A stretch of 64,000 nucleotides of DNA, from NCBI GenBank assembly GCA_021324655.1, contig JAJPIP010000044.1, positions 12,840 through 76,839 of the forward strand, given 5' to 3'. The position numbers and the translations under genes are program-made. This document shows, piece after piece, positions 1-64,000 of this stretch (the first letter of the stretch is position 1; every line of letters begins with the position of its first letter). The notes beneath the pieces are model-generated. The model searched no databases. It was given only the letters and a program-made list of their open reading frames with translations, and was not told the origin of the DNA. The DNA is from Pseudomonadota bacterium (lineage in GTDB: Bacteria > Chloroflexota > UBA5177).

Positions 1-36
1 GGGACCAGACCCGCAGCCACCCGTGGCGCTGTCGCC

Positions 37-1140
37 ATGATCTTCCTGAAGTTGGGCATCATCGCCTTCGGTGGTCCGGCTGCCCACGTGGCGTTGATGC
101 GCCGGGAGTTCGTGGAAAAGCACCACTGGATCGAGGAGGACGAGTTCCTCCGGATGTTCGCCGCCTGCAGCGTCATTCCCGGTCCCAGCTCCACGGAGCT
201 TGCCATCTACCTCGGCTACCGCCTGGCGGGCGTCTCGGGCCTTGTGCTGGCCGGCACCCTCTTCATCGCGCCCGCGATGCTCATCATGGTGGCAATCGCC
301 GTCGTCTATGCCCGGTTCGGATCAACGCGGGCCGTCACGTCCGCCCTCTATGGCATCCGTCCGGTGGTGGTTGCCATCGTGGCGTGGGCCCTCCTCGACC
401 TCGGCCGGCGAATCCTCACGCGTCCGCCACTCTGGGTGGTCGCCCTCGGCGTCTTCGGCCTCTCCCTGGTCTACGTCAATCCCATCCTGCTGCTCGGTCT
501 CGCCGGCATTGCTGCCGTGCTGGCCGCTCAAGCGTCAACGGTGGGACGGCGCAAGGATGCCGGGGCGCTGATGGTCGGGCCGATCCTGCTTCCCGTGGCA
601 GCCGTCGCCGCTCACCCAGGCCGGCTGGCGACGATCTTCTTCACGTTTCTCAAGCTCGGCGCTGTCTCGTACGGCAGCGGATATGTGCTCTTCGCCTTTC
701 TGCACGCGGACTTCGTGGCCGGTCTTCACTGGCTCACGGATGGCCAATTGGCGGACGCCGTGGCGATCGGACAGGCTACGCCGGGACCGGTCTTCACGAC
801 GGCGACCTTTCTCGGCTATCTCTTCGCTGGTGTGCCCGGGGCACTCCTCGCGACGCTCGGCATTTTCCTGCCGGGGTTCGTGCTCGTCCCCTTTCTCGAT
901 CGCATTGTGCGGCTCGTCGGATCGCACCCCGGCGTCCGGGCGTTTCTGGACGGCGTGAACGTGGGTGCCCTCGGCCTGATCGCCGCCGTCACCGTCGCCC
1001 TGGCCCGGACCGCCTTCCTCGACCCGCTGACCATCGTCCTCGCGGCCGCCGCGTTGCCCGTTCTTCTCTGGCGGCCGCTCACCGCACCCGGGCTGATCGC
1101 GGCCGGCGCGTTGATCGGTCTGGCTGCCGGCCATGGGTGA
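37..1140 (+). CDS. chrA: Chromate efflux transporter (CHR family); probably 5'-truncated by the window edge
   Basis: Two CHR repeats (FLKLGIIAFGGP...PGPSST and FLKLGAVSYGSG...TPGPVFT); multi-TM; frame is open back to position 1. Confidence 0.92.
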   Translation: MIFLKLGIIAFGGPAAHVALMRREFVEKHHWIEEDEFLRMFAACSVIPGPSSTELAIYLGYRLAGVSGLVLAGTLFIAPAMLIMVAIAVVYARFGSTRAVTSALYGIRPVVVAIVAWALLDLGRRILTRPPLWVVALGVFGLSLVYVNPILLLGLAGIAAVLAAQASTVGRRKDAGALMVGPILLPVAAVAAHPGRLATIFFTFLKLGAVSYGSGYVLFAFLHADFVAGLHWLTDGQLADAVAIGQATPGPVFTTATFLGYLFAGVPGALLATLGIFLPGFVLVPFLDRIVRLVGSHPGVRAFLDGVNVGALGLIAAVTVALARTAFLDPLTIVLAAAALPVLLWRPLTAPGLIAAGALIGLAAGHG

Positions 1141-1203
1141 CATCGGGGGGCAGGGCGGTGATTAGCCGGCCATGCCTCTCCATGGCTGGATGCGCCGGCG
1201 TCT

Positions 1204-2829
1204 CTATGGTTCGGTTCTCGATTCGCCCAATTCGTGGGCGGCGATGAAGGCGCGCTCGCGACGCCGGCCCTCGCGCCGGTTCACACGGAACGTCCCGGAC
1301 TGTCGCCGTACGCGCTGAATCTCCTCGAGGCTGCGCAACAGCCTCGCGGGCGGGATCTCCCGCGCCTTGCGGTCTTCGATTCCTCGCTGCCACCGCGCGA
1401 TCGGCTCCGGCCGTGGCCTCTGTCCTCGCCGGCACTTGATGGCCAGCGCCGCGGAGATGGTCCAGGCTTGATCGTTTTCCGGGACATTGGTGGCGTGGAT
1501 CTCCTCCGCCGGCTCGGAGGTGCGGCGATCGTACGGATCGAAATCCACGCGGCCGTCGGGAAGCACATACAGGAACTCGGTGGCGTCGCCGGTAACGTTG
1601 ACCGCATTGAGAAGGCGCGTCTCCAGATCGGACGCGAGCCGCGGAAACCCCTGGCGCCGAAAGCCCCTGGCGACGTCGTAGGTCTCCTTGTGCCAGACGG
1701 TCTCGCTGCTCTGGTATGCCGTGTAATTGAGCAGATGCGCGTGAGCGACGGACGTGCAGCGGATGCCGGCGGAGGTGACGAACTCGTCGCTGTACAGACG
1801 CTCGACAATGGCTCCGACGGCGCTTCGCCGGCGGTCGAGTGGGAGCCGATCGAAGAGGCCGGAGTCGAGCAGAGCTCCGGGATTGGAGGTGATCGTCTTC
1901 ACCTGCCGCACGTCACCGGTCGCGGGATCGCGATCGAGCGCCATCGCAAAGTACTGCTCGTCGGGCATCCAGAAGCGCTCGAGCGTGCTGTCGCGGAGGC
2001 GCCGAGCCAGTTCATGCCACCGCGCGCGTTCCGTGTCGCTTGCCCGGCTGAGAAGCGAGCTCGCCGCCAGCAGCGCATCGTATGCCAGCCCCTGGACCTC
2101 GATGGAGGCAATCGGAGCGTTGTAGTTCGCGAAGGTCGCATTGGCATGGAGGTAGGACACGCCTCCGTCCTTCCAGGCCTGAAAGGGATGACCGTGGGGA
2201 GTCATACGCCGAAACTCCAGCAGACCGAGGGGAGAACGCTCGACGGAGCGGACGATCCATCCCACCGCTCGCAGCACACTGTCTTCAATCGTGTGGCGGC
2301 GACCGCCCGGTCTTGCTCCGTGCGGCAGGTACTCCTCGTCCAGTAGAGCGCGCCCAAAGAGCCGGCAGTACGAGGAGATCAACCGCACGTAGAGCGGCGT
2401 CGCATCGACCGTCGCGTAGATCGTCAGGCTGGTAAGCGCGTCCAGCGTCTCGGGAGTCGGGGCCAGTTCCCAGTGAGCGGCCAGCCGCCGGAAAATGGCC
2501 CGGGATTCGTTCCCCACCGCGCGCCCCTCCAGGTGCAGGGCACGAAACTCGTGATGAATCTTGCCCGGCTCTTCCTCGGTCGTCGCCTTGGTGGCGGTCC
2601 CCTGCATGACGGCCAGCTGCCGGATGACGGCACGGGCGATGTCCGGACGGATAGGCAGGAGATCCTCCGCGACCTCCAGTGCATCACGGCCGAAATAGGC
2701 ATCCTTGAAAAGGTGATAGCCGCTGGCGGACGGGAAGCCGGACGGGGAGAGGATCCGCTGCAGTGCGCGGATCATACTGGGAGCTGCCGGTCTCTTCGAA
2801 CTTGACTCGGCGGGTCGCAGCGACTGCAT
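1204..2829 (-). CDS. Amylo-alpha-1,6-glucosidase / glycogen debranching enzyme family protein
   Basis: YFGRDAL, EEPGKIHHE, DATPLY, WKD, EVQGLAY and QAWT motifs of the GDE_C family. Confidence 0.8.
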   Translation of the reverse strand: MQSLRPAESSSKRPAAPSMIRALQRILSPSGFPSASGYHLFKDAYFGRDALEVAEDLLPIRPDIARAVIRQLAVMQGTATKATTEEEPGKIHHEFRALHLEGRAVGNESRAIFRRLAAHWELAPTPETLDALTSLTIYATVDATPLYVRLISSYCRLFGRALLDEEYLPHGARPGGRRHTIEDSVLRAVGWIVRSVERSPLGLLEFRRMTPHGHPFQAWKDGGVSYLHANATFANYNAPIASIEVQGLAYDALLAASSLLSRASDTERARWHELARRLRDSTLERFWMPDEQYFAMALDRDPATGDVRQVKTITSNPGALLDSGLFDRLPLDRRRSAVGAIVERLYSDEFVTSAGIRCTSVAHAHLLNYTAYQSSETVWHKETYDVARGFRRQGFPRLASDLETRLLNAVNVTGDATEFLYVLPDGRVDFDPYDRRTSEPAEEIHATNVPENDQAWTISAALAIKCRRGQRPRPEPIARWQRGIEDRKAREIPPARLLRSLEEIQRVRRQSGTFRVNRREGRRRERAFIAAHELGESRTEP

Positions 2830-3019
2830 GGGCTCTCGAAAGTTCAGGGAATATTCACGAAGGTGAATGCTCTAGGCCCGCATTGTCTCGGATCTTGCGG
2901 TCTTCCCTTTCTATAGTGGAGAGACCGCAGTTGAGAGCGGTTCTGACTCGCGCCCAGCCCGGGAAAAATGCGTTCTCCCGGCCTTCCCGCGGGTGTGAGC
3001 GGCCGAGAGGAGATGGCCT

Positions 3020-3565
3020 ATGTCACGAACTCGTTTAGTCGTCGCGATGACCACCGCCGGCGTATTAGCCCTGGGGGTGGTCTCGCTGGGACGCCCGGCC
3101 GCAGCGGCGGTGCCCCTGGAGGCCGCAACGGCGACCGCAACCGCGACCGTCGGGACGGTAACGGCGACCGCGACAAGCACGGCGACCGCTGTCGTCGCGA
3201 CGGGAACTGCGACGGCCACACCGCCGCCGCCTCCGCCGCCACCGTCAGTAGCAACCGCGACTGCGACCGCTGCTGCCCCGACGGCCACGGCGACCGCGGC
3301 ACCGCTCGGTGCCTCCGCCGTTCTCGTGGCGCGGGCCAACGTGCGGCACGTGGGCGCATCGGCGCTGGTGCGCTGGACGATGGCCTACCAGTTGGGCGTC
3401 AAAGGGTTCCGCATCTACGCGCATCGGCGTGATCTTACCCCGCGACTGATCCACCCTCACCACGCGCGCAGCTACTCGGCGCGGGTGCCGTGGACCAATG
3501 GCGGCCACTATTCGCTGCATATTCTGTTCAAGAATGGACATACCCAGACCAAGGCGATACGCTAG
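3020..3565 (+). CDS. Secreted protein with Thr/Ala/Pro-rich linker and C-terminal beta domain
   Basis: SD GAGGAG; signal peptide; (TA)n and poly-Pro linker; C-terminal VRWTMAYQLGVKGFRIY. Confidence 0.75.
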   Translation: MSRTRLVVAMTTAGVLALGVVSLGRPAAAAVPLEAATATATATVGTVTATATSTATAVVATGTATATPPPPPPPPSVATATATAAAPTATATAAPLGASAVLVARANVRHVGASALVRWTMAYQLGVKGFRIYAHRRDLTPRLIHPHHARSYSARVPWTNGGHYSLHILFKNGHTQTKAIR

Positions 3566-3569
3566 GCGC

Positions 3570-4394
3570 GTGATCAGCCGTTCAGCCGCCCCATTCCGGT
3601 GCTCGCCACCGGGATGGGGCGGCTCCTTTGCCTACCGTCTCGCTGCCGCCCTGTTGGTGGCCGCGCTCGGCGTCGTGACGGCCTTGCCGGCGAGATCAAC
3701 CGCCGCCGGAGTTCAGCCGCAAGCCCTCGTGCTGGATCCGTTTCCGGAGCAGCACGGAGCCGGGTATACAGCACAGGATGCCGTGACTCTCCTCCAGAGC
3801 GCGGGATTCCGCGTGACGGACCTGGAAGGCACGCAGGTAACGGTGCCTGTGATGATGACCCTCTCGCACTATGCGGTCATCTACGTGTTCACCCATTCCG
3901 GCCCGCTTCCCAACAACGATGCCGCGGTGGCGACCGGAGACACCCGGCACGCGATGTACAAGAAGTACTTCCGCACGCAGAGCCTGGTTGAGATGCACAT
4001 CATGTCGGACCACGGCTTCCGGTATTTCGATGCCGTCACCGGCCGGTTTATCGATCGCTACACGGGCAAGTTCTCGCCGCATAGCATCGTGTTCCTCAAC
4101 GCCTGCACCGCCCTGGGCATGACACAGTTCTGGGTCGACTTGAAGAAGGCAGGCGTGGGGACGCTCATCAGCTGGCGTCACCACGTGAACAACACCGATG
4201 CGGACGTGGGAGCGCACGAGGTGCTGGCGGCGCTGGCCAGGGGCGAAAGCGTGTCTCAGGCCATCCGGCAAGCGTTCGAACTGGGCGCCGGCATCAGCGT
4301 CGTCAAGGGGAAACTCGGAACTCTCGCCTACACTGGCGACGGCGGCAACACGTTCGCGCGTGCGACGAGCGGCGCGCTGACGGCGGCACGTTAG
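3570..4394 (+). CDS. Secreted protein with clan CD (caspase/gingipain/CHAT-like) His-Cys motifs
   Basis: Signal-like segment; VIYVFTHSG and IVFLNAC motifs; start uncertain (GTG 3570). Confidence 0.65.
   Translation: MISRSAAPFRCSPPGWGGSFAYRLAAALLVAALGVVTALPARSTAAGVQPQALVLDPFPEQHGAGYTAQDAVTLLQSAGFRVTDLEGTQVTVPVMMTLSHYAVIYVFTHSGPLPNNDAAVATGDTRHAMYKKYFRTQSLVEMHIMSDHGFRYFDAVTGRFIDRYTGKFSPHSIVFLNACTALGMTQFWVDLKKAGVGTLISWRHHVNNTDADVGAHEVLAALARGESVSQAIRQAFELGAGISVVKGKLGTLAYTGDGGNTFARATSGALTAAR
3584..3624 (+). terminator. 18-bp GC-rich hairpin (terminator or attenuator-like)
   Basis: AGCCGCCCCATTCCGGTG / CACCGGGATGGGGCGGCT with one G-U pair, followed by CCTTT. Confidence 0.55.
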
Positions 4395-4406
4395 AGGCCC
4401 GGATCG

Positions 4407-4748
4407 CTACTCCCCCGGAGTTCTCCAGGGTAGATCTTCCCCTTCCGACATCAAGACATAGAAGGAGAACGGGGACCGAAACGTCGCGTGTTGCATGGTC
4501 TCCAGCGCCGGTACTCGCTGAATGAACGCGAGCCACTGGTTACCCGGGTTCCACGCCGTGACGATGGCGTACCCGTTGTCTTCGCGCGTGCTCTGGGCCA
4601 GACGGAAGTAGAGGCACCCCTCGGTCGCCTCCGCCTCGCGGGCCACCGGCTCCCACTGATTGCGCCACGCCTCCACCTCACTGGGGCGCACGGTAAAGGA
4701 GACGATTCCGACCACCGTGTGGTCAAACGAGATGCCCTGGGTCGTCAC
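4407..4748 (-). CDS. Antibiotic biosynthesis monooxygenase (ABM)-like protein
   Basis: 113 aa; F-x-V-x-P...EGCLYFRL...IVTAW pattern; SD GAGGAGG. Confidence 0.7.
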   Translation of the reverse strand: MTTQGISFDHTVVGIVSFTVRPSEVEAWRNQWEPVAREAEATEGCLYFRLAQSTREDNGYAIVTAWNPGNQWLAFIQRVPALETMQHATFRSPFSFYVLMSEGEDLPWRTPGE

Positions 4749-4881
4749 GGCTGTCCTCCTCGAGGGATGATTCCCACCCCATGTCGCTGGCGCCTCATCA
4801 TAGACTCCGATTCGGGATTCCGCGGAGTATCAGCGGCCAGCGGTACCGAAACAGGGTGAAGAGATGCGGCCCGTCCTTTCG

Positions 4882-4899
4882 TGTAACCGACGTCCGTAT
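4882..4899 (+). promoter_or_regulatory. Conserved motif TGTAACC-N6-CGTAT (copy 1)
   Basis: TGTAACCgacgtcCGTAT, 33 nt upstream of ATG 4933; recurs at 10446, 11165 and 14753. Confidence 0.7.
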
Positions 4900-4932
4900 A
4901 GAGGAGCATCCTGAGAAGAGGAGAAGTGGTTC

Positions 4933-5472
4933 ATGATCAAGATTCGCCGCCGATCCAGCCGGTCTTCCGATGACACCCTTGACGATCTGTCTCGCGTTGG
5001 GAACGCGGTGCAACGACGTGGAAGGCGCCGCGCCATCCTCCTGGCGGTCCCGGTCACGCTGCTCGGTGTCGCCGCCATAACTGCTGAGTCACCGGTGCTG
5101 GCACGGAGCCATTCGTCCGCCCACGCCGCCTCGTTGGTCAAGATGCGCGCGGCACACATTCTGGTGAATGCGAAGGGCCGGACCCTGTACGTGTTCGCGG
5201 CCGACAGCAAGAACAAGAGCACGTGCTACGGTGGGTGCGCCGGCTTCTGGCCGCCGGTCACCGTACCCTCCGGGACGACGCCTCCGCGCACGATGTCCGG
5301 CATTCCCGGCACGTTTGGCGTGATCATGCGCACCGATGGATCACACCAGCTGACCTATGACGGTGCGCCGCTGTACACGTTCGCCGGCGATAAGAAGAAG
5401 GGCCAGATGAACGGCCAGGGCCTCGTCGCCTCCGGCGGTTACTGGTGGGCCGTTGTGGTCGCCGGGAAGTAA
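4933..5472 (+). CDS. Secreted protein with Yx(FWY)xxD repeats (COG4315 / Lipoprotein_15 family)
   Basis: GRTLYVFAAD...CYGGCAGFWPP and QLTYDGAPLYTFAGD...GQG...W repeats. Confidence 0.88.
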   Translation: MIKIRRRSSRSSDDTLDDLSRVGNAVQRRGRRRAILLAVPVTLLGVAAITAESPVLARSHSSAHAASLVKMRAAHILVNAKGRTLYVFAADSKNKSTCYGGCAGFWPPVTVPSGTTPPRTMSGIPGTFGVIMRTDGSHQLTYDGAPLYTFAGDKKKGQMNGQGLVASGGYWWAVVVAGK

Positions 5473-5486
5473 GGAGGAGACATCAT

Positions 5487-5534
5487 GCCCGACGACCCGT
5501 CAGCCTCTGTGACGCGGCTGACGGGTCGTCGGGC
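5487..5534. terminator. Perfect 19-bp inverted repeat between convergent genes
   Basis: GCCCGACGACCCGTCAGCC (5487-5505) / GGCTGACGGGTCGTCGGGC (5516-5534). Confidence 0.7.
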
Positions 5535-5549
5535 TGCGTGCCGGGCCCG

Positions 5550-7922
5550 CTAGCCTTTTCCATCCATGAAGGAGAGAGGGGGTCCGAAGGGAACCAGGGC
5601 ATAATCGACGGCTGCGTGCCAAGTCATGGAGCGCCCCTCCTCGATAGCCTTCTGGAAGGCGTCTGGCGAGTTTTGCTTCCAAATAGGCTCGATCATCTGC
5701 TGGAGGATGTCGGACTCGAGAGCCGAGAGCGGACTGTCAATCTTCTCGCGAAGTGAGGCAGCCGCCCCAAAGAGCCGAGCGGATTTCACGGCGTTGCCCT
5801 GGCGCGCCTCGATAGCTGCGAACCCCTCCAGGTAGTAGGCGATCGGACGTTTGTCGCCTCGCTGCACAGCAAGCCGGAGACCTTCCTCCCACAGCGGAAT
5901 GGCGTTCTCGAGATCGCCCGTCAGCAGGAAAGCTCGGGCGCACGTGTCGAGCGTGCGCGTCAGCAACCCGTGTGCGTCCTGCGCCCGAGCGCGGGCCAGG
6001 CTCGCCTGCGATCGCGCGATCGCCTGGTGGAAGCAGCCTTCATACAGTGCGATTTCACCCAGCCAGTGCAGACAAGCGGCAACACCGTCGTCGTCGCCCA
6101 GTGAGCGACATTCCTCGAGATCGTGTTCGAGGAACTCTCGCATATGTTTCAGGTCGCCCTGCTGGATCGCCGACATGACAAGCCCCATCGGAATGTCTCG
6201 ACTCTGCGCCAGGCGGAAGTGGCGCAAACCCTCCGCTCCCAGCGCGTGCCCCTCGTCGGTCGCTCCTCGCAGCGTCGCCAGCCAGGATGCCCAGCTCAAC
6301 GCTCGGGCTCTCTCCCGAGGCGGGGCGTCTGATGCTGCCACGATCGCCTCCTCCAGCCAGTGCTGTCCCTCCTGATAGGACGAGACGGCGGTCCAATATG
6401 GACCGAGGAGTGTGGCCGCGTGGAGCGCTCGCCTACCCTCTCCAGCATCGAGCAGCCGTCGCAGCGCTGCCCGTAGATTGTCTCGCTCCTGGTCGAGCCG
6501 GGAGAACCGCTGCGGTCCGTCGTCACCTGAATGGTCCTCTTCCGGCGACATCCGCTCCAACAGACGAATGCAGTAGTCGGTGTGCCTCTGGGCGATGCGG
6601 CAGTCGTCCATTGACGCCCGCAGTCGCTCCGCGGCGTATTCACGGATTGTTTCCAGCATCGAGAACCGGGGCTCGCCTCCAACGCCCTCGCGACATACCA
6701 GCAAACAATGTTCGACCAGTACCGTCAGACGGTCGACCACATCGCGCGCCGGGTCATCCGAGGGATCGCAGACCGCCTCAACACCCTCGAGGCCAAAGCT
6801 CCCGGAAAAGACAGAGAGCTGAGCTAGTAGAGTCTGCGCATCTCTCCCAAGCAGCCGGTAGCTCCAATCGAGCGCTGCCTGCATCGTCTGTTGACGCTCC
6901 GGAGCATCGCTTGTGCCTCCCTTCAGGATGGATAGACGCGAAGAGAGTCGAGAAAGGAGCGCTTCCGGGGACAGGACTCGCAGTCTGGACGCCGCTAGCT
7001 CGATGGCCAGTGGAAGACCATCGACGCGGGCACAGATCGCGGCGACCGAAGCGGCGTTGTCTTCGGTGAGCGCGAAGTCGGCCCGCACTGCTCGGGCGCG
7101 GTCGACGAAGAGCGCGAGCGCACCGAAGCGGAGGAGGTGGTCTACGTCCGGAAGATCGTGGAGGTCGGGAACGGCCAGAGGTGAGACGAGAAACTCGTGT
7201 TCACCATAGACATGAAGTGGCGTTCGACTGGTAACCAGCACTCGAAGATCGCCGGCTGCTTCGAGAAGGTGCTTCACCACGCAAGCAGCACCCAGCAGAT
7301 GCTCAAAGTTATCCAGGATCAAAAGCAGCTGCCGCGAGAACAAGTAGGTTGCGACTGCGTCTTCCAGGTCGCCACCCCGCGCCTCTTTGATCCCCAGCAC
7401 CGCCGCAATTGACGGAACGACCAACTCAGGGGAGGGGAGCGACGCGAGCGATACCAGAAAGACCCCATCCCGGTACTCAGGGAGCAGGGCGCGCCCAACC
7501 CGGAGCGCCAGACGAGTTTTGCCCGTTCCTCCCGTACCGACGAGGGTCACGAGACGAACGCCCGCCGAGGCGAGGAGCTTCCCCACCATGCTGACTTCGC
7601 GCTCCCGGCCGACAAACGAGGCCAGGTCCTCGGTGAGGTTCGTGGCGGATCGCTCACGATGCAGGTGGGGGGACATCCCCATCTCGACAACGCCCCGGCC
7701 GGCTCCCTCGAATCGCACCCGGTCCAGTGCGGGAAGGCCCAGCGCTTCGCCCAGGCGTCGCACCGTGTCGCGATACGGCCGGGTCGTGAAGCCTCGTTCC
7801 AGATCGCTCACGGTGCGCACGCTGACCCCGGCTCGCTCTGCCAGATCCTCCTGGGTTAGACCGGCGGCGATCCGGTGTCGTTTGAGCAGAGTTGCGAACG
7901 ACGGCGATGGACGGACGGCCAT
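5550..7922 (-). CDS. XRE-HTH + NB-ARC-like ATPase + TPR (STAND) transcriptional regulator
   Basis: LTQEDLAERAGVSVRTVSDLERG HTH; GTGGTGKT Walker A; LLILDNFEH Walker B; GLPLAIELAA; C-terminal TPRs. Confidence 0.92.
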   Translation of the reverse strand: MAVRPSPSFATLLKRHRIAAGLTQEDLAERAGVSVRTVSDLERGFTTRPYRDTVRRLGEALGLPALDRVRFEGAGRGVVEMGMSPHLHRERSATNLTEDLASFVGREREVSMVGKLLASAGVRLVTLVGTGGTGKTRLALRVGRALLPEYRDGVFLVSLASLPSPELVVPSIAAVLGIKEARGGDLEDAVATYLFSRQLLLILDNFEHLLGAACVVKHLLEAAGDLRVLVTSRTPLHVYGEHEFLVSPLAVPDLHDLPDVDHLLRFGALALFVDRARAVRADFALTEDNAASVAAICARVDGLPLAIELAASRLRVLSPEALLSRLSSRLSILKGGTSDAPERQQTMQAALDWSYRLLGRDAQTLLAQLSVFSGSFGLEGVEAVCDPSDDPARDVVDRLTVLVEHCLLVCREGVGGEPRFSMLETIREYAAERLRASMDDCRIAQRHTDYCIRLLERMSPEEDHSGDDGPQRFSRLDQERDNLRAALRRLLDAGEGRRALHAATLLGPYWTAVSSYQEGQHWLEEAIVAASDAPPRERARALSWASWLATLRGATDEGHALGAEGLRHFRLAQSRDIPMGLVMSAIQQGDLKHMREFLEHDLEECRSLGDDDGVAACLHWLGEIALYEGCFHQAIARSQASLARARAQDAHGLLTRTLDTCARAFLLTGDLENAIPLWEEGLRLAVQRGDKRPIAYYLEGFAAIEARQGNAVKSARLFGAAASLREKIDSPLSALESDILQQMIEPIWKQNSPDAFQKAIEEGRSMTWHAAVDYALVPFGPPLSFMDGKG

Positions 7923-8002
7923 GGTCCTCGGCTGTCGCTTTCGACGGCAATTATATGGAACGCCTGCGAATTTCGGGAATCATAGCACACCTGGCCTGAG
8001 AT

Positions 8003-8026
8003 CTGTGAGCAACTCTGTGAGCAACT
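8003..8026. promoter_or_regulatory. Perfect 12-bp tandem direct repeat; candidate operator
   Basis: CTGTGAGCAACT x2 in the divergent gap between the STAND regulator and the gene at 8108. Confidence 0.6.
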
Positions 8027-8107
8027 ACTCATGGTCACCGAGCGCGGGACGCTGCAAACTGGGTCCAGGCGCCTGAGTACGGGGCGCGTCGAGACGTAGC
8101 GGAAAGG

Positions 8108-8467
8108 ATGAGAGGACCCATGCTTCGCACTGTGGCGATTTTGGTCATTGCTCTACTTCTGGCCATTCCATTAAGTCTCGCGGCCGGGTCGACACCCGTC
8201 CCCGCAGTCCATGCAGATCCCGGCGCGCCGCAGATGTGCGCCGGAGACAGCAACCATGGCGGCGCCCTCGGCCAGTGCGTCTCATTCAGTCAGAACGAAG
8301 AGACGAGTGCCTGGGCTGCCTGGGGGTGCACCCAGATCGCAGACTTCGAAGGTGGCTATCCAATCTGGTTCAATCTGTACGACAACAGCGGGAACTATGT
8401 GGGCTTCTTCACGAATGTCGCCACCCATGGTCAGTGTGTCAGCATCATCAATCAGTACGTGAAGTGA
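8108..8467 (+). CDS. Small secreted protein with 4 Cys, unknown function
   Basis: Signal peptide ending in VHA; internal repeat HGGALGQCVS / HGQCVS. Confidence 0.75.
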   Translation: MRGPMLRTVAILVIALLLAIPLSLAAGSTPVPAVHADPGAPQMCAGDSNHGGALGQCVSFSQNEETSAWAAWGCTQIADFEGGYPIWFNLYDNSGNYVGFFTNVATHGQCVSIINQYVK

Positions 8468-8562
8468 GGCTCAGGGACGTGCCCATTCGAGGGCCGGGGC
8501 CGTCATGAGTCGGACGACGCGGCACACCTAGCCCCATCCAGTCACTGACAAGGTGAAGCGAA

Positions 8563-8626
8563 GGCACAAAGCGCCTCTGTGGTACGGGTGGCTCATCACC
8601 TCCCCCTCCCGGAGGCGCTTTGTGCC
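8563..8626. repeat. Perfect 15-bp inverted repeat with a 34-nt loop
   Basis: GGCACAAAGCGCCTC (8563-8577) / GAGGCGCTTTGTGCC (8612-8626), between convergent genes. Confidence 0.7.
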
Positions 8627-8906
8627 CCGGTATGCCACCTCGATCCCCTATGGTTCCTCTCTCCCGCTGCCGGTTGATGCGCGCTCCGATCTCTGCACTC
8701 CGGCAAGCGACGGCCTGCGGTGGCTACGACACGCCGATGGAGCTGACGCTCCGGTGCACGGGGAGCAGGAAGGCGGCTGCTTAAGACTGGTGGCTGGGTC
8801 CGGCAGCGGCTAGATCGGATTCGACGGCACCTCTCGGCCAGCCACCCCGGCAACGATATCCGGCAGGTGCTCTCTTCCCGCCTGCATCGCTCATGAGTAA
8901 GTCAGC

Positions 8907-9125
8907 CTACTTGGCCTGATGATCGGTGGGGTTCGAGGTGACCGGGACTGCTTCGATGGAGCCGGTCCGGTGCTCCGGCTGTCCATCGATTTCAGAGAGG
9001 CCGTGTCGGAAGCTGCGGATGCTCTGACCGAGAGAGGAACCGACTTCGGGGAGGCGCTTCGGCCCGAAGAGCAGCAGACCGATGATCACGACGGCGAAAA
9101 GCTCGGGAAGATGACCGCCTAACAT
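8907..9125 (-). CDS. tatA: Twin-arginine translocase TatA/E subunit
   Basis: ELFAVVIIGLLLFGPKRLPEVGSSLGQSIRSFR signature; SD AAGGAG before ATG 9125. Confidence 0.93.
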   Translation of the reverse strand: MLGGHLPELFAVVIIGLLLFGPKRLPEVGSSLGQSIRSFRHGLSEIDGQPEHRTGSIEAVPVTSNPTDHQAK

Positions 9126-9214
9126 GGTTGTCTCCTTTGGTGTCAATCGGCCGCCGCCGAGAAGGGAGCGCGCGACTCCCTCCCCGGACGGCGGCGTTGT
9201 GATGATGTGTCCGG

Positions 9215-10333
9215 CTACACTCCGCGCCGCGCGTTGTCTGCGGCGGTCGCCAGACTGGATAGGAACTCCAGGAAGTCGTTCGACTGGCCGGCAAAGAGGT
9301 TGTCGTTGACGAGCGCCTGGAGCGCGCTCGTGGCAGCCATCTGCGTGTTGGTCGGCCGGACGATGGAGACGTGCGGGAACGCCGGATTGAGGAAAATCGT
9401 CGGTTCCGGCATGATCAGGTTGCCTTCGAGCAGCGGATCAGTGGAACCGGCCAGATTCGGGAACGTTAGCCCGTTTGTCGGGTCGGTGATGGCGGGGGCA
9501 TTTCCCGCCTTGTCATGCCACGTCTGGAAGTGCATGGCTTCCGTCGGGCCGATGCTGAGCAGGATGCGCAGGACCACGGGATCGGTCACTCGCTGCGCCA
9601 GGGACGGGTACAGGCTGGTTCCTCCTTGCTCGATGAAGGCGAAGTGGAAGCCGGCGGTGTTGGCGATGGCTTGCAGGTGGTTGGTCGCCGTGGTTGCCGT
9701 CGATCCCTCCAGGTCTTCTTTATGACGCGGAATCGCCGGGAACTTCCCTTTCAGCAAGCCCGGGACGGCGGGCGCAAAGGTGTCGCCGAAGTCTGGGTTC
9801 TTCGAGTCGCTGCGATACTTCTCCCACCAGCTCGTATCGATGACCAGTTCCATCAGGTTGGTCAACCGCTTGATCTGCTGGGCACCGGGGGCGGTGCTGC
9901 TGGGGAGACGTCGGAAGGGATCGAGATTGACCGGCTCCGCTCCAACCGACTTGAGATACGCGTTGATGAAAAACCAGTGGCTGAATTCATCGTCGGTGTT
10001 GTCGTGGACGTATTGAGGCATGTCGCCGTCAAGTTGTTGGAGGGCGTTTGTGTACGCGGCATTGCCGGTTCCACCCGGGACTTCACTGTCCTGGATCCCA
10101 CCTAGCTCGTTGTACTGCTGCCACAGATCGCTCTCGATGATCTCGGCAGCGGCGAGGAAGCGGAGGATGGCGATATCGCCCTCCGTGGGGGAACCGCTTG
10201 CCTCCGCTGTCAGGACCGGCAATCCGTCGACGAGCAGACCGGCGCCGACGACGCCTGCTCCCAGAGCGATGCTCTTGCCGAGAAAGGACCGCCGAGTGGT
10301 CATGCCGACCCGCTGCTGTACTGTCGGTGCCAT
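9215..10333 (-). CDS. Tat-exported ferritin-like di-metal carboxylate protein
   Basis: TRRSFL twin-Arg signal ending in AEA; EIIE, DEFSH, FIEQ and TEAMH ligand motifs; SD AAGGAG. Confidence 0.85.
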   Translation of the reverse strand: MAPTVQQRVGMTTRRSFLGKSIALGAGVVGAGLLVDGLPVLTAEASGSPTEGDIAILRFLAAAEIIESDLWQQYNELGGIQDSEVPGGTGNAAYTNALQQLDGDMPQYVHDNTDDEFSHWFFINAYLKSVGAEPVNLDPFRRLPSSTAPGAQQIKRLTNLMELVIDTSWWEKYRSDSKNPDFGDTFAPAVPGLLKGKFPAIPRHKEDLEGSTATTATNHLQAIANTAGFHFAFIEQGGTSLYPSLAQRVTDPVVLRILLSIGPTEAMHFQTWHDKAGNAPAITDPTNGLTFPNLAGSTDPLLEGNLIMPEPTIFLNPAFPHVSIVRPTNTQMAATSALQALVNDNLFAGQSNDFLEFLSSLATAADNARRGV

Positions 10334-10445
10334 GTTCAAGATCTCCTTGGTCGTGGGGGTGTCGGAAACCATCGGCTGGGCCCAGCGCGATGCAGAGAGG
10401 AGGATTCCCGCCGGCACATCCCGGCGGGCGCCCTACGTGTCATGC

Positions 10446-10463
10446 ATACGAGTGCCGGTTACA
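10446..10463 (-). promoter_or_regulatory. Conserved motif TGTAACC-N6-CGTAT (copy 2)
   Basis: Minus strand TGTAACCggcactCGTAT upstream of the ferritin-like gene and tatA. Confidence 0.7.
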
Positions 10464-10646
10464 TGAACCCCGACTGGTTCCCGTCGCCGAGGGCCGGCCG
10501 TTGTGGCCGGCGCCCTCGTGTTTCAGGGACGCCCATGGCCGCGCGCCGTGCCCTCGTCCCCGTCCGGAGGAACGGGCATGCACCCGCCGACGCCCGACCC
10601 CGGTGACCGCCTCAGACGCGGATACCGCGAGTCGGAGTACGGACGG

Positions 10647-11057
10647 CTATGACCTCACGATGATCGTGCCGATCATGCGCGGGTGAAAGACACAGCTGTA
10701 GCGGAATGTCCCGGCCTTGTGGGCGATATAGGTCCAGCTGGAGCCCACATCGAGTGTGCCCGAGTCGAAGCTGAAGTTATCGGCCGTCACGGTATGAGCG
10801 GTGTTGCTGACGTTGGTGAAGATCACGTCCTGGCCGGGATGCACCGTGACCGAGGCGGGCACATAGCGTCCGATTGTCTTCGCGTCGGTCTCGATCCTGA
10901 CGTGGATGGCCGGTAGGCTGCTGGCGTGGGCCGGCCCGAGATTCACCATACGAAAGGGACCGTGGAAGACGATCACGCCCATGATGCCGACCACGATGAT
11001 CGCCAGGATGAAACCGACGATCTCGGCAGCACTGAAGCGTACAAACCTGTTGTTCAT
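10647..11057 (-). CDS. Membrane-anchored cupredoxin (plastocyanin/amicyanin-like)
   Basis: N-terminal TM helix; HTVT...YSCVFHPRM type-1 Cu site. Confidence 0.88.
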   Translation of the reverse strand: MNNRFVRFSAAEIVGFILAIIVVGIMGVIVFHGPFRMVNLGPAHASSLPAIHVRIETDAKTIGRYVPASVTVHPGQDVIFTNVSNTAHTVTADNFSFDSGTLDVGSSWTYIAHKAGTFRYSCVFHPRMIGTIIVRS

Positions 11058-11164
11058 GTCACCGCCTCCCTTCCCGGCCCGGGTGCTGTGTTCTTTACAT
11101 CTCTCTATGATGGACGCCGCGCGGTTGCATCACGCCTCGTTTTGCCCAGCATACTCCTCGCATC

Positions 11165-11182
11165 TGTAACCCGCCCCCGTAC
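11165..11182 (+). promoter_or_regulatory. Conserved motif TGTAACC-N6-CGTAC (copy 3)
   Basis: TGTAACCcgccccCGTAC, 33 nt upstream of ATG 11216. Confidence 0.7.
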
Positions 11183-11215
11183 GAGGTTGTCATCACCCTC
11201 AGAGGAGGAGCAGGA

Positions 11216-12100
11216 ATGAAGGGAAGGAAGACGGCATCCCTCGCCGCGGCGGCGCTACTCGCCGGGACGGCTGCCGTTGTCGCCATATCACCGCACCGTG
11301 TTGCTCAAGCGCAGACCGCGACCGTGACCATTCGGAACTTCGCCTTTGCCCCGGCTACCTTGACCATTGCCGCGGGAACGACGGTGACGTGGATGAACGC
11401 CGATTCGGTCGCTCACACATCGACCAGTGATCCCGGCGATGCGATGTCCTGGGATTCCGGCTCAATCTCGCCAGGGAGTTCATTCAGTCTGACCTTCACC
11501 CAGGCGGGCACCTTCACTTACCACTGCTCGATTCACCCCTTCATGAAGGGCACGATCATCGTGGCGGCCGGGGTGACCTCCACCGCGACGGCGACGTCAT
11601 CCGTCGTCGCCACGGCCACGGCCACTTCCGGCGGGGTGACGGCCACCGCGACGACCGTGCCGCTGAGCGCGGTACCCGGGCCCGGCGGGATGGGTATGGG
11701 ACCGGCATCTCTCGCTTCCCAGCCCACCTGGCAAGGCTACTACGACGGCCACAAGGATACCTACCTCAGCACCGATGTCTCAAGCGCCGCTATGGCCGCC
11801 GAAATGCACATCCGCTACGCCCCTGGCCTGAGGAACGCCGCCGCGGCCTCCGTCGATCCGATGTACCTCGTCCCTGGCCGGGCAGCCACCAATCAACTGG
11901 CGGTGTTTGGCTCACAGCCCGGTGAATCCGATTATTCACCGCTGTGGCGTGAGATCACCGTCACCTGGAAGTCAGGCGTGAAGCCGGTGCTGCTGACAAG
12001 CGACAACCAGATCTTTGCCCTGCAGCACAAGGGCCGCCTGACGCTCCGTCGCACGCAGGTCATCCTGAACTGTCCGATTATTCGATACAAGAAGGGCTAG
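11216..12100 (+). CDS. Secreted cupredoxin fused through a Thr/Ala linker to an uncharacterised domain
   Basis: Signal peptide; HTSTS...YHCSIHPFM type-1 Cu site; C-terminal DYSPLW...LNCP domain. Confidence 0.85.
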   Translation: MKGRKTASLAAAALLAGTAAVVAISPHRVAQAQTATVTIRNFAFAPATLTIAAGTTVTWMNADSVAHTSTSDPGDAMSWDSGSISPGSSFSLTFTQAGTFTYHCSIHPFMKGTIIVAAGVTSTATATSSVVATATATSGGVTATATTVPLSAVPGPGGMGMGPASLASQPTWQGYYDGHKDTYLSTDVSSAAMAAEMHIRYAPGLRNAAAASVDPMYLVPGRAATNQLAVFGSQPGESDYSPLWREITVTWKSGVKPVLLTSDNQIFALQHKGRLTLRRTQVILNCPIIRYKKG

Positions 12101-12812
12101 GAGGCTCGGCGGCGTCTGAGCCGGGTAGGTGCAGCGTCACACAGCACATGCCCGGCTCAGGCGTGAGTTCGGCGCGAAGCGCCGGGACGTCGAGAGCGCC
12201 GACCAGGCCACGGCAGAGTTCGAGGTTCATGCCGCAGACCAGGTCGCGGTGCTCGGCTGCCAGGGCGTGAAATGGGCAGTTGCGTAAGCGAATTGAGCCG
12301 GCGCGATCGCGTTGCGGCTCATACCCGTAGGCCGTGAGCACAGTCTGCAGGGAGTCGAGAATCCTCTCTTCGTCGGCAGCGGGCTGGACACCGAGACGCG
12401 TTTCGGCGCCGAGCATCTCCCCAAACGAACGCGCGGTCTCCTCCAGCGCGGTGAGGGTCTCCGGTGACGCCGCTTGCTCGATCGCGACCGCGAGGAGGCG
12501 GGCGGCAAGTTCATAGCGGCGGGGAGGGATCGACACCTCAACCTCGGAGTTGGCCCACCGGTAGTATTTGGTTGGCCGCCCCGCGCCCGGGCCGCCCCGA
12601 CCGGACGGACGGCGAAACGTCGCCTCGAGAAGGCCGCAGGCAACCAGGCGATCGAGGTGGGTGGCGGCGAGTGCGCGCGCTATGTCGAGCGCTCTGGCCG
12701 CCTCGTCGCGCGAGACCTCGCCGCGCTCCCGAACCAGGCGATACAGCGCTCGCCGCAGCGGATCGTTGAGCTCCGCGGCCCGCCCGATTTCACCTTCTGC
12801 CGACGGCTCCAT
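12078..12812 (-). CDS. wHTH transcriptional regulator with Cys-rich sensor domain (COG2345 / SufR-like)
   Basis: HLDRLVACGLL...GRP wHTH; LRNCPF...VCGMN...CCV. Confidence 0.85.
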   Translation of the reverse strand: MEPSAEGEIGRAAELNDPLRRALYRLVRERGEVSRDEAARALDIARALAATHLDRLVACGLLEATFRRPSGRGGPGAGRPTKYYRWANSEVEVSIPPRRYELAARLLAVAIEQAASPETLTALEETARSFGEMLGAETRLGVQPAADEERILDSLQTVLTAYGYEPQRDRAGSIRLRNCPFHALAAEHRDLVCGMNLELCRGLVGALDVPALRAELTPEPGMCCVTLHLPGSDAAEPPSPSCIE

Positions 12813-12835
12813 TTCTGAGACAGCCTACCATCCTC

Positions 12836-12885
12836 TTGACATTCGCCAACATTCTTCTAAAATGACTATATCAGTGTTTTAGAAG
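12836..12885 (+). promoter_or_regulatory. Sigma70 promoter of folE overlapped by a palindromic operator
   Basis: TTGACA (12836)-N16-TAAAAT (12858); inverted repeat CTTCTAAAA-N14-TTTTAGAAG (12854-12885). Confidence 0.75.
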
Positions 12886-12893
12886 GAGCTGCT

Positions 12894-13508
12894 ATGGAAG
12901 CGCTGTCTGTCGCCCGGCCCGAGGAGAGGCGTCCGGCCGAATTCCGCTCCACGGGCGAAGGGCTGATTCGGGACCTCCTATTGGAATTGGGCGAGGATCC
13001 TAATCGGGACGGGCTGGTCCGCACCCCGCATCGGGTCTGGGAGTCACTGTCTCAGCTCACCGACGGCTATACGCAGGACGCCCTCGACGTCGTCGGCGAC
13101 GCTCTCTTCGCGGAGGAGACCGACGGCATGGTGACCCTCCAGGGCGTTGAGTTCTACAGTCTCTGCGAGCATCATCTCTTGCCGTTTTTTGGGCACGTCC
13201 ACATCGCATATCTCCCGGATGGCCAGATCGTCGGGCTGAGCAAGCTCCCGCGCCTGGTCGATCTCTTCAGCCACCGTCTTCAGGTGCAGGAACGATTGAC
13301 CACGCAGATCGCCGACGCCTGCGAAGAACTGCTGCACCCGCGAGGCGTGGCGGTCGTGGTGGAGGCGAGTCATCTCTGTCTGATGATGCGCGGCGTGGAG
13401 AAACAAGGCGTACGGACCGTCACCACCGTCATGCGCGGGACGTTCGATACCGATCCGGCGCTTCGCCGGGACTTTCTGGATCAAGTGCAACACGCAACGG
13501 GAGGCTGA
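12894..13508 (+). CDS. folE: GTP cyclohydrolase I
   Basis: GEDPNRDGLVRTP, CEHHLLPF, GLSKLPR, LQVQERLT, HLCLMMRG. Confidence 0.96.
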   Translation: MEALSVARPEERRPAEFRSTGEGLIRDLLLELGEDPNRDGLVRTPHRVWESLSQLTDGYTQDALDVVGDALFAEETDGMVTLQGVEFYSLCEHHLLPFFGHVHIAYLPDGQIVGLSKLPRLVDLFSHRLQVQERLTTQIADACEELLHPRGVAVVVEASHLCLMMRGVEKQGVRTVTTVMRGTFDTDPALRRDFLDQVQHATGG

Positions 13509-13509
13509 G

Positions 13510-14757
13510 ATGGATCACCCTGACATTTTGGTCATTGGAGGCGGCCTGGCCGCCGCTGCCATGGCGGAAGAGTACCGGAGGGCAGGCGGAACGGAGAGCA
13601 TCACGATCCTCTCCCACGATCCCGACCTTCCTGTGCACCGCCCGCCGCTTTCCAAAGGGTATCTGCGTGGTGCGGAGGATCGAACCTCGGTGTTCGTCCA
13701 CCCGCCGGCGTTTTACAACGACAACCGGATTGACGTGCGCCTTGGCCGGCGGGTGGCAGGGATCGATCTCGGCCGCAAACAGGTCACAGTCGCGGACGGC
13801 GAGCGTCTGTCCTTTGGACGGTTGGTACTGGCGACGGGTGCCCGACCACGTCGCCTCCCGATTCCAGGGAACGATTTGCCCGGCGTGTACTATCTTCGGA
13901 GTCTCGCCAGCGCGGACGATCTGCGCGCCGGCGCGGAGCGGGCCGAGCGGGCAGTCATCGTCGGCGCCGGATTCCTCGGTCTGGAGGTGGCCGCAACCCT
14001 GGCTCAGCGCGGTATCTCATGTACCGTCGTTGAGACTGCGCCGCGGGTCTGGCCGCAGTTGGTTCCTCCCCTGGTCTCCGACTTCATCCGGACGGCCTTT
14101 GAAGCCCGCGGCGTACGCTTCCGCTTCGGCCGCAGTGTTCGGTTCGTGGGCGGCGGTGACCGTGCCGATCATGTCGTGCTGGACGATGCCACCGTCCTCG
14201 AGACCGATCTCGTCGTGGTCGGTGTCGGGGTCCTCCTCAACACGGAGTTGGCCCAGGACGCCGGTCTCACGGTCGACCACGGCGTTGCCGTCGATTCCGT
14301 CTTCCGCACTGCCCATCCTGATGTCTATGCGATCGGCGACATCGCCCGATTCCCCGATCCGATCGCCGGGCCGATTCACCTGGAGCACTGGGACAACGCG
14401 CTTCACCAGGGCCGGTCGCTGGGCGCCCACCTGGCCGGAGCCGGAACGCCCTTCGATCACGTGGCGTACTTCTTCAGTGATCTCTTCGACCTGTCGTTGA
14501 ACATGGTCGGGTATCCCGGCGAGTGGGACGACGTGATCGTGCGAGGGGTTCCGGGAGATGGCCGGTTCACGGCGGTCTATCTTCAGCAAGGCGAGGTGCG
14601 GGCTGTTCTCATGGTGAACGATGATCACGAGTTTGACCGCTGGGTCGATTTGGTCAGGCAGAGGTTTCCCGCTGATGCCCACCGCCGCATCCTCGCCGAT
14701 GCCGCGAGCGAGCTCTCCTCACTCCCGACGAGGCAGCCCGGTCCCGTCCGGGTGTAA
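13510..14757 (+). CDS. FAD/NADH-dependent ferredoxin reductase-like oxidoreductase
   Basis: GGGLA, RPPLSK, LATGARP, GAGFLGLE, YAIGDIA, EHW and FFSD motifs. Confidence 0.9.
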   Translation: MDHPDILVIGGGLAAAAMAEEYRRAGGTESITILSHDPDLPVHRPPLSKGYLRGAEDRTSVFVHPPAFYNDNRIDVRLGRRVAGIDLGRKQVTVADGERLSFGRLVLATGARPRRLPIPGNDLPGVYYLRSLASADDLRAGAERAERAVIVGAGFLGLEVAATLAQRGISCTVVETAPRVWPQLVPPLVSDFIRTAFEARGVRFRFGRSVRFVGGGDRADHVVLDDATVLETDLVVVGVGVLLNTELAQDAGLTVDHGVAVDSVFRTAHPDVYAIGDIARFPDPIAGPIHLEHWDNALHQGRSLGAHLAGAGTPFDHVAYFFSDLFDLSLNMVGYPGEWDDVIVRGVPGDGRFTAVYLQQGEVRAVLMVNDDHEFDRWVDLVRQRFPADAHRRILADAASELSSLPTRQPGPVRV

Positions 14758-14769
14758 CCACGCCCGTAT
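14753..14769 (+). promoter_or_regulatory. Conserved motif TGTAACC-N5-CGTAT (copy 4)
   Basis: TGTAACCacgccCGTAT, about 270 nt upstream of the ECF sigma gene; overlaps the reductase stop codon. Confidence 0.55.
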
Positions 14770-15039
14770 GTAGGAGGGTAGCGAGTATGGCGGCCAGGGA
14801 TCACAGTGATTCCGGGCGGCGCCTCGTCGGAAGAACGTAGGGCATGATGTCTCGACAGCGCCTCCCGGCCCCAGAGCCCCTCGGTCGCTCCAGGTTTACC
14901 ACCCCTCCGCTGGACGCGCGTGCGGCCCCACGCCTCGCTGCCCCGGGTCACTCGGCCGCACGCGTGAGTCCAGCGCCTGTCTCACTCGACCCCAAAGGTA
15001 TACGATGATGGTCGTCAAGTACACGTCGAAGGCGTCCCG

Positions 15040-15588
15040 GTGAGCGAGGCCATCGGCGCGATGGCGGCAGCGACGCAGAGGACAGCCCTGAACGCTCCTC
15101 CTGACCTTGAGGAAGTTTTCTCGCGTTTTGTCGATCCGGTCTACCGGTTCCTCTATAGTCACGTGGGGAATCGGGAGGACGCCGAGGACCTGACTTCGGA
15201 AGTGTTCCTGAAAGCGGCACGACAACTCGACAGCGAACGGCCGGAGGCGAGTATTGCCAAGTGGCTGTTCACGGTGGCGCGCACCGTTCTCGCCGATCAC
15301 TGGCGGCGATACTACCGGGGCGGTGGTCACGTCCCTCTCGACGACACCTACCTCGGTACCGCTCGACAGGATCCGGCGCCCAGGATGTCAGCCGCCCGAG
15401 CCAGTCTTCTTGATGAGCTTCTGGATTCCCTGCCGGAGCGGTACCGGATGGTCCTGGAATTGCGGTTTCTTCGTGGCTATTCGATTCAAGAGACGGCGCG
15501 CGAATTGGACACGACACCGGAGAATGCGAAGGTGATCCAGCATCGCGCGCTGGCGAAGGCGGCCCAACTGATGGAGGGACGGCTGTGA
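15040..15588 (+). CDS. ECF RNA polymerase sigma factor
   Basis: Region 2 DAEDLTSEVFLKA...WLFTVAR; region 4 LPERYRMVLELRF...KVIQHRAL. Confidence 0.93.
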   Translation: MSEAIGAMAAATQRTALNAPPDLEEVFSRFVDPVYRFLYSHVGNREDAEDLTSEVFLKAARQLDSERPEASIAKWLFTVARTVLADHWRRYYRGGGHVPLDDTYLGTARQDPAPRMSAARASLLDELLDSLPERYRMVLELRFLRGYSIQETARELDTTPENAKVIQHRALAKAAQLMEGRL

Positions 15589-16235
15589 ACGATCCGGAAC
15601 GTCTGGACCGCGCCCTCGAGGAGCTCCTCCATGACCGATCGCCGCGCGGCGTCGGCGAATCGCTGGACGGCGAGGAGCAGCGTATGCTCCGTGTCGCGCA
15701 GCTCTTACGGGGCAGCCGGCCGGCAGATCCCGACGGTGAGTTTGTCGAAGCGCTGCACGCGCGCTTGTTTCCCGCGCCCGCCCGGGTCTCGCGCCGTACT
15801 GCCTTTCTGGGCGGGCTCGGCGCGCTCGCTGCGGGTGTCCTGGCGGGCGTGGGCATCGATCGTTTCGCGTCGGAGAGCAGGTCTGCGACCACATGGACGC
15901 CGCTGGTTGGCGCCAATGGGCGCTGGGTACCGGTGGCGACGGTCGCGGACCTGCCGCACGGCACCATCAAGGCGTTCCGAGCGGGTCATGTCCAGGGATT
16001 CCTCATCAACCGGCACGGTGAAATCCGAGCGCTGTCGGGCGTCTGTACGCACATGGGATGTCTGCTCGAGTTCAAGCAGTCTGACCAGGCATTCGTCTGC
16101 CCCTGCCACGGCGCTGAGTTCAGCATCTCCGGCGAGGCTTACCAGGGACCTCATCACTACAACATCCGGCTATCCCCCCTCCCTGAGATTCGGGTGAGGC
16201 GAAGTGGTGAGTCGATCGAAGTCTGGAGCGTGTAG
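15585..16235 (+). CDS. Rieske [2Fe-2S] protein with N-terminal anti-sigma-like domain and internal twin-Arg/TM segment
   Basis: CTHMGC and CPCHG boxes; SRRTAFLGG followed by a TM helix; GTGA overlap with the sigma gene stop. Confidence 0.88.
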   Translation: MNDPERLDRALEELLHDRSPRGVGESLDGEEQRMLRVAQLLRGSRPADPDGEFVEALHARLFPAPARVSRRTAFLGGLGALAAGVLAGVGIDRFASESRSATTWTPLVGANGRWVPVATVADLPHGTIKAFRAGHVQGFLINRHGEIRALSGVCTHMGCLLEFKQSDQAFVCPCHGAEFSISGEAYQGPHHYNIRLSPLPEIRVRRSGESIEVWSV

Positions 16236-16262
16236 CCCTCTTGGCGCCGGGAGCGACAGCTC

Positions 16263-17675
16263 TCACGGTGCGGACGGACCAAGCGGTGGACGCCGTGCCG
16301 GCCAGTCGTGATTTCGCTCGTAGTGGCGAGCGATGCGGTAGAGCGAGGGCTCGCCGAAGGGACGGCCCATCACCTGCGCACCGATCGGCAGACCCTCCGA
16401 TGAGAAGCCACACGGGAAGGTGAGGGCCGGCAGTCCAAAGACGTTCGCCGGCCAGGTTGCATTGATCGCCGAGGTCATTGCCTCCTGTCCGGTCTCATCC
16501 GGGCTCCTCACGGCGTCCATCGGGACCGTCGTCGTGGGGAGGGTGGGACTGAGGAGGGCATCCAGCGCGTGAGACTCAAACAGGTCGTGGATGCGTCTCT
16601 GCAACACTGTCCGAGCGCGCTGGGCCAGCACGTAGTGCGTCGCCGGTATCAGCTCGCCCAACTCCAGCATGACGCGCGTCGCGGGATCGAGCCGGTCTCC
16701 GCGCTCGCGCAGCAGGCCGCGATGCTCCGCGCTCGCCTCGGCGAGAAGAAGTGTCAGACCGACGGTGCCCACCTGATCCAGCTCAGGCATGCTGACCTCG
16801 ATCACGTCCGCTCCGTGGGCGCTCAGTTCACTCAGGACCTCGTCCACCGCTGCCCGCACCTCCGACTTGACGGCCGGTCCAAAAAAATAACGGCGCTCGA
16901 CGCCGATCGTCATGCCCCGCAGACTGCCCTCCATGCCTCGGAGGTAGTCAGGCACCGGCTCGTCAAGGGTGGATGGATCGCGGGGATCCTTCCCTGCAAT
17001 CGCCTGGAGGAGCAGAGCGTTATCGGCGACGGTGCGTGTCATCGGGCCGACGTGGTCAAGGGATGAGCTAAGCGGGACCACGCCGTGGCGGCTCACGCGG
17101 CCGAACGTCGGTTTCATTCCAACCAGGCCGTTCAACGCCGCCGGCTCACGGATCGACCCGCCGGAGTCGGTGCCGATGGCGCCGAAGGCAGAACGCGCCG
17201 CGACCGCCGCCCCGGAGCCGGCACTTGAGCCGCCGGGATAGTGACCCTCTCCCCAGGGACTTCGGGTTGGCGGCTCATTGACACCGTACGCCAGTTCATG
17301 CGTGACGGTTTTCCCGACGATCACGGCACCGGCCTCTCTCAGCCGCTCGATTACCGTCGCCTCGTCCGGCGCGACGAAACCCTCCATGGCTCGCGATCCT
17401 GCCTCCGTCGGCGCGTCGGTCGTGTACAGGAGGTCTTTGGCCGCCAGCGGGATACCGTGGAGGGGACCGCGCCAGTGTCCCGCAGCTGCCTCCCGGTCGC
17501 GATCACGGGCCTGGTCGAGTGCCTCCCGCCGGTAGACATGTGCATAGGCATGAATGCGCGGTTCCGTTTCCTCTATACGCTCCAGCGTCGCCTCGGTCAG
17601 CATCACCGCGCTAACAGCGCCATGGCGCAGGGCCCGGTCGGCCTCCACGATGGTGAGATCGGTGAGATCACTCAT
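16263..17675 (-). CDS. Amidase-signature family enzyme
   Basis: LHGIPLAAKD, GGSSAGS and GTDSGGSIR (Lys-cisSer-Ser triad). Confidence 0.92.
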   Translation of the reverse strand: MSDLTDLTIVEADRALRHGAVSAVMLTEATLERIEETEPRIHAYAHVYRREALDQARDRDREAAAGHWRGPLHGIPLAAKDLLYTTDAPTEAGSRAMEGFVAPDEATVIERLREAGAVIVGKTVTHELAYGVNEPPTRSPWGEGHYPGGSSAGSGAAVAARSAFGAIGTDSGGSIREPAALNGLVGMKPTFGRVSRHGVVPLSSSLDHVGPMTRTVADNALLLQAIAGKDPRDPSTLDEPVPDYLRGMEGSLRGMTIGVERRYFFGPAVKSEVRAAVDEVLSELSAHGADVIEVSMPELDQVGTVGLTLLLAEASAEHRGLLRERGDRLDPATRVMLELGELIPATHYVLAQRARTVLQRRIHDLFESHALDALLSPTLPTTTVPMDAVRSPDETGQEAMTSAINATWPANVFGLPALTFPCGFSSEGLPIGAQVMGRPFGEPSLYRIARHYERNHDWPARRPPLGPSAP

Positions 17676-17880
17676 GCCAGCGTGGATCGAAGGCTGGAAG
17701 TGGCGTCACACCGGCGAGGTTGAGCGCTTCCAGTTGAGCAATCGATGCCAGCTGATCGCGCAGCGCGACGGAGAGGGTGTCGAAATCGTCGACAGGGACA
17801 GAAAGACCGAATAGGGAGGCCAGCGCCCGGATGCGGTCGGGTGGAACCGGGTCACCGCCGGTCGAGCGCAGGTAGGCCAT
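17668..17880 (-). CDS. Small GatC/AtzG-like amidase partner protein
   Basis: 70 aa; LA-x2-FGL...QLEALNLAGVTP pattern; SD GAGGAG; overlaps the amidase start. Confidence 0.7.
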   Translation of the reverse strand: MAYLRSTGGDPVPPDRIRALASLFGLSVPVDDFDTLSVALRDQLASIAQLEALNLAGVTPLPAFDPRWHE

Positions 17881-18100
17881 ATTCTCTCCTCGTTGCCGGT
17901 CGGCGTACCTTCAGCTTGATGGTAACGTACGCTGTATTTCAAGATCGTCGGTTGCCGCCGTATCGGCCGTATCCGGTTCGCGCGTCGATAACGCCATCGG
18001 AATACAAGAGTTTGAATACAAGTTGAATGGAATGCGAAATGACGCGCACCCTTTGTCCGGTGCGCATAGTAGTATCGAAGGAGCGTAAGGAGCGGCCATA

Positions 18101-18388
18101 ATGACACGGTTTAAGACGGCACCAATCACGGATGTAGTTCCGCGGCGGCGTGGTACCGAACCGTCCCGGCGGGCACAAATCAGGACGCAATATCAGGATG
18201 CTCTCAAGAATGCGGTGTTGGATCATCATGAGGCTCTCGTCGTGGAGATGGATGCGAACGACAAGCCGTTGACGATCCGAAATCGTATTCAGCGAGCCGC
18301 CGAGGCGCTTGGAGTCAGTGACCTGCGCGTCCGGCGCCGCGGCAATCGCATTGTGGCCTATCGGGAAGGTGATATCCCGACAGGATAG
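18101..18388 (+). CDS. Small basic hypothetical protein (possibly DNA-binding)
   Basis: SD AAGGAG; 95 aa, Arg-rich; AT-rich upstream region. Confidence 0.7.
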   Translation: MTRFKTAPITDVVPRRRGTEPSRRAQIRTQYQDALKNAVLDHHEALVVEMDANDKPLTIRNRIQRAAEALGVSDLRVRRRGNRIVAYREGDIPTG

Positions 18389-18494
18389 AGTGGTCGTCCT
18401 GCGAGCTCTGCTCTGCAGCCACGTACCCCCAGACGTGATACAAGGAAGTACCGTGGAAAGGCGCGCCGCCGGCGCTGGGGGGAAGAGGTATGCC

Positions 18495-19550
18495 ATGAAC
18501 GAGGATCAGCGGGAGTTCTTGCGCCGTCTGGTCGAAACGACGGGGCCATCCGGGTACGAAGAGCGCGCCCAGGCTCTGTGGCGGGAGCGCGTCGCTCCGG
18601 TCGCTCCGGTGCAGATCGATGCGATGGGGAATGCCATCGCCACCCTCAATAAGGATGGCTCCCCACGCGTCATCATCGAGGCACACATCGACGAGATCGG
18701 TTTCCAGGTGCGTTACATCGACGACGACGGGTTTCTCTGGTTTTCGCCGATTGGCGGTCTCGATCCGGTGACCCTGGCCGGCAATCCGGTGCGAATCATG
18801 GGAAAGTCAGGGCCGGTTCTCGGGGTCATCGGCCGTAAGGCGGCGCACCTCGTGTCGGACGAGGAGAGAGGCAAGCCGCCAAAGCTCAGCTCCTTCTGGA
18901 TCGACATTGGAGCTCGGGATCGGGCCGAGGCGGAGCGGCTGGTGGCAGTGGGTGATGCCGGAGGGCGCGCCGTGGGGATGGCCTCCTTGCAGGGACAGGT
19001 GATAACGGCCAATTCTCTTGACGACCGCGCCGGGGGCTACGTCATCGCCGAGGCGCTCCGTCGCCTCGCCGCCCATCCTCCGCAGGCTGCGGTGATTGCT
19101 CTGTCGGCGGTCCAGGAGGAGATCGGCTTGCGGGGCGCCGAGGCCGGTGCCTATGCCATCAACGCGCCGATCGGAATCGCCGTGGACGTAACGTATACCA
19201 GCGACCATCCCCAGGCTCCGAAGTCTGAGATCGGAGACATACGGGTCGGAGCGGGACCGGTTCTGTCGCGTGGCGCCAACACGAATCCGCGCATCTTTCA
19301 ACGTTTGGTCGCGGCTGCCGGGGCGGAAGGGATTTCGTATCAGGTGGACGCGGACCCGGTCGGCGCCGGGACCGATCAGCACGCGATGCAGATCGCGCGA
19401 GGCGCGATGGCGACCGGACTCATCAGCATTCCTACCCGATACCTGCACACCGCCTCGGAGGTCGCGTCGCTCGAGGATATCGACGCGTGTGTCAGATTGC
19501 TGACGCGTTTCGTGTCCGACCTGACCGCCGACGCCGACCTCATCCCGTAG
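18495..19550 (+). CDS. M42 family metallo-aminopeptidase
   Basis: GPSGYE, AHIDEIG, LDDRAG, QEEIG, VDVT and YLHT motifs. Confidence 0.92.
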   Translation: MNEDQREFLRRLVETTGPSGYEERAQALWRERVAPVAPVQIDAMGNAIATLNKDGSPRVIIEAHIDEIGFQVRYIDDDGFLWFSPIGGLDPVTLAGNPVRIMGKSGPVLGVIGRKAAHLVSDEERGKPPKLSSFWIDIGARDRAEAERLVAVGDAGGRAVGMASLQGQVITANSLDDRAGGYVIAEALRRLAAHPPQAAVIALSAVQEEIGLRGAEAGAYAINAPIGIAVDVTYTSDHPQAPKSEIGDIRVGAGPVLSRGANTNPRIFQRLVAAAGAEGISYQVDADPVGAGTDQHAMQIARGAMATGLISIPTRYLHTASEVASLEDIDACVRLLTRFVSDLTADADLIP

Positions 19551-19669
19551 AGGAACTATCCCACTCTGCATCGCTGCCGGCGCCGCTGTGCGCCTCGGGG
19601 TGGACCAGGGAGCTGCGCTCTGTATCTCGCCGTCCGGGGCGCATAATGCGGGAGAGAGTAGGTGATGGG

Positions 19670-20734
19670 ATGGTCCCGCTGCGCCGCGCCCTGATCGTTG
19701 TCCTCTGCGCCGTCATAGTGGCCGGCGCCTTGACCGGACTGATGACGGTGCGGTCGGACACGGCTCCGGCAGGTCCCGCGCTGGCCGGAACGCTGATGAA
19801 TCGTCCCGCTCCTCTCTTCACCTTGCCCGATCAGAGCGGCCGGCTGATATCGCTCCGCACGTTGCGTGGACACCCCGTTGTGCTGACCTTCCTCAGCGCG
19901 GCGTGTACCACGCTCTGTCCGGTCGTGGCGGAATCTATCGGGCGCGCGATCCGCGAGATGGGCCCGGCCGGCAAGCGGGTGACCGTGCTGGCGGTCAGCA
20001 CGGCGCCGGAGGAGGACAGCAGGGCAGCGACGCTCAGGTTTCTTCGCGCGCACCAGGACCTCAACTGGCATTATTTGTCGGCGCCGCGGCGCGTCCTGGC
20101 GCGGGTCTGGCGGGAGTACTACGTCTATGTGGCCCCGGCCAACGCTCCGCAATCGGTCAAGAATGATCACACGAGCGCGACCTACTTCCTCGACGCGTCG
20201 GGACGAGAGCGGGTGCTGATGGCAGGTGCCGTATCCGGATCGGACGTCTTGCGTGACCTTCAGATCCTGTCGGGCGCTCCGGTCGCCCAGACGGTGGGGT
20301 CGCGGGTCGCGGCGCCGCAAGTGGGGCACCCGGCACCCAGTCTGGCGCTACCGACACTGTCCGGCGGGCGGCTCTCCTTGCGCTCTCTCCATGGCCGGAC
20401 GCTCCTTCTCAACTTCTGGGCCTCCTGGTGCACGGCCTGCCGTACTGAGATGCCTCTCCTCGTGCGCTGGGAGCATCGCCTGGGAGGACGGCTGATGGTG
20501 GTGGGCGTGGATGAGCAGGACAGTGCCGGCGCCGCTCGCACCTTCCTGGCGCGCTACGGCGCGCGCTATCCCGTGCTGTTCGACGGGTCGAACTACGGCG
20601 CGGCGCAGTACGACATCGTCGGCCTCCCGACCTCCTTCCTCATCACACCGGATGGCGTGGTTCGATTCGTCTATCAGGGACAACTGACCAATCGCGACTT
20701 TGTGCGACAGATAGTGCCGGCCCTTGGAGGCTGA
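19670..20734 (+). CDS. SCO1/SenC domain fused to a TlpA/ResA-like thioredoxin
   Basis: TM anchor; CTTLCP...H (SCO); LNFWASWCTAC...GLPTSF (TlpA). Confidence 0.85.
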   Translation: MVPLRRALIVVLCAVIVAGALTGLMTVRSDTAPAGPALAGTLMNRPAPLFTLPDQSGRLISLRTLRGHPVVLTFLSAACTTLCPVVAESIGRAIREMGPAGKRVTVLAVSTAPEEDSRAATLRFLRAHQDLNWHYLSAPRRVLARVWREYYVYVAPANAPQSVKNDHTSATYFLDASGRERVLMAGAVSGSDVLRDLQILSGAPVAQTVGSRVAAPQVGHPAPSLALPTLSGGRLSLRSLHGRTLLLNFWASWCTACRTEMPLLVRWEHRLGGRLMVVGVDEQDSAGAARTFLARYGARYPVLFDGSNYGAAQYDIVGLPTSFLITPDGVVRFVYQGQLTNRDFVRQIVPALGG

Positions 20735-20735
20735 G

Positions 20736-21221
20736 ATGCGCGAGCCCCTTCGCTCGGATCCCTCTGCACGGACGCGGCGGCGCGCGTACCGATACCGGCG
20801 CCCGCACACCCCTCACTTTTATCTCGTCCTTGGGGGCCTCACCGGTGCCGTCCTCGTGTGTGTGCTGAATCTCGTGTCGTACGTCACAGGCAGCGTCTTG
20901 CTGGCGACTGTTACCTTCGGCGCCACGCTCTTCACTGCCTTGATGATCTTCCTCGCGTTTTTCTGGGGCTTTTACATGGTGAGTAGCGGCCTGAACCCGG
21001 AGCGCCGTATCGTGATCCTCCACGGAGCCGTCGGGATGCTGGCTCCGCTGTTCTACACGCTGAATATCGACGCGGCGCTCGACGGCGTGGGGACATCTCC
21101 GGTTGGTGCTCTCTCCCTCGGCACCAGCTTCGCTTGTCTGGGCCTGCTGATCGTGCAATTCTTGATGGGGAAGGCCGTGGTCAAAACGGAGCGACTCCGG
21201 GTGATCCGGCCCGAGGAGTGA
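20736..21221 (+). CDS. Four-TM hypothetical membrane protein
   Basis: Four hydrophobic segments; lies between the two SCO genes with gaps of 1-4 nt. Confidence 0.75.
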   Translation: MREPLRSDPSARTRRRAYRYRRPHTPHFYLVLGGLTGAVLVCVLNLVSYVTGSVLLATVTFGATLFTALMIFLAFFWGFYMVSSGLNPERRIVILHGAVGMLAPLFYTLNIDAALDGVGTSPVGALSLGTSFACLGLLIVQFLMGKAVVKTERLRVIRPEE

Positions 21222-21225
21222 GCTG

Positions 21226-21792
21226 ATGCGCGTCGTATCGCTCGTGTTGGGTCTTGTCATGCTGACGGCGGGACCGGTGCTGGCCGCCGGTCGACCCTCC
21301 CTGCACGGCACCGAGGTTTTTCAGGTCGGCCAGCATCGCGCGCCCGATTTCACCCTCCGGGATGTGAACGGGGGACGCCTGCATTTCGCCTCGTTACGGG
21401 GGCACGTGGTCGCCCTGACATTTCTCGATTCGCAGTGCCGGCAGCAATGCCCTCTGGTCGGACGGGAGCTGGCCACGGCGCAGCGGCACCTTGGCGGCGG
21501 GCACTCGCCGCTGGTGATCGTGGTCGTGAGCGTGGCGCCCCGGCACGATACGCCCCGGAGTGTTCACCGTTTTATGCGTGACATGCGTATGACGGGCCGG
21601 TGGTACTGGCTGACCGGAACGCAGGAACAGCTGAACCGCGTTTGGGTGGAGTGGGGTATCGAGGTGGTCTCGACCGTGACGCACACGTCCGCGGTCTATC
21701 TGGTGGATCGACACGGCTGGGTTCGTGTGGCCGACGGCGATCTTATCATCCCCAGTCAACTGGTTGAGAGCGTTCGCGCTCTGCTCAACTGA
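21226..21792 (+). CDS. SCO1/SenC copper chaperone
   Basis: CRQQCP, WLTG and HTSAVYLVD motifs; signal peptide. Confidence 0.88.
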   Translation: MRVVSLVLGLVMLTAGPVLAAGRPSLHGTEVFQVGQHRAPDFTLRDVNGGRLHFASLRGHVVALTFLDSQCRQQCPLVGRELATAQRHLGGGHSPLVIVVVSVAPRHDTPRSVHRFMRDMRMTGRWYWLTGTQEQLNRVWVEWGIEVVSTVTHTSAVYLVDRHGWVRVADGDLIIPSQLVESVRALLN

Positions 21793-21942
21793 GCACTGAT
21801 TGACGACGTCATCTGTTTACAACTTGACAGGACGTCAACCGAGGAAGATTATGAAATCAAGGATCAGTCCTAATCTGGGCAGTACGATTTCCCCTTTCGT
21901 GGAGTGGGCCGCTAGGCCGGACGGGGAGCGGAGGTAGAGAGC

Positions 21943-23844
21943 ATGGCTGTCGCGACCGGTGTAATGCCCGCGAGGCGTTCGTGGCTCATGCGCCCGAACA
22001 TGCTGTGGGCGTTTGTCCTGGGCATTGCCGCCTTTGTGTTCGTGGTCTGGGGGCTGGGGCACGACGGCGGTCTGCTGCCGTCGTGGGGACTCGAGATCAA
22101 CCAGATCATGTTCCTTGGCTACGGCGCGGCGATCCTTTTCTTCTTCATCGGCCTGGGAGTCTTCAATGAGCCGGTGAAGTGGCTTCTGGGTATTCCCATC
22201 TCCGAGGAAGAGGAACTGGAGCGTTACGGCGCCTACGGCGGGATCGACCGCTACTTTCGCTACACGCTCGACCACAAGGTCATCGGCATCCAATACATGG
22301 TGACGATCCTGGCCGCCTTCTGTCTGGGTGGCTTCATCGCCATGCTGATTCGGACCGAGCTTCTCACGCCGAACGCGAGGTTCACCGATCCGGAGACGTA
22401 TCTCTCCCTGGTCACCGAGCACAGCGTCATCATGCTGGTCATGGCCAGCAGCATCATCATTGGAAGTTTTGGCAACTACTTTATTCCGCTCTTCATCGGC
22501 TCGAAGCGCATGGCCTTTCCGCGCATTGAGGCGCTTTCCTTCTGGCTCTTCCTTCTCGCCATCGTGATCATGCCGACCGCGCTGTTCTTCGGTGGGTCTC
22601 AGACAGGATGGACCGGGTATGCCCCGCTCGCCGACCAGATGCATGCCGGGCATGATGCGTACATCACGACCTGGGCGCTGGCAGGGACGGCCAACACCCT
22701 GGTTGGGATCAACCTGGTGGCAACGATCTGGCTGATGCGCGCTCCCGGCATGACCTGGTCGCGCATGAACCTCACCTGCTGGTCGGTCCTGGTCGGCGCC
22801 ATCCTTGACTGGTTGGCCATGCCGATCATGGTCGCGGTGCAGAGCATGGTGGGCTTCGACCGCGCCCTCCTGACCGGCCTTTTCGTCCCTGTCCAGGGAG
22901 GCAGCGCTTTCTTCTACGAAAACGTGTTCTGGACGTTCGGCCATCCCGAGGTGTACATCCTCGCCATTCCAGGCATGGGCATTGTCCTTGACATCCTGCC
23001 CGTCTTCACCCGCCGTCCGATCTACGCGTATCGCGCGGCGGTGGTCGGCATGCTGGGAATCGGGCTTCTGAGCTGGTTCGTCTGGCAGCATCACCTCTTT
23101 GTCAGCGGCCTCACGCCGGGCCTGCGTCCCTTCTTCATGTTCTCGACCGAGATGATCTCGTTCCCCACGGGACTCGTGTTCCTGGCGGCCCTTGGGACGC
23201 TGTACGGCGGTGCCATCCGTTTCAAGACGGCCATGTTGTTCGCGGTCGCGTTCTTCCCCGACTTTCTCCTGGGCGGGTTCAGCGGCATCTTTGTGTCCGA
23301 TGTTCCGAGTGATGTGCAGTTGCACGGATCCTACTGGGTCCAGGCGCATTTCCACTTCATCCTGATGGGGGCGACGCTCTTCGCGTTCTTTGCCGGGATC
23401 TACTTCTGGTTCCCCAAGTTCACGGGACGGCGCCTCAATGAGCGGCTCGGTCAAGTGCACTTCTGGTTGATGTGGATCGGCTTCAACGGCACCTTCATCA
23501 CGCTGGCGATCGTCGGGATCATGGGGATGTCGCGGCGCTACGCGACGTACTTCCCTTACCTACAGGGTGTCAATGTGACCGCGACCATCTTTGCCTACCT
23601 GCTCGGCATCTCAATCATTCCGTTCCTGTGGAACTTCATCTACTCATGGGGTTGGGGTGAGAAGGCGGAAGAGAATCCCTACCAATCACGCAGCCTGGAG
23701 TGGCAGGTCCCGACGCCGATACCGGTCGACAACTTCGAGGAGATCCCACTCGTGCTGAGCGGTCCATACGAGTACTGGAGCAACCAGCCCATGGCCATTC
23801 TCAAGCCCTCTGAGTCGGCCGGAACACCGGCCGCGGGCAACTAG
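21943..23844 (+). CDS. ctaD: Heme-copper oxidase subunit I (divergent A-type) with N-terminal TM extension
   Basis: DHKVIG, H(SVIM), GWTGY, GHPEVY, WQHH, AHFH, RRY. Confidence 0.95.
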   Translation: MAVATGVMPARRSWLMRPNMLWAFVLGIAAFVFVVWGLGHDGGLLPSWGLEINQIMFLGYGAAILFFFIGLGVFNEPVKWLLGIPISEEEELERYGAYGGIDRYFRYTLDHKVIGIQYMVTILAAFCLGGFIAMLIRTELLTPNARFTDPETYLSLVTEHSVIMLVMASSIIIGSFGNYFIPLFIGSKRMAFPRIEALSFWLFLLAIVIMPTALFFGGSQTGWTGYAPLADQMHAGHDAYITTWALAGTANTLVGINLVATIWLMRAPGMTWSRMNLTCWSVLVGAILDWLAMPIMVAVQSMVGFDRALLTGLFVPVQGGSAFFYENVFWTFGHPEVYILAIPGMGIVLDILPVFTRRPIYAYRAAVVGMLGIGLLSWFVWQHHLFVSGLTPGLRPFFMFSTEMISFPTGLVFLAALGTLYGGAIRFKTAMLFAVAFFPDFLLGGFSGIFVSDVPSDVQLHGSYWVQAHFHFILMGATLFAFFAGIYFWFPKFTGRRLNERLGQVHFWLMWIGFNGTFITLAIVGIMGMSRRYATYFPYLQGVNVTATIFAYLLGISIIPFLWNFIYSWGWGEKAEENPYQSRSLEWQVPTPIPVDNFEEIPLVLSGPYEYWSNQPMAILKPSESAGTPAAGN

Positions 23845-23855
23845 GGAGGTTCGCT

Positions 23856-24488
23856 GTGGCAGAGAGCACGCAGTTTCACTCCGATGCGGCCGAGCAGGCA
23901 TTCGCTCCGGTGCCGCGGTCTCTCGACGACCGCCTGACGCTGCTGTCGGTTCGCATGTTCTACATCGCGGGGTCCTTCTTCTTTGCGTCCTTCTACTTTG
24001 GTCTGGTCTACCTCCAGATCATGAATCTCAACAACATGTGGCTACCGCACGGCATCGACCATCCGCCGGCCTGGATCGGGGTATCGGAGGTGGTCCTCGT
24101 GCTGCTCGCCGGATCCGCCTACTTCGTCGGACAGTGGTTCGGCATGTACCGCGGCAATTTCAGCCTGCTCCGTTTGATGCTGTGGGTGGCAAGTCTGCTG
24201 ACCGTCGTCGCGGTGATCATCCACATCTACGAGCTGCACAATCCGGGTTTCAGCCTGCAGGGCGGTGGGTACGTCAGCCTCTTCATCGCGATCGAGACCG
24301 TTTTCACCATCTTTCTGGTCGTGACGGCGCTGGTGTTGATCGGCGTCGCGATCCGCGCCCAGAAGGGGCTCTTCAGTCGAAATGGCATCGCGGTGGCAGG
24401 ATTTGGCGAGTACTTCGGCTGGCTGGCCGGGGTGGCGCTCTTTAACTTTCTGGCGCTGTACGTGCAGCCCTTCTTCCCGATCGCGTGA
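23856..24488 (+). CDS. Heme-copper oxidase subunit III-like protein (divergent)
   Basis: Five TM helices; FFFASFYF, GYVSLF; directly follows subunit I. Confidence 0.7.
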   Translation: MAESTQFHSDAAEQAFAPVPRSLDDRLTLLSVRMFYIAGSFFFASFYFGLVYLQIMNLNNMWLPHGIDHPPAWIGVSEVVLVLLAGSAYFVGQWFGMYRGNFSLLRLMLWVASLLTVVAVIIHIYELHNPGFSLQGGGYVSLFIAIETVFTIFLVVTALVLIGVAIRAQKGLFSRNGIAVAGFGEYFGWLAGVALFNFLALYVQPFFPIA

Positions 24489-25393
24489 CGACCATGAACT
24501 GGCTGTTGCAGTGGTCGTTTGATCCGGGGATCGTGGCGGCGATTGCCCTCGCCGCCATCCTGTACTGGCGAGGACGTCGCCGTCTCAGCGATGTCCGGCG
24601 CGGCGTGCCGCTGGAGCGCTGGCGAGTCGCATCGTTCTACGCGGGGCTGGTCGTGGTCCTGCTGGCGCTGGAGTCACCCATCGACGTGCTCTCCGCGTAC
24701 CTCTTCAGCTTCCACATGATCCAGCACTTGTTGCTCATCATGGTTGCTGCACCGTTGATTTTGATGGGTGATCCCGGCGTGACCATCATGCGTGGTGTCC
24801 CGCTCTCCCTGCGCCGATCAGTCCTCGGCTCGGGGGCGCGGCAGGGCTGGTTGCATCACCTGGGTCACTGGTTCGGCCGCCTCAATCACCCCGTCCCGGC
24901 GGCGGTGATCTTCCTGGTCGATCTGTATCTCTGGCACTGGAACTTCCTGTTCAACCTGACCCTTCAGAACGATGCGGTGCACGCGTTCGAGCACCTCTGC
25001 TTTCTGGGGACCGCCCTTCTCCTGTGGACACAGGTCATCGATCAGCGGGCTCTGCACCCCCGACTCGGCCACTTCCAGCGGGCGATCTTTACCGTCATTG
25101 TCGGCGGGCTCAGCAATCTGCTCGCGATGTACTTCGTCTTTTCAACGGTCCCGCTGTATACCTACGCGCGGGTCATCAATCGTCCCTTTGGCATGACGGC
25201 GCTCGGCGACCAGCAACTGGCCGGAGGCATCATGTGGGTGCCTGTCCTCTTCCTCTTCGCCGGAGCCTTCGCGACGTTCATGTACCTGGGCCTGGGAGAA
25301 GATGCAGAGGCGGCTCCCCAGGCCGCGGTCGAGACACCGTATAGAGTCATACCCCGGCGGGCGCCGGGTGATGTGGGAGGTCGGCATGTCTAA
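24485..25393 (+). CDS. ctaG: Cytochrome c oxidase assembly factor, caa3-type CtaG
   Basis: SPID...FSFHMIQH...APL, WH, HAFEH and DQQLAGGIMW motifs. Confidence 0.9.
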   Translation: MTTMNWLLQWSFDPGIVAAIALAAILYWRGRRRLSDVRRGVPLERWRVASFYAGLVVVLLALESPIDVLSAYLFSFHMIQHLLLIMVAAPLILMGDPGVTIMRGVPLSLRRSVLGSGARQGWLHHLGHWFGRLNHPVPAAVIFLVDLYLWHWNFLFNLTLQNDAVHAFEHLCFLGTALLLWTQVIDQRALHPRLGHFQRAIFTVIVGGLSNLLAMYFVFSTVPLYTYARVINRPFGMTALGDQQLAGGIMWVPVLFLFAGAFATFMYLGLGEDAEAAPQAAVETPYRVIPRRAPGDVGGRHV

Positions 25394-26036
25394 CCGAGGC
25401 ATCCTCGTGACAGCGTTGTTCACCGTCATCGGGATCATTCTCCTGGCTTTGATGACGTTCTGGGTCGGGTACCACGCGGCCTACAGTGCCAACCGGGCAG
25501 CGGCCGGAGCCGTCACCATCTCCACCAACAGCAGCGGGCAACCGGTGGCGCATATCTCGCTCAGCATTCAGCAAGAAGTTGGCGTGGGCCCCAACGCAGC
25601 ATGGTTGGGCTATCAGACCCGGACGAATCCTCCGCACCCCGGAACCATCTTCACCGTGCCCGCGAACGCTCTCGTGACTATGGATATCCACAACTTCGAC
25701 TCCACGACGGCACTGCGAAACTACTTCTTCACGAAGGTGCAGGGGACCATCGGCGGCGTCGAGTACGTGAATGGGAAGCGCATCACCGTCATGAATCCCG
25801 ACGACCTCTCCCATACGTTCACTTTCCCGGCGGCCGGCGTGTCGGTGCCCATGATGGGGATCCCGAACAATGCGCGGGCGGGGGCGTTCGAGGACATGCG
25901 CTTCAGCTTCCGTGCCCCCTCCAGGAAGGGCGTCTACCGCTGGCAGTGCATCGTGCCGTGTGGCTGGGGGACGTACGGCAACGGCGGACCGATGGGTGAG
26001 ATCGGCTACATGAGCGGCCTGATCACGGTCAACTAG
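25386..26036 (+). CDS. Membrane-anchored cupredoxin-like protein with atypical ligand loop
   Basis: SD GGAGG; TM helix; HTFT and YRWQCIVPCG...PM...YMSG motifs. Confidence 0.75.
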   Translation: MSNRGILVTALFTVIGIILLALMTFWVGYHAAYSANRAAAGAVTISTNSSGQPVAHISLSIQQEVGVGPNAAWLGYQTRTNPPHPGTIFTVPANALVTMDIHNFDSTTALRNYFFTKVQGTIGGVEYVNGKRITVMNPDDLSHTFTFPAAGVSVPMMGIPNNARAGAFEDMRFSFRAPSRKGVYRWQCIVPCGWGTYGNGGPMGEIGYMSGLITVN

Positions 26037-26047
26037 GAGGGACGCGC

Positions 26048-26977
26048 GTGAGACACGCCATACGTATTGCGATCATCTGGATTGTCGTCACCGCCATCCT
26101 GGAGGTTTTGATTGGGATCGTTCCCATCCCGTCGCCGGTGGGGTCGGATGAAGGTGAAGGAATCCACCAGACCATCTACATGCTGTTCTACCTGGGCGCA
26201 CCCATCTTTGCCTTTGTGTGGGTCGTGCTGCTGTATGGTTTGATCACCTATCGGGCGCGCGATCCCCAAACCGAGACGGAACGGCCGCCGATGCCGGGAT
26301 CGAATGCCCTGATCCTGCTCTGGGCCGGGATTACCTTCCTGATCGTTCTTTTCATGGCGGGTTGGGGGACGTTCACACTGCACGAGATCACGCAGCCGCC
26401 GTCGGTAGCTGCGGAGGGAAGCGCGGCCTCCACCCGCAGCCACCCCGGTGCTACCAACCAGAAACAGCCGGGAGGTCTGCCGGCAGGGTCGGTCTACACC
26501 AACGCTCGTCCGCTCATCGTTCAGGCCATCGGCCAGCAGTGGTTCTGGACATTCCGCTATCCGAGCTTCGGCGGAATGGAAACCAAGGAACTCGTGGTGC
26601 CGGTGGGTGTCCCCGTTCTCTTCCACATCACCTCGCTGGATGTCGTGCATAGCTTCTGGATCTACGAGGAGGACGTCAAAGAGGACGCGGTCCCCGGACA
26701 GGACAACACCGCGTGGATGGTGGCGCGGTTCCCCATACATACCGAGGTCAACGGCAAGAACTCGGCGTACTGCAACGAGCTGTGCGGTCTCTGGCACGGC
26801 TACATGGTAGCCAATGTGACCGTCGAGAAGTATTCGGCGTTCAAGAGTTGGGCTACGCACATGGAGTCGTACGAGAAATCGACAGGTCTCCTGAAAAACT
26901 TGCCGTCCTACGCGCCGGTGTACTATCCGGCATCCAACGCGAACTTCCCGCCCGCGCCCCAGGATCAGTCACCGTAG
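26048..26977 (+). CDS. ctaC: Cytochrome c oxidase subunit II (CuA, no cytochrome c domain)
   Basis: QQWFWTFRYP, DVVHSFW and CNELCGLWHGYM motifs. Confidence 0.93.
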   Translation: MRHAIRIAIIWIVVTAILEVLIGIVPIPSPVGSDEGEGIHQTIYMLFYLGAPIFAFVWVVLLYGLITYRARDPQTETERPPMPGSNALILLWAGITFLIVLFMAGWGTFTLHEITQPPSVAAEGSAASTRSHPGATNQKQPGGLPAGSVYTNARPLIVQAIGQQWFWTFRYPSFGGMETKELVVPVGVPVLFHITSLDVVHSFWIYEEDVKEDAVPGQDNTAWMVARFPIHTEVNGKNSAYCNELCGLWHGYMVANVTVEKYSAFKSWATHMESYEKSTGLLKNLPSYAPVYYPASNANFPPAPQDQSP

Positions 26978-26978
26978 C

Positions 26979-27137
26979 ATGGTGGTTCTCCTCCTGACGG
27001 CTCTGCTCGTCCTGGTCGTGGGCGGGCTCATCCTCTATGGCGCCGTCGCCTACCGGCGTCAGGCGGCGGGGCGTGAGGTACTCTGGACTGGGATGGCCGC
27101 GCTCTTGTTGGTGCTGCTGTTCGCCTACGTGCGTTAG
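26979..27137 (+). CDS. 52-aa two-TM protein resembling the COX2 transmembrane hairpin (absent from the ORF track)
   Basis: MVVLLLTALLVLVVGGLILYGAVAYRRQAAGREVLWTGMAALLLVLLFAYVR fills the gap between ctaC and ctaB. Confidence 0.75.
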   Translation: MVVLLLTALLVLVVGGLILYGAVAYRRQAAGREVLWTGMAALLLVLLFAYVR

Positions 27138-27142
27138 AGGGG

Positions 27143-28069
27143 ATGGGTATGGTTGCGGGTGAAGTTGGCGCGGCAGAGATCGCTGTCCCGTCGCGGAGTG
27201 AGAAGATCTCGGCCTACGTCGCGGTGACCAAGCCACGCATTATGAGCTTGCTCCTGGTCACCACCCTTGCCGCCCTCCTCATCGCCGCCCGTCAACATCC
27301 GCTCCCCACATTGACCCTCTGGCGAGTGCTGGTGGCCACGATCGGCGGCGGCGTTCTGGCTTCCGGCGGGGCCGCCGCTCTGAACTGCTATATCGATCGT
27401 GATATCGATGTGGTCATGGCACGCACCCGGCGGCGGGCGATTCCGACCGGGACTCTGTCCCCGCGCGAGGTGCTGATCTTCGGTCTGTCGTTGACCGCGT
27501 TGTCGGTGGTGGTTCTGCTGATCTTCACCAACCCGCTGGCGGCCGTTCTGGCCTTCCTGGGGAACTTCTACTACGTCGTCATTTACACGCTCTGGTTGAA
27601 GCGCAGCACCACCCAGAACATCGTGATCGGCGGCGTAGCCGGTGCCATCCCGCCGCTGGTGGGGTGGGCAGCGGTGACGGGCGGTCTGGCGCTCCCCGCC
27701 TTTCTCCTCTTCGTCATCATCACCTACTGGACGCCTGCCCATTTCTGGTCGCTGGCGCTGCTCGTGCGGGGCGATTACTCGCGTGCTCACGTGCCCATGC
27801 TGCCGTCGGTGACCAGCCAGACGCACGCGCGCTGGCAGATCCTGGTCTACGCGCTGCTCGTCGTCATCGCCTCTCTCCTGCTGGGCGCTGTCCACGCCAT
27901 GGGCGCGATCTATATCGGCGGGGCGATCGTCCTCGGAGCGACCTTCCTGGGCTTTGCTGTGACCCTGGCCGCCCGGGGGACGGCGCGCCTGGCTCGCCGC
28001 ACGTTCCTCTTCTCCAATCTCTATCTGGCGGCTCTCTTTGCCGTCATGGTGATCGATCGCCTTGTCTGA
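27143..28069 (+). CDS. ctaB: Protoheme IX farnesyltransferase (heme O synthase)
   Basis: TKPRI, NCYIDRDIDVVMART, YTLWLKR, NIVIGG and WTPAHF motifs. Confidence 0.95.
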   Translation: MGMVAGEVGAAEIAVPSRSEKISAYVAVTKPRIMSLLLVTTLAALLIAARQHPLPTLTLWRVLVATIGGGVLASGGAAALNCYIDRDIDVVMARTRRRAIPTGTLSPREVLIFGLSLTALSVVVLLIFTNPLAAVLAFLGNFYYVVIYTLWLKRSTTQNIVIGGVAGAIPPLVGWAAVTGGLALPAFLLFVIITYWTPAHFWSLALLVRGDYSRAHVPMLPSVTSQTHARWQILVYALLVVIASLLLGAVHAMGAIYIGGAIVLGATFLGFAVTLAARGTARLARRTFLFSNLYLAALFAVMVIDRLV

Positions 28070-28634
28070 GGGGGTGCTCCCCGCATCCCGGCCGGCCTCG
28101 CAGCGTCTGATCGCGGGGGCACTGATTCTGGTCACGGCTCTCATCGTGATCGGCCAGCTGGTGGCGGTGTTCGGCGCATTTCGGAGTGACAGCGGGGCCG
28201 TGCCCATCCCCTCTCACGGTTCCGTCAGCCGGCGGCTCGATGCGGTATTGATCGATGCGCTGGGACCGAGTGACCGCGGCGTTCGCCGCTTTCGTCTGGC
28301 GCCCCCGGTCCATCACGGCAACAGCTACAGCGTCTCCATCATCTGGTCCCTGAACAACGACGTGGCGGAAGGAACCGTGGGAAACGGCGGCGCGGCCGAT
28401 GTCTACAACATGCTGCATGACCTGGCGGTATCCGGGATACCGATTTCCTCGGTCCGCCTCACCGGGACCTATCCCGTTGCCGGCCAGGAGCGCGTCGTGA
28501 TGCAGCTCGCCGCCGGGCGAAAACTGCTGGCGCTCCTGAAGTCGGTGGGAAGCGATGGCCTCGATCCGCAGTCGGCCTGGCCGCTGGTGGATCGGATGTA
28601 TGTCTATCCCCCCGTTCAGCCGACCGGAGAGTAA
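28062..28634 (+). CDS. Membrane-anchored hypothetical protein
   Basis: N-terminal TM helix; overlaps the ctaB stop. Confidence 0.7.
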   Translation: MSEGVLPASRPASQRLIAGALILVTALIVIGQLVAVFGAFRSDSGAVPIPSHGSVSRRLDAVLIDALGPSDRGVRRFRLAPPVHHGNSYSVSIIWSLNNDVAEGTVGNGGAADVYNMLHDLAVSGIPISSVRLTGTYPVAGQERVVMQLAAGRKLLALLKSVGSDGLDPQSAWPLVDRMYVYPPVQPTGE

Positions 28635-28674
28635 GTTCCTCCGCCGCAATTCCCGCAGATCTCCATGCATTGCG

Positions 28675-28813
28675 GGTAGGCGCAGGGCTTGTCCCTGCAT
28701 GCGTCAGGTCCAGGATTCCGTCGTCACGGACTGAGGAGCCCGCGACCAGACATGGAGTAGATGAACATGGGCCTGTGCAGGCGTCTCGCGCAGGGACAAG
28801 CCCTGCGCCTACC
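28675..28813. repeat. GTAG-type REP doublet (REPIN-like inverted pair)
   Basis: GGTAGGCGCAGGGCTTGTCCCTGC (28675-28698) and its exact reverse complement (28790-28813); each has a GTAG head and an internal hairpin. Confidence 0.8.
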
Positions 28814-28835
28814 GGCGGACGGGCCCGCTCGGTAC

Positions 28836-29531
28836 CTACCCCTTGCGTTCCGCTCCCACCATGAGGTGATACCCCCACGAGCCGGCCGGGATTAGATCCT
28901 CGGCCAGATACGCGCCGAAATAGAGATACTGCGCGATTGCGTGGATGCCCGGCAGGAAGGGGCGCAGCCCGAGGAGCAGCGGTAGGTGGATGAGCTCGGC
29001 CAGGCCCAGCCCCGTGTACTGCCGCTCGGTCATCTGGAAGTCCGGGGCCAGCAGTTCCGCCAGCCGGTCCGCGTCGTAATGGCGGTGCACCGGCGACTGC
29101 GGCCACGACGGGTCATCCGTGGGGGGACGTGCCCAGGGCAGCAGACGGGCGTACACATTGAGCGAGTCGAGTCCGGCAAGGGCTCCGCGGTTGGGGACGC
29201 TCAGGACGAGTTTGCCGCCGGGACGGAGCAGGCGGGCGACCTCGCGCACGACGGCCGTGTCATCCGGAACGTGCTCCAGGACATCCAGCAGGAGGAGACC
29301 GTCGAAGTAGCCGTTCGGGTATGGGACCTCGCTCGCCGGGCCGCACGTGAAGAGAGCGTGGGGAACAGCCGTCCGGGCGCGTTCGATGTACGTTGGGTCG
29401 AGGTCGTGGCCGTAGGTCTCGTACCGTCGTGCCGGCAGCCGCGTGCCGAAGCCAAAGGCACAACCCAGATCCAGGACACGCGAGCCGGACGGTAGGTCCA
29501 GCAGGGTGAAGGCACGGCCCCAGCGCGCCAT
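28836..29531 (-). CDS. Class I SAM-dependent methyltransferase
   Basis: VLDLGCAFG, DVLEHV and LRPGG motifs. Confidence 0.9.
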   Translation of the reverse strand: MARWGRAFTLLDLPSGSRVLDLGCAFGFGTRLPARRYETYGHDLDPTYIERARTAVPHALFTCGPASEVPYPNGYFDGLLLLDVLEHVPDDTAVVREVARLLRPGGKLVLSVPNRGALAGLDSLNVYARLLPWARPPTDDPSWPQSPVHRHYDADRLAELLAPDFQMTERQYTGLGLAELIHLPLLLGLRPFLPGIHAIAQYLYFGAYLAEDLIPAGSWGYHLMVGAERKG

Positions 29532-30235
29532 CAGGCGCCTCCGTAAGGCCCGCGGAGCGAGGGCGGTAAGAGGGCGGCGATCGCCGGCATGAGATCGTCG
29601 AGGTTGGCGGGCTCCGGGGCGCCGAACCGGATGTGCAGGCGATCATGCTCTTCGTAGATGGCAACGGGAAGCGCCGTGACGCCAAGACCGGCAAGGTGCT
29701 GGATCAGGAGGTGCGCGCCTCGCGATGGGCGGCGCAATCCACGATTTCGGCCCTCCGGTCCCTCCGGAAAGAAGCCGAGGACAGCTCCGTCGCGCGCGCC
29801 GCCCATCCAGGATCGCAGCGCTAGCGATCGCGCTACTGACCCGGTCGGCGGAAGTGCCGTCATGCCATAGAGATCGGCCACCCGGCGCAGGATAGGTCGG
29901 GTCAACGGAACCTCGGGTCCGCGATTGCGGGACTGCAGCAGGCGGATACCACCGATGGTCAGCCAGCGTACCGGCGGATCATCGGGCCGGCACGCGGCCA
30001 CCGCCAGCGTGATGGCAGCCCCCGGGAAACCGATCCACAGGCCGTGCCGCTGGTAGTGATTCGCGACGAGGAGAACCGGTCCGTTGGGAGGAATGTGCTC
30101 GGCACCCAGGACACGGGGCGGCGGGTCGACACGGGCGAGCAAGGTTGCCGCATCGTCAGCCAGGGATCGCCGGCCCGCAGGAAAGGCGGCGCAGAGCTGC
30201 GGCACCAGGGCCCACGCGATAGGGTAGCGGGCCAT
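29531..30235 (-). CDS. PlsC-like acyltransferase (candidate carotenoid-glycoside acyltransferase, CruD-like)
   Basis: LLVANHY, FFPEG, LPVAI motifs; TGATG coupling at both ends. Confidence 0.75.
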   Translation of the reverse strand: MARYPIAWALVPQLCAAFPAGRRSLADDAATLLARVDPPPRVLGAEHIPPNGPVLLVANHYQRHGLWIGFPGAAITLAVAACRPDDPPVRWLTIGGIRLLQSRNRGPEVPLTRPILRRVADLYGMTALPPTGSVARSLALRSWMGGARDGAVLGFFPEGPEGRNRGLRRPSRGAHLLIQHLAGLGVTALPVAIYEEHDRLHIRFGAPEPANLDDLMPAIAALLPPSLRGPYGGA

Positions 30236-31287
30236 CAGTAGGTCCGTCCTTTCCAGCGTGCGGTATGCAGGAGTGTTCGCCGCATCCCGTCCACTGCCAG
30301 GATCTGAAAGGTCACGGAGGCCAGCGGCTGGAGGAGCGCATAGCGGCGCGGCACTCCGAACCGGTCGAGCCAGGGCACGAGTCCGAGAACCGGCGCTATG
30401 AGGAGTGCACCACGCACCGGGCCGCGGGCCGTCATCATGGGCAGCGCGCCGCCGGCCAGCCCCGCCAGCACGGTGCGCAGACCGGAACGGGGCGCATGCA
30501 ACACGAAGCGAAAGACGTTTTTGCTGAGCCCATCCCACAGCGAGTGGAGATCGGGATACATCCGCACCGCCAGATCCTGCTCGGCGCGCAACAGCGTCAC
30601 CGGAAACCGCGCTTCTCGGGTCCGGCGCGCCAGCGCCACGTCCTCGACGAGGCTGGCGTGGACGGCCGCGTGTCCGCCGACCGCCTCATACACAGGGCGC
30701 GGAAAGAGCATGTACTGACCGTTGGCGACGTCGGGACCGCCGGGCCGGTTGATACCGGAGGCGCCGGCAAAATACAGCGCGTACGCGTAGGGCAGGAGCA
30801 GGCACTCCCAGAAGGTCCGGCATATCTGGCGGGCGAGCAGAGAGGTCAGGCCGGGCCGGCCGAGCGCGCGACTGAGACTTCGCGGACCGTGGATCGTGTC
30901 GGCATCCGTGAAGAGCAGCCATTCACCGCGCGCCTCCCGTGCCCCAACCCAGCAGGCGTGGCATTTGCCCGTCCAGCCGCGAGGCAGCGGACCGGCCGGG
31001 ATGACACGCGCTCCCGCCGCGGCGGCGATCTCCGCCGTCGTGTCCCGCGAGCCATCATCGACGACGATGATTTCCGCCTCTGGATACGTGAGGGATTGCA
31101 GCGAGTGAAGAAGCGCGGGCAGACGTTCGGCCTCGTCGCGGGCCGGGATGATGATCGACACGAGGCCGGCGTCAATGATCTCCTCGTCGCCAAGCGTCGG
31201 TAGGGCGCGGTAGTTCCTCTCCGCCTGCCGGGAGGACGTAGCATGGATGGCGAGTGCCAGCCGGCCTAAATATCGGCTGACGCCCAA
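30235..31287 (-). CDS. GT2 glycosyltransferase (CruC/CrtQ-like carotenoid glucosyltransferase)
   Basis: IIPARDE, VVDDGS, GWTGK, FTDAD, ANGQ, VEDV and VRMY motifs; TTG start inferred. Confidence 0.85.
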   Translation of the reverse strand: MGVSRYLGRLALAIHATSSRQAERNYRALPTLGDEEIIDAGLVSIIIPARDEAERLPALLHSLQSLTYPEAEIIVVDDGSRDTTAEIAAAAGARVIPAGPLPRGWTGKCHACWVGAREARGEWLLFTDADTIHGPRSLSRALGRPGLTSLLARQICRTFWECLLLPYAYALYFAGASGINRPGGPDVANGQYMLFPRPVYEAVGGHAAVHASLVEDVALARRTREARFPVTLLRAEQDLAVRMYPDLHSLWDGLSKNVFRFVLHAPRSGLRTVLAGLAGGALPMMTARGPVRGALLIAPVLGLVPWLDRFGVPRRYALLQPLASVTFQILAVDGMRRTLLHTARWKGRTY

Positions 31288-32645
31288 CCTGAGGCTCCGT
31301 TGGGGTAGGCACCATGCACACGGGCGTTCTGGATCGCACCGGAGCCGTCGATGGTCCGCGCTTCGATGCGGCCGCGGCGCGCGGGAAGGACAATGCGCCA
31401 CTGGACCCAGGCATCTGGTCCCAGACGGGGCCCAATCTCCGCCTGCAACCAGTGGCCGCCCGTGACCCGCACCTGCACGGCATGGACGCCACGATTCCCG
31501 GCAAAAGCGATGCCCGCCGCGAGTGTGCCGCTGGGGACGCGGCGCACGACGTCGATCCGCGTCGTCGTTTGGATCACCGGCATGTCGGCCCAGCCATGCG
31601 CCGCCCAGTGTCCCGATCCTGCGCTCGCCCGCACGCGGAGACGGCTCAGCCACTTGACGCTCTTGAAACCGTAGAGTCCGGGGATCAACAGGCGAGCCGG
31701 GTACCCATGGGCACGGTCCAGCATCACTCCATTCATACCCACGGCGATCAACGCGTCGGTGCGTCGCAGGATCTCGACCGGGACGCTTTCGCTGTATCCG
31801 TCCAGTCCGTCGATCTGCACCGTCGCTCCTCGCGCTCCGGCGAGGGACAGAACCCGGAAAGCCGGCACGCCCGTCCAGAGCGCATTGCCAATGAGAGGAC
31901 CTCCCACCGGATTGTCCACACACTCCATGGTGACGTAGCGCTGCTCGGCGCCGCGCAGGAGGTCGTCCAGCCCGAGCGAGAGTGGATGCGTGACCTCGCC
32001 GTCTACGGCGAGACGCCAGCCGGTCCCGGCAATCGGGTATTCCAGAACCTGATCGTTGACATAAAAGCCATCCACGGGCGTGACCAGCTCGGAGAGTCCC
32101 GGGATATTGAGATCGGTGGGCCGGCGGAAGGGAAATAGCCGGCGCGTGACGGCCGGGTGGAGGAGCGGGCGAACTTCATAGAGGAGCAGCAGGCCTGCTG
32201 CTCCTCCCACTATGCTGCCGCTCCGGAGCAGAAAGTCACGGCGGCCCGGAGCGTGATGCACGCGATGGACGACCGTCAGCCCGAGGCCGTACATGACGAC
32301 GGTCACGATGACCGTCAGGCCGATTGGTACCGAAAGCAGCATCAAGAGCAAGAGCAGGACGGACGGAGCGGCAACGAATGCCAGGCGGTGGAGAGGCGCG
32401 GCGATCGTCGCAGCGACTCCGGCACAGAGGAGAAGGCAAGCAAAGGCGCCCAGGAGCGCGGCCGGCCGGGCCCACCAGCCGGCGTGGAGGAGGAGGAAGT
32501 TGGCTATGGGCAGCGGCGTCGAGGCCATGAGCCACTCGCCGATTCCTTCGAGTGGCGAGGGGAGGCCGGCGACGGCGGCGAGTAGCGCGGCGATGAGAGC
32601 CGCCGGGACGACGGCGAGGAGACCGCCCTGATATTCTCGGGACAG
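31266..32645 (-). CDS. Membrane-bound sulfite-oxidase-family molybdoenzyme
   Basis: TMECVDN...GNALWTG, HGYPARL, GFKSVKWL; N-terminal TM helices followed by RRDFL; start codon unclear. Confidence 0.85.
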   Translation of the reverse strand: MSREYQGGLLAVVPAALIAALLAAVAGLPSPLEGIGEWLMASTPLPIANFLLLHAGWWARPAALLGAFACLLLCAGVAATIAAPLHRLAFVAAPSVLLLLLMLLSVPIGLTVIVTVVMYGLGLTVVHRVHHAPGRRDFLLRSGSIVGGAAGLLLLYEVRPLLHPAVTRRLFPFRRPTDLNIPGLSELVTPVDGFYVNDQVLEYPIAGTGWRLAVDGEVTHPLSLGLDDLLRGAEQRYVTMECVDNPVGGPLIGNALWTGVPAFRVLSLAGARGATVQIDGLDGYSESVPVEILRRTDALIAVGMNGVMLDRAHGYPARLLIPGLYGFKSVKWLSRLRVRASAGSGHWAAHGWADMPVIQTTTRIDVVRRVPSGTLAAGIAFAGNRGVHAVQVRVTGGHWLQAEIGPRLGPDAWVQWRIVLPARRGRIEARTIDGSGAIQNARVHGAYPNGASGWASADI

Positions 32646-32942
32646 ATGACCTATGCCGAATTTCTCGCGCTGTTCCTGGTGGTCCCGGTCGTCGTTCTGG
32701 CCGCTGCCGGTCCCTGGCCCCGCCGGCTCGGCCTGACGCTGGCCGCTCTGAGCGTCGTGGCTCTGCTCTACACCGCTCCGTGGGACAACATGATCGTCAC
32801 CGCCGGCGTGTGGTCGTACGGGCGAGGGCATGTCGCGGGGGTTGTGATCGGCCATGTTCCGCTCGAAGAATACGTGTTTTACGTCCTGCAGGTCGCCCTG
32901 GCCGGATTGCTGACCGCTCGACTCCTGCGGCGCTTTTCGTGA
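32646..32942 (+). CDS. Lycopene cyclase domain protein (CrtYc/Yd-type)
   Basis: YTAPWDN...W and PLEEYVF motifs. Confidence 0.88.
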   Translation: MTYAEFLALFLVVPVVVLAAAGPWPRRLGLTLAALSVVALLYTAPWDNMIVTAGVWSYGRGHVAGVVIGHVPLEEYVFYVLQVALAGLLTARLLRRFS

Positions 32943-33283
32943 CCCATCTCACCTACCTCCTCTTCGAGCTTGGCTGGGCGCTGCCGGTGTTGATTCTCCA
33001 GTGGTTGGTGGGACGGACGGTGCTGCGTCGTCACCTCCGCCCCCTCTTGATCTCGATCGGTATCGCGACGGTGTATCTATCCCTGGCGGATGCCTTTGCC
33101 ATCGCGCACGGCATCTGGGCGCTGCATGAATCCCGGATCCTGGGCGTGCGCATCGGCGACCTGCCGATCGAAGAGAGTATCTTCTTCCTGGCAACGAACG
33201 CGATGGTCGCGCAGTCGATCGTCCTCATCCATGGCGCGGGGGAATTACGGTGGATACCGGGGAGGAGCCGGCGTGCCGCCTGA
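32939..33283 (+). CDS. Lycopene cyclase domain protein (second subunit)
   Basis: D-x2-AI-x2-GIW and LPIEESIFF motifs; GTGA coupling. Confidence 0.88.
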   Translation: MTHLTYLLFELGWALPVLILQWLVGRTVLRRHLRPLLISIGIATVYLSLADAFAIAHGIWALHESRILGVRIGDLPIEESIFFLATNAMVAQSIVLIHGAGELRWIPGRSRRAA

Positions 33284-34727
33284 GACCATTGTGATTGGTG
33301 GAGGGCTGGGCGGCCTGGCCGCGTCGATTCGACTGCGTCTCGCCGGCCGGCGTGTACGGCTCCTGGAAAAGAATGGCCGGCTGGGAGGGCGCTGCAATCG
33401 GCTCGAGTTGGATGGGTTTACCTTTGATACCGGTCCCACCCTGCTTCTGATGCGCGATGTGCTTGACGACCTATTCGCGTGCGCGGGCCGCCGGCTCGAG
33501 GACTATCTCGACCTGGTGCGGCTCGATCCCAACTACGTGATCCATTTCGGCGACGGCTCAACACTGGAAATATCCGGGGACCTCGATGCCACTGCAAAGC
33601 AGATGGACGCGCTGGAGACCGGAGCGGGCGAGAGATTCCGTCACTATCTTGCCGATGCGGGCCGCAACTACCGAATCTCGCGGGAGCGCTTCGTGGAGCG
33701 CAACTTTTGCCACTGGCACGAGTTCTTCACGCCTGTCAACCTTCGATATCTCCTGGCGACGCACGCTCTCCGTTCCCTGGCACGCCACGTCGGCCGCTTT
33801 TTCGAGGACGAGCGGCTGCGTCTCGCTCTGAGCTTCCAGACGATGTATCTCGGTCTCTCCCCCGACGATGCTCCATCCATTTACTCGTTGCTGCCGTATA
33901 CAGAGATAGCGGAGGGCATCTGGTATCCGCGAGGAGGCATGTACCGGATCGTGACAGCGTTAGCCCGTCTGGCCGGCGAACTCGGGGTCGAGATCGAAAC
34001 CGGTGCCGAGGTGAGGGAAGTGAGCCGCGTAGAACGCCGTGTGACCGACGTCCGGACGGCGGACCGCTCCTACCCGGCCGACCTCGTCGTCTGCAACGCC
34101 GACCTGCCGTGGGCGTCCCGTGCTCTCTTCGATATCCCGCGGCGCCGCCGGCTCAATCCGGGCTCTTCGGCATTCCTGCTCTATCTCGGCCTCGACCGCC
34201 GGTATCCGTGTTTGCGCCACCACAACGTGTACCTCTCTCCCGATCCGGCAGCCAACTTCGATGCGATCTTCCACCGTCACAGCGTGCCCCGCGACCCCTC
34301 GTTTTACGTCTGCGCGCCCACCGGGACCGACCCGTCGACGGCCCCGCCGGGAGGAGAAGCGCTCTACGTGCTGGTTCCGGTCCCTGCCACGTCGCCGGCG
34401 ATTGACTGGTCGAGTGACGCTTCTCCGCTGCGCGAGCATGTGCTGGACCGCCTGGAACGCGATCTGCCGGGTCTCTGCTCCCACATCGTTTGTGAACGCG
34501 CCTATACTCCCACCGACTTTGAGCACGATTACCACATCAGCCGCGGATCCGCCTTCGGTCTCTCGCACGCCCTCCACCAGGTTGGCTACTTTCGGCCGTC
34601 CAACCGGGCTCTCGGCTACGACAACCTGTATTTCGTCGGCGCCAGCACGGTGCCTGGCGGCGGTATTCCCATGGTGATCATCGGCTCACGACTCGTGGCG
34701 GAGCGCATCGCCGAGGAGCGCCGCTGA
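33273..34727 (+). CDS. crtI: Phytoene desaturase
   Basis: GGGLGGL, GGR, FDTGPT, YPRGGM and NLYFVGASTVPGGGIP motifs. Confidence 0.92.
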   Translation: MPPETIVIGGGLGGLAASIRLRLAGRRVRLLEKNGRLGGRCNRLELDGFTFDTGPTLLLMRDVLDDLFACAGRRLEDYLDLVRLDPNYVIHFGDGSTLEISGDLDATAKQMDALETGAGERFRHYLADAGRNYRISRERFVERNFCHWHEFFTPVNLRYLLATHALRSLARHVGRFFEDERLRLALSFQTMYLGLSPDDAPSIYSLLPYTEIAEGIWYPRGGMYRIVTALARLAGELGVEIETGAEVREVSRVERRVTDVRTADRSYPADLVVCNADLPWASRALFDIPRRRRLNPGSSAFLLYLGLDRRYPCLRHHNVYLSPDPAANFDAIFHRHSVPRDPSFYVCAPTGTDPSTAPPGGEALYVLVPVPATSPAIDWSSDASPLREHVLDRLERDLPGLCSHIVCERAYTPTDFEHDYHISRGSAFGLSHALHQVGYFRPSNRALGYDNLYFVGASTVPGGGIPMVIIGSRLVAERIAEERR

Positions 34728-34728
34728 T

Positions 34729-35580
34729 ATGCAGGTGATGCGCGAGCGCGCCACGACGTTCTCTCTGGCGGCGCGCTTCCTGCCGCCGGCGATGCGCCGC
34801 GACGTGGGCGCGATCTATGCCTTCTTCCGGATGGTGGACGATGCGGCCGACCGTCCCGGTGACCGATCACCTGTCGAGATCCTGGAGCAGCTGGCGCGGT
34901 GGGAGGTTGAGATCGCGGGGGAGGCGCCTCCTTCACCTTCAGTCGCTCCAGTGCTTCGCGTCTCCGCTCGGTACGATGTTCCGCGCGCTCTACTATCCAT
35001 GGTGATTGAGGGCGCGCGGCGCGATGTCGAGGGGCAGCACATCGAAACCATGGACGATCTGCGCAGCTACTCACTCCTCGTTGCCGGCAGCGTCGGGATG
35101 GTGATGGCGCACGTGCTTGGCGCGGCCTCGCGCCCTGCCCTGTCCGCCGCGGCTGAACTGGGTATCGCCATGCAGCTGACGAACGTCGCCAGAGACGTAG
35201 GAGAAGACATGGCACAGGGTCGGTGCTACCTGCCGGCCGGCTTGCTGACGGCCGCCGGGACCGCCCGACAGGATCTCGTGGAGGGTCGGGTGACCGCCGG
35301 GTTCGTTCAGGTCATGCAGGCGGTTGTCGGGGAGGCGCGTGCGTCCTACCGGCGCGGAATCTCCGGTATCGGATATCTCCCGTCCGAGGTGCGTCCGTCC
35401 ATCCTGATTGCTGCCCGGCTCTACGCGGCGATCCTCGAGGAGATCGAGCAGAAGGACTACGACGTCTTCTCCACCCGGGCATGCCTCTCTGCCGCGCGGC
35501 GTCGAGACCTCGTGCTCGCCGCGCTCCTGGGCGCGGCGCACGGTGATAGCCAGGCCGAATTCGACTCAGCCGTTTCATAA
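34729..35580 (+). CDS. crtB: Phytoene synthase
   Basis: DDAAD, VAGSVG, LGIAMQLTNVARDVGED and GRCYLP motifs. Confidence 0.92.
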   Translation: MQVMRERATTFSLAARFLPPAMRRDVGAIYAFFRMVDDAADRPGDRSPVEILEQLARWEVEIAGEAPPSPSVAPVLRVSARYDVPRALLSMVIEGARRDVEGQHIETMDDLRSYSLLVAGSVGMVMAHVLGAASRPALSAAAELGIAMQLTNVARDVGEDMAQGRCYLPAGLLTAAGTARQDLVEGRVTAGFVQVMQAVVGEARASYRRGISGIGYLPSEVRPSILIAARLYAAILEEIEQKDYDVFSTRACLSAARRRDLVLAALLGAAHGDSQAEFDSAVS

Positions 35581-35674
35581 CCGGCTGTCATCAAACCGTC
35601 ACAAATATCTCAAGAAACCATCATGCCGGCTCGGTACGCTTGAGTCATCAAGCCAAGACAGAGGAGAGCCTGCC

Positions 35675-35902
35675 ATGAAGACACGAAACCTCAATCTGCG
35701 ACTGCTGCACAACGGAGACACGGTTGTCGCCGAGCTCAGCGATCCCGCCACCGAGACGGTCACGTCCACGCAATCGCCGACCGACCTGGTTCGACTGATC
35801 TGGGAGCAGTCGGATGCACTGCGTCCCGCGCAGTCCACGCGGCTGGGTGAGCTGCTGACCTCCCATCGCTCGTCCCTCGAGCAAGAGCGGGCCAGCGCCT
35901 AG
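35675..35902 (+). CDS. Small hypothetical protein
   Basis: SD GAGGAG; 75-aa ORF beginning MKTRNLNLRL. Confidence 0.6.
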   Translation: MKTRNLNLRLLHNGDTVVAELSDPATETVTSTQSPTDLVRLIWEQSDALRPAQSTRLGELLTSHRSSLEQERASA

Positions 35903-35980
35903 CAGCCGATCGGCGCAGCCGGACCCGCGCGGAAAGAGATATGACAGCGGCGGATGGAGCACCCATCCGCCGCTGTCTCT

Positions 35981-38248
35981 TTAGCTCGATCGCTGGGAGA
36001 GCGCCTGCAGGACGCGCTCCGGCGTCATGGGCAGGTCAGTGGGGCGGATTCCGGTGGCATCGTAGATGGCATTGGCGATCGCCGCCGCGCCGCCGACCAC
36101 CGGCGGTTCACCCACTCCTCGGCCCCCGAGTGGACCGGAGGGATACGGAACCTCGACCAGGACGGGATCGATCTGCGGGACTTCGAGCGCCGATGGCAGC
36201 GCATAGTCCATGAAGGAACTGGTACGCAGGTGCGCCGACTCGTCGTACACGACCGATTCCAGAAGCGCCCAGCCCACGCCTTGCGCGACCCCGCCACGAA
36301 TCTGGCCGACGATGCCGGCGGGGTTGATGGCGCGCCCCACATCCTGTACCGCGACGTAGTCGAGGACCTCGACCTTCCCGGTCTCGTCATCCACGCGCAC
36401 CCGCGCCAGGTGCGCGATGAAGCCGGGCGCTGCGTCGTCCGGGGCTGCTCGTCCGCTCCCCAGAATCGGCCCATGCTTCGAGCCGAATCCGGTGGTAAGG
36501 GCGGCGATGCGCTCCAGGCTGACCGCACTGGAGGGAACGCCCTTCACTCGCACCTGTCCGTCGACGATCTCCAGATCATCCGGGGCCGCTTCCAGTTCGT
36601 CCGCCGCGATGGCGAGCACCTGCCGCCGTGCCTCTTCCGCTGCTTGCCGCACCGCCGAACCGACCGTGAAGGTAATCTTGCTTCCGCCGGCGGCGCCGGC
36701 GAAGGGAGCCGTGTCGGTCGGGGCGTCCGCCACCTCGACAGCGTCGTAGCCGACCCCAAAGGCGTCCGCCGCCAGCAGCGCGAAGCCCGAGCGCGTCCCG
36801 CTGATATCCGACGAGCCGACCACCACGGTGAGGGTGCCGTCGTCGTTGAGTCGGCATAGAGCGCTGGCCGGCTGGGTCCCTCCCGGCCAGCCCCCGAACG
36901 CGATGCCGACACCCTCGCCGGGACCCTTCTGATGCCGGTTCTGCCAGGCTGGATGGTTCCGCAGTGCCTCCAGGACCTCTCGCGAGCCGATGCGCGGCCA
37001 TGTCTCTTCGCCCGGCATCGAATCACCTTCCACGACGGCGTTCTTGAGGCGCATCTCGAACGGATCCAGGCCGAAGGTCCGCGCCAGCTCTTCGATCTGC
37101 CCCTCGATAGCGAAGCAGGCCTGAGGCGCGCCCGGGGCGCGATAGGCTCCGCACCCCGGCTTGTTCGTCAGGATCTCATAGGCGTCGATCCGCATATGCG
37201 GGAACCGGTACGTACCGCCGAGCAAGAGAGCAACGATGCCCGCTGTCCCGCCGGGGAACGACCCGGTGTCAACGATGATGGTGGCCTGTAACGCGGTGAG
37301 AGTGCCGTCCTTCCTGGCGCCCGTCTTGACGCGCATGGTAATGCCGGGGGCCGGCACCCCTGCCAGAAAATCTTCGGTGCGAGTTAGCGTCAAATGAACG
37401 GGCCGCTTGGTGTCCCAGGCCAGGGCGGCGACGAGCGGATCGAACACCGCATACTTGGCGCCGAACGCGCCGCCGACTTCCGCCGTCCGCACGTTGACGC
37501 GGCGCTCTGAGATTCCCAGTCCCTTGGCGACCTCCTCACGAACGAAGAACGCTCCCTGCGTGCTGGAGTGGACGTCGATATTGCCGGCATTATCGGGAAT
37601 GGCGACGACGGAGAACGGCTCGAGATAACCCTGGTAGACCCAGGACGTGTTGTAGGTGTGCTCGACCACGGCATCCGCCTCGGCGAACCCGCGGTCGATG
37701 TCGCCGCGCTGGTAGCGCTCGGCGGTCGTGCCGTTCGGCGGCATGGGCAGCTGCTGGGTATGTTCGCTGACGCTGGTGTGGGCGCCGGCATCGTCACGGA
37801 GGCCGAGTGCCTCGCTATCGTGCACCTGAACGTGCGTGTTCTCCATGGCGGCCACCGGGTCGCTCAACGCCTCTCGGGGCTCATAGTCAATTTCCACCAG
37901 GCCGGCCGCGTCCTCGGCAATCGCTTCCGACTCGGCGACGACGGCGACGACCGGCTGTCCCTCAAAGAACACGCGGTCGCGCGCCAGCGGATCACGTGAC
38001 CGGGTGAGCCCGTCGGGCGGAACGAGCGGCAGATCCTCCGCCGTGTAGACACCCACGACACCGGGCACCGCTTTCGCGGCCTCCGTGTCAACGCGCGTGA
38101 TGGTGGCATGGGGGTAGGGGCTGAGCACGAGCCGCGCGTGAAGCAGATTGGGGACCCGTAGGTCACCCGCGTAGACCGCTCGTCCCAGGACTTTGCGCTC
38201 GCCGTCCTCGCGGCGCACCCACTGCCCGATCACCGATTCCGTCGCCAT
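35981..38248 (-). CDS. Xanthine dehydrogenase family molybdopterin-binding (large) subunit
   Basis: SPYPHA, GGAFGAK, AYRAPG, DVGRAINP, GQIRGG and GVGEPP motifs. Confidence 0.92.
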   Translation of the reverse strand: MATESVIGQWVRREDGERKVLGRAVYAGDLRVPNLLHARLVLSPYPHATITRVDTEAAKAVPGVVGVYTAEDLPLVPPDGLTRSRDPLARDRVFFEGQPVVAVVAESEAIAEDAAGLVEIDYEPREALSDPVAAMENTHVQVHDSEALGLRDDAGAHTSVSEHTQQLPMPPNGTTAERYQRGDIDRGFAEADAVVEHTYNTSWVYQGYLEPFSVVAIPDNAGNIDVHSSTQGAFFVREEVAKGLGISERRVNVRTAEVGGAFGAKYAVFDPLVAALAWDTKRPVHLTLTRTEDFLAGVPAPGITMRVKTGARKDGTLTALQATIIVDTGSFPGGTAGIVALLLGGTYRFPHMRIDAYEILTNKPGCGAYRAPGAPQACFAIEGQIEELARTFGLDPFEMRLKNAVVEGDSMPGEETWPRIGSREVLEALRNHPAWQNRHQKGPGEGVGIAFGGWPGGTQPASALCRLNDDGTLTVVVGSSDISGTRSGFALLAADAFGVGYDAVEVADAPTDTAPFAGAAGGSKITFTVGSAVRQAAEEARRQVLAIAADELEAAPDDLEIVDGQVRVKGVPSSAVSLERIAALTTGFGSKHGPILGSGRAAPDDAAPGFIAHLARVRVDDETGKVEVLDYVAVQDVGRAINPAGIVGQIRGGVAQGVGWALLESVVYDESAHLRTSSFMDYALPSALEVPQIDPVLVEVPYPSGPLGGRGVGEPPVVGGAAAIANAIYDATGIRPTDLPMTPERVLQALSQRSS

Positions 38249-38307
38249 TTCCTCTTCTCCCGTCAACGCAATGCGGCCCACCGTGGCAGGCCGTAGCCCA
38301 TCTTCGC

Positions 38308-39090
38308 ATGAGGATCGTGGCTGCCTATCAGAAAAGTGGCGACGCACGTGGACAGCGCGCGTGCCGGAGTGTATGCTCTGGTTCCAGAGCAATGCCGCTG
38401 CGTCTCCCCTTCGGTCACAACACCGTGCGCCCTTTCGGCGCGGGAGCATGGCCACGCACCCTCCTGACTGTGCTGACGCTCCTCCTGGCCGCGCTGGGGT
38501 CGGCGCCCCACACGAGCTTCTCTGCCGGATCGGCATCGCCGGTTCACCACTGCCGCGGGAGTACGCGTGCTCGCGTGCCGATTGCCTGGCCCACCGCGCA
38601 CGATCACGCGATAGATCACCGTCTCCCCTTTCACCACGTCCCGGCGGACATTCGCCGCTGGGGATACCTCATCGTCCCGACCGCTCGCCGGTATCACGTC
38701 GATCCCTACCTGATTGCCGGTGTCATCCAGATGGAATCGAATGGCGACCCTCTCGCCTGGAATCTCGACAGCGATGCGCGTGGTCTCATGCAGGTCCTGC
38801 ACGCCTCCTTCCAGCCGGCCGACAATATACGCCTCGGAGTCTCCATGCTGGCCGGCTTTCTGGCGCAGTACCATCGCCTGAATCTGGCCCTTGCTGCGTA
38901 CAACGCCGGTCCCGGCTACGTGCAGGAATACAACGGAGTTCCGCCGTTTCCCGAGACGCGAGACTACATCGTGATGGTCCGGTACTTTCGTGACCACGAC
39001 GCTGGGAGACACCTCTCGCTCGCCCGGAGGGTGCGCTTCGAAGCGGCGCTCCACAACCTGATTGCCGTCTCCAAACGCCTATGTGGATGA
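38308..39090 (+). CDS. Lytic transglycosylase (SLT domain) protein
   Basis: ESNG, GLMQV, AYNAG and ETRDY motifs; start uncertain. Confidence 0.85.
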   Translation: MRIVAAYQKSGDARGQRACRSVCSGSRAMPLRLPFGHNTVRPFGAGAWPRTLLTVLTLLLAALGSAPHTSFSAGSASPVHHCRGSTRARVPIAWPTAHDHAIDHRLPFHHVPADIRRWGYLIVPTARRYHVDPYLIAGVIQMESNGDPLAWNLDSDARGLMQVLHASFQPADNIRLGVSMLAGFLAQYHRLNLALAAYNAGPGYVQEYNGVPPFPETRDYIVMVRYFRDHDAGRHLSLARRVRFEAALHNLIAVSKRLCG

Positions 39091-39212
39091 TCCTGCTGCC
39101 GGGATCATGGGCCTGGCGCCGGGCTGTCCCCGCCGGAATCCCTGCCCGGACGAGTCCTTCGCCTCCATCGCGGAGGATGAACCTACCTCAGCCCGTCGCG
39201 GACGGCGGCCAT

Positions 39213-39232
39213 TTTGTCGACAGTTGGACAAT
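39213..39232 (+). promoter_or_regulatory. Candidate GntR/FadR operator
   Basis: TTTGTCGACAGTTGGACAAT, containing palindromic TGTCGACA, upstream of the GntR gene. Confidence 0.45.
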
Positions 39233-39296
39233 AGCCTATACTCCCGACACGACCACCGTGCCCTGACCGTCAAGTCCCCCTGCGGAGGGTTAGCGC

Positions 39297-40034
39297 GTGC
39301 AGTCTCCTGAGCCGCGGCCCCGCCGGTCCTTCACGCCGGTCCGCCACCCGTCATTGGCCGATACCGTCCTGATTGCCCTGCGGCGCGCGATCGTCAACGG
39401 TGACATTGAGCCCGGGCAGCGACTGGTCGAGACGGACCTTGCCGACCAGTTTCACGTCAGCCGGGCCACCATTCGCCAGGCGCTGGAGCGCTGCAAGGTG
39501 GAGGGACTGATCGAGATCCGTCCCCGCCGTGGTGCTGTCGTCACCCGCATGTCCAATGACGTGGCCCGCGATGTCTGCGTGGTCCGCGGCGTCCTGGAGT
39601 CATGGGTGGCACGCACGTCGTGCCGGCGACTCACCGACCAGGATCTTGAGAGGATGCGCGCCCTGAGCCGTGAGATGGGTGATCTGGTCCGCTCCGGCGA
39701 TGTCTACGGCGTGGCGGAGCGCGACATCGAGTTCCACTCCCTCATTCTGCGCGGCGACACCAATGCCTACCTTCGCGAGCGATGGGACTCTCTCAATGCG
39801 CTGCACGGCGCTCTCCTGGCATCACGTCTTGCCTACTACGATTACGATCCGGCCGGCGTGATTGAACGTCATCTCGATCTCGTCGGCGCTCTGGCGCGGC
39901 GTGATCCCGATGTCGCGGAGCACGCGGTGCGCGGCCACTACATCGCCCCGTTCATTCCGGACGAGTCGGAGACTACCACCATCGTGTCGCTCGACGCCCT
40001 GAAACGACCCGCGCGGGAGGCGCGCTATGACTGA
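39297..40034 (+). CDS. GntR family regulator (FCD domain)
   Basis: PGQRLVE...VSRATIRQAL HTH; DIEFH...H FCD motifs. Confidence 0.92.
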   Translation: MQSPEPRPRRSFTPVRHPSLADTVLIALRRAIVNGDIEPGQRLVETDLADQFHVSRATIRQALERCKVEGLIEIRPRRGAVVTRMSNDVARDVCVVRGVLESWVARTSCRRLTDQDLERMRALSREMGDLVRSGDVYGVAERDIEFHSLILRGDTNAYLRERWDSLNALHGALLASRLAYYDYDPAGVIERHLDLVGALARRDPDVAEHAVRGHYIAPFIPDESETTTIVSLDALKRPAREARYD

Positions 40035-40977
40035 ACTGACGGTGACCAAGATTCCCATCAAACGGGGGCAGCGCATCACGCAGGTGGCGCGCGTGCCCAT
40101 CGCCGGTGCGACGGTCGAGGTTCCCGTTATCACCATCGGCGGGGTACACGATGGGCCGCGTGTCGCGGTCACCGGCGGAATCCATGGTGCCGAGTACGTC
40201 GCGATCGAGGCGGCGCGGCGCCTGGGCATGAGCATCGACCCCCAGGAACTCTCCGGCACGCTGGTCGTGGTCCCTATCAGTAACACGACTGCCTTCTTCA
40301 GCCGCTCGATCTACACCTCCGGACTTGACACCAACAATCTGAACCGCATGTTCCCGGGCGACGCCCAGGGCGCGCCCAGCCAGGTACTGGCCGGTTGGCT
40401 GTTTCGCACCATCATTCAGCCCTCGCAGTACTACATCGACATGCATGGCGGCGACATGATCGAGGCCCTCGTCCCCTTCGTCCTGGCTCCTCAGACCGGC
40501 AACGCGGAGGTCGATGCACTCTCACTGGCCATGGCCGAAGCATCCGGCATCGAGCGCATCATCGCCGGAGACGTCGCCGGGTCAACCAGCGGCGCGGCGG
40601 CCGCTGCCGGCATCCCATCCATCCTGGCTGAGGTGGGGGGCCAGGGAGTGTGGCGTGAGGAAGAGGTCGCGGCCCACCTGGAGAGCACGCTCCGGGTTTT
40701 GCGCCGTTTGAGCCTGCTCCCGGGCGATGTGCCCGCCGCCCTGGACCAGCGGACGTACCGGACGTTTGCCTGGATGCGCGCGGAAACCCGCGGACTGTTT
40801 CATCCATCCGTACGAGTAGGAGAGCAGGTTCGGGACGGTCAACATCTCGGGCAGATCGTTGACTACTTCGGGAACCCGCTGCAGTCGGTGAACGCCGTGA
40901 CGGACGGCGAGGTGGTCTTCCTGGTGACGTCTCTCGCCATCAACGCCGGCGATCCGCTCCTGGCCCTCGGAGCCTAG
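40027..40977 (+). CDS. Succinylglutamate desuccinylase/aspartoacylase family hydrolase
   Basis: GIHGAE, NLNRMFPG, IDMHGG and EVG motifs. Confidence 0.9.
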   Translation: MTELTVTKIPIKRGQRITQVARVPIAGATVEVPVITIGGVHDGPRVAVTGGIHGAEYVAIEAARRLGMSIDPQELSGTLVVVPISNTTAFFSRSIYTSGLDTNNLNRMFPGDAQGAPSQVLAGWLFRTIIQPSQYYIDMHGGDMIEALVPFVLAPQTGNAEVDALSLAMAEASGIERIIAGDVAGSTSGAAAAAGIPSILAEVGGQGVWREEEVAAHLESTLRVLRRLSLLPGDVPAALDQRTYRTFAWMRAETRGLFHPSVRVGEQVRDGQHLGQIVDYFGNPLQSVNAVTDGEVVFLVTSLAINAGDPLLALGA

Positions 40978-41079
40978 CAGAGGGCCGTTGTATCGGTCAT
41001 TTGGTGGAGGTGAATGGCGTATTGGACGACGTAAGAGGCGCTCGGTCGGACCCTTAGAGATCCCGTTGAGGAGAAGTTC

Positions 41080-42657
41080 GTGAACTACCATCCATTCAAT
41101 CCCTGGCGTCGCGTCCTTGTCCCTGTGTCCCTGGCAGCCGTCGTGCTCAGTGGTTTCGTGGTCGCGGCGCCGCATGTGGCCCGCGGTGCGACCGCACCGG
41201 CGCAGAGTTCGAAGAATACCCTGACCATCGGCTGGAGTATCGAGACCAAGACGCTCGATCCGGCCGGCAACTCCCAGAATCCCGACATCTGGGTTCAGGT
41301 CAACATCTTCGACAAGCTGGTGCAGGTGGCGCCGAACGGTACCAACATCGTCCCGGATCTCGCCACCACATGGTCGATGTCCAACCGTGGGAAGGTGTAC
41401 ACCTTCCACCTCCGCAAGGGCATCAAGTTCCAGAACGGGGCACCGGTGACGGCCAAGGATGTGGCCTTCTGTATCAACCGAGCCCGCAAACCGGCTGCGG
41501 CATGGTCGTGGACGCTGACGGCCGTCAAGAACGTCACCGCGCCCAACTCCAGGACGGTGCGCATCACCCTCAAGCATCCGTGGGCGCCGCTTCTCTCCGA
41601 CGTCTCGCTCTTTGACACCGGCGTTTACCCGGAGGCGTACTTCAAGAAGGTCGGCGCGAGCGGGATGGCCACGCACCCGATCGGAAGCGGTCCCTATAAG
41701 TTCGTGACCTGGAAACGCGGCCAGTACATCCTGCTGCAGAAGGATCCGCACTACTGGAACGCGGCGAAGTACCCGATGCAGTACGTCGAGTACGAGTTGA
41801 TTCCGAACGACAACACGCGCCTGCTGCAGACCGAGGCCGGGCAGCTCGACGTGGACAACGTCCTTCCCTGGAGCGATATCGCCTCGGTCACGCGTTCCGG
41901 CAAGGCGCAGGTCCAGATCAACCGCTCGACCGAAACGATGTACATAACGGCGCTCGACACGCTGCCGCAGTTCAAGGACGTCCACGTGCGGCAGGCCATC
42001 AACCATGCGATCGACCGGGCGGCGTTGGTTCGGGCCATCCTCTTCGGTCATGGCACGCCCGCCAACTCCTTCATGCCGAAGGGCGCGCTTGACTACGATC
42101 CCAACATTCCGGTGCCGAGCTACAACATGACGCTCGCCAAGAAGGACATGAGTGAGTCGAAGTACAAACACGGCTTCACCATCACCATGGAGGTACCCTC
42201 CGGAGACTCGGTGAGCAACTCGATCGACGTCATCCTCAAGAGTGAGTTGAAGCCGCTCGGCATCACCCTCAACCTGCGGCAGGAAGATCAGACCACGCTC
42301 TTCAACAACCAGCAGAAGGCGAAGTACCACCTGACCAACAACCTGTGGACCAACGACATCCCCGATCCGGACGAACTGGTGTCTTTCGCCGTGGATTACA
42401 ACCTCCCGGCGTCCCGGTCGTTCTTCACCTGGTACGACAACCCGACGCTGTCCCGGCTCTCCTCGGAGGCGGAGCAGACCAATAGCGCATCGAGGCGGCA
42501 GCACGACTACTACGAGATCCAGACGATCTTCATGCAGCAGATACCGTTCTGGCCGCTGTTCTACGTGCCGTTTGCAAATGCGGTTGCCAATGGTGTCCAC
42601 GGGTTCTCGGAGAACCCGCTGGGATACTTCAACCTGCAGGGCGTGCACAAGTCCTGA
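41080..42657 (+). CDS. Peptide/nickel ABC transporter substrate-binding protein (family 5)
   Basis: LDP, PDLA...W, YTFHLRKGIKF, GSGPY, VRQAI motifs. Confidence 0.92.
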   Translation: MNYHPFNPWRRVLVPVSLAAVVLSGFVVAAPHVARGATAPAQSSKNTLTIGWSIETKTLDPAGNSQNPDIWVQVNIFDKLVQVAPNGTNIVPDLATTWSMSNRGKVYTFHLRKGIKFQNGAPVTAKDVAFCINRARKPAAAWSWTLTAVKNVTAPNSRTVRITLKHPWAPLLSDVSLFDTGVYPEAYFKKVGASGMATHPIGSGPYKFVTWKRGQYILLQKDPHYWNAAKYPMQYVEYELIPNDNTRLLQTEAGQLDVDNVLPWSDIASVTRSGKAQVQINRSTETMYITALDTLPQFKDVHVRQAINHAIDRAALVRAILFGHGTPANSFMPKGALDYDPNIPVPSYNMTLAKKDMSESKYKHGFTITMEVPSGDSVSNSIDVILKSELKPLGITLNLRQEDQTTLFNNQQKAKYHLTNNLWTNDIPDPDELVSFAVDYNLPASRSFFTWYDNPTLSRLSSEAEQTNSASRRQHDYYEIQTIFMQQIPFWPLFYVPFANAVANGVHGFSENPLGYFNLQGVHKS

Positions 42658-42669
42658 GGGGTTAGCGCG

Positions 42670-43611
42670 GTGGGCGGCTACAGTTTCGTCGGTCGGCGTC
42701 TTATCCAGGCCATTCCGGTCCTCTTCGGGATCACGCTGGTGTCGTTCTTCCTGATCCACCTGATTCCCGGCGACCCGGTAGCAGCCATCCTGGGTAACCA
42801 CTACAACGCGCAGACGGCGGCCGCCCTCCGCCATTCCCTGGGACTGGACCGTCCCATCTGGGACCAGTACCTGATCTTCCTCGGGCACGTGGTGCATGGG
42901 AACCTCGGGCAGTCGATCTACTACGAGCAACCCGTCAGCCAGGTCATCGGTGACCGCATCGCGCCGACGGCCTGGCTGGTGGTGTACTCCAGTGTCCTGG
43001 CCGCCGTCATCTCGTTTCCGCTCGCCCTCGTGTCGGCTCTGCGCCATGACGGCGTGATCGACCAGGTCATCCGGGCCGTGTTCGTGGTGGCGTTCGCCAT
43101 GCCCGCCTTCTGGGTCGGCATCGTGCTGATCCTCTTCCTCAGTATCGACGTCAAGATTTTCCCGGTAAGCGGCTACGGTAACGGCTTTGCCGGCCACCTC
43201 CAGGCGCTGTTCCTGCCGTCGCTCACTATCGCTCTTGCCTTCTCCGCGGTGCTGATCCGTTCCCTGCGGAACGGCATCCTCGAGGTCATGAGTGAGGATT
43301 ACATCCGGACGGCGCGGGCGAAGGGGCTGGGCACGCGCCTCATCCTGCTGCGCCACATGCTGCGCAACGCCGTCCCGCCGACGATCACCATCTTCGGCGT
43401 CAACATCGCCTTTCTGTTGGGCTCGACCGTCGTCATCGAAAACGTGTTCGCCGTCGGCGGAATCGGGCAACTGCTCGTCTCCGCCATCCTGCAGCGCGAT
43501 TATGAGGTCGTGCAGGGGATTACCCTTCTCCTCGCCGTAGCCGTGGTCGCCATCAACCTCCTGACCGACATCGTGCATGTGCTGCTCGATCCGCGCGTCT
43601 CGTACGGGTAG
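42670..43611 (+). CDS. Peptide ABC permease (DppB-like)
   Basis: PGDP, GLDRP and YIRTARAKG (EAA) motifs. Confidence 0.93.
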   Translation: MGGYSFVGRRLIQAIPVLFGITLVSFFLIHLIPGDPVAAILGNHYNAQTAAALRHSLGLDRPIWDQYLIFLGHVVHGNLGQSIYYEQPVSQVIGDRIAPTAWLVVYSSVLAAVISFPLALVSALRHDGVIDQVIRAVFVVAFAMPAFWVGIVLILFLSIDVKIFPVSGYGNGFAGHLQALFLPSLTIALAFSAVLIRSLRNGILEVMSEDYIRTARAKGLGTRLILLRHMLRNAVPPTITIFGVNIAFLLGSTVVIENVFAVGGIGQLLVSAILQRDYEVVQGITLLLAVAVVAINLLTDIVHVLLDPRVSYG

Positions 43612-44501
43612 TGAGTGCCATGGCTGCCAACGCTCAAGCCGCCCAGGAGCTGATCGATCTCGATGCCGAACCGATCACAACCAGCCGGCACCGCGCCGTC
43701 ACCTGGCCGCTCGTGGTGGGATTGGGGATCTTTGCCGTCATCGCGCTGCTGTGCATCTTTGCTCCGTTGATTACCCACTACGATCCGACGGCGCAGGATC
43801 TCCTGCATCCCGGTGCGCCCCCCTTCACCGGCGGGCATGTCCTCGGCACCGACGCCCCCTATGGCCGTGATGTCCTGAGCCGCCTGCTGTACGGCGGCCG
43901 CGCTGACCTCGCCATTGGATTGGGCGGGACCGGCGTGACGATTGTGGTCGGCACGCTGATCGGCCTCATCTCCGGCTACTACGGCGGCTGGGTCGACAGT
44001 GTCCTGATGCGTATCGCCGACGTCTTCTTCGCCTTCCCGTTCCTGGTGCTCGTGCTGGCGATCGTCGCCGCCCTGGGGCCAAGCCTATTCAATCTCTTCG
44101 TGGCGATCTGGGCGGTCGGCTGGGTCTCGTACGCCCGCATCATTCGGGGACAGACGCTCTCCATGAAGCAGCGGGACTTCGTGCTGGCCTCACGGTGCGG
44201 CGGCTGCAAGAACGGCCGCATCATGGTCCGGCACATCCTGCCGCATATCATCTCCGCGGCCCTGGTGTTCGCCATGGTCGACGCCATCGGCAACATCCTG
44301 CTGGCCGCGGCGCTCGGTTACCTTGGCCTCGGCGTGCAGGAGCCTGCTCCGGAGTGGGGCACGATGATCGCCGACGGCCAGCAGTACATCGTCACGCAGT
44401 GGTGGGTGCCGACCATTCCGGGCATCGCGATCGCCATTACCGGCATCTCCTTCAGCCTGATTGGGGACGGACTCGCGACGTATTTACGGCCACGGGGGTA
44501 A
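43611..44501 (+). CDS. Peptide ABC permease (DppC-like)
   Basis: LGTD..GRD, HILP, LGLG...PEWG motifs. Confidence 0.93.
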   Translation: MSAMAANAQAAQELIDLDAEPITTSRHRAVTWPLVVGLGIFAVIALLCIFAPLITHYDPTAQDLLHPGAPPFTGGHVLGTDAPYGRDVLSRLLYGGRADLAIGLGGTGVTIVVGTLIGLISGYYGGWVDSVLMRIADVFFAFPFLVLVLAIVAALGPSLFNLFVAIWAVGWVSYARIIRGQTLSMKQRDFVLASRCGGCKNGRIMVRHILPHIISAALVFAMVDAIGNILLAAALGYLGLGVQEPAPEWGTMIADGQQYIVTQWWVPTIPGIAIAITGISFSLIGDGLATYLRPRG

Positions 44502-44506
44502 GTGAG

Positions 44507-45196
44507 ATGCGTGTCAGCGAGATGAACTGGATGCAGCTCGAGGAATATCTCTCGCGCGACGACCGCGCCGTTATTCCCCTCGGGAGTACCGAGCAGCACG
44601 CCTACCTGAGCCTGGCGACCGACGCCATTCTGGCCGAGCGCGTGGCGACCGACGCCGCGGAGCCGCTCGGCGTTCCTGTCTTTCCCGTGCTGGCCTACGG
44701 GATCACGCCGTCCTTTCTGGCCTTCCCCGGGAGCGTCAGTCTGCGGGTCTCGACCTACATCGCCGTGCTCTCCGACATGCTGGACTCGCTGTACGGACAG
44801 GGCTTCCGGCGGTTCCTCCTGGTCAACGGACACGGCGGGAACAGTCCGGCGGGATCGCTGGCCGCCGAGTGGATGGCGAATCACCCCGACAGCAAGGTTG
44901 TGCTCCACAATTGGTGGAATGCGCCTCAGACCTGGGAGCAGGTGCAGGCCATCGACGCCGTCGGAGCCCACGGCTCCTGGATGGAGAACTTCCCCTGGAA
45001 CCGGGTGGCCGAGACACCCGAGGGGATGAAGCAGCCGGTGAATGCGGAGGCCCTGCGCGCCCTCACTCCGGATGGTGTCAAGTCGTTGATCGGCGACGGC
45101 AACTACGGCGGTGTCTACCAGAAGTCGGACGAGCAGATGCTGCAGCTGTGGCGCACCGGTGTGGAGGAGACGCGGGGACTGATCCGTGAGCTTTAG
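44507..45196 (+). CDS. Creatininase family amidohydrolase
   Basis: GSTEQH...D, NGHGGN and H...E motifs. Confidence 0.9.
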   Translation: MRVSEMNWMQLEEYLSRDDRAVIPLGSTEQHAYLSLATDAILAERVATDAAEPLGVPVFPVLAYGITPSFLAFPGSVSLRVSTYIAVLSDMLDSLYGQGFRRFLLVNGHGGNSPAGSLAAEWMANHPDSKVVLHNWWNAPQTWEQVQAIDAVGAHGSWMENFPWNRVAETPEGMKQPVNAEALRALTPDGVKSLIGDGNYGGVYQKSDEQMLQLWRTGVEETRGLIREL

Positions 45197-45950
45197 CTTC
45201 ACGGGAAAGGTGGCCCTGGTCACCGGAGCGGCTCACGGTATCGGGCGTAGTATCTGCGTCGAGCTCGCCCGGTGCGGCGCCCACGTCTCGGCCGCCGATG
45301 TCCTGCGTGACGAACTGGAGACGACGGTCGACGCGTGCGCGGCGGCCGGCGGTACCTGCCGCTCGGCCCGGCTGGACGTGACCGACGGCGCGGCCGTCCA
45401 CCGATTGGCCGCCGAGATCGGGCCGGTCGATATCCTGGTGAACGTGGCAGGAGGCGTGCTCGGGCAGGTGGGGAAGCCGATCGAGGAGGTGACGGACGAG
45501 GAGTTCGCGGCGATCGTTGCGGTGAATCTGACGGGCGCCTTTAACTGCGCGCGAGCGGTGGCGCCGGGCATGAAAGCCCGCCGGTACGGCCGCATAGTCA
45601 ATATCTCCTCCGGGGCGGGGCGGAGCACCAGCCTGACCGGCATCCAGGCCTACACCAGCGCCAAGGCCGGGCAGATCGGACTGACACGGCAGCTGGCGCA
45701 GGAACTTGGGCCCTGGGGCATCACCGTCAACAACATCGCCCCCGGCTTCATTCGCAGCAATCCCACGACGGAGCGGCAGTGGGAGTCGTACGGCGAGGAG
45801 GGCCGGCGCGCTTTGGTCGCGGATCTGGCGCTGCGCCGCCTGGGGACACCCGAGGATATTGCCTACGGCGTTCTCTTCTTCGCTTCCGACTATGCCGGAT
45901 GGTGCACCGGCCAGGTCCTCAGCATCGACGGCGGAAAGGCCATGTTTTGA
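45186..45950 (+). CDS. Short-chain dehydrogenase/reductase
   Basis: TGAAHGIG, NISS and YTSAK motifs. Confidence 0.92.
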   Translation: MSFSFTGKVALVTGAAHGIGRSICVELARCGAHVSAADVLRDELETTVDACAAAGGTCRSARLDVTDGAAVHRLAAEIGPVDILVNVAGGVLGQVGKPIEEVTDEEFAAIVAVNLTGAFNCARAVAPGMKARRYGRIVNISSGAGRSTSLTGIQAYTSAKAGQIGLTRQLAQELGPWGITVNNIAPGFIRSNPTTERQWESYGEEGRRALVADLALRRLGTPEDIAYGVLFFASDYAGWCTGQVLSIDGGKAMF

Positions 45951-45968
45951 AAACCGTGACGAGCGCTC

Positions 45969-46649
45969 CTACACTCGCACCCGGCGCTCGGCGAGTACGA
46001 CCGCTGCCGTGATGAGACAGAGCCAGAGCGCGTGAGACCCGGCGGAAACGCGCTCAACCACGCCGGCATCGGGACTCGCCGGATAGCTCACGAACAGCCC
46101 CCAGAAGATCAGGATCAGCAGGCCGCTGACGTACGAGTACACGGCCCATGCACGCCAGTGGGGTGAGCGCGCAAAGATCGCACCCATCGCGAAGCAACCC
46201 TGCGCCAGGTCGATGATGAGCGCGTACGCCAGAACGATGTGCGCGGTCTCACGCACCGAGACGATGCCGAGAGCAATCAGGCACAGACCGCCGCATGCCT
46301 GGAACACCGGGAACCAGATCCCGCCCCGCCGCGGCATCAAGAGCCGGTACCAGCCGGCCGCCGAGAGTGCCATCAAGATGCCGAAGACGACGAAATTGGT
46401 CTGCTGCACCCATCCGCCGGGATCCAGGCTCAGGGCACTGATCGGTTGCCGCCAGGCATCGTAGCCGGGATGCGAGATCCCGTCCAGGAGGTAGGTGACG
46501 GTGAAAAGGAAGGCGCCAATTCCTCCGCAGGTCACCAGCCCAAGCGTGAGCGGGGACGGGACGCCGGTCGCGAGGCGGGAGGACGGCGATGCCGCTCTGT
46601 CGTCGATGCGAGCCCGTCCCGCAAGGTTCTCCGCCGGAGCGTCCGTCAT
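45969..46649 (-). CDS. DUF998-like membrane protein
   Basis: PGYD...ISAL...NF, H and G..ER motifs; multi-TM. Confidence 0.75.
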   Translation of the reverse strand: MTDAPAENLAGRARIDDRAASPSSRLATGVPSPLTLGLVTCGGIGAFLFTVTYLLDGISHPGYDAWRQPISALSLDPGGWVQQTNFVVFGILMALSAAGWYRLLMPRRGGIWFPVFQACGGLCLIALGIVSVRETAHIVLAYALIIDLAQGCFAMGAIFARSPHWRAWAVYSYVSGLLILIFWGLFVSYPASPDAGVVERVSAGSHALWLCLITAAVVLAERRVRV

Positions 46650-46669
46650 ACGCGCTTCCCGCCCATGGT

Positions 46670-47965
46670 CTAAGCGCCGGCCGGTGACAGCGCCGGCTCG
46701 TGCGCTGCCACGGCGCGCTCCTCATCCTCGACGCTCCTCACCTGGGTATGCGCCGCCTCCAGATTGATGGAGAGAAGCATCAGCAGGTCGAGCACCGTCA
46801 TGACGGCCAGCACGGCGAAGATGCTGCGGTAGCCGAAGTGGTCGATGAGGACGCCCGTGATGACGATGCTGACCGGGACGGCCGCGGCTCCGAACGCGGT
46901 CTGGATGCCGGTGAAGACGCCGACCTTGCTGGCCGGGATGAGTTCGGCCAGAAGCGGGTAGGTGAGGGCATTGGTGGCGGCAAAGCCGCAGCCGGCGAAG
47001 ACGGCGAGCGGGAACACCCAGATGTAGGAGGGGACCATGATCCCGATTGCTGCCGCCGTCATCAAGGTGACCGTCCCCAGCACCACCATGCGCCGGTTGC
47101 CGTAGCGCGCGCCCAGCCGTCCGACCGGATAGGAGAGAACCGCACTGGTCAGGATCATCACGATGTAGACGATGAACGCCTGCGATTTGGTGGCACCCAA
47201 CACGTGGATCTGAAAGAGGTTCAGGAACGGGATGATGGCGTGGAGCCCCGTCCAGAGGAAGAACATGCTGGTCATCAGCTTGAACGCCTCGGTGAAGCGC
47301 CGCAGATCGCCCACATACACCCGGAACGGGATCTTCTCCTCCACCGTTGCCAGCGCCATGGTCTCCTTCGGCTCTTTGACGCCGAGGAAAACGACCGCGT
47401 AGCTGGCGAGCATCAAAGCGGCGCAGACGTAAAAGATCACGTCCGGAAGCGCGTTCTTCTTGAAGGTGACGGCGATGGTGAAGAGGACGATGCCGACCTG
47501 GCCGACGAGGCTGATCATCGCCAGGATCGAGTTGTAGACGGGCCGCTCCCCCGGCGTCGTGATGTCCACCATCAGCGCGGTATTGGGATCCTGCGCGACG
47601 TTCCAGGTGATGGAAAAGAGGATGACGCTGGCGGCGATCAAAGGCAGGGCGAAAGCGTGGTTGCCGTGCGCCACGATCGGGATCAGGCACAGGAAGAAGA
47701 TCGAGATCGGGACCCCGACGAGCAGGAAGGGGCGGCGCCGTCCCAGCGGGCTCGTCATGCGGTCACTCCAGCGTCCCACCAGCGGCTGGATGATGACTCC
47801 CTCCATCGTCTGGGTGTTGGAGAGGTAGCCAAGGATGAACGGATTGGAGGTAAAGGCGTTGAGGTAGACGCTCAGGATCGCGTTGTTGAATCCCGAGTAC
47901 ACGCCGTTCCCGATATTCCCGAAAGCGTAGAAGACTTTCTGGCGGAGGCTCGATGTGGTGGCCAT
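46670..47965 (-). CDS. MFS transporter (sugar/SLC45-like)
   Basis: QPLVGRWSDR...GRRRPF; about 12 TM helices. Confidence 0.9.
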   Translation of the reverse strand: MATTSSLRQKVFYAFGNIGNGVYSGFNNAILSVYLNAFTSNPFILGYLSNTQTMEGVIIQPLVGRWSDRMTSPLGRRRPFLLVGVPISIFFLCLIPIVAHGNHAFALPLIAASVILFSITWNVAQDPNTALMVDITTPGERPVYNSILAMISLVGQVGIVLFTIAVTFKKNALPDVIFYVCAALMLASYAVVFLGVKEPKETMALATVEEKIPFRVYVGDLRRFTEAFKLMTSMFFLWTGLHAIIPFLNLFQIHVLGATKSQAFIVYIVMILTSAVLSYPVGRLGARYGNRRMVVLGTVTLMTAAAIGIMVPSYIWVFPLAVFAGCGFAATNALTYPLLAELIPASKVGVFTGIQTAFGAAAVPVSIVITGVLIDHFGYRSIFAVLAVMTVLDLLMLLSINLEAAHTQVRSVEDEERAVAAHEPALSPAGA

Positions 47966-48046
47966 GCTGCCCTCCTTGACGGCTACACGGTACACCTCTT
48001 GACGGCACAATGCCATCCGTAGTTTTACCGAACGGAGTCGGGCCCC

Positions 48047-49354
48047 TCAGTGCTGCAGTGCCGCCGCGAATCCGGCCGGCGTTTCGCCCGGCGAGACGCG
48101 GATGCGGGGCAGGTGCCAGAGGCTCCTGGCCGTCTCGGTGGCCGACGAAATCCGCGTGTCGGTGACGCCGCCGACGTAGCCGAGGCGGGCCAGCTGTCTG
48201 AAGAGAGCCAGTTGCTGGGGTCCGACCTCCGACGCCAGCGGATAGGGCCAGAGCGCCCCGGTATAGGCGACGAACTGCACGGGCTCGCCGCTGACGGCGC
48301 TCAGCTGTTGCGCCGAGGCGCCGGCCTCGGACCGGAGCTGCGCCGGCGTCAGCTGCCACAGCACCTGCTGATCTTTCTGCCCGTGGTCTTCGATCCAGAA
48401 GCCCATCCGCGTCAGTTGCCGGATCTGCGTCCAACTCAGGTAGTGCTGCACGTCGAGGTGATTGCGCGTCTCGACCGTCTGGCCGACGAGCCCCGCGCAG
48501 GGAAAGAACACGGCGGTGAAACCGTCGCGGCGGAGCACGGGAACGGCATAGCGCCACGGCGAGGCTCGCCCGTCGTCAAAGGTGAGGACCACGGAGCGGG
48601 CGGGCAGCGGTAAGCCGTAGAGAAGAGCATCGGCGAGCCGCGCGAGAGAAATAACCGCATAGTGCCGGTTGGCCAGGTAGCCCATCTCGGCGGCGAATTG
48701 TTGGGGCGGGACGGTCAGCCCATACTCGATAGCGTAGCCATAGGAGTTCGTCCACTGTGACGGCAACGGGAGCGGCGCTACGCGGTGGTACATGAGAATC
48801 GGCACATGCACCCGCGCCTGGACCGCTCGGCGCGGCACGATGACCGGCGCGTCCAGCGAGGCCGGCCCCTCACCCACCACCAGGGCACGGTGGCGGCGAA
48901 TGACGAGGCTGAGCGACAGATGGCCGTACGCGACGGCGACTCCGGAAGGCTGAAGAGTCCCGGCAAACGTGACGGCAATCGGAACCGTCCAGGCCGATGA
49001 GATATGCAGTCGGGGGTTCTCGAGGCTCTGCCAGGGTGTTCCATGGCGCGGCCGTCCGACACGGACACGTATGACCCGCAGTCCGCCGAACTTCACGCGC
49101 AACATCGCCGAGCGAGCAGCCGCGCTCGGCCAGGATGCTTGCGCCTCGGGCGCCAGCTCCCTCCACTGCGCACCATATGATCCCCGAGCGAACTGCCGGG
49201 AGAATCGGCGCGCCGCGCTGGTGACAGCGGCGGCCGGAGACGGGACCGCCGCCTTCTTCGCGACGATCACCCCCGCCGTCCGGGGGGTGCCGCACCCGGC
49301 GAAGACGATGGTGAGCAGTAGAGGCGCGAGGCAGGGAGCAGTGGGGAAAGGCAT
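48047..49354 (-). CDS. Lipoprotein with C-terminal polysaccharide deacetylase domain
   Basis: Lipobox FAGC; PILMYH, LTFDDG, LSW and LPRI motifs. Confidence 0.82.
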   Translation of the reverse strand: MPFPTAPCLAPLLLTIVFAGCGTPRTAGVIVAKKAAVPSPAAAVTSAARRFSRQFARGSYGAQWRELAPEAQASWPSAAARSAMLRVKFGGLRVIRVRVGRPRHGTPWQSLENPRLHISSAWTVPIAVTFAGTLQPSGVAVAYGHLSLSLVIRRHRALVVGEGPASLDAPVIVPRRAVQARVHVPILMYHRVAPLPLPSQWTNSYGYAIEYGLTVPPQQFAAEMGYLANRHYAVISLARLADALLYGLPLPARSVVLTFDDGRASPWRYAVPVLRRDGFTAVFFPCAGLVGQTVETRNHLDVQHYLSWTQIRQLTRMGFWIEDHGQKDQQVLWQLTPAQLRSEAGASAQQLSAVSGEPVQFVAYTGALWPYPLASEVGPQQLALFRQLARLGYVGGVTDTRISSATETARSLWHLPRIRVSPGETPAGFAAALQH

Positions 49355-49559
49355 CGTGATGTCGCATCACAGGGTACGGGATGAGCGCCTGAGATGCCCT
49401 GCGATCTGTCCGTTCCAACGGTGGACCGCAGAGCGAGGCTCGGCACGTCTGTCACGTCTCCGCACGGCGGTGGGCGTCGTCTGAGCAGCCGCTCTACTAT
49501 GAAGCACGCCGGCGCGGAGTTCTCCGTGACGAGCCCTTCGTCAGGGAACAGAAGGTGGG

Positions 49560-50351
49560 ATGAGTGGAGTAGATCGCGAGCCACTGGACACGATTCCAAC
49601 TGATGAGGTTCCGCTGCTAGGCGGGAATGTCAGCACCGTCGTCCGTTCCGGCCACACCGTGCGGCGCTCGACTGGTCTCTGGACCCCAGCAGTCCATGCC
49701 TGGCTACGGCACCTGGAGGCGGTGGGATTTGACGGTGCGCCACGCGCCCTGGGGATCGACGAGCAGGGCCGGGAGATCCTCACGTACTTCGACGGGGATG
49801 TCTTTCCGTACCCTATGCCGGACTATGTGTGGTCGGATGACACGCTGGCGTCGGTTGCCGGGTTCACGCGCCGCCTGCACGACGCGGCCGCGACCTTTGT
49901 GCCGCCGCCCGATGCCGCCTGGCGGCGGCAGGCCGGCGCTCCGCCCGGACCGGTTATCTGCCACAACGACATAGCCCCCTACAACACCGTTTTTCGGAAG
50001 GGACGCGTCGCCGGCTTCATCGACTGGGATTTCTCCGCTCCCGGACCGGGGGAGTGGGACCTGGCCTGGATCGCCTGGCACTATGTACCGCTCTATGAGA
50101 TGGACGGACCGCCGCTTGACCGCCCCCGCCGCCTCCGGCTTCTCGCCGACGAGTACGGTCTGCCATCGCGCGAGGCACTACTCCCAACCATTGCCGAGCG
50201 GCAGCGCTGCTGCATCCGGACCTACGACGAGTTCTCCGCTGCCGGCGATCCCGCCTTCATCAAGATGGTGGAGGAAGGACACCGCGACGGTGTCCAGAAC
50301 AGCCTGAACTGGCTCCAGGAGCACTGGGAAGAGCTGGCGCGGGCGCTATGA
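49560..50351 (+). CDS. APH-like phosphotransferase
   Basis: CHNDIAPYN and IDWD motifs. Confidence 0.85.
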   Translation: MSGVDREPLDTIPTDEVPLLGGNVSTVVRSGHTVRRSTGLWTPAVHAWLRHLEAVGFDGAPRALGIDEQGREILTYFDGDVFPYPMPDYVWSDDTLASVAGFTRRLHDAAATFVPPPDAAWRRQAGAPPGPVICHNDIAPYNTVFRKGRVAGFIDWDFSAPGPGEWDLAWIAWHYVPLYEMDGPPLDRPRRLRLLADEYGLPSREALLPTIAERQRCCIRTYDEFSAAGDPAFIKMVEEGHRDGVQNSLNWLQEHWEELARAL

Positions 50352-50360
50352 GACGACAAA

Positions 50361-50383
50361 GGGGCCCGAGTCGCTCGGGCCCC
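50361..50383. terminator. Hairpin terminator between convergent genes
   Basis: GGGGCCCGAG-tcg-CTCGGGCCCC. Confidence 0.75.
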
Positions 50384-50404
50384 CTGTCGCCGGATGGCCG
50401 GCAC

Positions 50405-50704
50405 CTACGGTGCGTATTCCGTGACCTCGTCGAAGTCCACGAACTCCGGGGGGCCGTCCATCAGATCGCCCAGCCGGCTCGTGAGCTCCGCCTGCTCGGG
50501 TGACTGCTCGTAGGCACGCGCCTTCTCCTGGCTGTCAAAGACCACGACCGCGTACAGCTCCTGGCCGTTCTTGCTGTTGCGTAAGCTCAGGCTGCGCACC
50601 CAACCGGAATCTCTCGACATGCGAGAGTCCACCTCGCGATACAGCTCGTCCAGTTCGTGTGCCTTACCTGGCTTGATCTGTGCCTTTATCAACTGTGCCC
50701 ACAT
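50405..50704 (-). CDS. ABM-like dimeric alpha/beta-barrel protein
   Basis: KPGK...VVFDS.E pattern; 99 aa. Confidence 0.7.
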   Translation of the reverse strand: MWAQLIKAQIKPGKAHELDELYREVDSRMSRDSGWVRSLSLRNSKNGQELYAVVVFDSQEKARAYEQSPEQAELTSRLGDLMDGPPEFVDFDEVTEYAP

Positions 50705-50737
50705 GCTCTTTCTCCCCGTGCAATAAACTGAACCGCT

Positions 50738-51205
50738 CTAAACAAGCGGTGGACCGTCGATCTCGGTGGCATACGCGTGGAAGTGGTCGACCATAGCTTG
50801 CTGGTCGAGTCCCTGATCCTGGAGGGCGGACATGCCACGCAGGAAGCCCTCGGTGCCGGGCAAGGTGAGGGCGAAGATGCGCCCCTCCTCCGGGCCGACG
50901 CTCGCGAAGCTGTGCGTCACTCCCCGTGGGACGTAGGCAAAGGTGCCGGCGCCGCCTTCGGTGACGTCGTCGCCGATCCGGAAGCGGTACCGCCCCGCCA
51001 GGACGAGGTAGAGTTCGTCCACCGCGGCATGCGTATGGAGGGGTGGTCCGCCGGGACCGGGATTGGTGCAGATGGCGGCGGTGAGCTGTCCGCCGGTGTC
51101 CGCATCAGACGCCAGGACCCGCAGCCCCAGATTCTCGATGGTCTCCCCCTCGTCAGGCTGCAGGGCGACGGGGCGAGCCCGGCCGGGGAGTGTTTCGGTC
51201 GTCAT
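50738..51205 (-). CDS. Cupin domain protein
   Basis: PLHTH...E...G and VPRGVTH motifs. Confidence 0.88.
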   Translation of the reverse strand: MTTETLPGRARPVALQPDEGETIENLGLRVLASDADTGGQLTAAICTNPGPGGPPLHTHAAVDELYLVLAGRYRFRIGDDVTEGGAGTFAYVPRGVTHSFASVGPEEGRIFALTLPGTEGFLRGMSALQDQGLDQQAMVDHFHAYATEIDGPPLV

Positions 51206-51224
51206 TGGGTTCTCCTCCTGCCGG

Positions 51225-51587
51225 TTAGCGAGAAGCGTCCCGCGGGAACTCGATGGCGACGTAGGGCTCGTCGCTGATCACCCACATGTCGTGACCCGGC
51301 GGTATATCGAAGGCATCGCCTGCCGCGATCTCGCGCTCGGTACCGTCGGCCATCTTGACTCTGATACGTCCCGCGCTGACATACCCGGTGTGGTGAACCT
51401 GACACAGATCCGTGCCGACGATCGGTTTGGCGTGCTCGGTCCAGTGAAATCCCGGTTGCGCCGTGCCCCGGACCGCCGTCAGCGCGCCGAGCGACACGAC
51501 ATCGGCCCGCAGCATCGTTCCCAGGCTCTGCTGGGTGTCCGGGACATCAAACGTTTTCACATGGATCTGGTCTGCCTGCGTCGTCAT
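51225..51587 (-). CDS. Cupin domain protein
   Basis: PGFHW...CQVHHTGY and IPPGHD.WV motifs; SD AAGGAGG. Confidence 0.85.
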   Translation of the reverse strand: MTTQADQIHVKTFDVPDTQQSLGTMLRADVVSLGALTAVRGTAQPGFHWTEHAKPIVGTDLCQVHHTGYVSAGRIRVKMADGTEREIAAGDAFDIPPGHDMWVISDEPYVAIEFPRDASR

Positions 51588-51627
51588 GATTCTGACCTCC
51601 TTGGCGCTTGCTGCGCTCACAGGGACC

Positions 51628-51712
51628 ATCCTACGCCGGCAGAGATGGTTTGCCGTCCCCCGTCAGGGATACGTCCCCGCGCCCAGGGGGATATTTTCGG
51701 CGCTGGGGGGAT
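51628..51712 (-). promoter_or_regulatory. Activator-type promoter with TATCCC boxes (LuxR-STAND target candidate)
   Basis: Minus strand AAATA-N20-TATCC-N33-TAGGAT; same geometry as 54664-54732. Confidence 0.6.
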
Positions 51713-51722
51713 AGTGGGCCGG

Positions 51723-54149
51723 TTAGTCGGGAGTGAGGCCGCGGCTGACCGCCCAGGCGGCGATTTGAGCCCGCGACGTGAAACCGAGCTTGGACAGGAT
51801 GTGCTTCACGTGCAGGCGCGCCGTGCCCTCTGTGATGAAGAGACGGGCGCCGATCTGGCGATTCGTCAGTCCCTGGGCGACCAGCGTCGCCACCTCTCGT
51901 TCGCGCGGCGTCAAGTCCTCGTCATCCGTCTCGGCGCGACTCGCGCCAGATCGTGCGTCCGTCAGTGCCTCAGCGACGACCTGATGCCAGGGTAAGGCGC
52001 GTCCCTCCGCCAGTGCGGCGGCCATCTCCGCCTCATCCAGGGCATCACCGATCGCGGCTCGCGTGCGATCGTAATCAGGGCGGTTGGCCGGCCACACGGA
52101 GATGCCGGCCGGCTCACGCACGGCCTGGGTGACACCCAGTAGCGAGGCCGCCCGCCGCGGCTGGCCTATCGCCACGAGGACCGCGGCCAGGCCATCCAGG
52201 CAATCCACCATGCCCTTCTGGTCTCCCTGGTCCCGGAAGAGAGCGAGACTCTCTCGAAAGAGCGTACGCGCCCGCCGCGTGTCGCCCTGGTGCAATGCGA
52301 CGTATCCGAGGTTGTGGAGCAAGCTTGGAACCGTCGCGGTGAGGCCCTGCCGTCGCAGAAGGTCGAGTGCCTCCTCGTAGCGCGCTTGCGCCTCCGTGTC
52401 GTTGCCCTTTGTCCGCGCAAGATCGCCGAGGAAGTTCAAGCGCTGCGCCGTCAACCACTCATCGCCAACCGCATATCCGAGCTGGAGCCCTTCCTCCAGC
52501 ATCGCCTTGCCGGCGCCACTCGGGTCGCCGTCCCGCAGCATCGGAAAGATATCGGCGGCACCCGTGGCGAGGGCGATACCCCAGTCGTCCCCGATCTCGG
52601 CGAAGAGGCGGAGCGCTTCGGCGACCGCCTCGCGAGCCCGCGGATGATCCACCGTCATCGGTAGCGACTGAAGTGTGTAGGCGAGGCGCCGCTTATCGCC
52701 GAGCGATCGCCAGAGAGCCTCGCTTTCCTCCGCCCGTTCCCGCGACCGGGAGGGGGTTCCCGCATGCCAGCCCAATTCGCACGCCGCGTAGAGCGCCCGG
52801 GCGCGCGCCGCCGGGGGTGTATCCGTTCCGCGGGCCAGCACGGCCTCCAGCCAGTCCAGTCCCTCGCTTATCTGTCCACGCATGACCCAGTAGAAGACCA
52901 GCGAACCGGCCAGGCGCTGTCCCAGCTCGACGTGCTGCGGAGCGGCGGATCGCCGGCTCCAGTCGAGCGCCGCCCGCAGGTTATCCTCCTCGGCCGCCAA
53001 TCGTTCCATCCACGGACCTCGGTCACCGCTCATCACGGCCGGTTCTGCTTCCTCCGCCATCCGGACGAAGTACTCGGCGTGCCGTGGTTGCAGCTTGCCC
53101 ATCTCGTCTTCCCCGGTCGCCAGGTCGCGCGCATATTGCCGGATCGGTTCCAGCAGGCGATACCGCACGCCGGCAGCCGTCGTCTGCGCCTCCACGAGGG
53201 ACTTCTCTACCAGGGATCGCAATACCCCCAGTACGTCGGATTCGGCGAGGCCGTTGTCACTGCAGACCCCTTCGGCGGCATCCACGTCAAAGCTGCCCGC
53301 GAACACCGCCAGGCTCCGAAACACCATCTGCTCCGGCGAATCGAGCAGAGCATAGCTCCAATCAAGTGCTGCCCGCAGTGTCTCCTGGCGGGACACGGTC
53401 CGGATCCCGCCCTCGAGGAGCCGCAAACTGTCGTCCAGCCTATCGACGATTTGTGCCGGCGTCAGCGCTCCTGCCTGTGCCGCGGCCAACTCGATGGCGA
53501 GCGGCAATCCCTCGAGATGCCGGCAGATGGCAGCGACAGCGGCAGCATTGCCCTGGGTCAGGTGAAAATCCGGACGGCGCGCCCTGGCACGTTCGACGAA
53601 GAGGGCCACCGAGGCTACCTCTGACAATTCCTCGATGGACGGCAACGGCTCGGGCGGAAGCGACAGCGCCGGCACCCGCCACGTCATCTCGCCGGCAACG
53701 CGTAATGGTTCCCGGCTCGTGGCCAGGATCTTCAGGTGTGGACAGGCCGCTACCAGCGTCTCCACCAGGCTCGCCACAGCCGCAATCATGTGTTCGCAGT
53801 TATCGAGTACGAGGAGCAGACGGCGGGAGTTCAAGGCGGCGACCAGAGTCGCGAGGAGAGGGCGTCCCGCCGTGCCGCGGACGCCGAGGGCAGTGGCGAC
53901 CGCTCGCGGCACCAGCGTCGAATCGGTCAATGGCGCCAGTTGAACCAGACATGCGCCATCCGGGAAGCCGGCGCGGAGATCGGCGGCAACGCGGAGAGCC
54001 AATCGTGTCTTGCCGCTTCCCCCCGGGCCGGTCAGAGTAAGAATGCGCGTTCGCGTAAAGAGGCTTCGGATTTCGGCGACCTCGCGGTCGCGCCCGATGA
54101 AGCTGGCGGCCTCAGCCGGCAACCGGGCGGGCGGGGAAGAAACAGTCAT
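51723..54149 (-). CDS. ATPase-TPR-LuxR (STAND) transcriptional regulator
   Basis: GPGGSGKT, LVLDNCEH, GLPLAIELAA; C-terminal LTPREREV LuxR HTH. Confidence 0.93.
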   Translation of the reverse strand: MTVSSPPARLPAEAASFIGRDREVAEIRSLFTRTRILTLTGPGGSGKTRLALRVAADLRAGFPDGACLVQLAPLTDSTLVPRAVATALGVRGTAGRPLLATLVAALNSRRLLLVLDNCEHMIAAVASLVETLVAACPHLKILATSREPLRVAGEMTWRVPALSLPPEPLPSIEELSEVASVALFVERARARRPDFHLTQGNAAAVAAICRHLEGLPLAIELAAAQAGALTPAQIVDRLDDSLRLLEGGIRTVSRQETLRAALDWSYALLDSPEQMVFRSLAVFAGSFDVDAAEGVCSDNGLAESDVLGVLRSLVEKSLVEAQTTAAGVRYRLLEPIRQYARDLATGEDEMGKLQPRHAEYFVRMAEEAEPAVMSGDRGPWMERLAAEEDNLRAALDWSRRSAAPQHVELGQRLAGSLVFYWVMRGQISEGLDWLEAVLARGTDTPPAARARALYAACELGWHAGTPSRSRERAEESEALWRSLGDKRRLAYTLQSLPMTVDHPRAREAVAEALRLFAEIGDDWGIALATGAADIFPMLRDGDPSGAGKAMLEEGLQLGYAVGDEWLTAQRLNFLGDLARTKGNDTEAQARYEEALDLLRRQGLTATVPSLLHNLGYVALHQGDTRRARTLFRESLALFRDQGDQKGMVDCLDGLAAVLVAIGQPRRAASLLGVTQAVREPAGISVWPANRPDYDRTRAAIGDALDEAEMAAALAEGRALPWHQVVAEALTDARSGASRAETDDEDLTPREREVATLVAQGLTNRQIGARLFITEGTARLHVKHILSKLGFTSRAQIAAWAVSRGLTPD

Positions 54150-54217
54150 CGTCTGTGACTACCACAGAACGGCGCAATTGTCGATGTGCACCCTGCTCGT
54201 CGTTCCTCCGCCTGAGG

Positions 54218-54622
54218 CTACGAGCCGGCAGGTGCCGGACGGTTGAACATGTAGTCGGTAATCTCCCAGCCCCGCGGTGAGTGATGCAGAATGAACAGCT
54301 CCCGGCTCACCGCCGAAATGGTATTCCCACCGATCGTAAAGGTGCCGGTCGTGTGGGTCTCGACGGCTGCCATGTCCCCGTCATGGCGGACACGGTCGAT
54401 GTGCAACTCCCGCTGACAGCTGAGGGCGCGGAAACTCTGCTGGAACATGGTGCGAATGTGCTCCCGTCCGGTGACCGTGCCCGTCTCATCGGCCATAAGT
54501 GTGCCGTCCACGGCGAAGACACGGGACACTCCGTCCGGGTCGGACCGGTTCAAGGCGTCGAAGTAGCCGCGAATCGGTTCATCAACCGAGTTGCCGTCGT
54601 GCTGCACCGAGGAACCTGTCAT
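54218..54622 (-). CDS. SnoaL/NTF2-like (YybH-type) protein
   Basis: YFDALN...F..DG, G.E.IR, RELFIL...W.I..YMFN; SD AGGAGG. Confidence 0.82.
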   Translation of the reverse strand: MTGSSVQHDGNSVDEPIRGYFDALNRSDPDGVSRVFAVDGTLMADETGTVTGREHIRTMFQQSFRALSCQRELHIDRVRHDGDMAAVETHTTGTFTIGGNTISAVSRELFILHHSPRGWEITDYMFNRPAPAGS

Positions 54623-54663
54623 GCAGCTACCTCCTGAGAGAGATCGACTATCCAGCAGTGTCC

Positions 54664-54732
54664 AGTCTACGTGGGCTCTCAGGAGGCAGCATCTCCCAAA
54701 GGGGATAGACGTCGCTGCGGGATGGGGTATTT
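54664..54732 (-). promoter_or_regulatory. Second activator-type promoter with identical box spacing
   Basis: Minus strand AAATA-N20-TATCC-N33-TAGACT. Confidence 0.6.
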
Positions 54733-54743
54733 CCAGGGCGCAG

Positions 54744-56042
54744 TTAGGCGACCTGGCCGATTACTCGCTCGAGGATGTCAAGCCCGTCGTTCAGCAGGTC
54801 ATGCGCGATGATCAGCGGCACCAGGATGCGAATCACATTGTCGTGCAGGCCCGCCTTGATGATGATCAGGCCGTCATCGGCGCAGCGATGGATGATCTCC
54901 GCCGTCTGCTCTTTGGCCGGCTCCTTGGTCGCACGATTCGTCACCAGTTCCATGGCCTGCATCGCACCCAGGCCGCGGACCTCGCCGATCAGGTCGTAGC
55001 GCTGCTGCATCTGCTGGAAGCGCTGCACCACGATCTGTCCGAGCTCGCGCGCTCGGGCGACGAGATTCTCCTCCTCAAAGATGTCGAGAACGGCCAGCGC
55101 CGCCGCGCAGGCCACGGGATTGCCGCCGTATGTCCCGCCGATGCCTCCCACGCCCGGAGCATCCATGATCTCGGCCCGACCTACCACCGCGCCCAACGGA
55201 AATCCGTCGGCCAGCGACTTCGCAAGGACGACCATGTCCGGCTCGATCCCGGCATGCTCGACGGCAAGCATCTGTCCGGTCCGTCCGAAACCGGTCTGGA
55301 CCTCGTCGGCGATGAGGAGGATGCCTTCACGGTCGGCGATGCGGCGCAAGGTGCGGAGCCACTCGGGCGGAGCGACGATGAAACCTCCCTCGCCCTGCAC
55401 CGGCTCGACGATGATGGCAGCGACGCGATTCGCTGCGACGGTGGTGGCGAAGAGGCGCTCGAGATCGCGGCCGCTCTCGGCTTCGTCCGAGTCGGAGCGA
55501 TAGGCATAGGGGTACCGCGCGTGATAGACGTCCGGCGCAAACGGACCGAAGCCCAACTTGTATGGCTTCTCCTTGCCGGTCAGCGTCATCGTCATCAAGG
55601 TGCGGCCATGGAAACTATTCTCGAAAGCGATGATGGCTGGGCGGCCGGTGGCGGCTCGCGCGACTTTGATCGCGTTCTCGACTGCCTCGGCGCCGCTGTT
55701 CAGCAGCAGTGTCTTCTTGGGCGATGAGCCGGGGACAAGCTTGGCGAGCCGCTCGGCTAAGTCGATATACGGCGCATACGGCGCGACCCCGAAGGCCATG
55801 TGAATGAGCTTCTCTGTCTGTCGCGTGACCGCGTCCACGACACGCTGCGGCGTATGCCCGACGTTCAGCGTCCCGATGCCACCGGCAAAGTCGATGTAGT
55901 GTTTGCCGTCGACGTCCCAGACCTCTGCCCCGTGCGCGTGATCCACGATGATGTTGTGGTAACTGGAGAGACCGCGCGGTACATACTGCGCCCGCTTGTC
56001 GAGCCACGTCGCTGACTTCTGTCCTGCCTCTACCGTCTGCAT
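54744..56042 (-). CDS. gabT: 4-aminobutyrate--2-oxoglutarate transaminase
   Basis: DFAGGIG, NSGAEAVENAIK, FHGRT, EPVQGEGG, DEVQTGFGRTG and GGTYGGNP motifs. Confidence 0.92.
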   Translation of the reverse strand: MQTVEAGQKSATWLDKRAQYVPRGLSSYHNIIVDHAHGAEVWDVDGKHYIDFAGGIGTLNVGHTPQRVVDAVTRQTEKLIHMAFGVAPYAPYIDLAERLAKLVPGSSPKKTLLLNSGAEAVENAIKVARAATGRPAIIAFENSFHGRTLMTMTLTGKEKPYKLGFGPFAPDVYHARYPYAYRSDSDEAESGRDLERLFATTVAANRVAAIIVEPVQGEGGFIVAPPEWLRTLRRIADREGILLIADEVQTGFGRTGQMLAVEHAGIEPDMVVLAKSLADGFPLGAVVGRAEIMDAPGVGGIGGTYGGNPVACAAALAVLDIFEEENLVARARELGQIVVQRFQQMQQRYDLIGEVRGLGAMQAMELVTNRATKEPAKEQTAEIIHRCADDGLIIIKAGLHDNVIRILVPLIIAHDLLNDGLDILERVIGQVA

Positions 56043-56211
56043 GATGACCCTCCGTCGTCTCGGACGTTAATCGCGCGGGCTACGCTTTCCCGCGATTTCG
56101 AGCCGCACCGCTACGATATGCGTCCGGTCTCTGCCCCATCATACGCCGATTTCCGGCACATCAACGGTGCAGGACAGACGGTTTGTGCAGGCCATGGGCA
56201 GCGCGGAATCA

Positions 56212-57035
56212 TCACGCCTTGGGCACCGCGCGCTGGGCGGCGGGCTCGCGAGCGAGATACTGCGCGATGAGCACGATGGGAATGGAGATCGAGACCACGA
56301 CCACGGCGATGGCATCGATCTCCGGGAAGTTGATGCCCTGGCGGATGTGGCTCAGGATCCACAGCGGCAGCGTATTCTGGGCGCCGATCAGGAAAAAGGT
56401 CACGATCACCTCATCGAGCGAGAGGGTAAAGGCAAGAAGTGCGCCGGCGATGATCGCTCACGGATGCTGGGGAGAGTCACGTACCAGAACGTCTGCCAGC
56501 CGTCGGCTCCCAGATCCATGGAGGCCTCTTCCAGAGACCGGCTGGTACGCCGCAAACGGGCCAGCACGTTGTTCATCACGAGCACGATACAGAAGGTGGC
56601 ATGACCGATGGCCACCGTGACCAGCGAGAGCTCGAAGGGAAGGCCCCACTGCGTGAGCTGCGTGAACCAGGTCGTCATGGCGACTCCGGTGATGATGCCG
56701 GGAAGCAGGATCGGCAGTGTGATGCCGAAGTTGAGCGCTTCTCGCCCGAGGAAGCGGAAGCGTTGCAGCGCGAAGGCCGCCGCCGTCCCCAGGAAGACGG
56801 CCACGATGGTGGCCTCGACCGCGACCTGGACACTGTTTTCCAGCGCGGTCCAGGGATCGGGGTCGCTGAACAGCACGTGGAACCACTGCAGAGACGGCTG
56901 CTGCGGCGGCCAGCTCGTGATGGTATCGCTGTTGAACGCGTAGATGAAGATAATCAGCAGCGGGAGATAGAGGAACGCATACACCAGCAGGGCCGCTGTG
57001 CCGAGCGAAAGGCGGACGCGGAGAGGGGTTCTCAC
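56212..57035 (-). pseudogene. potC: Polyamine ABC permease (PotC-like) with a 1-nt frameshift
   Basis: ...VTLPSIR continues in another frame as AIIAGALLAFTLSLDEVIVTFF; one base missing near 56459. Confidence 0.85.
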
Positions 57036-57940
57036 AGGGCCTCCAGAACGCCGAAACGGCGAGCAATTGCCAGGAAGACGGTGAGCACGATCAGCGGCAG
57101 GATGGCCAGAGCCGCCCCGAAGGGATAGTTATACGCGATGCCGAATTGATCGGCGATCACGTTGCCGATGAACTGTGTTCCATTCCCCATCAACAGTGGC
57201 GTGATGAAATCGCCCATCGAGAGCGAGAAGACGAAAATGCTTCCCGCCAGGATGCCGGGGAAGGCCAGCGGCCAGACCACGTGGAGAATCGTGCGCCAAC
57301 CGCGTGCCCCCAGGTCGCTTGATGCTTCGTAGAGCGAGGGTGGGATTCGCTCGATCGCGGCGTACACGGGAATCACCATGTAGGGGAGCCAGATCTGCAA
57401 GAGGGTGATATAGACCGCCGTGTTGCTGTAGAGCAGCGCGGAGATGGGCTGATGGACGACGTGGATGCCGATGAGAAAGGTATTGAGCAGGCCGTCACGG
57501 CCCAGGATGGTCTTCCAGGCAAAGACGCGGACGAGATAGCTGCTCCACAGGGGAATCAACACTGCCAGATAGAGGAGGTGGCGCCAGCGTCGGGTGTAGC
57601 GGACCAGGAAGTAGGCGAGCGGGAGGGCGAGGACGATGGCGCTCAATGTGACGAGTGACGCCATCACGACGGTGCGCCGTAGCACGTCCAGCCACACCGG
57701 CTCGGAGAAGATCTGGGTGTAGTTCGCCAGCGTCCACACCTGGACGACGTTGTAATTCTGGATCTGCCAGAGACTCTCGAGGAGAAGGTAGACCAACGGA
57801 CCCAGGTAGAAGCCCGCCATCCAGATCAGCGGCGGACCCAAGACGAGGGCGAGCGCGAGCCGGCGGTGGGCTCGCACCTGGCGAGCGACGGCGCGCCGGG
57901 CGGTGACGGCGCGGGGCAGGGCGCCTTCGTACGTTGCCAT
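57032..57940 (-). CDS. potB: Polyamine ABC permease (PotB-like)
   Basis: SYLVRVFAW, LPYMVIP, EASSDLGA and GDFITP motifs. Confidence 0.9.
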   Translation of the reverse strand: MATYEGALPRAVTARRAVARQVRAHRRLALALVLGPPLIWMAGFYLGPLVYLLLESLWQIQNYNVVQVWTLANYTQIFSEPVWLDVLRRTVVMASLVTLSAIVLALPLAYFLVRYTRRWRHLLYLAVLIPLWSSYLVRVFAWKTILGRDGLLNTFLIGIHVVHQPISALLYSNTAVYITLLQIWLPYMVIPVYAAIERIPPSLYEASSDLGARGWRTILHVVWPLAFPGILAGSIFVFSLSMGDFITPLLMGNGTQFIGNVIADQFGIAYNYPFGAALAILPLIVLTVFLAIARRFGVLEAL

Positions 57941-57957
57941 GATGGTCCGAGAAAGCG

Positions 57958-57981
57958 GGGGACCGGCTCCCGCCGGTCCCC
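57958..57981 (-). terminator. Intergenic hairpin downstream of the SBP gene
   Basis: GGGGACCGGC-tccc-GCCGGTCCCC. Confidence 0.6.
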
Positions 57982-57989
57982 CACTGGAC

Positions 57990-59066
57990 TCAGCCCTTAA
58001 TCTCGTTCCAGATCAGCTGCCACTGTGTGTAGTTGGGCGGCGTCTGCCAGAACTTCAGCGTGTCGAAGTAGTGCGTGTCCGTGATGTGGAGCGCCTTCGC
58101 CTCACTTGCCGGCAGCAGCCTGGCCGTCTTCAAGTTGGCGGGGCTGTAGTCGGTAACGGCGACGACCTTCTTCTGCACCTGTGGGGAAAGCGCGTAGTTC
58201 ATCCAGGCGTAGGCGCAGGCCACGTGCGAGCTGTGGCTGGAGAGCATCCAGGTATCGGCCCAGCCGGTGGCACCCTCACGCGGCACCGTATCCGCCACCG
58301 GCACATGCGCTTGCTTCAGCTGCACGGTCATCAACGGCCATCCGGCGCCGGCCACGACCTCGCCGTTCTTGAAGAGCTGGTCGAATTCGCCGGCCGAGGT
58401 CCAGTAGGTACGAATGAGCGGACGCTGGGCCATCAGCACGTTCTTGATCCTCGCGAGCTGTGCGTTGCTCAGGTTGTACGGATGCTTGTAGTGCAGGTAG
58501 ACGGCGACATCGGCGATCTGAATGGGATTGTCGGGGATCGTGATGCGCCCTTTGTAGGCGTGGCTGTAAATGACGCTCCAGCTGGTGGGAGCCTTATGGA
58601 AGACGTGCGTGTTGTAGATCAGCACGTCGGGGCCCCACATGAAGGACACGCCGTAGTGCTTGCCGTTGACGGTATTGTGCGGCGGGCTCTTCAACTGTGG
58701 GGCGAGATTCTTCCAGTTGGGGATCTTGCTGACATTCACGGGCTGGACGGCGCCGGAATGGATGAAGCGAAGCGATGCGTCGCCCGAGGCGGACACCAGG
58801 TCGTAGGCGGTCCCACCGCCGGCCCGGAACTTTGCGAACATCTCGTCGCTGGACCCGGCGTAGGTCACGTTGATGTGACAGCCGGTCTGCGCCTCAAATG
58901 GCCTGACGAAAGAGGGGTCGGCATACCCCTCCCAGGCGATCATATTGAGCGGTCCCCCGATCTTGCCGGCGGCGTGCCGACTGACCTGAGCCGAGCTGAC
59001 CGCGCCGCCCAGGGCGCTCAAAGCGAGTATCAGGGCCAGGGACGCGAGAGCGAGTAACTTCTTCAT
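57990..59066 (-). CDS. potD: Polyamine ABC substrate-binding protein (PotD/YdcS-like)
   Basis: WEGY, PFE..TGC, SGDAS, WG and PREGATGWAD motifs. Confidence 0.88.
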   Translation of the reverse strand: MKKLLALASLALILALSALGGAVSSAQVSRHAAGKIGGPLNMIAWEGYADPSFVRPFEAQTGCHINVTYAGSSDEMFAKFRAGGGTAYDLVSASGDASLRFIHSGAVQPVNVSKIPNWKNLAPQLKSPPHNTVNGKHYGVSFMWGPDVLIYNTHVFHKAPTSWSVIYSHAYKGRITIPDNPIQIADVAVYLHYKHPYNLSNAQLARIKNVLMAQRPLIRTYWTSAGEFDQLFKNGEVVAGAGWPLMTVQLKQAHVPVADTVPREGATGWADTWMLSSHSSHVACAYAWMNYALSPQVQKKVVAVTDYSPANLKTARLLPASEAKALHITDTHYFDTLKFWQTPPNYTQWQLIWNEIKG

Positions 59067-59093
59067 ACATCCTCCCTTGACTATTCCGCAGGT

Positions 59094-60260
59094 CTACGCA
59101 GTAGCTGACGATGCCTGGAGGCCGCGCGAGTGATCGTGGACCGATCCCGGCAGGATGATGGTGGAGTCGGGGGCCCAGCTCAGATCGACGTCCTCACCGC
59201 GGACCGCGATCGGTCCGGCAGCCTGGTTCTGGGCGAGAACCGCGAATGATTGGTCCCCGACGGTCACGTCGTAGCGCGTGAAAGCGCCGGCATACGACAC
59301 GTCGGCGACGCGTCCGCGGAGGGCATGGGATCCGGCCCAGGAATCCGGATGGATCTGGATCTTCTCGGGACGAACGGCTATTAGAACCTCCTCTCCAACG
59401 TGACGGTCGGCGGTTGCCGCCAGGATTGGTCCGATGCCGGGCACCTCGATCCGGCACACGCCGTCGCAGGCGATCACCCGCCCCGCCAGGATGTTGCTGA
59501 CGCCGACAAAACCGGCGACAAAGGCATTGGCCGGATGCTCGTAGACGGTGGACGGCGGGCCCACCTGCTCCAGAGTGCCGTCGCGCATCACGGCGATGCG
59601 GTCTGCCATGCTCATGGCTTCTTCCTGGTCATGCGTGACGTAAATGAACGTAATGCCAACCTCACGCTGGATCCGCTTCAGCTCGAGCTGCATCTCACGC
59701 CGGAGCTTGAGATCGAGCGCTCCCAGCGGCTCGTCGAGCAGCAGCACGGCTGGCGTGTTGATGAGAGCGCGCGCCAGGGCGACGCGCTGTCGCTGGCCGC
59801 CGGAGAGTTGTGAGGGGCGGCGCCGATCGAGGCCCGAGAGGCGCACCAGATCGAGCGCATCCCCCACGCGCCGCGCCCGCTCCTTCCGCTCCACCCGCTT
59901 CACCTTGAGGCCGTAGCCGATGTTTTCGGCCACGGTCATGTGGGGGAAGAGCGCGTAATCCTGGAACACCGTGTTGACAGGCCGGTCGTACGGCGCGGCC
60001 GAGGTCACATCGCGGTTTTGCAGGTAGATCCGACCCGCCGACGGCTCCTCAAAGCCTCCGATGAGACGTAAGGTCGTCGTCTTACCGGAACCACTGGCTC
60101 CGAGGAGGGAGAAGAACTCCCCGCGGGCGATCTCCAGATCGGTTGGACGCAACGCCCAGACGTCTCCGAAGCGCTTGCTGGCCCCTTCGAGCCGAACGTC
60201 GGCGGTCTCCGACTCTGGTCCGGCTGCGCGATTGTCAGGCGCTCGTATCGGCGTCACCAC
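59094..60260 (-). CDS. potA: Polyamine ABC ATPase (PotA-like)
   Basis: GASGSGKT, FQDYALFPH, LSGGQRQR, LLDEP and HDQEEA motifs; C-terminal TOBE-like region. Confidence 0.93.
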   Translation of the reverse strand: MVTPIRAPDNRAAGPESETADVRLEGASKRFGDVWALRPTDLEIARGEFFSLLGASGSGKTTTLRLIGGFEEPSAGRIYLQNRDVTSAAPYDRPVNTVFQDYALFPHMTVAENIGYGLKVKRVERKERARRVGDALDLVRLSGLDRRRPSQLSGGQRQRVALARALINTPAVLLLDEPLGALDLKLRREMQLELKRIQREVGITFIYVTHDQEEAMSMADRIAVMRDGTLEQVGPPSTVYEHPANAFVAGFVGVSNILAGRVIACDGVCRIEVPGIGPILAATADRHVGEEVLIAVRPEKIQIHPDSWAGSHALRGRVADVSYAGAFTRYDVTVGDQSFAVLAQNQAAGPIAVRGEDVDLSWAPDSTIILPGSVHDHSRGLQASSATA

Positions 60261-60353
60261 GGATCACCGCCCGATGGAATGCGTTGCACTATAACCTTTG
60301 CGTCCCCGATTCCGCAAGATCAGCAACTTCCGCTAGCGGTTTTCGTAATTGAT

Positions 60354-61982
60354 CTAGGGGAAGATGCCCGCCTTGTAGTCGGAGAGGATCTCGTTGGCGG
60401 CGCGCTGGCCTTCTTCGGCGCCTCCTTCCATGTAGCCCTGGAAGTTGATGGAGCAGTGCTCACCGGCGAAGTGGGTTTTTCCCTGGCGCACCCGCTCGTA
60501 GCCGCTAAAGCCGACGTACTGTCCGACTTTCCAGCAGGAGTAGCTACCCAGCAGGTTTGGATCCTGCCACGGCGTGCTGATCGCCGCCAGGCCGGTGTAA
60601 TTGGCGTGTGCACCGGGCCAGACAGTTTCAAGCTGGTTCAGGTACGGCTGCACCCACTGGTTGGCATCCGAGGATCCGGTGGTCGTTTCGTAGGGGGATG
60701 CTGCCGTAATCGCGGCGCCGTTACTGCCGCCCGTGAAGAGAACGAGGATGCCCGTACTGCCCGATTGGCCCCGCGTCGCGTCCCAGGCGTTCTCGAACGG
60801 TAGATCGGTGTAAATGTTCCCATCGCTAACACCGGGCCACGGACCGGTGCTGTTCCAGTACCGGCTGCTGAACTGCAGGTTGAACTTGGTGTTGGTCCCG
60901 TACCCGAGCTGCGTGATGGCGGTCTGCTTGAGATTGTCGAAGCCGGCCTTGCTGTAGTCCAGGGTCCGCAGCACGGAAAAGGGAATGGCGAGGATGACGC
61001 GGTCGAACGTTTGCGCCTGGTTACCCTTCGGGGTGGCGAAGGTGCAGGTAATGCTACCGTCACTGTTCGTCACGATTTTCGTCATCTTCCACTGCATCTG
61101 GATGGTGCAGTTCGGCGCGCCGGTCTGCACCTGGGACGTGATCGCCGCCGGTAGCTGCTGGTTCCCGCCCAGGATGTGGTACCGCTCATCGGACAGCCCG
61201 TAGATCGAGAACTCTCCCGGCGAGGCCTGGTAACCGAGGAGGTACACGATGTTGAGGGAACTCTGGACGGTCGTATCGAGGCCATATTCCTGGTTGTAAG
61301 CGGAATCGAGCAGCGCGCCCAGATTTGAGGCGTGGCCGCCGGGGACGAATTGCTCGATCCACTGGTACACGCTGATGCTGTCGAGATACTGGCCGTACGA
61401 CGTGTACTGGTTGTAGAGCGTGGGGAACGGCGCCTGCTGGACCTGCCCCTGCAGGGTATTGTGCACCGGCTTGAAGTCGGAGGTCGCCTGCGCGTATGTG
61501 TAGTACTGCCCGTGCACGTAGTACGTGTCCTGCGAGCCGGACGGCTGCGCCTGGACCATGTCCACCGTGGACAGATTAAAACGCTGGGCCAGATGGAGGA
61601 TGAGCTTGTGCCCGGTGTCGATCAGCTCTCCGCACCACTCGGAGGTCTGCCCGTTCTGCCAGAAGCCGCTCTCGAGGGAGTGCATGCGGCCGCCGAGGCG
61701 GTTGGACGATTCGAACACGGTGCTGGCGTAGCCGGCGTCCTGCAGCGTCAGCGCAGCGGTCAGTCCGGCGATGCCTCCCCCGATGATCCCGATGCGGGGC
61801 GCCGAGGCCGCCCGAACCACGGCGTCCGGACCAAGGACGGCGAGCGTCGCCGCCCCGGCCCCGGCAGCCGCCAGGAAGTTGCGCCGCGAGATCTCGAGCT
61901 CCGCGCGCTCCCGCTGGTCGCCCGCCTCCTGGTGCTCTCGAGCTATCCGCATGACCCAGTTCATCAACGGTGTGCGAGCCAT
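60354..61982 (-). CDS. Flavin monoamine oxidase family protein with twin-Arg motif
   Basis: SRRNFL plus hydrophobic segment; GGGIAG, RLGGR, FAGEH...GYMEG motifs. Confidence 0.9.
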   Translation of the reverse strand: MARTPLMNWVMRIAREHQEAGDQRERAELEISRRNFLAAAGAGAATLAVLGPDAVVRAASAPRIGIIGGGIAGLTAALTLQDAGYASTVFESSNRLGGRMHSLESGFWQNGQTSEWCGELIDTGHKLILHLAQRFNLSTVDMVQAQPSGSQDTYYVHGQYYTYAQATSDFKPVHNTLQGQVQQAPFPTLYNQYTSYGQYLDSISVYQWIEQFVPGGHASNLGALLDSAYNQEYGLDTTVQSSLNIVYLLGYQASPGEFSIYGLSDERYHILGGNQQLPAAITSQVQTGAPNCTIQMQWKMTKIVTNSDGSITCTFATPKGNQAQTFDRVILAIPFSVLRTLDYSKAGFDNLKQTAITQLGYGTNTKFNLQFSSRYWNSTGPWPGVSDGNIYTDLPFENAWDATRGQSGSTGILVLFTGGSNGAAITAASPYETTTGSSDANQWVQPYLNQLETVWPGAHANYTGLAAISTPWQDPNLLGSYSCWKVGQYVGFSGYERVRQGKTHFAGEHCSINFQGYMEGGAEEGQRAANEILSDYKAGIFP

Positions 61983-62083
61983 AGTCCCTTCCTTCCTGGA
62001 GAATGAGTGGGATTGCAGGGGGTCGCCGGTCCCGCCGTCGCGGGACTTTTTACTGAACCGAGAGCGTGACGCGCCCTACGCGC

Positions 62084-62112
62084 AACGTAGCTGACGGAGT
62101 GCACGTTGTCAA
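62084..62112 (-). promoter_or_regulatory. Sigma70 promoter upstream of the amine oxidase gene
   Basis: Minus strand TTGACA-N17-TACGTT, overlapped by the inverted repeat GACGGAGTG/CACTCCGTC. Confidence 0.55.
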
Positions 62113-62145
62113 CGCCCACTCCGTCCAGGACAACTGCGTCTCCTC

Positions 62146-62892
62146 TTAGCTCGGCGTGCCGTGCAGCACGCCGGCCGGCGGCACGATGGTGAGAGGCTGA
62201 TTGAAGGGACCGTAGCGTTGGTCGAAGGTCTCGTGGGTGATGGGCCGGCCTTTGATGGTGACGACGGCTTGTTCCTGGATCCGCGTCACGTAGCGTGTTG
62301 GGCCGGGCGAGATCAGGATGGAGGCGGTTCCGGCCGTGGTGCCCTGTTTGACCTTGGTATGCGGGCGATAGATCGGCTGCTTGAACCCGCCGTGGAAGAT
62401 GACGGAGCCGTCGGAGGACGTCTGTTCGGTAAAGGTGATTCCGCTGAAGGCCGGCACCGTGGTGCGCCCCCGATACCAGCACGTTTCGCTGAGACGGTCG
62501 CAGAAGCTCATCCCGGAATGTGTCTGCCACTGGTCCTTCTTGAGGAGCGTCGAGCGGTAATAGGTGCGCCCGTTCATGAAGATGATGTCGATCGTGTAGT
62601 GGATGGTGCGCACCTTGCCGGAGCTGAGACGCGTGCGCACGGTAAAGACCTCCCGGTCGCGTTCGCGGTTGCGGACCTCGTCCTCCTGACCGCTGGCTAT
62701 CTGGTGCACGGTGATCGGCCCGGCCGTTTGCACTGTCGTGTCCTGATAGACGATGGTGCGCACGGTGTTGGTGTTGTGCACGGCGGACTGCAGCAGCTCC
62801 CGGGGCGTTGTAGCGGCGTGCGCGAGGCCGGACAGGCTAACGAGACCGGCGGCGGCCGGGACGGCGAGGCGGGCAAGAAGGCGAGGGCGAAT
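62146..62892 (-). CDS. Secreted beta-rich hypothetical protein with probable non-canonical ATT start
   Basis: Signal peptide IRPRLLARLAVPAAAGLVSLSGLAHA in frame upstream of GTG 62781; GGAGG 7 nt before ATT. Confidence 0.7.
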   Translation of the reverse strand: MRPRLLARLAVPAAAGLVSLSGLAHAATTPRELLQSAVHNTNTVRTIVYQDTTVQTAGPITVHQIASGQEDEVRNRERDREVFTVRTRLSSGKVRTIHYTIDIIFMNGRTYYRSTLLKKDQWQTHSGMSFCDRLSETCWYRGRTTVPAFSGITFTEQTSSDGSVIFHGGFKQPIYRPHTKVKQGTTAGTASILISPGPTRYVTRIQEQAVVTIKGRPITHETFDQRYGPFNQPLTIVPPAGVLHGTPS

Positions 62893-62969
62893 GATGGAAC
62901 CTCCGGATCTGGAACGACGTTACCGCGATGGTAGCAGAGTGCAACTCCCCTTTCCGGCGACGGGTGCCA

Positions 62970-64000
62970 TCAGTGCTTCCCCAGGATCTCGGCGGGCGAG
63001 CGGCCGCTGGGCGGTTTGCCGGTGCGCTCCGCCTTGAGGTCGATGCGCTCGTATTCGCGTTGCAGAAAGCGCATGCCCAGCCAGCGTAGCGGCTCCGGTT
63101 CCCAGTCGGGCGAGCGGTGGTTCACGAAGGGCAGGGACGTGAGCTCGGAGGGCACGCCGGTGATCAGATGAGCGAGGGTGCGGCCGGCCAGGTTGGTTGT
63201 CGCCACCCCCTGACCCGTATACCCGCGCGCCGTGGCAATGCCGGTTGCCGGGTCGAACGCCACCGTCGGCATCCAGTCGCGCGGCATGCCGACGGGTCCT
63301 CCCCAGTGATGGGTGAAGGAGACGTCTCGCAGCCCGGGGAACCAGGCATAGAAGAGACTCTGAATCATGCGGTGGGTTCGGTCGTGTCGGTCGTACGCAT
63401 CGTCGATGCGTGAGTCGTAGTGGTACGGCGCTCCGCGGCTGCCGAAGAGGATGCGGCCATCGCGCGTCCGGGCCAGGTAGTCCACCGTGTAGCGGAAAGA
63501 GGAGAGGCACTCGCGTCCCGCCCAGCCGATCCGCTCCCACTGCTCGGCGGACAGCGGCTCGGTGAGCGCGATCAGGGAGTAGAGCGGCATGATCTTGCGG
63601 TGGAAAGCCCGCAGGCGGGAGAGATAGGCCTCACCACAGAGCACCACGACCCCAGCCCGTATCTCGCCTCCCTCGGTCACCAGGCGCGGTGTGGGCACGC
63701 TCGGCACGTCGACGACAGGCGAACCTTCGTAGATCGTCACACCGTGCCGTTCCACGACCCGGGCGAGCCCCCGGACCAGGGCAGCCGGGTGCACGGTGGC
63801 GCAGTCCGGATTGAAGAGACTGCCCTGCGCCTCCGTCACCTTGACGCGCTGTTCCGTCTGGGCGGCGTCCAGTAGCGTAAAGTGATCCGCGAGACCCAGA
63901 TCACGGTAGGCGGCATAAGCGGCATGCAAAGCCGGCACCTGATGACGGCCACGGGCGATTCGCAGGACGCCGGACTTGTTGAAGTGAGCGTCAATGTTTT
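62970..64000 (-). CDS. FAD-dependent oxidoreductase (DAO/PuuB-like); 5'-truncated by the window edge
   Basis: HPAALVRGLA, TEPL, DGRILFG, WGGP and GYTGQGVA motifs; WEPEP tail. Confidence 0.88.
   Translation of the reverse strand, partial: NIDAHFNKSGVLRIARGRHQVPALHAAYAAYRDLGLADHFTLLDAAQTEQRVKVTEAQGSLFNPDCATVHPAALVRGLARVVERHGVTIYEGSPVVDVPSVPTPRLVTEGGEIRAGVVVLCGEAYLSRLRAFHRKIMPLYSLIALTEPLSAEQWERIGWAGRECLSSFRYTVDYLARTRDGRILFGSRGAPYHYDSRIDDAYDRHDRTHRMIQSLFYAWFPGLRDVSFTHHWGGPVGMPRDWMPTVAFDPATGIATARGYTGQGVATTNLAGRTLAHLITGVPSELTSLPFVNHRSPDWEPEPLRWLGMRFLQREYERIDLKAERTGKPPSGRSPAEILGKH

What the first reader, a model, noticed from the sequence alone, without database searches (positions are those of the whole stretch)
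4882..16235. Candidate new ECF regulon: TGTAACC-N6-CGTA(T/C) precedes four metal/redox envelope units
Seen: TGTAACCgacgtcCGTAT (4882, before the COG4315 gene), TGTAACCggcactCGTAT (10463 minus, before ferritin-like/tatA), TGTAACCcgccccCGTAC (11165, before the cupredoxin fusion) and TGTAACCacgccCGTAT (14753, N5, before the ECF-Rieske pair). All four point toward the downstream gene, two end exactly 33 nt before the ATG, and I saw no other copies by eye. Known: ECF promoters typically have an AAC-containing -35 and a CGT-containing -10 (e.g. BldN CGTAAC...CGTTGA) about 16-17 bp apart, and ECFs usually autoregulate. Inference: the local ECF drives a regulon of exported Cu and Fe proteins plus a dedicated TatA. 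The two elements are only 5-6 bp apart, roughly one helical turn shorter than normal, and nothing is conserved at the usual -10 distance. This is either an unusual promoter geometry or a bipartite operator.
Basis: partly seen in the sequence, partly recalled or inferred. Interest (0 to 1): 0.85.

Follow-up and report, generated by a model that had tools for sequence, protein, structure and literature searches.

The report
Short-spacer promoter of an ECF–Rieske regulon
A conserved two-part DNA signal sits in front of an alternative sigma factor, its iron-sulfur membrane partner and several exported copper and iron proteins, and its two halves look like normal sigma-factor promoter elements placed one DNA turn too close together.

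Summary
TGTAACC-N5/6-CGTA(T/C) occurs four times in the window against 0 expected and only five times in the 3.8-Mb genome. All four sites point at the downstream gene.

The motif is conserved. GTAAC-N6/7-CGTA, or the wider form GTAAC-N8/9-TAT, lies upstream of homologous ECF genes in 62 of 99 loci from Chloroflexota and Actinomycetota. No copy has the canonical N15-18 spacing. It also precedes cupredoxin and Lipoprotein_15 genes in other genomes.

The partner gene carries a Rieske domain in 50 of 73 cases. Its N-terminal 68 residues are modelled to clamp the sigma factor (0.65 against 0.09 for the best control).

Three results argue that the TAT block is the -10:
- Start codons lie as close as 12-15 nt after TAT.
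- No TANNNT element is nearby.
- A sigma-2 residue tracks the base before TAT.

That puts GTAACC at about -24 to -19. The best reading is the cognate ECF promoter with a spacer about 10 bp too short. No transcription start or binding data exist. I found no description of it in the papers searched.

The parts
4882..4899 (+). motif site 1, TGTAACC-N6-CGTAT
   Evidence: it ends 33 nt before the ATG at 4933
4933..5472 (+). secreted Lipoprotein_15 (COG4315-type) gene
   Evidence: Pfam PF03640, E 2.3e-27. The same family has the motif upstream in 8 of 10 members in other loci.
10446..10463 (-). motif site 2, TGTAACC-N6-CGTAT
   Evidence: sequence context
9215..10417 (-). ferritin-like protein with an RRSFLG twin-arginine signal. 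The true start is probably an internal ATG after an AAGGAG.
   Evidence: Pfam Ferritin_2; translation
8907..9146 (-). TatA/E family gene, 68 nt downstream of the ferritin-like gene
   Evidence: Pfam PF02416, E 1.8e-13
11165..11182 (+). motif site 3, TGTAACC-N6-CGTAC
   Evidence: it ends 33 nt before the ATG at 11216
11216..12100 (+). exported cupredoxin fused to DUF7482
   Evidence: Pfam. The cupredoxin cluster has the motif upstream in 15 of 22 members across loci.
14753..14769 (+). motif site 4, TGTAACC-N5-CGTAT. Its TAA is the stop codon of the upstream reductase-like ORF.
   Evidence: it lies 270 nt upstream of the ECF GTG
15040..15588 (+). ECF sigma factor (sigma-2 plus sigma-4 only)
   Evidence: Pfam Sigma70_r2 and r4_2. 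The nearest NCBIfam model is the BldN family, below its cut-off.
15585..16235 (+). probable anti-sigma factor: a 68-aa cytoplasmic N-terminus, an RR-anchored membrane helix and an external Rieske [2Fe-2S] domain
   Evidence: It is conserved next to the ECF in 50 of 73 cases. Complex model 0.65 against a best control of 0.09.
10647..11057 (-). second cupredoxin gene inside the cluster; no motif found directly upstream
   Evidence: Pfam Cupredoxin_1; pattern scans

Best explanation
The motif is the cognate, autoregulated promoter of a widespread but undescribed ECF sigma factor. Its anti-sigma factor is a Tat-anchored Rieske iron-sulfur protein.

The CGTAT block (TAT in the wider family) is the -10 element, read by sigma region 2. 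Transcription starts about 7-10 nt after it. The (T/C)GTAACC block is the same word that related ECFs use as their -35 element, and it is probably read by sigma region 4. Here it lies only 6-7 bp upstream of CGTA, at about -24 to -19. That is about 9-10 bp, roughly one helical turn, closer than in every characterised ECF promoter.

When the anti-sigma factor releases the sigma, the holoenzyme transcribes its own operon and a small regulon of exported proteins: cupredoxins, a ferritin-like protein with TatA, and a Lipoprotein_15 protein.

Shown here: the conservation, the spacing, the position relative to start codons, the link to the ECF and the modelled sigma/anti-sigma contact. Inferred: which domain reads which block, the transcription start, and the signal. 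The signal is possibly the state or Tat export of the 2Fe-2S domain.
For: 1. Spacing. In 99 upstream regions of ECF homologues, GTAAC-Nk-CGTA on the gene strand occurs 14 times at k=6, 20 times at k=7 and 0 times at k=15-18. An unbiased count of two-block words puts GTAAC-N7-CGTA and GTAAC-N8-GTAT at the top. The wider form GTAAC-N8/9-TA(T/C) is present in 62 of 99 regions.

2. No other signal. Information content is near zero upstream of (T/C)GTAAC and at the canonical -10 distance. TANNNT occurs within 45 nt upstream in 8% of 129 sites, equal to the 8% background. The sigma-70 consensus scan finds nothing at the four window sites.

3. Position of start codons. In L057, L031, L052 and L042 the frame is closed by the TAA inside GTAAC. 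In L057, L052 and L042 the only start codon found is an ATG 12-15 nt after the T of TAT; L031 also has in-frame GTGs at +60 and +63, which lie inside the conserved sigma-2 region. Several other loci have their first start at 11-14 nt. The start of transcription must therefore lie within about 11 nt of TAT. The first 10 nt after TAT are AT-enriched (0.47 against 0.31-0.35 upstream).

4. Link to the ECF. Leaving out the unpublished G001, the motif count is 87 against 43 controls in 24 relatives that have the ECF, and 15 against 56 in 16 relatives that lack it. No second DNA-binding protein is conserved in the neighbourhoods.

5. Sigma-2 covariation. The residue at D86 (in D-x-x-R) tracks the base before TAT at 62 ECF-upstream sites: acidic with G in 30 loci, acidic with non-G in 0, non-acidic with G in 2, and non-acidic with non-G in 30. 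Among 73 further regulon sites in the same loci, acidic loci have G in 13 of 13, and the other loci have 51 non-G and 9 G.

6. Sigma-4 relatives. The best solved-structure relatives of the sigma-4 domain are SigD, ShbA and BldN, all sharing the helix xVxQHRAL. SigD and ShbA use GTAAC-N16-18-CGAT (passages of PMC12019637).

7. Anti-sigma contact. The complex model of the ECF with the Rieske protein's N-terminus scores 0.65 against a best control of 0.09. That mark was reached by 58 of 80 solved complexes and 2 of 110 mismatched pairs. Runs agree in at least 73% of contacts and the partner pLDDT is at least 70.
Against: - There is no transcription start, expression or binding data for any member.
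- In known holoenzymes, sigma-2 and sigma-4 are held far apart: more than 80 A according to a passage in PMC6101532. No sigma-70-family promoter with a 6-7 bp spacer is known to me, so simultaneous reading by both domains is structurally unexplained.
- The covariation rests on only 3-4 independent changes on the tree (sign test p about 0.5).
- 37 of 99 upstream regions lack the motif by my pattern.
- The loose matrix scan of the genome is not above its control (12 against 19).
- In this genome the ECF's own site is 270 nt from the start codon, against about 40-80 nt in relatives.
- Some loci in the sets are near-duplicates (L007/L021, L017/L042, L010/L022), and relatives are not independent.
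Confidence: 0.55

Rival explanations
1. The motif is an operator for a separate transcription factor encoded elsewhere, for example a metal- or redox-responsive regulator. Alternatively the sigma factor itself binds in a compact, polymerase-free form. In either case the real promoter is something else.
For: The 6-7 bp gap fits a two-headed DNA-binding protein better than known holoenzyme geometry. The regulon is metal and redox related. The window holds an ArsR-like gene and an XRE-NB-ARC-TPR gene.
Against: No second regulator is conserved near the ECF across loci; the XRE-NB-ARC family recurs in only 4 loci. No TANNNT or other promoter signal accompanies the motif. In several loci the start codon is 12-15 nt after TAT, which leaves no room for a downstream promoter. 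Both halves match ECF half-sites, and the sigma-2 residue tracks the -10-like base.
Confidence: 0.2
2. Only the TAT/CGTAT block is read by the ECF, through sigma-2, as in promoters that do without sigma-4. GTAACC would then be read by something else on the polymerase, or act through DNA shape.
For: Sigma-4 of ShbA was dispensable in vitro at hrdBp1 and was not visible in the cryo-EM map (passage in PMC12019637). The covariation found here concerns sigma-2 only.
Against: GTAAC is the most conserved part of the motif, at about 2.4 bits per position. It is exactly the -35 word of the nearest sigma-4 relatives. No polymerase part is known to me that reads a specific sequence at -24 to -19.
Confidence: 0.12
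3. GTAAC is the -10-like element and transcription starts at or near CGTAT, which would be a conserved start or initial transcribed region.
For: TGTAACC resembles the TGTCAAA-type ECF -10 words (recalled, not from a call). Leaders of 12-25 nt would be plausible.
Against: There is no -35 signal upstream of GTAAC, with information near 0. The stretch between the blocks is GC-rich while the stretch after TAT is AT-rich. The sigma-2 residue covaries with the base before TAT, not with GTAAC, which never varies.
Confidence: 0.06
4. The motif is a sigma-54 type -24/-12 promoter.
For: The geometry is the same, and the genome encodes a sigma-54 (Sigma54_DBD 122.7 bits on contig C32).
Against: The motif lacks the GG and GC dinucleotides that define sigma-54 promoters (sequence; the consensus is recalled). 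The Sigma54_DBD family was not found in 4 of 4 actinobacterial genomes that carry the motif and the ECF (G041-G044).
Confidence: 0.02
5. GTAAC is a canonical -35 with an unconserved -10 located 16-17 bp downstream, and CGTAT is a spacer feature.
For: GTAAC is a standard ECF -35 word.
Against: The start of transcription would then fall about 20 nt after the T of TAT. In L057, L052 and L042 that is downstream of the only available start codon; in L031 the later in-frame GTGs lie inside the conserved sigma-2 region. Nothing is conserved at that distance outside one closely related clade.
Confidence: 0.03

Closest known systems
ECF40 sigma factors SigD (M. tuberculosis, C. glutamicum) and ShbA (Streptomyces) and their promoters
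   Same: They are two-domain ECFs. They are the closest solved relatives of the sigma-4 domain and share the recognition helix xVxQHRAL. They use the same -35 word GTAAC and a -10 that begins with CG (passages of PMC12019637).
   Different: Their spacer is N16-18, against N6-7 here. ShbA has no anti-sigma factor and SigD uses RsdA, whereas here the partner is a Rieske protein.
BldN-RsbN of Streptomyces (PDB 6DXO; NCBIfam TIGR02952)
   Same: It is the best NCBIfam and PDB match to the whole ECF. [quoted passage not shown]
   Different: The score of 97 bits is well below the family cut-off of 206. There is no N-terminal pro-sequence, the partner is different, and the regulon is different (chaplins and rodlins there).
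sigma-54 promoters (-24/-12)
   Same: Two short blocks sit about one helical turn apart, immediately upstream of the start of transcription.
   Different: The GG/GC signature is absent. The motif is present in genomes where no sigma-54 was found, and it is tied to an ECF rather than to enhancer-binding proteins.
Tat-dependent Rieske subunits (QcrA, PetC)
   Same: The CTHxGC...CPCH cluster ligands are conserved, as is an invariant RR before the membrane helix.
   Different: These proteins are short (about 216-240 aa). They carry a conserved 65-aa cytoplasmic domain that is modelled to bind the sigma factor, and the gene is translationally coupled to the ECF gene.

Membership tests
ECF (group IV) sigma-70 family factor | only regions 2 and 4, about 180-200 aa | tested here: met
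   Pfam Sigma70_r2 (27-91) and Sigma70_r4_2 (123-173) in a 182-aa protein
ECF (group IV) sigma-70 family factor | co-encoded anti-sigma factor that binds it | tested here: inconclusive
   The downstream gene overlaps the ECF stop and is conserved in 50 of 73 cases. The model supports binding at 0.65 against a best control of 0.09. This is a prediction, not a measurement.
ECF (group IV) sigma-70 family factor | conserved motif upstream of its own gene (autoregulation) | tested here: met
   62 of 99 upstream regions
canonical ECF promoter | AAC-type -35 and CGT-type -10 separated by about 16-18 bp | tested here: not met
   Both words are present, but at N6/7 (34 cases) and never at N15-18 (0 cases)
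BldN family (TIGR02952) | score above the curated cut-off of 206.45 bits | tested here: not met
   97.1 bits
sigma-54 promoter | GG at -24 and GC at -12, and sigma-54 present in every carrier | tested here: not met
   The motif has no GG/GC. Sigma54_DBD was not found in 4 of 4 actinobacterial carriers, though it is present in this genome.
known anti-sigma domains (zf-HC2/ZAS, RskA and similar) | Pfam match in the N-terminal cytoplasmic part | tested here: not met
   Only the Rieske domain is matched in the partner and its 72 counterparts
Rieske [2Fe-2S] protein exported by Tat | CxH and CxxH ligand boxes and a twin-arginine motif before the hydrophobic stretch | tested here: met
   C154, H156, C172, C174 and H175 are nearly invariant, and R70 and R71 are invariant, in 25 sequences. 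Export itself is not testable here.
housekeeping sigma-A promoter with an operator | TANNNT -10 near the motif | tested here: not met
   8% of 129 sites, equal to background; none at the four window sites

The most novel reading that the evidence does not exclude
A large ECF family found in Chloroflexota and Actinomycetota reads a -35-type word (GTAACC) and a -10-type word (CGTAT/TAT) that are only 6-7 bp apart. This would be a -24/-10 architecture for a sigma-70-family factor. It implies that region 4 sits on the polymerase, or on the DNA, in a place not seen in any solved holoenzyme. The family is switched by an anti-sigma factor whose sensor is a Tat-exported Rieske iron-sulfur domain.
Probability: 0.45. 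Interest if true: 0.92.

Novelty: new variant of a known kind. Interest (0 to 1): 0.8.

Why it matters
Every characterised sigma-70-family promoter keeps its two elements 16-19 bp apart, because the polymerase holds regions 2 and 4 apart. Large-scale ECF promoter surveys searched only for that spacing: BioProspector was run with spacers of 15-18 bp in the methods passage of PMC7776599. A family with a 6-7 bp spacer would have been missed or scored as 'not autoregulated'.

If the ECF does read both blocks, there are three consequences:
- It shows a new way for a sigma factor to sit on a promoter.
- It gives synthetic biology an orthogonal promoter geometry.
- Regulon prediction for ECFs would need to widen its spacer window.

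Independently of the promoter question, the Rieske-type anti-sigma factor is a candidate sensor. It would link iron-sulfur or redox status, or Tat export, to the expression of copper electron carriers in two phyla.

Tried and rejected
- RNA evidence: no RNA holder was listed for the 10-kb stretch, so no reads could be laid on it.
- Rfam: only sub-threshold microRNA-like hits on hairpins, and nothing at the motif sites. An RNA-element reading was dropped.
- Sigma-54 reading: rejected.
- Canonical -35 reading: rejected on start-codon positions.
- Housekeeping promoter plus operator: no TANNNT enrichment and no consensus promoter at the sites.
- Relic gene in the leader: the idea that the 270-nt leader before the ECF is a relic of the cupredoxin gene found there in the nearest relative was tested. 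No similarity was found.
- Matrix scan: the scan of the whole genome was not above its reversed-sequence control (12 against 19), so I make no genome-wide regulon claim beyond the exact and near-exact sites.
- Covariation: the tree-based test has too few independent changes to be significant. The tree in that call included the trait's own column, and rows without a motif were left out (37 of 99).
- Neighbourhood clustering: this used a crude ORF caller that sometimes picked the antisense frame over the ECF and Rieske genes (clusters 2 and 5 are such artefacts). Its 30 of 51 figure for the ECF therefore undercounts, and the 62 of 99 is the better number.
- Literature: searches for the motif words, for a Rieske anti-sigma factor and for short-spacer ECF promoters found nothing relevant.
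- ECF classification paper: the main text of PMC7826278 has no occurrence of 'Rieske' or 'spacer'.
- Specificity code: the amino-acid/base code of PMC7776599 is also in supplements, so I could not apply it.


Full report
**Observation**

The pattern TGTAACC-N5/6-CGTA(T/C) is present at 4882 (+), 10463 (-), 11165 (+) and 14753 (+). That is 4 matches against 0.00 expected in 100 shuffles, and these are the only four TGTAACC words in the window.

Each site points at the next gene:
- a Lipoprotein_15/COG4315 protein;
- a Tat-signal ferritin-like protein followed by TatA;
- a cupredoxin-DUF7482 fusion;
- an ECF sigma factor whose stop overlaps the start of a Rieske-domain protein.

Sites 1 and 3 end 33 nt before the ATG.

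The window lies in a 3.8-Mb, 65% G+C draft genome. There the exact pattern occurs five times. The fifth copy (C2:68441) and a near-exact copy (C2:49323) are also intergenic, and both precede small secreted proteins with no Pfam family. GTAACC-N5/6-CGTAT gives 6 hits against 1 for the reversed pattern. A looser matrix scan is not above its control (12 against 19). The case for this genome therefore rests on the exact word, the clustering and the placement, not on a genome-wide excess.

**Conservation**

The nearest named relatives of the ECF are Chloroflexota assemblies. More distant relatives, at 40-48% identity, are Actinomycetota, including Mycobacterium, Nocardia, Amycolatopsis and Dactylosporangium.

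I took 400-nt upstream regions from 99 loci: 19 from unnamed relatives (the unpublished G001 left out) and 80 from named records. GTAAC-Nk-CGTA on the gene strand occurs 14 times at k=6, 20 times at k=7 and never at k=15-18. An unbiased count of all 5-mer/gap/4-mer words puts the same short-gap words on top.

The downstream block drifts by clade: CGTAT, GGTAT, GATAT, GCTAT or CCTAT. Written as GTAAC-N8/9-TA(T/C), the motif is present in 62 of 99 regions, with a gap of 9 in 53 sites and 8 in 10. Some loci are near-duplicates (L007/L021, L017/L042, L010/L022), and relatives are not independent.

Information content is about 2.4 bits at TAA and TAT. It is about 1.3 bits at the T/C before GTAAC, and near zero further upstream.

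**Link to the ECF**

Among 40 relatives (G001 left out), the 24 with an ECF match have 87 motif hits against 43 reversed-pattern controls. The 16 without a match have 15 against 56.

Within the loci, 153 motif copies lie in 687 kb. From base composition, by my own arithmetic, I expect about 8.

Besides the ECF, the gene families that carry the motif upstream are cupredoxins (15 of 22), Lipoprotein_15 (8 of 10) and a metallophosphoesterase (8 of 25). No second DNA-binding protein is conserved. In the closest relatives the motif again precedes cupredoxins (G002 and G006).

**Which block is the -10?**

Four results bear on this.

1. Start codons. In four Chloroflexota loci the reading frame of the ECF is closed by the TAA inside GTAAC. 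In L057, L052 and L042 the only start codon found is an ATG 12-15 nt after the T of TAT. L031 also has in-frame GTGs at +60 and +63, which lie inside the conserved sigma-2 region. Several other loci have their first start at 11-14 nt. In the mycobacterial clade a GAAGGAGG ribosome site begins about 12 nt after TAT. Transcription must therefore begin within about 11 nt of TAT. That rules out reading GTAAC as a canonical -35, which would put the start about 20 nt after TAT.

2. No housekeeping signal. There is no TANNNT excess on either side of the motif (8-9% against 8% background over 129 sites). The four window sites have no sigma-70-type consensus.

3. Base composition. The gap between the blocks is GC-rich. 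The 10 nt after TAT are AT-enriched (0.47 against 0.31-0.35), as expected for the melted region.

4. Covariation. The residue at D86 of the ECF, the D of a D-x-x-R motif at the end of region 2, tracks the base just before TAT:

| Residue at D86 | G before TAT | Non-G before TAT |
|---|---|---|
| Acidic | 30 | 0 |
| Non-acidic | 2 | 30 |

These counts are from 62 ECF-upstream sites. At 73 further regulon sites in the same loci, acidic loci have G in 13 of 13, and the other loci have 51 non-G and 9 G. [quoted passage not shown] On the tree this amounts to only 3-4 independent changes, with a sign test that is not significant. It is suggestive only.

Using the numbering of the ShbA structure paper (C-12, G-11, bubble -11 to +1), CGTAT sits at -12 to -8 and GTAACC at about -24 to -19.

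**Who reads GTAACC?**

The sigma-4 part of the ECF finds SigD, ShbA and BldN as its best solved relatives (PDB identity of ShbA confirmed). All four share the helix xVxQHRAL. SigD and ShbA promoters are GTAAC-N16-18-CGAT. Both halves of the motif are thus the words expected for this sigma's two domains, but the gap is 9-10 bp too short.

I cannot explain this structurally. A passage in PMC6101532 puts the two domains more than 80 A apart in holoenzymes. This is the main weakness of the promoter reading, and also the reason the finding is interesting.

Sigma-54, which uses a -24/-12 layout, is encoded in this genome. It was not found in four actinobacterial genomes that carry the motif and the ECF, and the motif lacks GG/GC.

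**The partner**

The gene after the ECF has a Rieske domain in 50 of 73 cases. An alignment of 25 sequences shows four features:
- a conserved 65-aa N-terminus with no Pfam match;
- an invariant RR before a hydrophobic stretch;
- nearly invariant CTHxGC and CPCH boxes;
- an overall length of about 216-240 aa.

A complex model of the ECF with residues 1-68 scored 0.65 against a best control of 0.09. That mark was reached by 58 of 80 solved complexes and 2 of 110 mismatched pairs. Runs agree in at least 73% of contacts, and the partner pLDDT is at least 70. [quoted passage not shown] The model supports binding; it does not show it. Sigma/anti-sigma pairs of other families are solved, so some of the score may come from likeness to them.

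I infer a membrane anti-sigma factor whose sensor is an exported 2Fe-2S domain. The signal is unknown. It could be iron-sulfur supply, external redox state, copper, or failure of Tat export. That would fit a regulon of copper electron carriers, a ferritin-like protein and an extra TatA, but it is conjecture.

**What is known**

Large surveys of ECF promoters searched with spacers of 15-18 bp (methods passage of PMC7776599). The main text of the ECF reclassification (PMC7826278) mentions neither Rieske nor spacer. Its per-group data are in supplements that I could not open.

Six full-text searches for the motif words, for a Rieske anti-sigma factor and for short-spacer ECF promoters found nothing relevant. 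The ECF is below the cut-off of its nearest curated family, BldN (97 against 206 bits).

**Verdict**

The most likely reading (about 0.55) is an autoregulated ECF promoter with a spacer one helical turn too short. An operator for another factor comes second (about 0.2). It is a new variant of a known kind of system, with a real chance of a new promoter architecture.

Noticed in passing
window 14755-14757; also L057, L031, L052, L042: The TAA inside GTAAC doubles as the stop codon of the upstream reductase-like ORF (13510-14757). In four relatives it is the in-frame stop just before the ECF start.
   Followed up: partly
window 14770-15039: A 270-nt leader lies between motif site 4 and the ECF start. 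It contains a 17-codon ATG ORF starting at 14787. Relatives have only about 40-80 nt here. The leader has no similarity to the cupredoxin gene that occupies this place in the nearest relative.
   Followed up: partly
window 5484-5537 and 8549-8642: Both stretches hit microRNA hairpin models on both strands, far below the gathering score. They are probably inverted repeats between convergent genes, possibly bidirectional terminators.
   Followed up: no
window 12836-12863 (+), 12078-12812 (-), 12894-14757 (+): A strong sigma-70-like promoter word (11 of 12) precedes a GTP cyclohydrolase I gene and a ferredoxin-reductase-like gene. A 244-aa ArsR-like HTH_20 gene runs divergently from them. This unit sits inside the cluster but carries no motif.
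   Followed up: no
window 5550-7922 (-): A 790-aa XRE-HTH/NB-ARC/TPR regulator lies between motif units. The same family recurs in only 4 of the loci examined.
   Followed up: no
G000 contig C32:10298-10732 (L137): The genome encodes a sigma-54 in a 483-aa open frame (Sigma54_DBD 122.7 bits).
   Followed up: partly
L134 (G020:C16:1061000-1079000): A class-level relative has five motif copies within 14 kb. Of the downstream genes only one was annotated, an O-antigen-ligase-like protein (Wzy_C); the others were not checked. Regulon content may therefore differ between clades.
   Followed up: partly
L048 3852-3855, L077 2179-2182: In some Actinomycetota, two motifs stand back to back as GGTTAC-GC-GTAACC and serve divergent genes.
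   Followed up: no
L021-L100, about +1200 to +2700 from the ECF start: A conserved gene order is seen in many Actinomycetota: ECF, Rieske partner, cupredoxin (motif upstream), a 324-aa metallophosphoesterase and a 135-aa protein with no clear family.
   Followed up: partly

Follow-up and report, generated by a model that had tools for sequence, protein, structure and literature searches.

The operon around a divergent heme-copper oxidase gene in the window (the whole 64,000-nucleotide stretch of DNA analyzed) may encode a working A-family cytochrome/cupredoxin:O2 oxidoreductase with an inward-moved D-pathway entry carboxylate, a dismantled canonical K-pathway and a dedicated cupredoxin, placed on the family's deep 2TM branch. 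On the residues compared, we give this reading an even chance of being right. The enzyme would consist of subunits I, II and III plus the cupredoxin and would work beside the canonical caa3 oxidase of the same genome. Thirty years of mutagenesis work on A-type oxidases have been built on D132, N139 and K362, and a large clade, known from sequence, carries fixed replacements of these textbook proton-entry residues. A pattern scan of a one-genome-per-species collection found at least 592 contig stretches that encode a relative, and all 80 loci examined have a fixed alternative at the three positions. Such a natural enzyme makes it testable where the D-channel carboxylate must sit and whether the K-pathway is indispensable. 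Since the carriers are abundant soil lineages (Thermoleophilia, Chloroflexota and Dormibacterota), the coupling efficiency of the oxidase bears on the energetics of soil respiration. Conservation of the extra cupredoxin hints at a module for electron entry that these phyla were not known to have.

Subunit I keeps the catalytic core of an A-family oxidase

Subunit I (CoxI; 21943..23844; this and all other features below are on the plus strand) is a 633-aa protein with two extra N-terminal transmembrane helices. It matches Pfam COX1 (E = 5.7e-123, 411 bits vs a cut-off of 34.8) and scores 536 bits, under the cut-off of 670.75, against NCBIfam TIGR02891 (CtaD_CoxA). Hydropathy segments 15-43 and 50-82 precede the canonical helix I (112-142), and the N-terminal extension is common to the homologues that align from residue 1. 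Residues were placed by phmmer against M. smegmatis CtaD (6adq_F, E = 1.3e-130) and by MAFFT against the canonical CoxI of the same genome (L001), with concordant results. Position names follow what we take to be R. sphaeroides numbering, cross-checked by motif spacing and the residue list in PMC3084760. Residues were counted in the 120 best homologues of CoxI and in 80 species-level loci, which also served for synteny.

Both alignments confirm the six His ligands of heme a, heme a3 and CuB (H160, H334, H383, H384, H469 and H471) and the GHPEVY Glu and cross-linked Tyr recognized in the earlier note. Each His is kept in 119-120 of the 120 homologues, and E336 and Y338 (the cross-link Tyr, Tyr-I) are each present in all of them. 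As judged from these residues, the O2-reducing center is intact. Of the residues in the Pereira/Sousa definition of type A1 (PMC3084760), the K-channel Thr351 and Tyr280 are found as T409 and Y338; the D-channel Asp124, Asn131 and Ser193 and the K-channel Lys354 and Ser291 are replaced. The trees computed here give the CoxI clade good support but do not settle its deep placement. By its sequence traits it corresponds to the "2TM Chloroflexi & Actinobacteria" COX1 group that Degli Esposti et al. 2021 catalogued (PMC8239418).

The D-pathway entry carboxylate appears to have moved inward

The D-channel entry motif, canonically xDMAFPRLN, reads KRMAFPRIE in CoxI according to alignment and conservation (codons R189-E196, 22507..22530). 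R189 stands at the D132 position (Pd Asp124) and E196 at the N139 position (Pd Asn131), so that the two replacements proposed earlier are borne out by two alignments, as a clade-wide signature and not an oddity of one gene. E139 is present in 120 of 120 homologues and R132 in 118, with Gly in the other two; each is found in 80 of 80 species-level loci. Both homologues with Gly132 keep E139, which argues that the constraint lies on the Glu itself, beyond any role as a salt-bridge partner. Behind the entry, Pd Asn113, Asn199, Tyr35, Ser134 and Glu278 are present as N178, N257, Y118, S199 and E336, and the homologues agree (N121 in 117, N207 in 120, S/T142 in 112, E286 in 120 and the Tyr at Pd 35 in 118 of the 120). 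The Ser193 position (Pd; S201 Rs) is N251 in CoxI and Met in 88 of the 120 homologues, 95 of which have Ser at the adjacent position 250. The R/E pair has at least two origins: the AU test rejects the 13 E139 rows as a single clade (P = 4.9e-5, lnL difference 109; groups defined once the tree was known), and D..N is retained in sister rows P0121 and P0122.

These results suggest that the D-pathway is kept, with its entry carboxylate shifted about two helical turns inward to the Glu at the N139 position, and that at its mouth the surface Asp has given way to an Arg preceded by Lys or Arg. The literature texts searched here do not mention an Asp-to-Arg/Asn-to-Glu swap. PMC7196763 and PMC9499568 describe the single mutants N139D of R. 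sphaeroides, N131D of P. denitrificans and N99D of yeast as uncoupled, with turnover that is full or raised. The D132N/N139D aa3 of R. sphaeroides (Branden et al. 2006, as cited in PMC7196763) is active and pumps, and removal of the Asp132 charge in the N139D background is described as having brought pumping back (PMC7196763). The R/E arrangement could thus be a natural counterpart of engineered D132N/N139D. Pumping is not inferable for CoxI from this analogy, because the single N139D mutant is uncoupled and Arg132 differs from the Asn of the recoupled mutant.

The uncoupled single mutants also bear on an alternative in which the oxidase does not pump: it would reduce O2 and separate charge via chemical protons, the carboxylate in the Asn gate and the lost K-pathway having abolished pumping, and would act as a fast electron sink or O2 scavenger beside the pumping caa3. 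A canonical caa3 oxidase (L001) is indeed encoded in the same genome, which makes the variant a second respiratory oxidase, and the genomes of family relatives also have one. However, the Asp132 charge whose removal restored pumping in N139D is absent from CoxI, and E286 and the Asn gate are strictly conserved across phyla, which suggests that the D-pathway still matters. We regard a non-pumping enzyme as rather unlikely, though it deserves serious attention.

A dedicated cupredoxin is predicted to dock on subunit II

Subunit II (26048..26977; Pfam COX2, E = 2e-15; TIGR02866, 112.8 bits, under cut-off) has a complete CuA site (H201, C242, E244, C246, H250 and M253, all in invariant columns) and no cytochrome c domain. 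Directly before it lies a gene for a 216-aa membrane-anchored cupredoxin-fold protein (25386..26036; the longest ORF starts at 25302) of no Pfam family, which adjoins the subunit II gene in 76 of 80 loci. Its AF2 model (pLDDT 82.7) consists of a helix at 3-28 followed by a beta sandwich, and Foldseek finds subunit II of ba3 oxidase as the best match (5ndc_B, 2e-5), with N2O reductase, AcoP (7z3i_A) and rusticyanin next. In the alignment H143, C188 and C192 are invariant and M203 and M209 nearly so. After the Cys residues there is no conserved second His such as type-1 and CuA sites have, so that metal binding by the protein is putative, and the one Cys, one Met and two His of an AcoP-type copper site are not all present.

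The modeled complex of the cupredoxin with subunit II reaches an ipSAE of 0.75, vs 0.00 for the best control; of 157 solved complexes 116 attain the mark used, as do 2 of 215 mismatched pairs. Model runs have at least 93% of contacts in common, with partner pLDDT of at least 85. The interface joins residues 161-168 and 247-254 of subunit II (the Trp and CuA loop) to the Cys/Met loop 185-206 of the cupredoxin, which is thus predicted to dock on the CuA face, although the score may partly reflect model memory of cupredoxin-cupredoxin packing. Electrons would then probably enter through the cupredoxin.

The 23856..24488 product is a divergent five-helix subunit III. It stays under the cut-off of Pfam COX3 (E = 0.0029) and aligns with the canonical COX3 part at E = 0.006 and 6% probability in hhalign; its AF2 model has a pLDDT of 67.6, and each of its 42 highest Foldseek PDB rows is an oxidase subunit III (1m56_C leads, E = 1e-3; TM 0.5-0.59). 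A caa3-type CtaG assembly factor (24485..25393; Pfam Caa3_CtaG, 4.2e-49) is present in 75 of 80 loci. Upstream, a fusion of SCO1/SenC (111-240, Pfam SCO1-SenC, 5.1e-16) with a TlpA/ResA-like thioredoxin (279-394, Pfam AhpC-TSA/Redoxin, 4.4e-33) is encoded at 19487..20734, has a homologue near CoxI in 55 of 80 loci and is likely a copper-site assembly factor. It is followed by a 165-aa membrane protein (20724..21221) with no Pfam or NCBIfam match, which is beside CoxI in just 2 of 80 loci, both from Chloroflexota, and by a second SCO1/SenC copper chaperone (21226..21792; Pfam SCO1-SenC, 7.4e-17). Heme O synthase CtaB is encoded downstream (27143..28069; NCBIfam NF003349, 350 bits vs a cut-off of 246), and heme A synthase is encoded in the genome.

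The canonical K-pathway is dismantled and helix VIII carries a new Glu/Ser pair

The loss of the K-pathway lysine claimed earlier is confirmed by alignment: V412 takes the K362 position (Pd Lys354), and none of the 120 homologues has Lys there (they have Ile, Val, Thr or Leu). The S299 position (Pd Ser291), which the earlier note did not mention, is L349 in CoxI and Leu in all 120 homologues. In subunit II, I89 falls in the column of the K-entry Glu of canonical VEISWT, in agreement with the loss proposed before; Glu occurs in 0 of 75 clade rows and Gln in 64. The lower K-pathway is hydrophobic (V412, A415, L349 and I89 of subunit II). With K362 changed to Val/Ile, S299 to Leu and the subunit II Glu to Ile or Gln, the canonical K-pathway is, by its residues, dismantled.

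Helix VIII reads EMISFPTGLV (codons E403-V412, 23149..23178), with new Glu and S406, a retained T409 and Val at the Lys position. E403 and S406 (positions 353 and 356) are each found in 120 of 120 homologues and 80 of 80 loci, and T402 and T409 are also invariant in the 120 homologues. The new intramembrane acidic residues noted before therefore hold up for the STEM Glu (E403), whereas the ILDW Asp (2 of 120 homologues) and the FPDF Asp (3 of 120, with Asn in 117) are lineage noise. The change of the Mg/Mn-site HD to HG likewise stands in alignment and conservation (codons H461-G462, 23323..23328): G462, beside the retained H461, takes the D412 position and is Gly in 119 of 120 homologues and 80 of 80 loci.

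E353 occurs in 24 of 131 representative rows; none of the 24 has K362 or D412, and each has Ser or Thr at 356. Independent-pair tests of the association between E353 and the absence of Lys give P of at least 0.5 and are without power, and a tree holding the two Lys-less groups together has the higher score and is not rejected (p-AU 0.705; groups named after the tree was seen). The association may thus trace to one ancestral event. E353 covaries with D412, H277 and H472, which points to the P-side as much as to the K-pathway, and by helical periodicity it lies about 180 degrees from K362 and may face away from that pathway. In sequence terms the Glu353/Ser356 pair changed along with the loss of the Mg-site Asp, and it might have taken on some role in proton delivery or in the water/Mg cluster of the P-side. 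A "rewired proton pathway", as suggested before, fits the fixed substitutions beside retained D-channel residues and the new invariant Glu/Ser of helix VIII.

A bolder form of our reading, which we put forward as speculation, would have an oxidase widespread among soil bacteria take up every proton, whether pumped or used in the chemistry, by a re-engineered D-pathway with an Arg/Lys-guarded buried Glu as inlet and no K-pathway, and receive its electrons from a built-in cupredoxin with a previously undescribed His-Cys-Cys-Met metal site. Such a D-only oxidase would reverse the arrangement of the B and C families. Conversely, Arg189 could contact Glu196 and shut the D-channel, so that all protons would take a new helix VIII route (T409, S406, E403 and T402), like the Lys-less K-analogues of the B and C families. 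B and C types run on one alternative K-channel (PMC3084760), the four helix VIII residues are invariant, and Suppl. Table S1 of Degli Esposti et al. (PMC8239418) labels the K-channel of the clade "KC, hybrid or modified". This ion-pair plug is doubtful, given the hydrophobic lower K-pathway and the E139 kept by the two Gly132 members, and under it the invariance of E286, N121 and N207 would lack a reason.

Carriers of the clade

Species-level loci come mostly from Thermoleophilia and Chloroflexota metagenome-assembled genomes (MAGs), and Dormibacterota are also among the carriers in Atlas rows. Named carriers are MAGs from soil, peat and permafrost, and this leaves the "acid-adapted subfamily" of the earlier note without support. 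Adaptation of the proton inlets to acid, as proposed for oxidases of acidophilic iron oxidizers, would be in keeping with the related Lys-less 2TM oxidases reported from those organisms and with the cupredoxin gene described before COX2 in the Acidithiobacillus rus operon. Yet the inlets are on the cytoplasmic face, not the acid side, and the D-channel of the acidophiles is conserved according to the Degli Esposti et al. preprint text; together with the habitats, this makes acid adaptation very improbable. We give hardly any credence to an oxidase coupled to an alternative ion (e.g., Na+) or to a decaying paralogue: nothing was found in favor of either, no ion-site motif was identified, and the frame (21943-23844) is intact, with invariant catalytic residues and 50-82% identity to other-phylum homologues.

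Comparison with known systems

The closest catalogued relatives are the "2TM Chloroflexi & Actinobacteria" group, listed in Suppl. Table S1 of PMC8239418 with a pair of additional helices at the N terminus, caa3_CtaG, HPEVY and no canonical K-channel, and as occurring in Chloroflexi, Actinobacteria and Ca. Dormibacter. The CoxI operon shares these traits, including caa3_CtaG in the cluster, and these taxa. The loss of the K-lysine is thus already published. The possibility raised earlier, that the sequence falls in a subfamily already explained, is half borne out: the group is catalogued as K-channel-less, but from sequence, which leaves the loss unexplained by experiment. The D-channel swap, helix VIII Glu, Mg-site change and cupredoxin partner are not mentioned in the table and text passages of that catalogue consulted here.

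Like CoxI, the R. sphaeroides D132N/N139D enzyme, as described in PMC7196763, lacks the surface Asp and has a carboxylate at 139; it differs in being engineered, with Asp not Glu at 139, Asn not Arg at 132, and an intact K-pathway and Mg site. The aa3 of the Acidithiobacillus ferrooxidans rus operon is, in the accounts cited here, likewise a Lys-less 2TM oxidase with a membrane-bound cupredoxin gene directly before coxB, but it belongs to an acidophile with a D-channel reported as conserved. AcoP is described as binding this oxidase and sustaining its activity, and one Cys, one Met and two His as the typical cupredoxin copper ligands (PMC4059628). The present cupredoxin resembles AcoP in its single transmembrane helix, cupredoxin fold and gene position before coxB, and differs in carrying a His, a CxxxC pair of Cys and a Met; identity over the fold match is only 13%. 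Thermus thermophilus ba3 (B family) has a Lys-less K-analogue, and among the fold matches of the cupredoxin its one-helix subunit II ranks first (5ndc_B); the B family lacks the D-channel residues, whereas CoxI keeps E286 and the Asn gate and scores as A family. The caa3 oxidase of the same genome is from the same organism and family, with heme A available, but has the D, N, K, TD and subunit II Glu, a cytochrome c domain on subunit II, and fused subunits I and III.

Channel residues of subunits I and II

The subunit I sequence (21943-23844) was aligned to M. smegmatis CtaD and to the canonical oxidase paralogue of the same genome, and the placements are identical in both alignments. The D-channel Asp (D132) is replaced by R189 and the Asn seven residues further on (N139) by E196, the K-channel Lys (K362) is replaced by V412, and the Mg-site Asp (D412) by G462. 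No change affects the six His ligands, the Glu of HPEVY or the Tyr of the cross-link. These replacements had been read by eye in an earlier note, and all of them are reproduced here. The parenthetical positions follow the R. sphaeroides numbering, whose offset to subunit I is constant at 50 from N257 onward. The K-channel Ser (S299) is also replaced, by Leu. The same set of D- and K-channel residues is listed, in P. denitrificans numbering, in Sousa et al. 2011 (PMC3084760).

The K-channel entry Glu of subunit II, which the earlier note described as lost, falls in a column that holds Ile in the window protein. Among 75 rows of the clade, this column contains Gln in 64, Val in 3, Gly in 2, His in 2, and Ile, Leu, Ser and Asn in one each; Glu is found in 0 of the 75. 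The proposal that new acidic residues have appeared within the membrane holds for the Glu of STEM, which is conserved, and fails for the Asp of ILDW and the Asp of FPDF, which are present in only 2 and 3 of 120 homologues, respectively.

Distribution of the residue pattern

The best 120 homologues were drawn from a set of 5.8 billion proteins. All 120 have Glu at position 139, and 118 have Arg at position 132, the other two having Gly. L299, T352, E353, S356 and T359 are each found in 120 of 120, and G412 in 119. Position 362 is occupied by Ile (97), Val (16), Thr (6) or Leu (1). A pattern scan with one genome per species indicates that at least 592 stretches encode a relative (592 of the 600 matches listed). 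We kept and examined 80 loci, from two Chloroflexota MAGs, one MAG titled Acidobacteriota, and 77 MAGs with either actinobacterial titles (mostly Solirubrobacterales, Gaiellales and Thermoleophilia) or the title "uncultured bacterium"; R132, E139, E353, S356 and G412 are each present in 80 of 80. It is evident that the residue pattern is real and highly non-random.

Within the window's own phylum, a match was defined as at least 47% identity plus coverage of the N-terminal extension. Such matches are few in a sample of 151 genomes: six of nine genomes of the same family (five of eight without the unpublished genome G136), two of four of the same order, and three elsewhere. The other results are independent of genomes G136 and G038. 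Another A-family group of about 790-860 aa (P0156, P0160, P0164, P0167, P0172, P0174, P0182, P0187, P0219 and P0242) has Gln at the K362 position, and in several of its proteins position 132 is Glu or position 139 is Ser/Thr.

Phylogeny and origins

Trees were built with FastTree from 131 representative proteins and with IQ-TREE from 60, with the six trait columns removed from the latter; neither tree settles where the clade branches off at depth. In the IQ-TREE analysis, 12 proteins with Arg at 132 and Glu at 139 fall into one supported clade (SH-aLRT 95). Its sisters, P0121 and P0122, keep Asp and Asn at the D-channel entry, yet already have E353, HG at the Mg site and no Lys. Together with these sisters and two rows carrying other D-entry variants, it makes up a 16-row clade (SH-aLRT 99). 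The same KR...E inlet occurs in P0230 (818 aa), which belongs to another Lys-less group, of 11 rows, whose other members keep Asp and Asn. In tests whose groups were all named after the trees had been seen, a single clade of all 13 E139 rows was rejected (p-AU 4.9e-5), so the Arg/Glu pair arose at least twice. Each origin took place on a background of E353 without the Lys and without D412.

E353 is found in 24 of the 131 rows, all of which lack K362 and D412 and have Ser or Thr at 356. With the two Lys-less groups constrained together, the tree gained 12 log units over the free search (p-AU 0.705), and they may be one clade. Since their union is not rejected and scores better, the association of E353 with Lys loss may trace to a single event, and convergence of the two was dropped as an explanation on the same grounds. 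A single clade of all E353 rows was rejected, but non-Glu rows inside one group confound that test, and tests on independent pairs had no power.

Operon and genome context

ORF calling, Pfam and NCBIfam place the oxidase genes in a single operon spanning 19487-28069 on the + strand. Its nine genes, all in that orientation, encode an SCO1/TlpA fusion, a 165-aa membrane protein of no family (20724-21221), a second SCO1, subunit I (633 aa), a subunit III-like protein with five helices, a caa3-type CtaG, a 216-aa membrane-anchored protein of no family (25386-26036), a subunit II that has its complete CuA site and lacks a cytochrome c domain (26048-26977), and heme O synthase. Both SCO1 proteins, subunit I and CtaG were assigned by Pfam/NCBIfam. 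Sequence matches of the five-helix protein are weak (Pfam 0.0029; hhalign probability 6%), and we accept it as a putative subunit III from its fold alone, in a model of modest confidence. The heme A synthase gene lies elsewhere in the genome, outside the operon. Another contig carries a second, canonical oxidase, with a cytochrome c domain on subunit II and with subunits I and III fused.

The 165-aa ORF and a 190-aa ORF (28062-28634), both on the + strand and without a family, flank the oxidase genes; their homologues adjoin the oxidase solely in Chloroflexota loci, in 2 and 1 of the 80, respectively. A separate second cupredoxin, fused to DUF7482, is encoded at 11216-12100 (+; Pfam Cupredoxin_1 1.3e-13, Copper-bind 1.2e-11) and could possibly carry electrons in the same chain, whether as a soluble or an anchored protein. 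At 15040-16235 (+), an ECF-type sigma factor gene is followed, with a 4-base overlap, by a gene whose 216-aa product ends in a Rieske [2Fe-2S] domain, in the slot expected for an anti-sigma factor. Two possible electron sources are encoded downstream of the operon: a molybdopterin oxidoreductase (31266-32855, -; Oxidored_molyb 1e-36) and, at 35981-38536 (-), a xanthine/CO-dehydrogenase family large subunit (MoCoBD_1 6e-69). No RNA run is listed as containing the stretch, and the one sequencing run that contains it may be the source sample.

A predicted docked cupredoxin

The 216-aa membrane-anchored protein of the operon matched no Pfam family, and its homologues are found in 76 of the 80 loci, always directly before the subunit II gene. 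It is predicted to fold as a cupredoxin sandwich preceded by a single helix (pLDDT 82.7), and its best PDB fold matches are ba3 subunit II, the CuA domain of N2O reductase, AcoP and rusticyanin (E from 2e-5 to 4e-4; TM 0.25-0.48). H143, C188 and C192 (CxxxC) are invariant, M203 and M209 nearly so, and the cupredoxin alignment has no second conserved His. In complex models with subunit II, the cupredoxin reaches an ipSAE of 0.75 versus 0.00 for the best control. Solved complexes attained that mark in 116 of 157 cases and mismatched pairs in 2 of 215; these counts apply only roughly, because our own alignments went into the modelling here. The runs share at least 93% of contacts, with partner pLDDT of at least 85. 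The modelled interface sets the Cys/Met loop of the cupredoxin opposite the subunit II Trp/CuA loop, which is the expected face of electron entry.

Proton-path mechanism

The alignments show an intact catalytic core, a conserved interior of the D-channel (N121, N207, S/T142 and E286), and the loss of all three canonical K-path groups, namely K362 and S299 in subunit I and the Glu of subunit II. We infer that E196 would serve as a new inlet of the D path, because it stays unchanged even in homologues with Gly at position 132, because the swap evolved twice, and because the engineered D132N/N139D enzyme of R. sphaeroides is reported to pump and N139D alone to be uncoupled (PMC7196763). R189 could either gate or plug this inlet. 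A "SLREKE"-like cytoplasmic loop (22201-22239; CoxI 87-99) joins the second extra helix to helix I, with E90 in 65 and E93 in 69 of 81 rows. One might speculate that this acidic loop acts as an antenna for protons close to the changed D inlet.

The role of E403, the Glu at position 353, can be read in two ways. By helical periodicity it lies opposite the Lys position, and it co-varies with the Mg-site Asp, H277 and H472, and also with S299; a role in the P-side cluster is therefore as plausible as one in proton uptake. Acid adaptation and ion switching, also raised in the earlier note, have no support.

Comparison with known oxidases

No statement of an Arg/Glu D-channel swap was found in the passages searched, Suppl. 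Table S1 of PMC8239418 among them; the supplementary figures of that paper may already show the D-channel of this clade. No oxidase paper is among the literature matches listed for D132R, N139E, D124R, N131E, D135R or N142E, and the search on Thermoleophilia and the D-channel gave nothing relevant. As far as we have searched, four things are new: a D-inlet with Arg/Glu in a natural enzyme, the double origin of this inlet, the linked changes in helix VIII and at the Mg site, and the predicted docked cupredoxin. The K-path half of the pattern is already catalogued, and the whole is known from sequence, not from the bench.

Degli Esposti et al. (10.1101/2020.03.01.968255; PMC8239418) describe COX1 proteins with a hydrophobic residue in place of the Lys and loss of the COX2 Glu, carried by acidophilic iron oxidisers and by actinobacterial and Chloroflexi MAGs, and regard the D-channel of acidophile enzymes as essentially conserved. 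AcoP is reported to bind the Acidithiobacillus oxidase and to sustain its activity (PMC4059628); the cup(acoP)-coxB gene order of the Acidithiobacillus rus operon is matched by the cupredoxin-subunit II order in the window. The "2TM Chloroflexi & Actinobacteria" subclade of Suppl. Table S1 in PMC8239418 has two extra TM helices, caa3_CtaG and HPEVY, with its K-channel classed as "no, KC, hybrid or modified"; the window oxidase shares every listed feature that can be tested.
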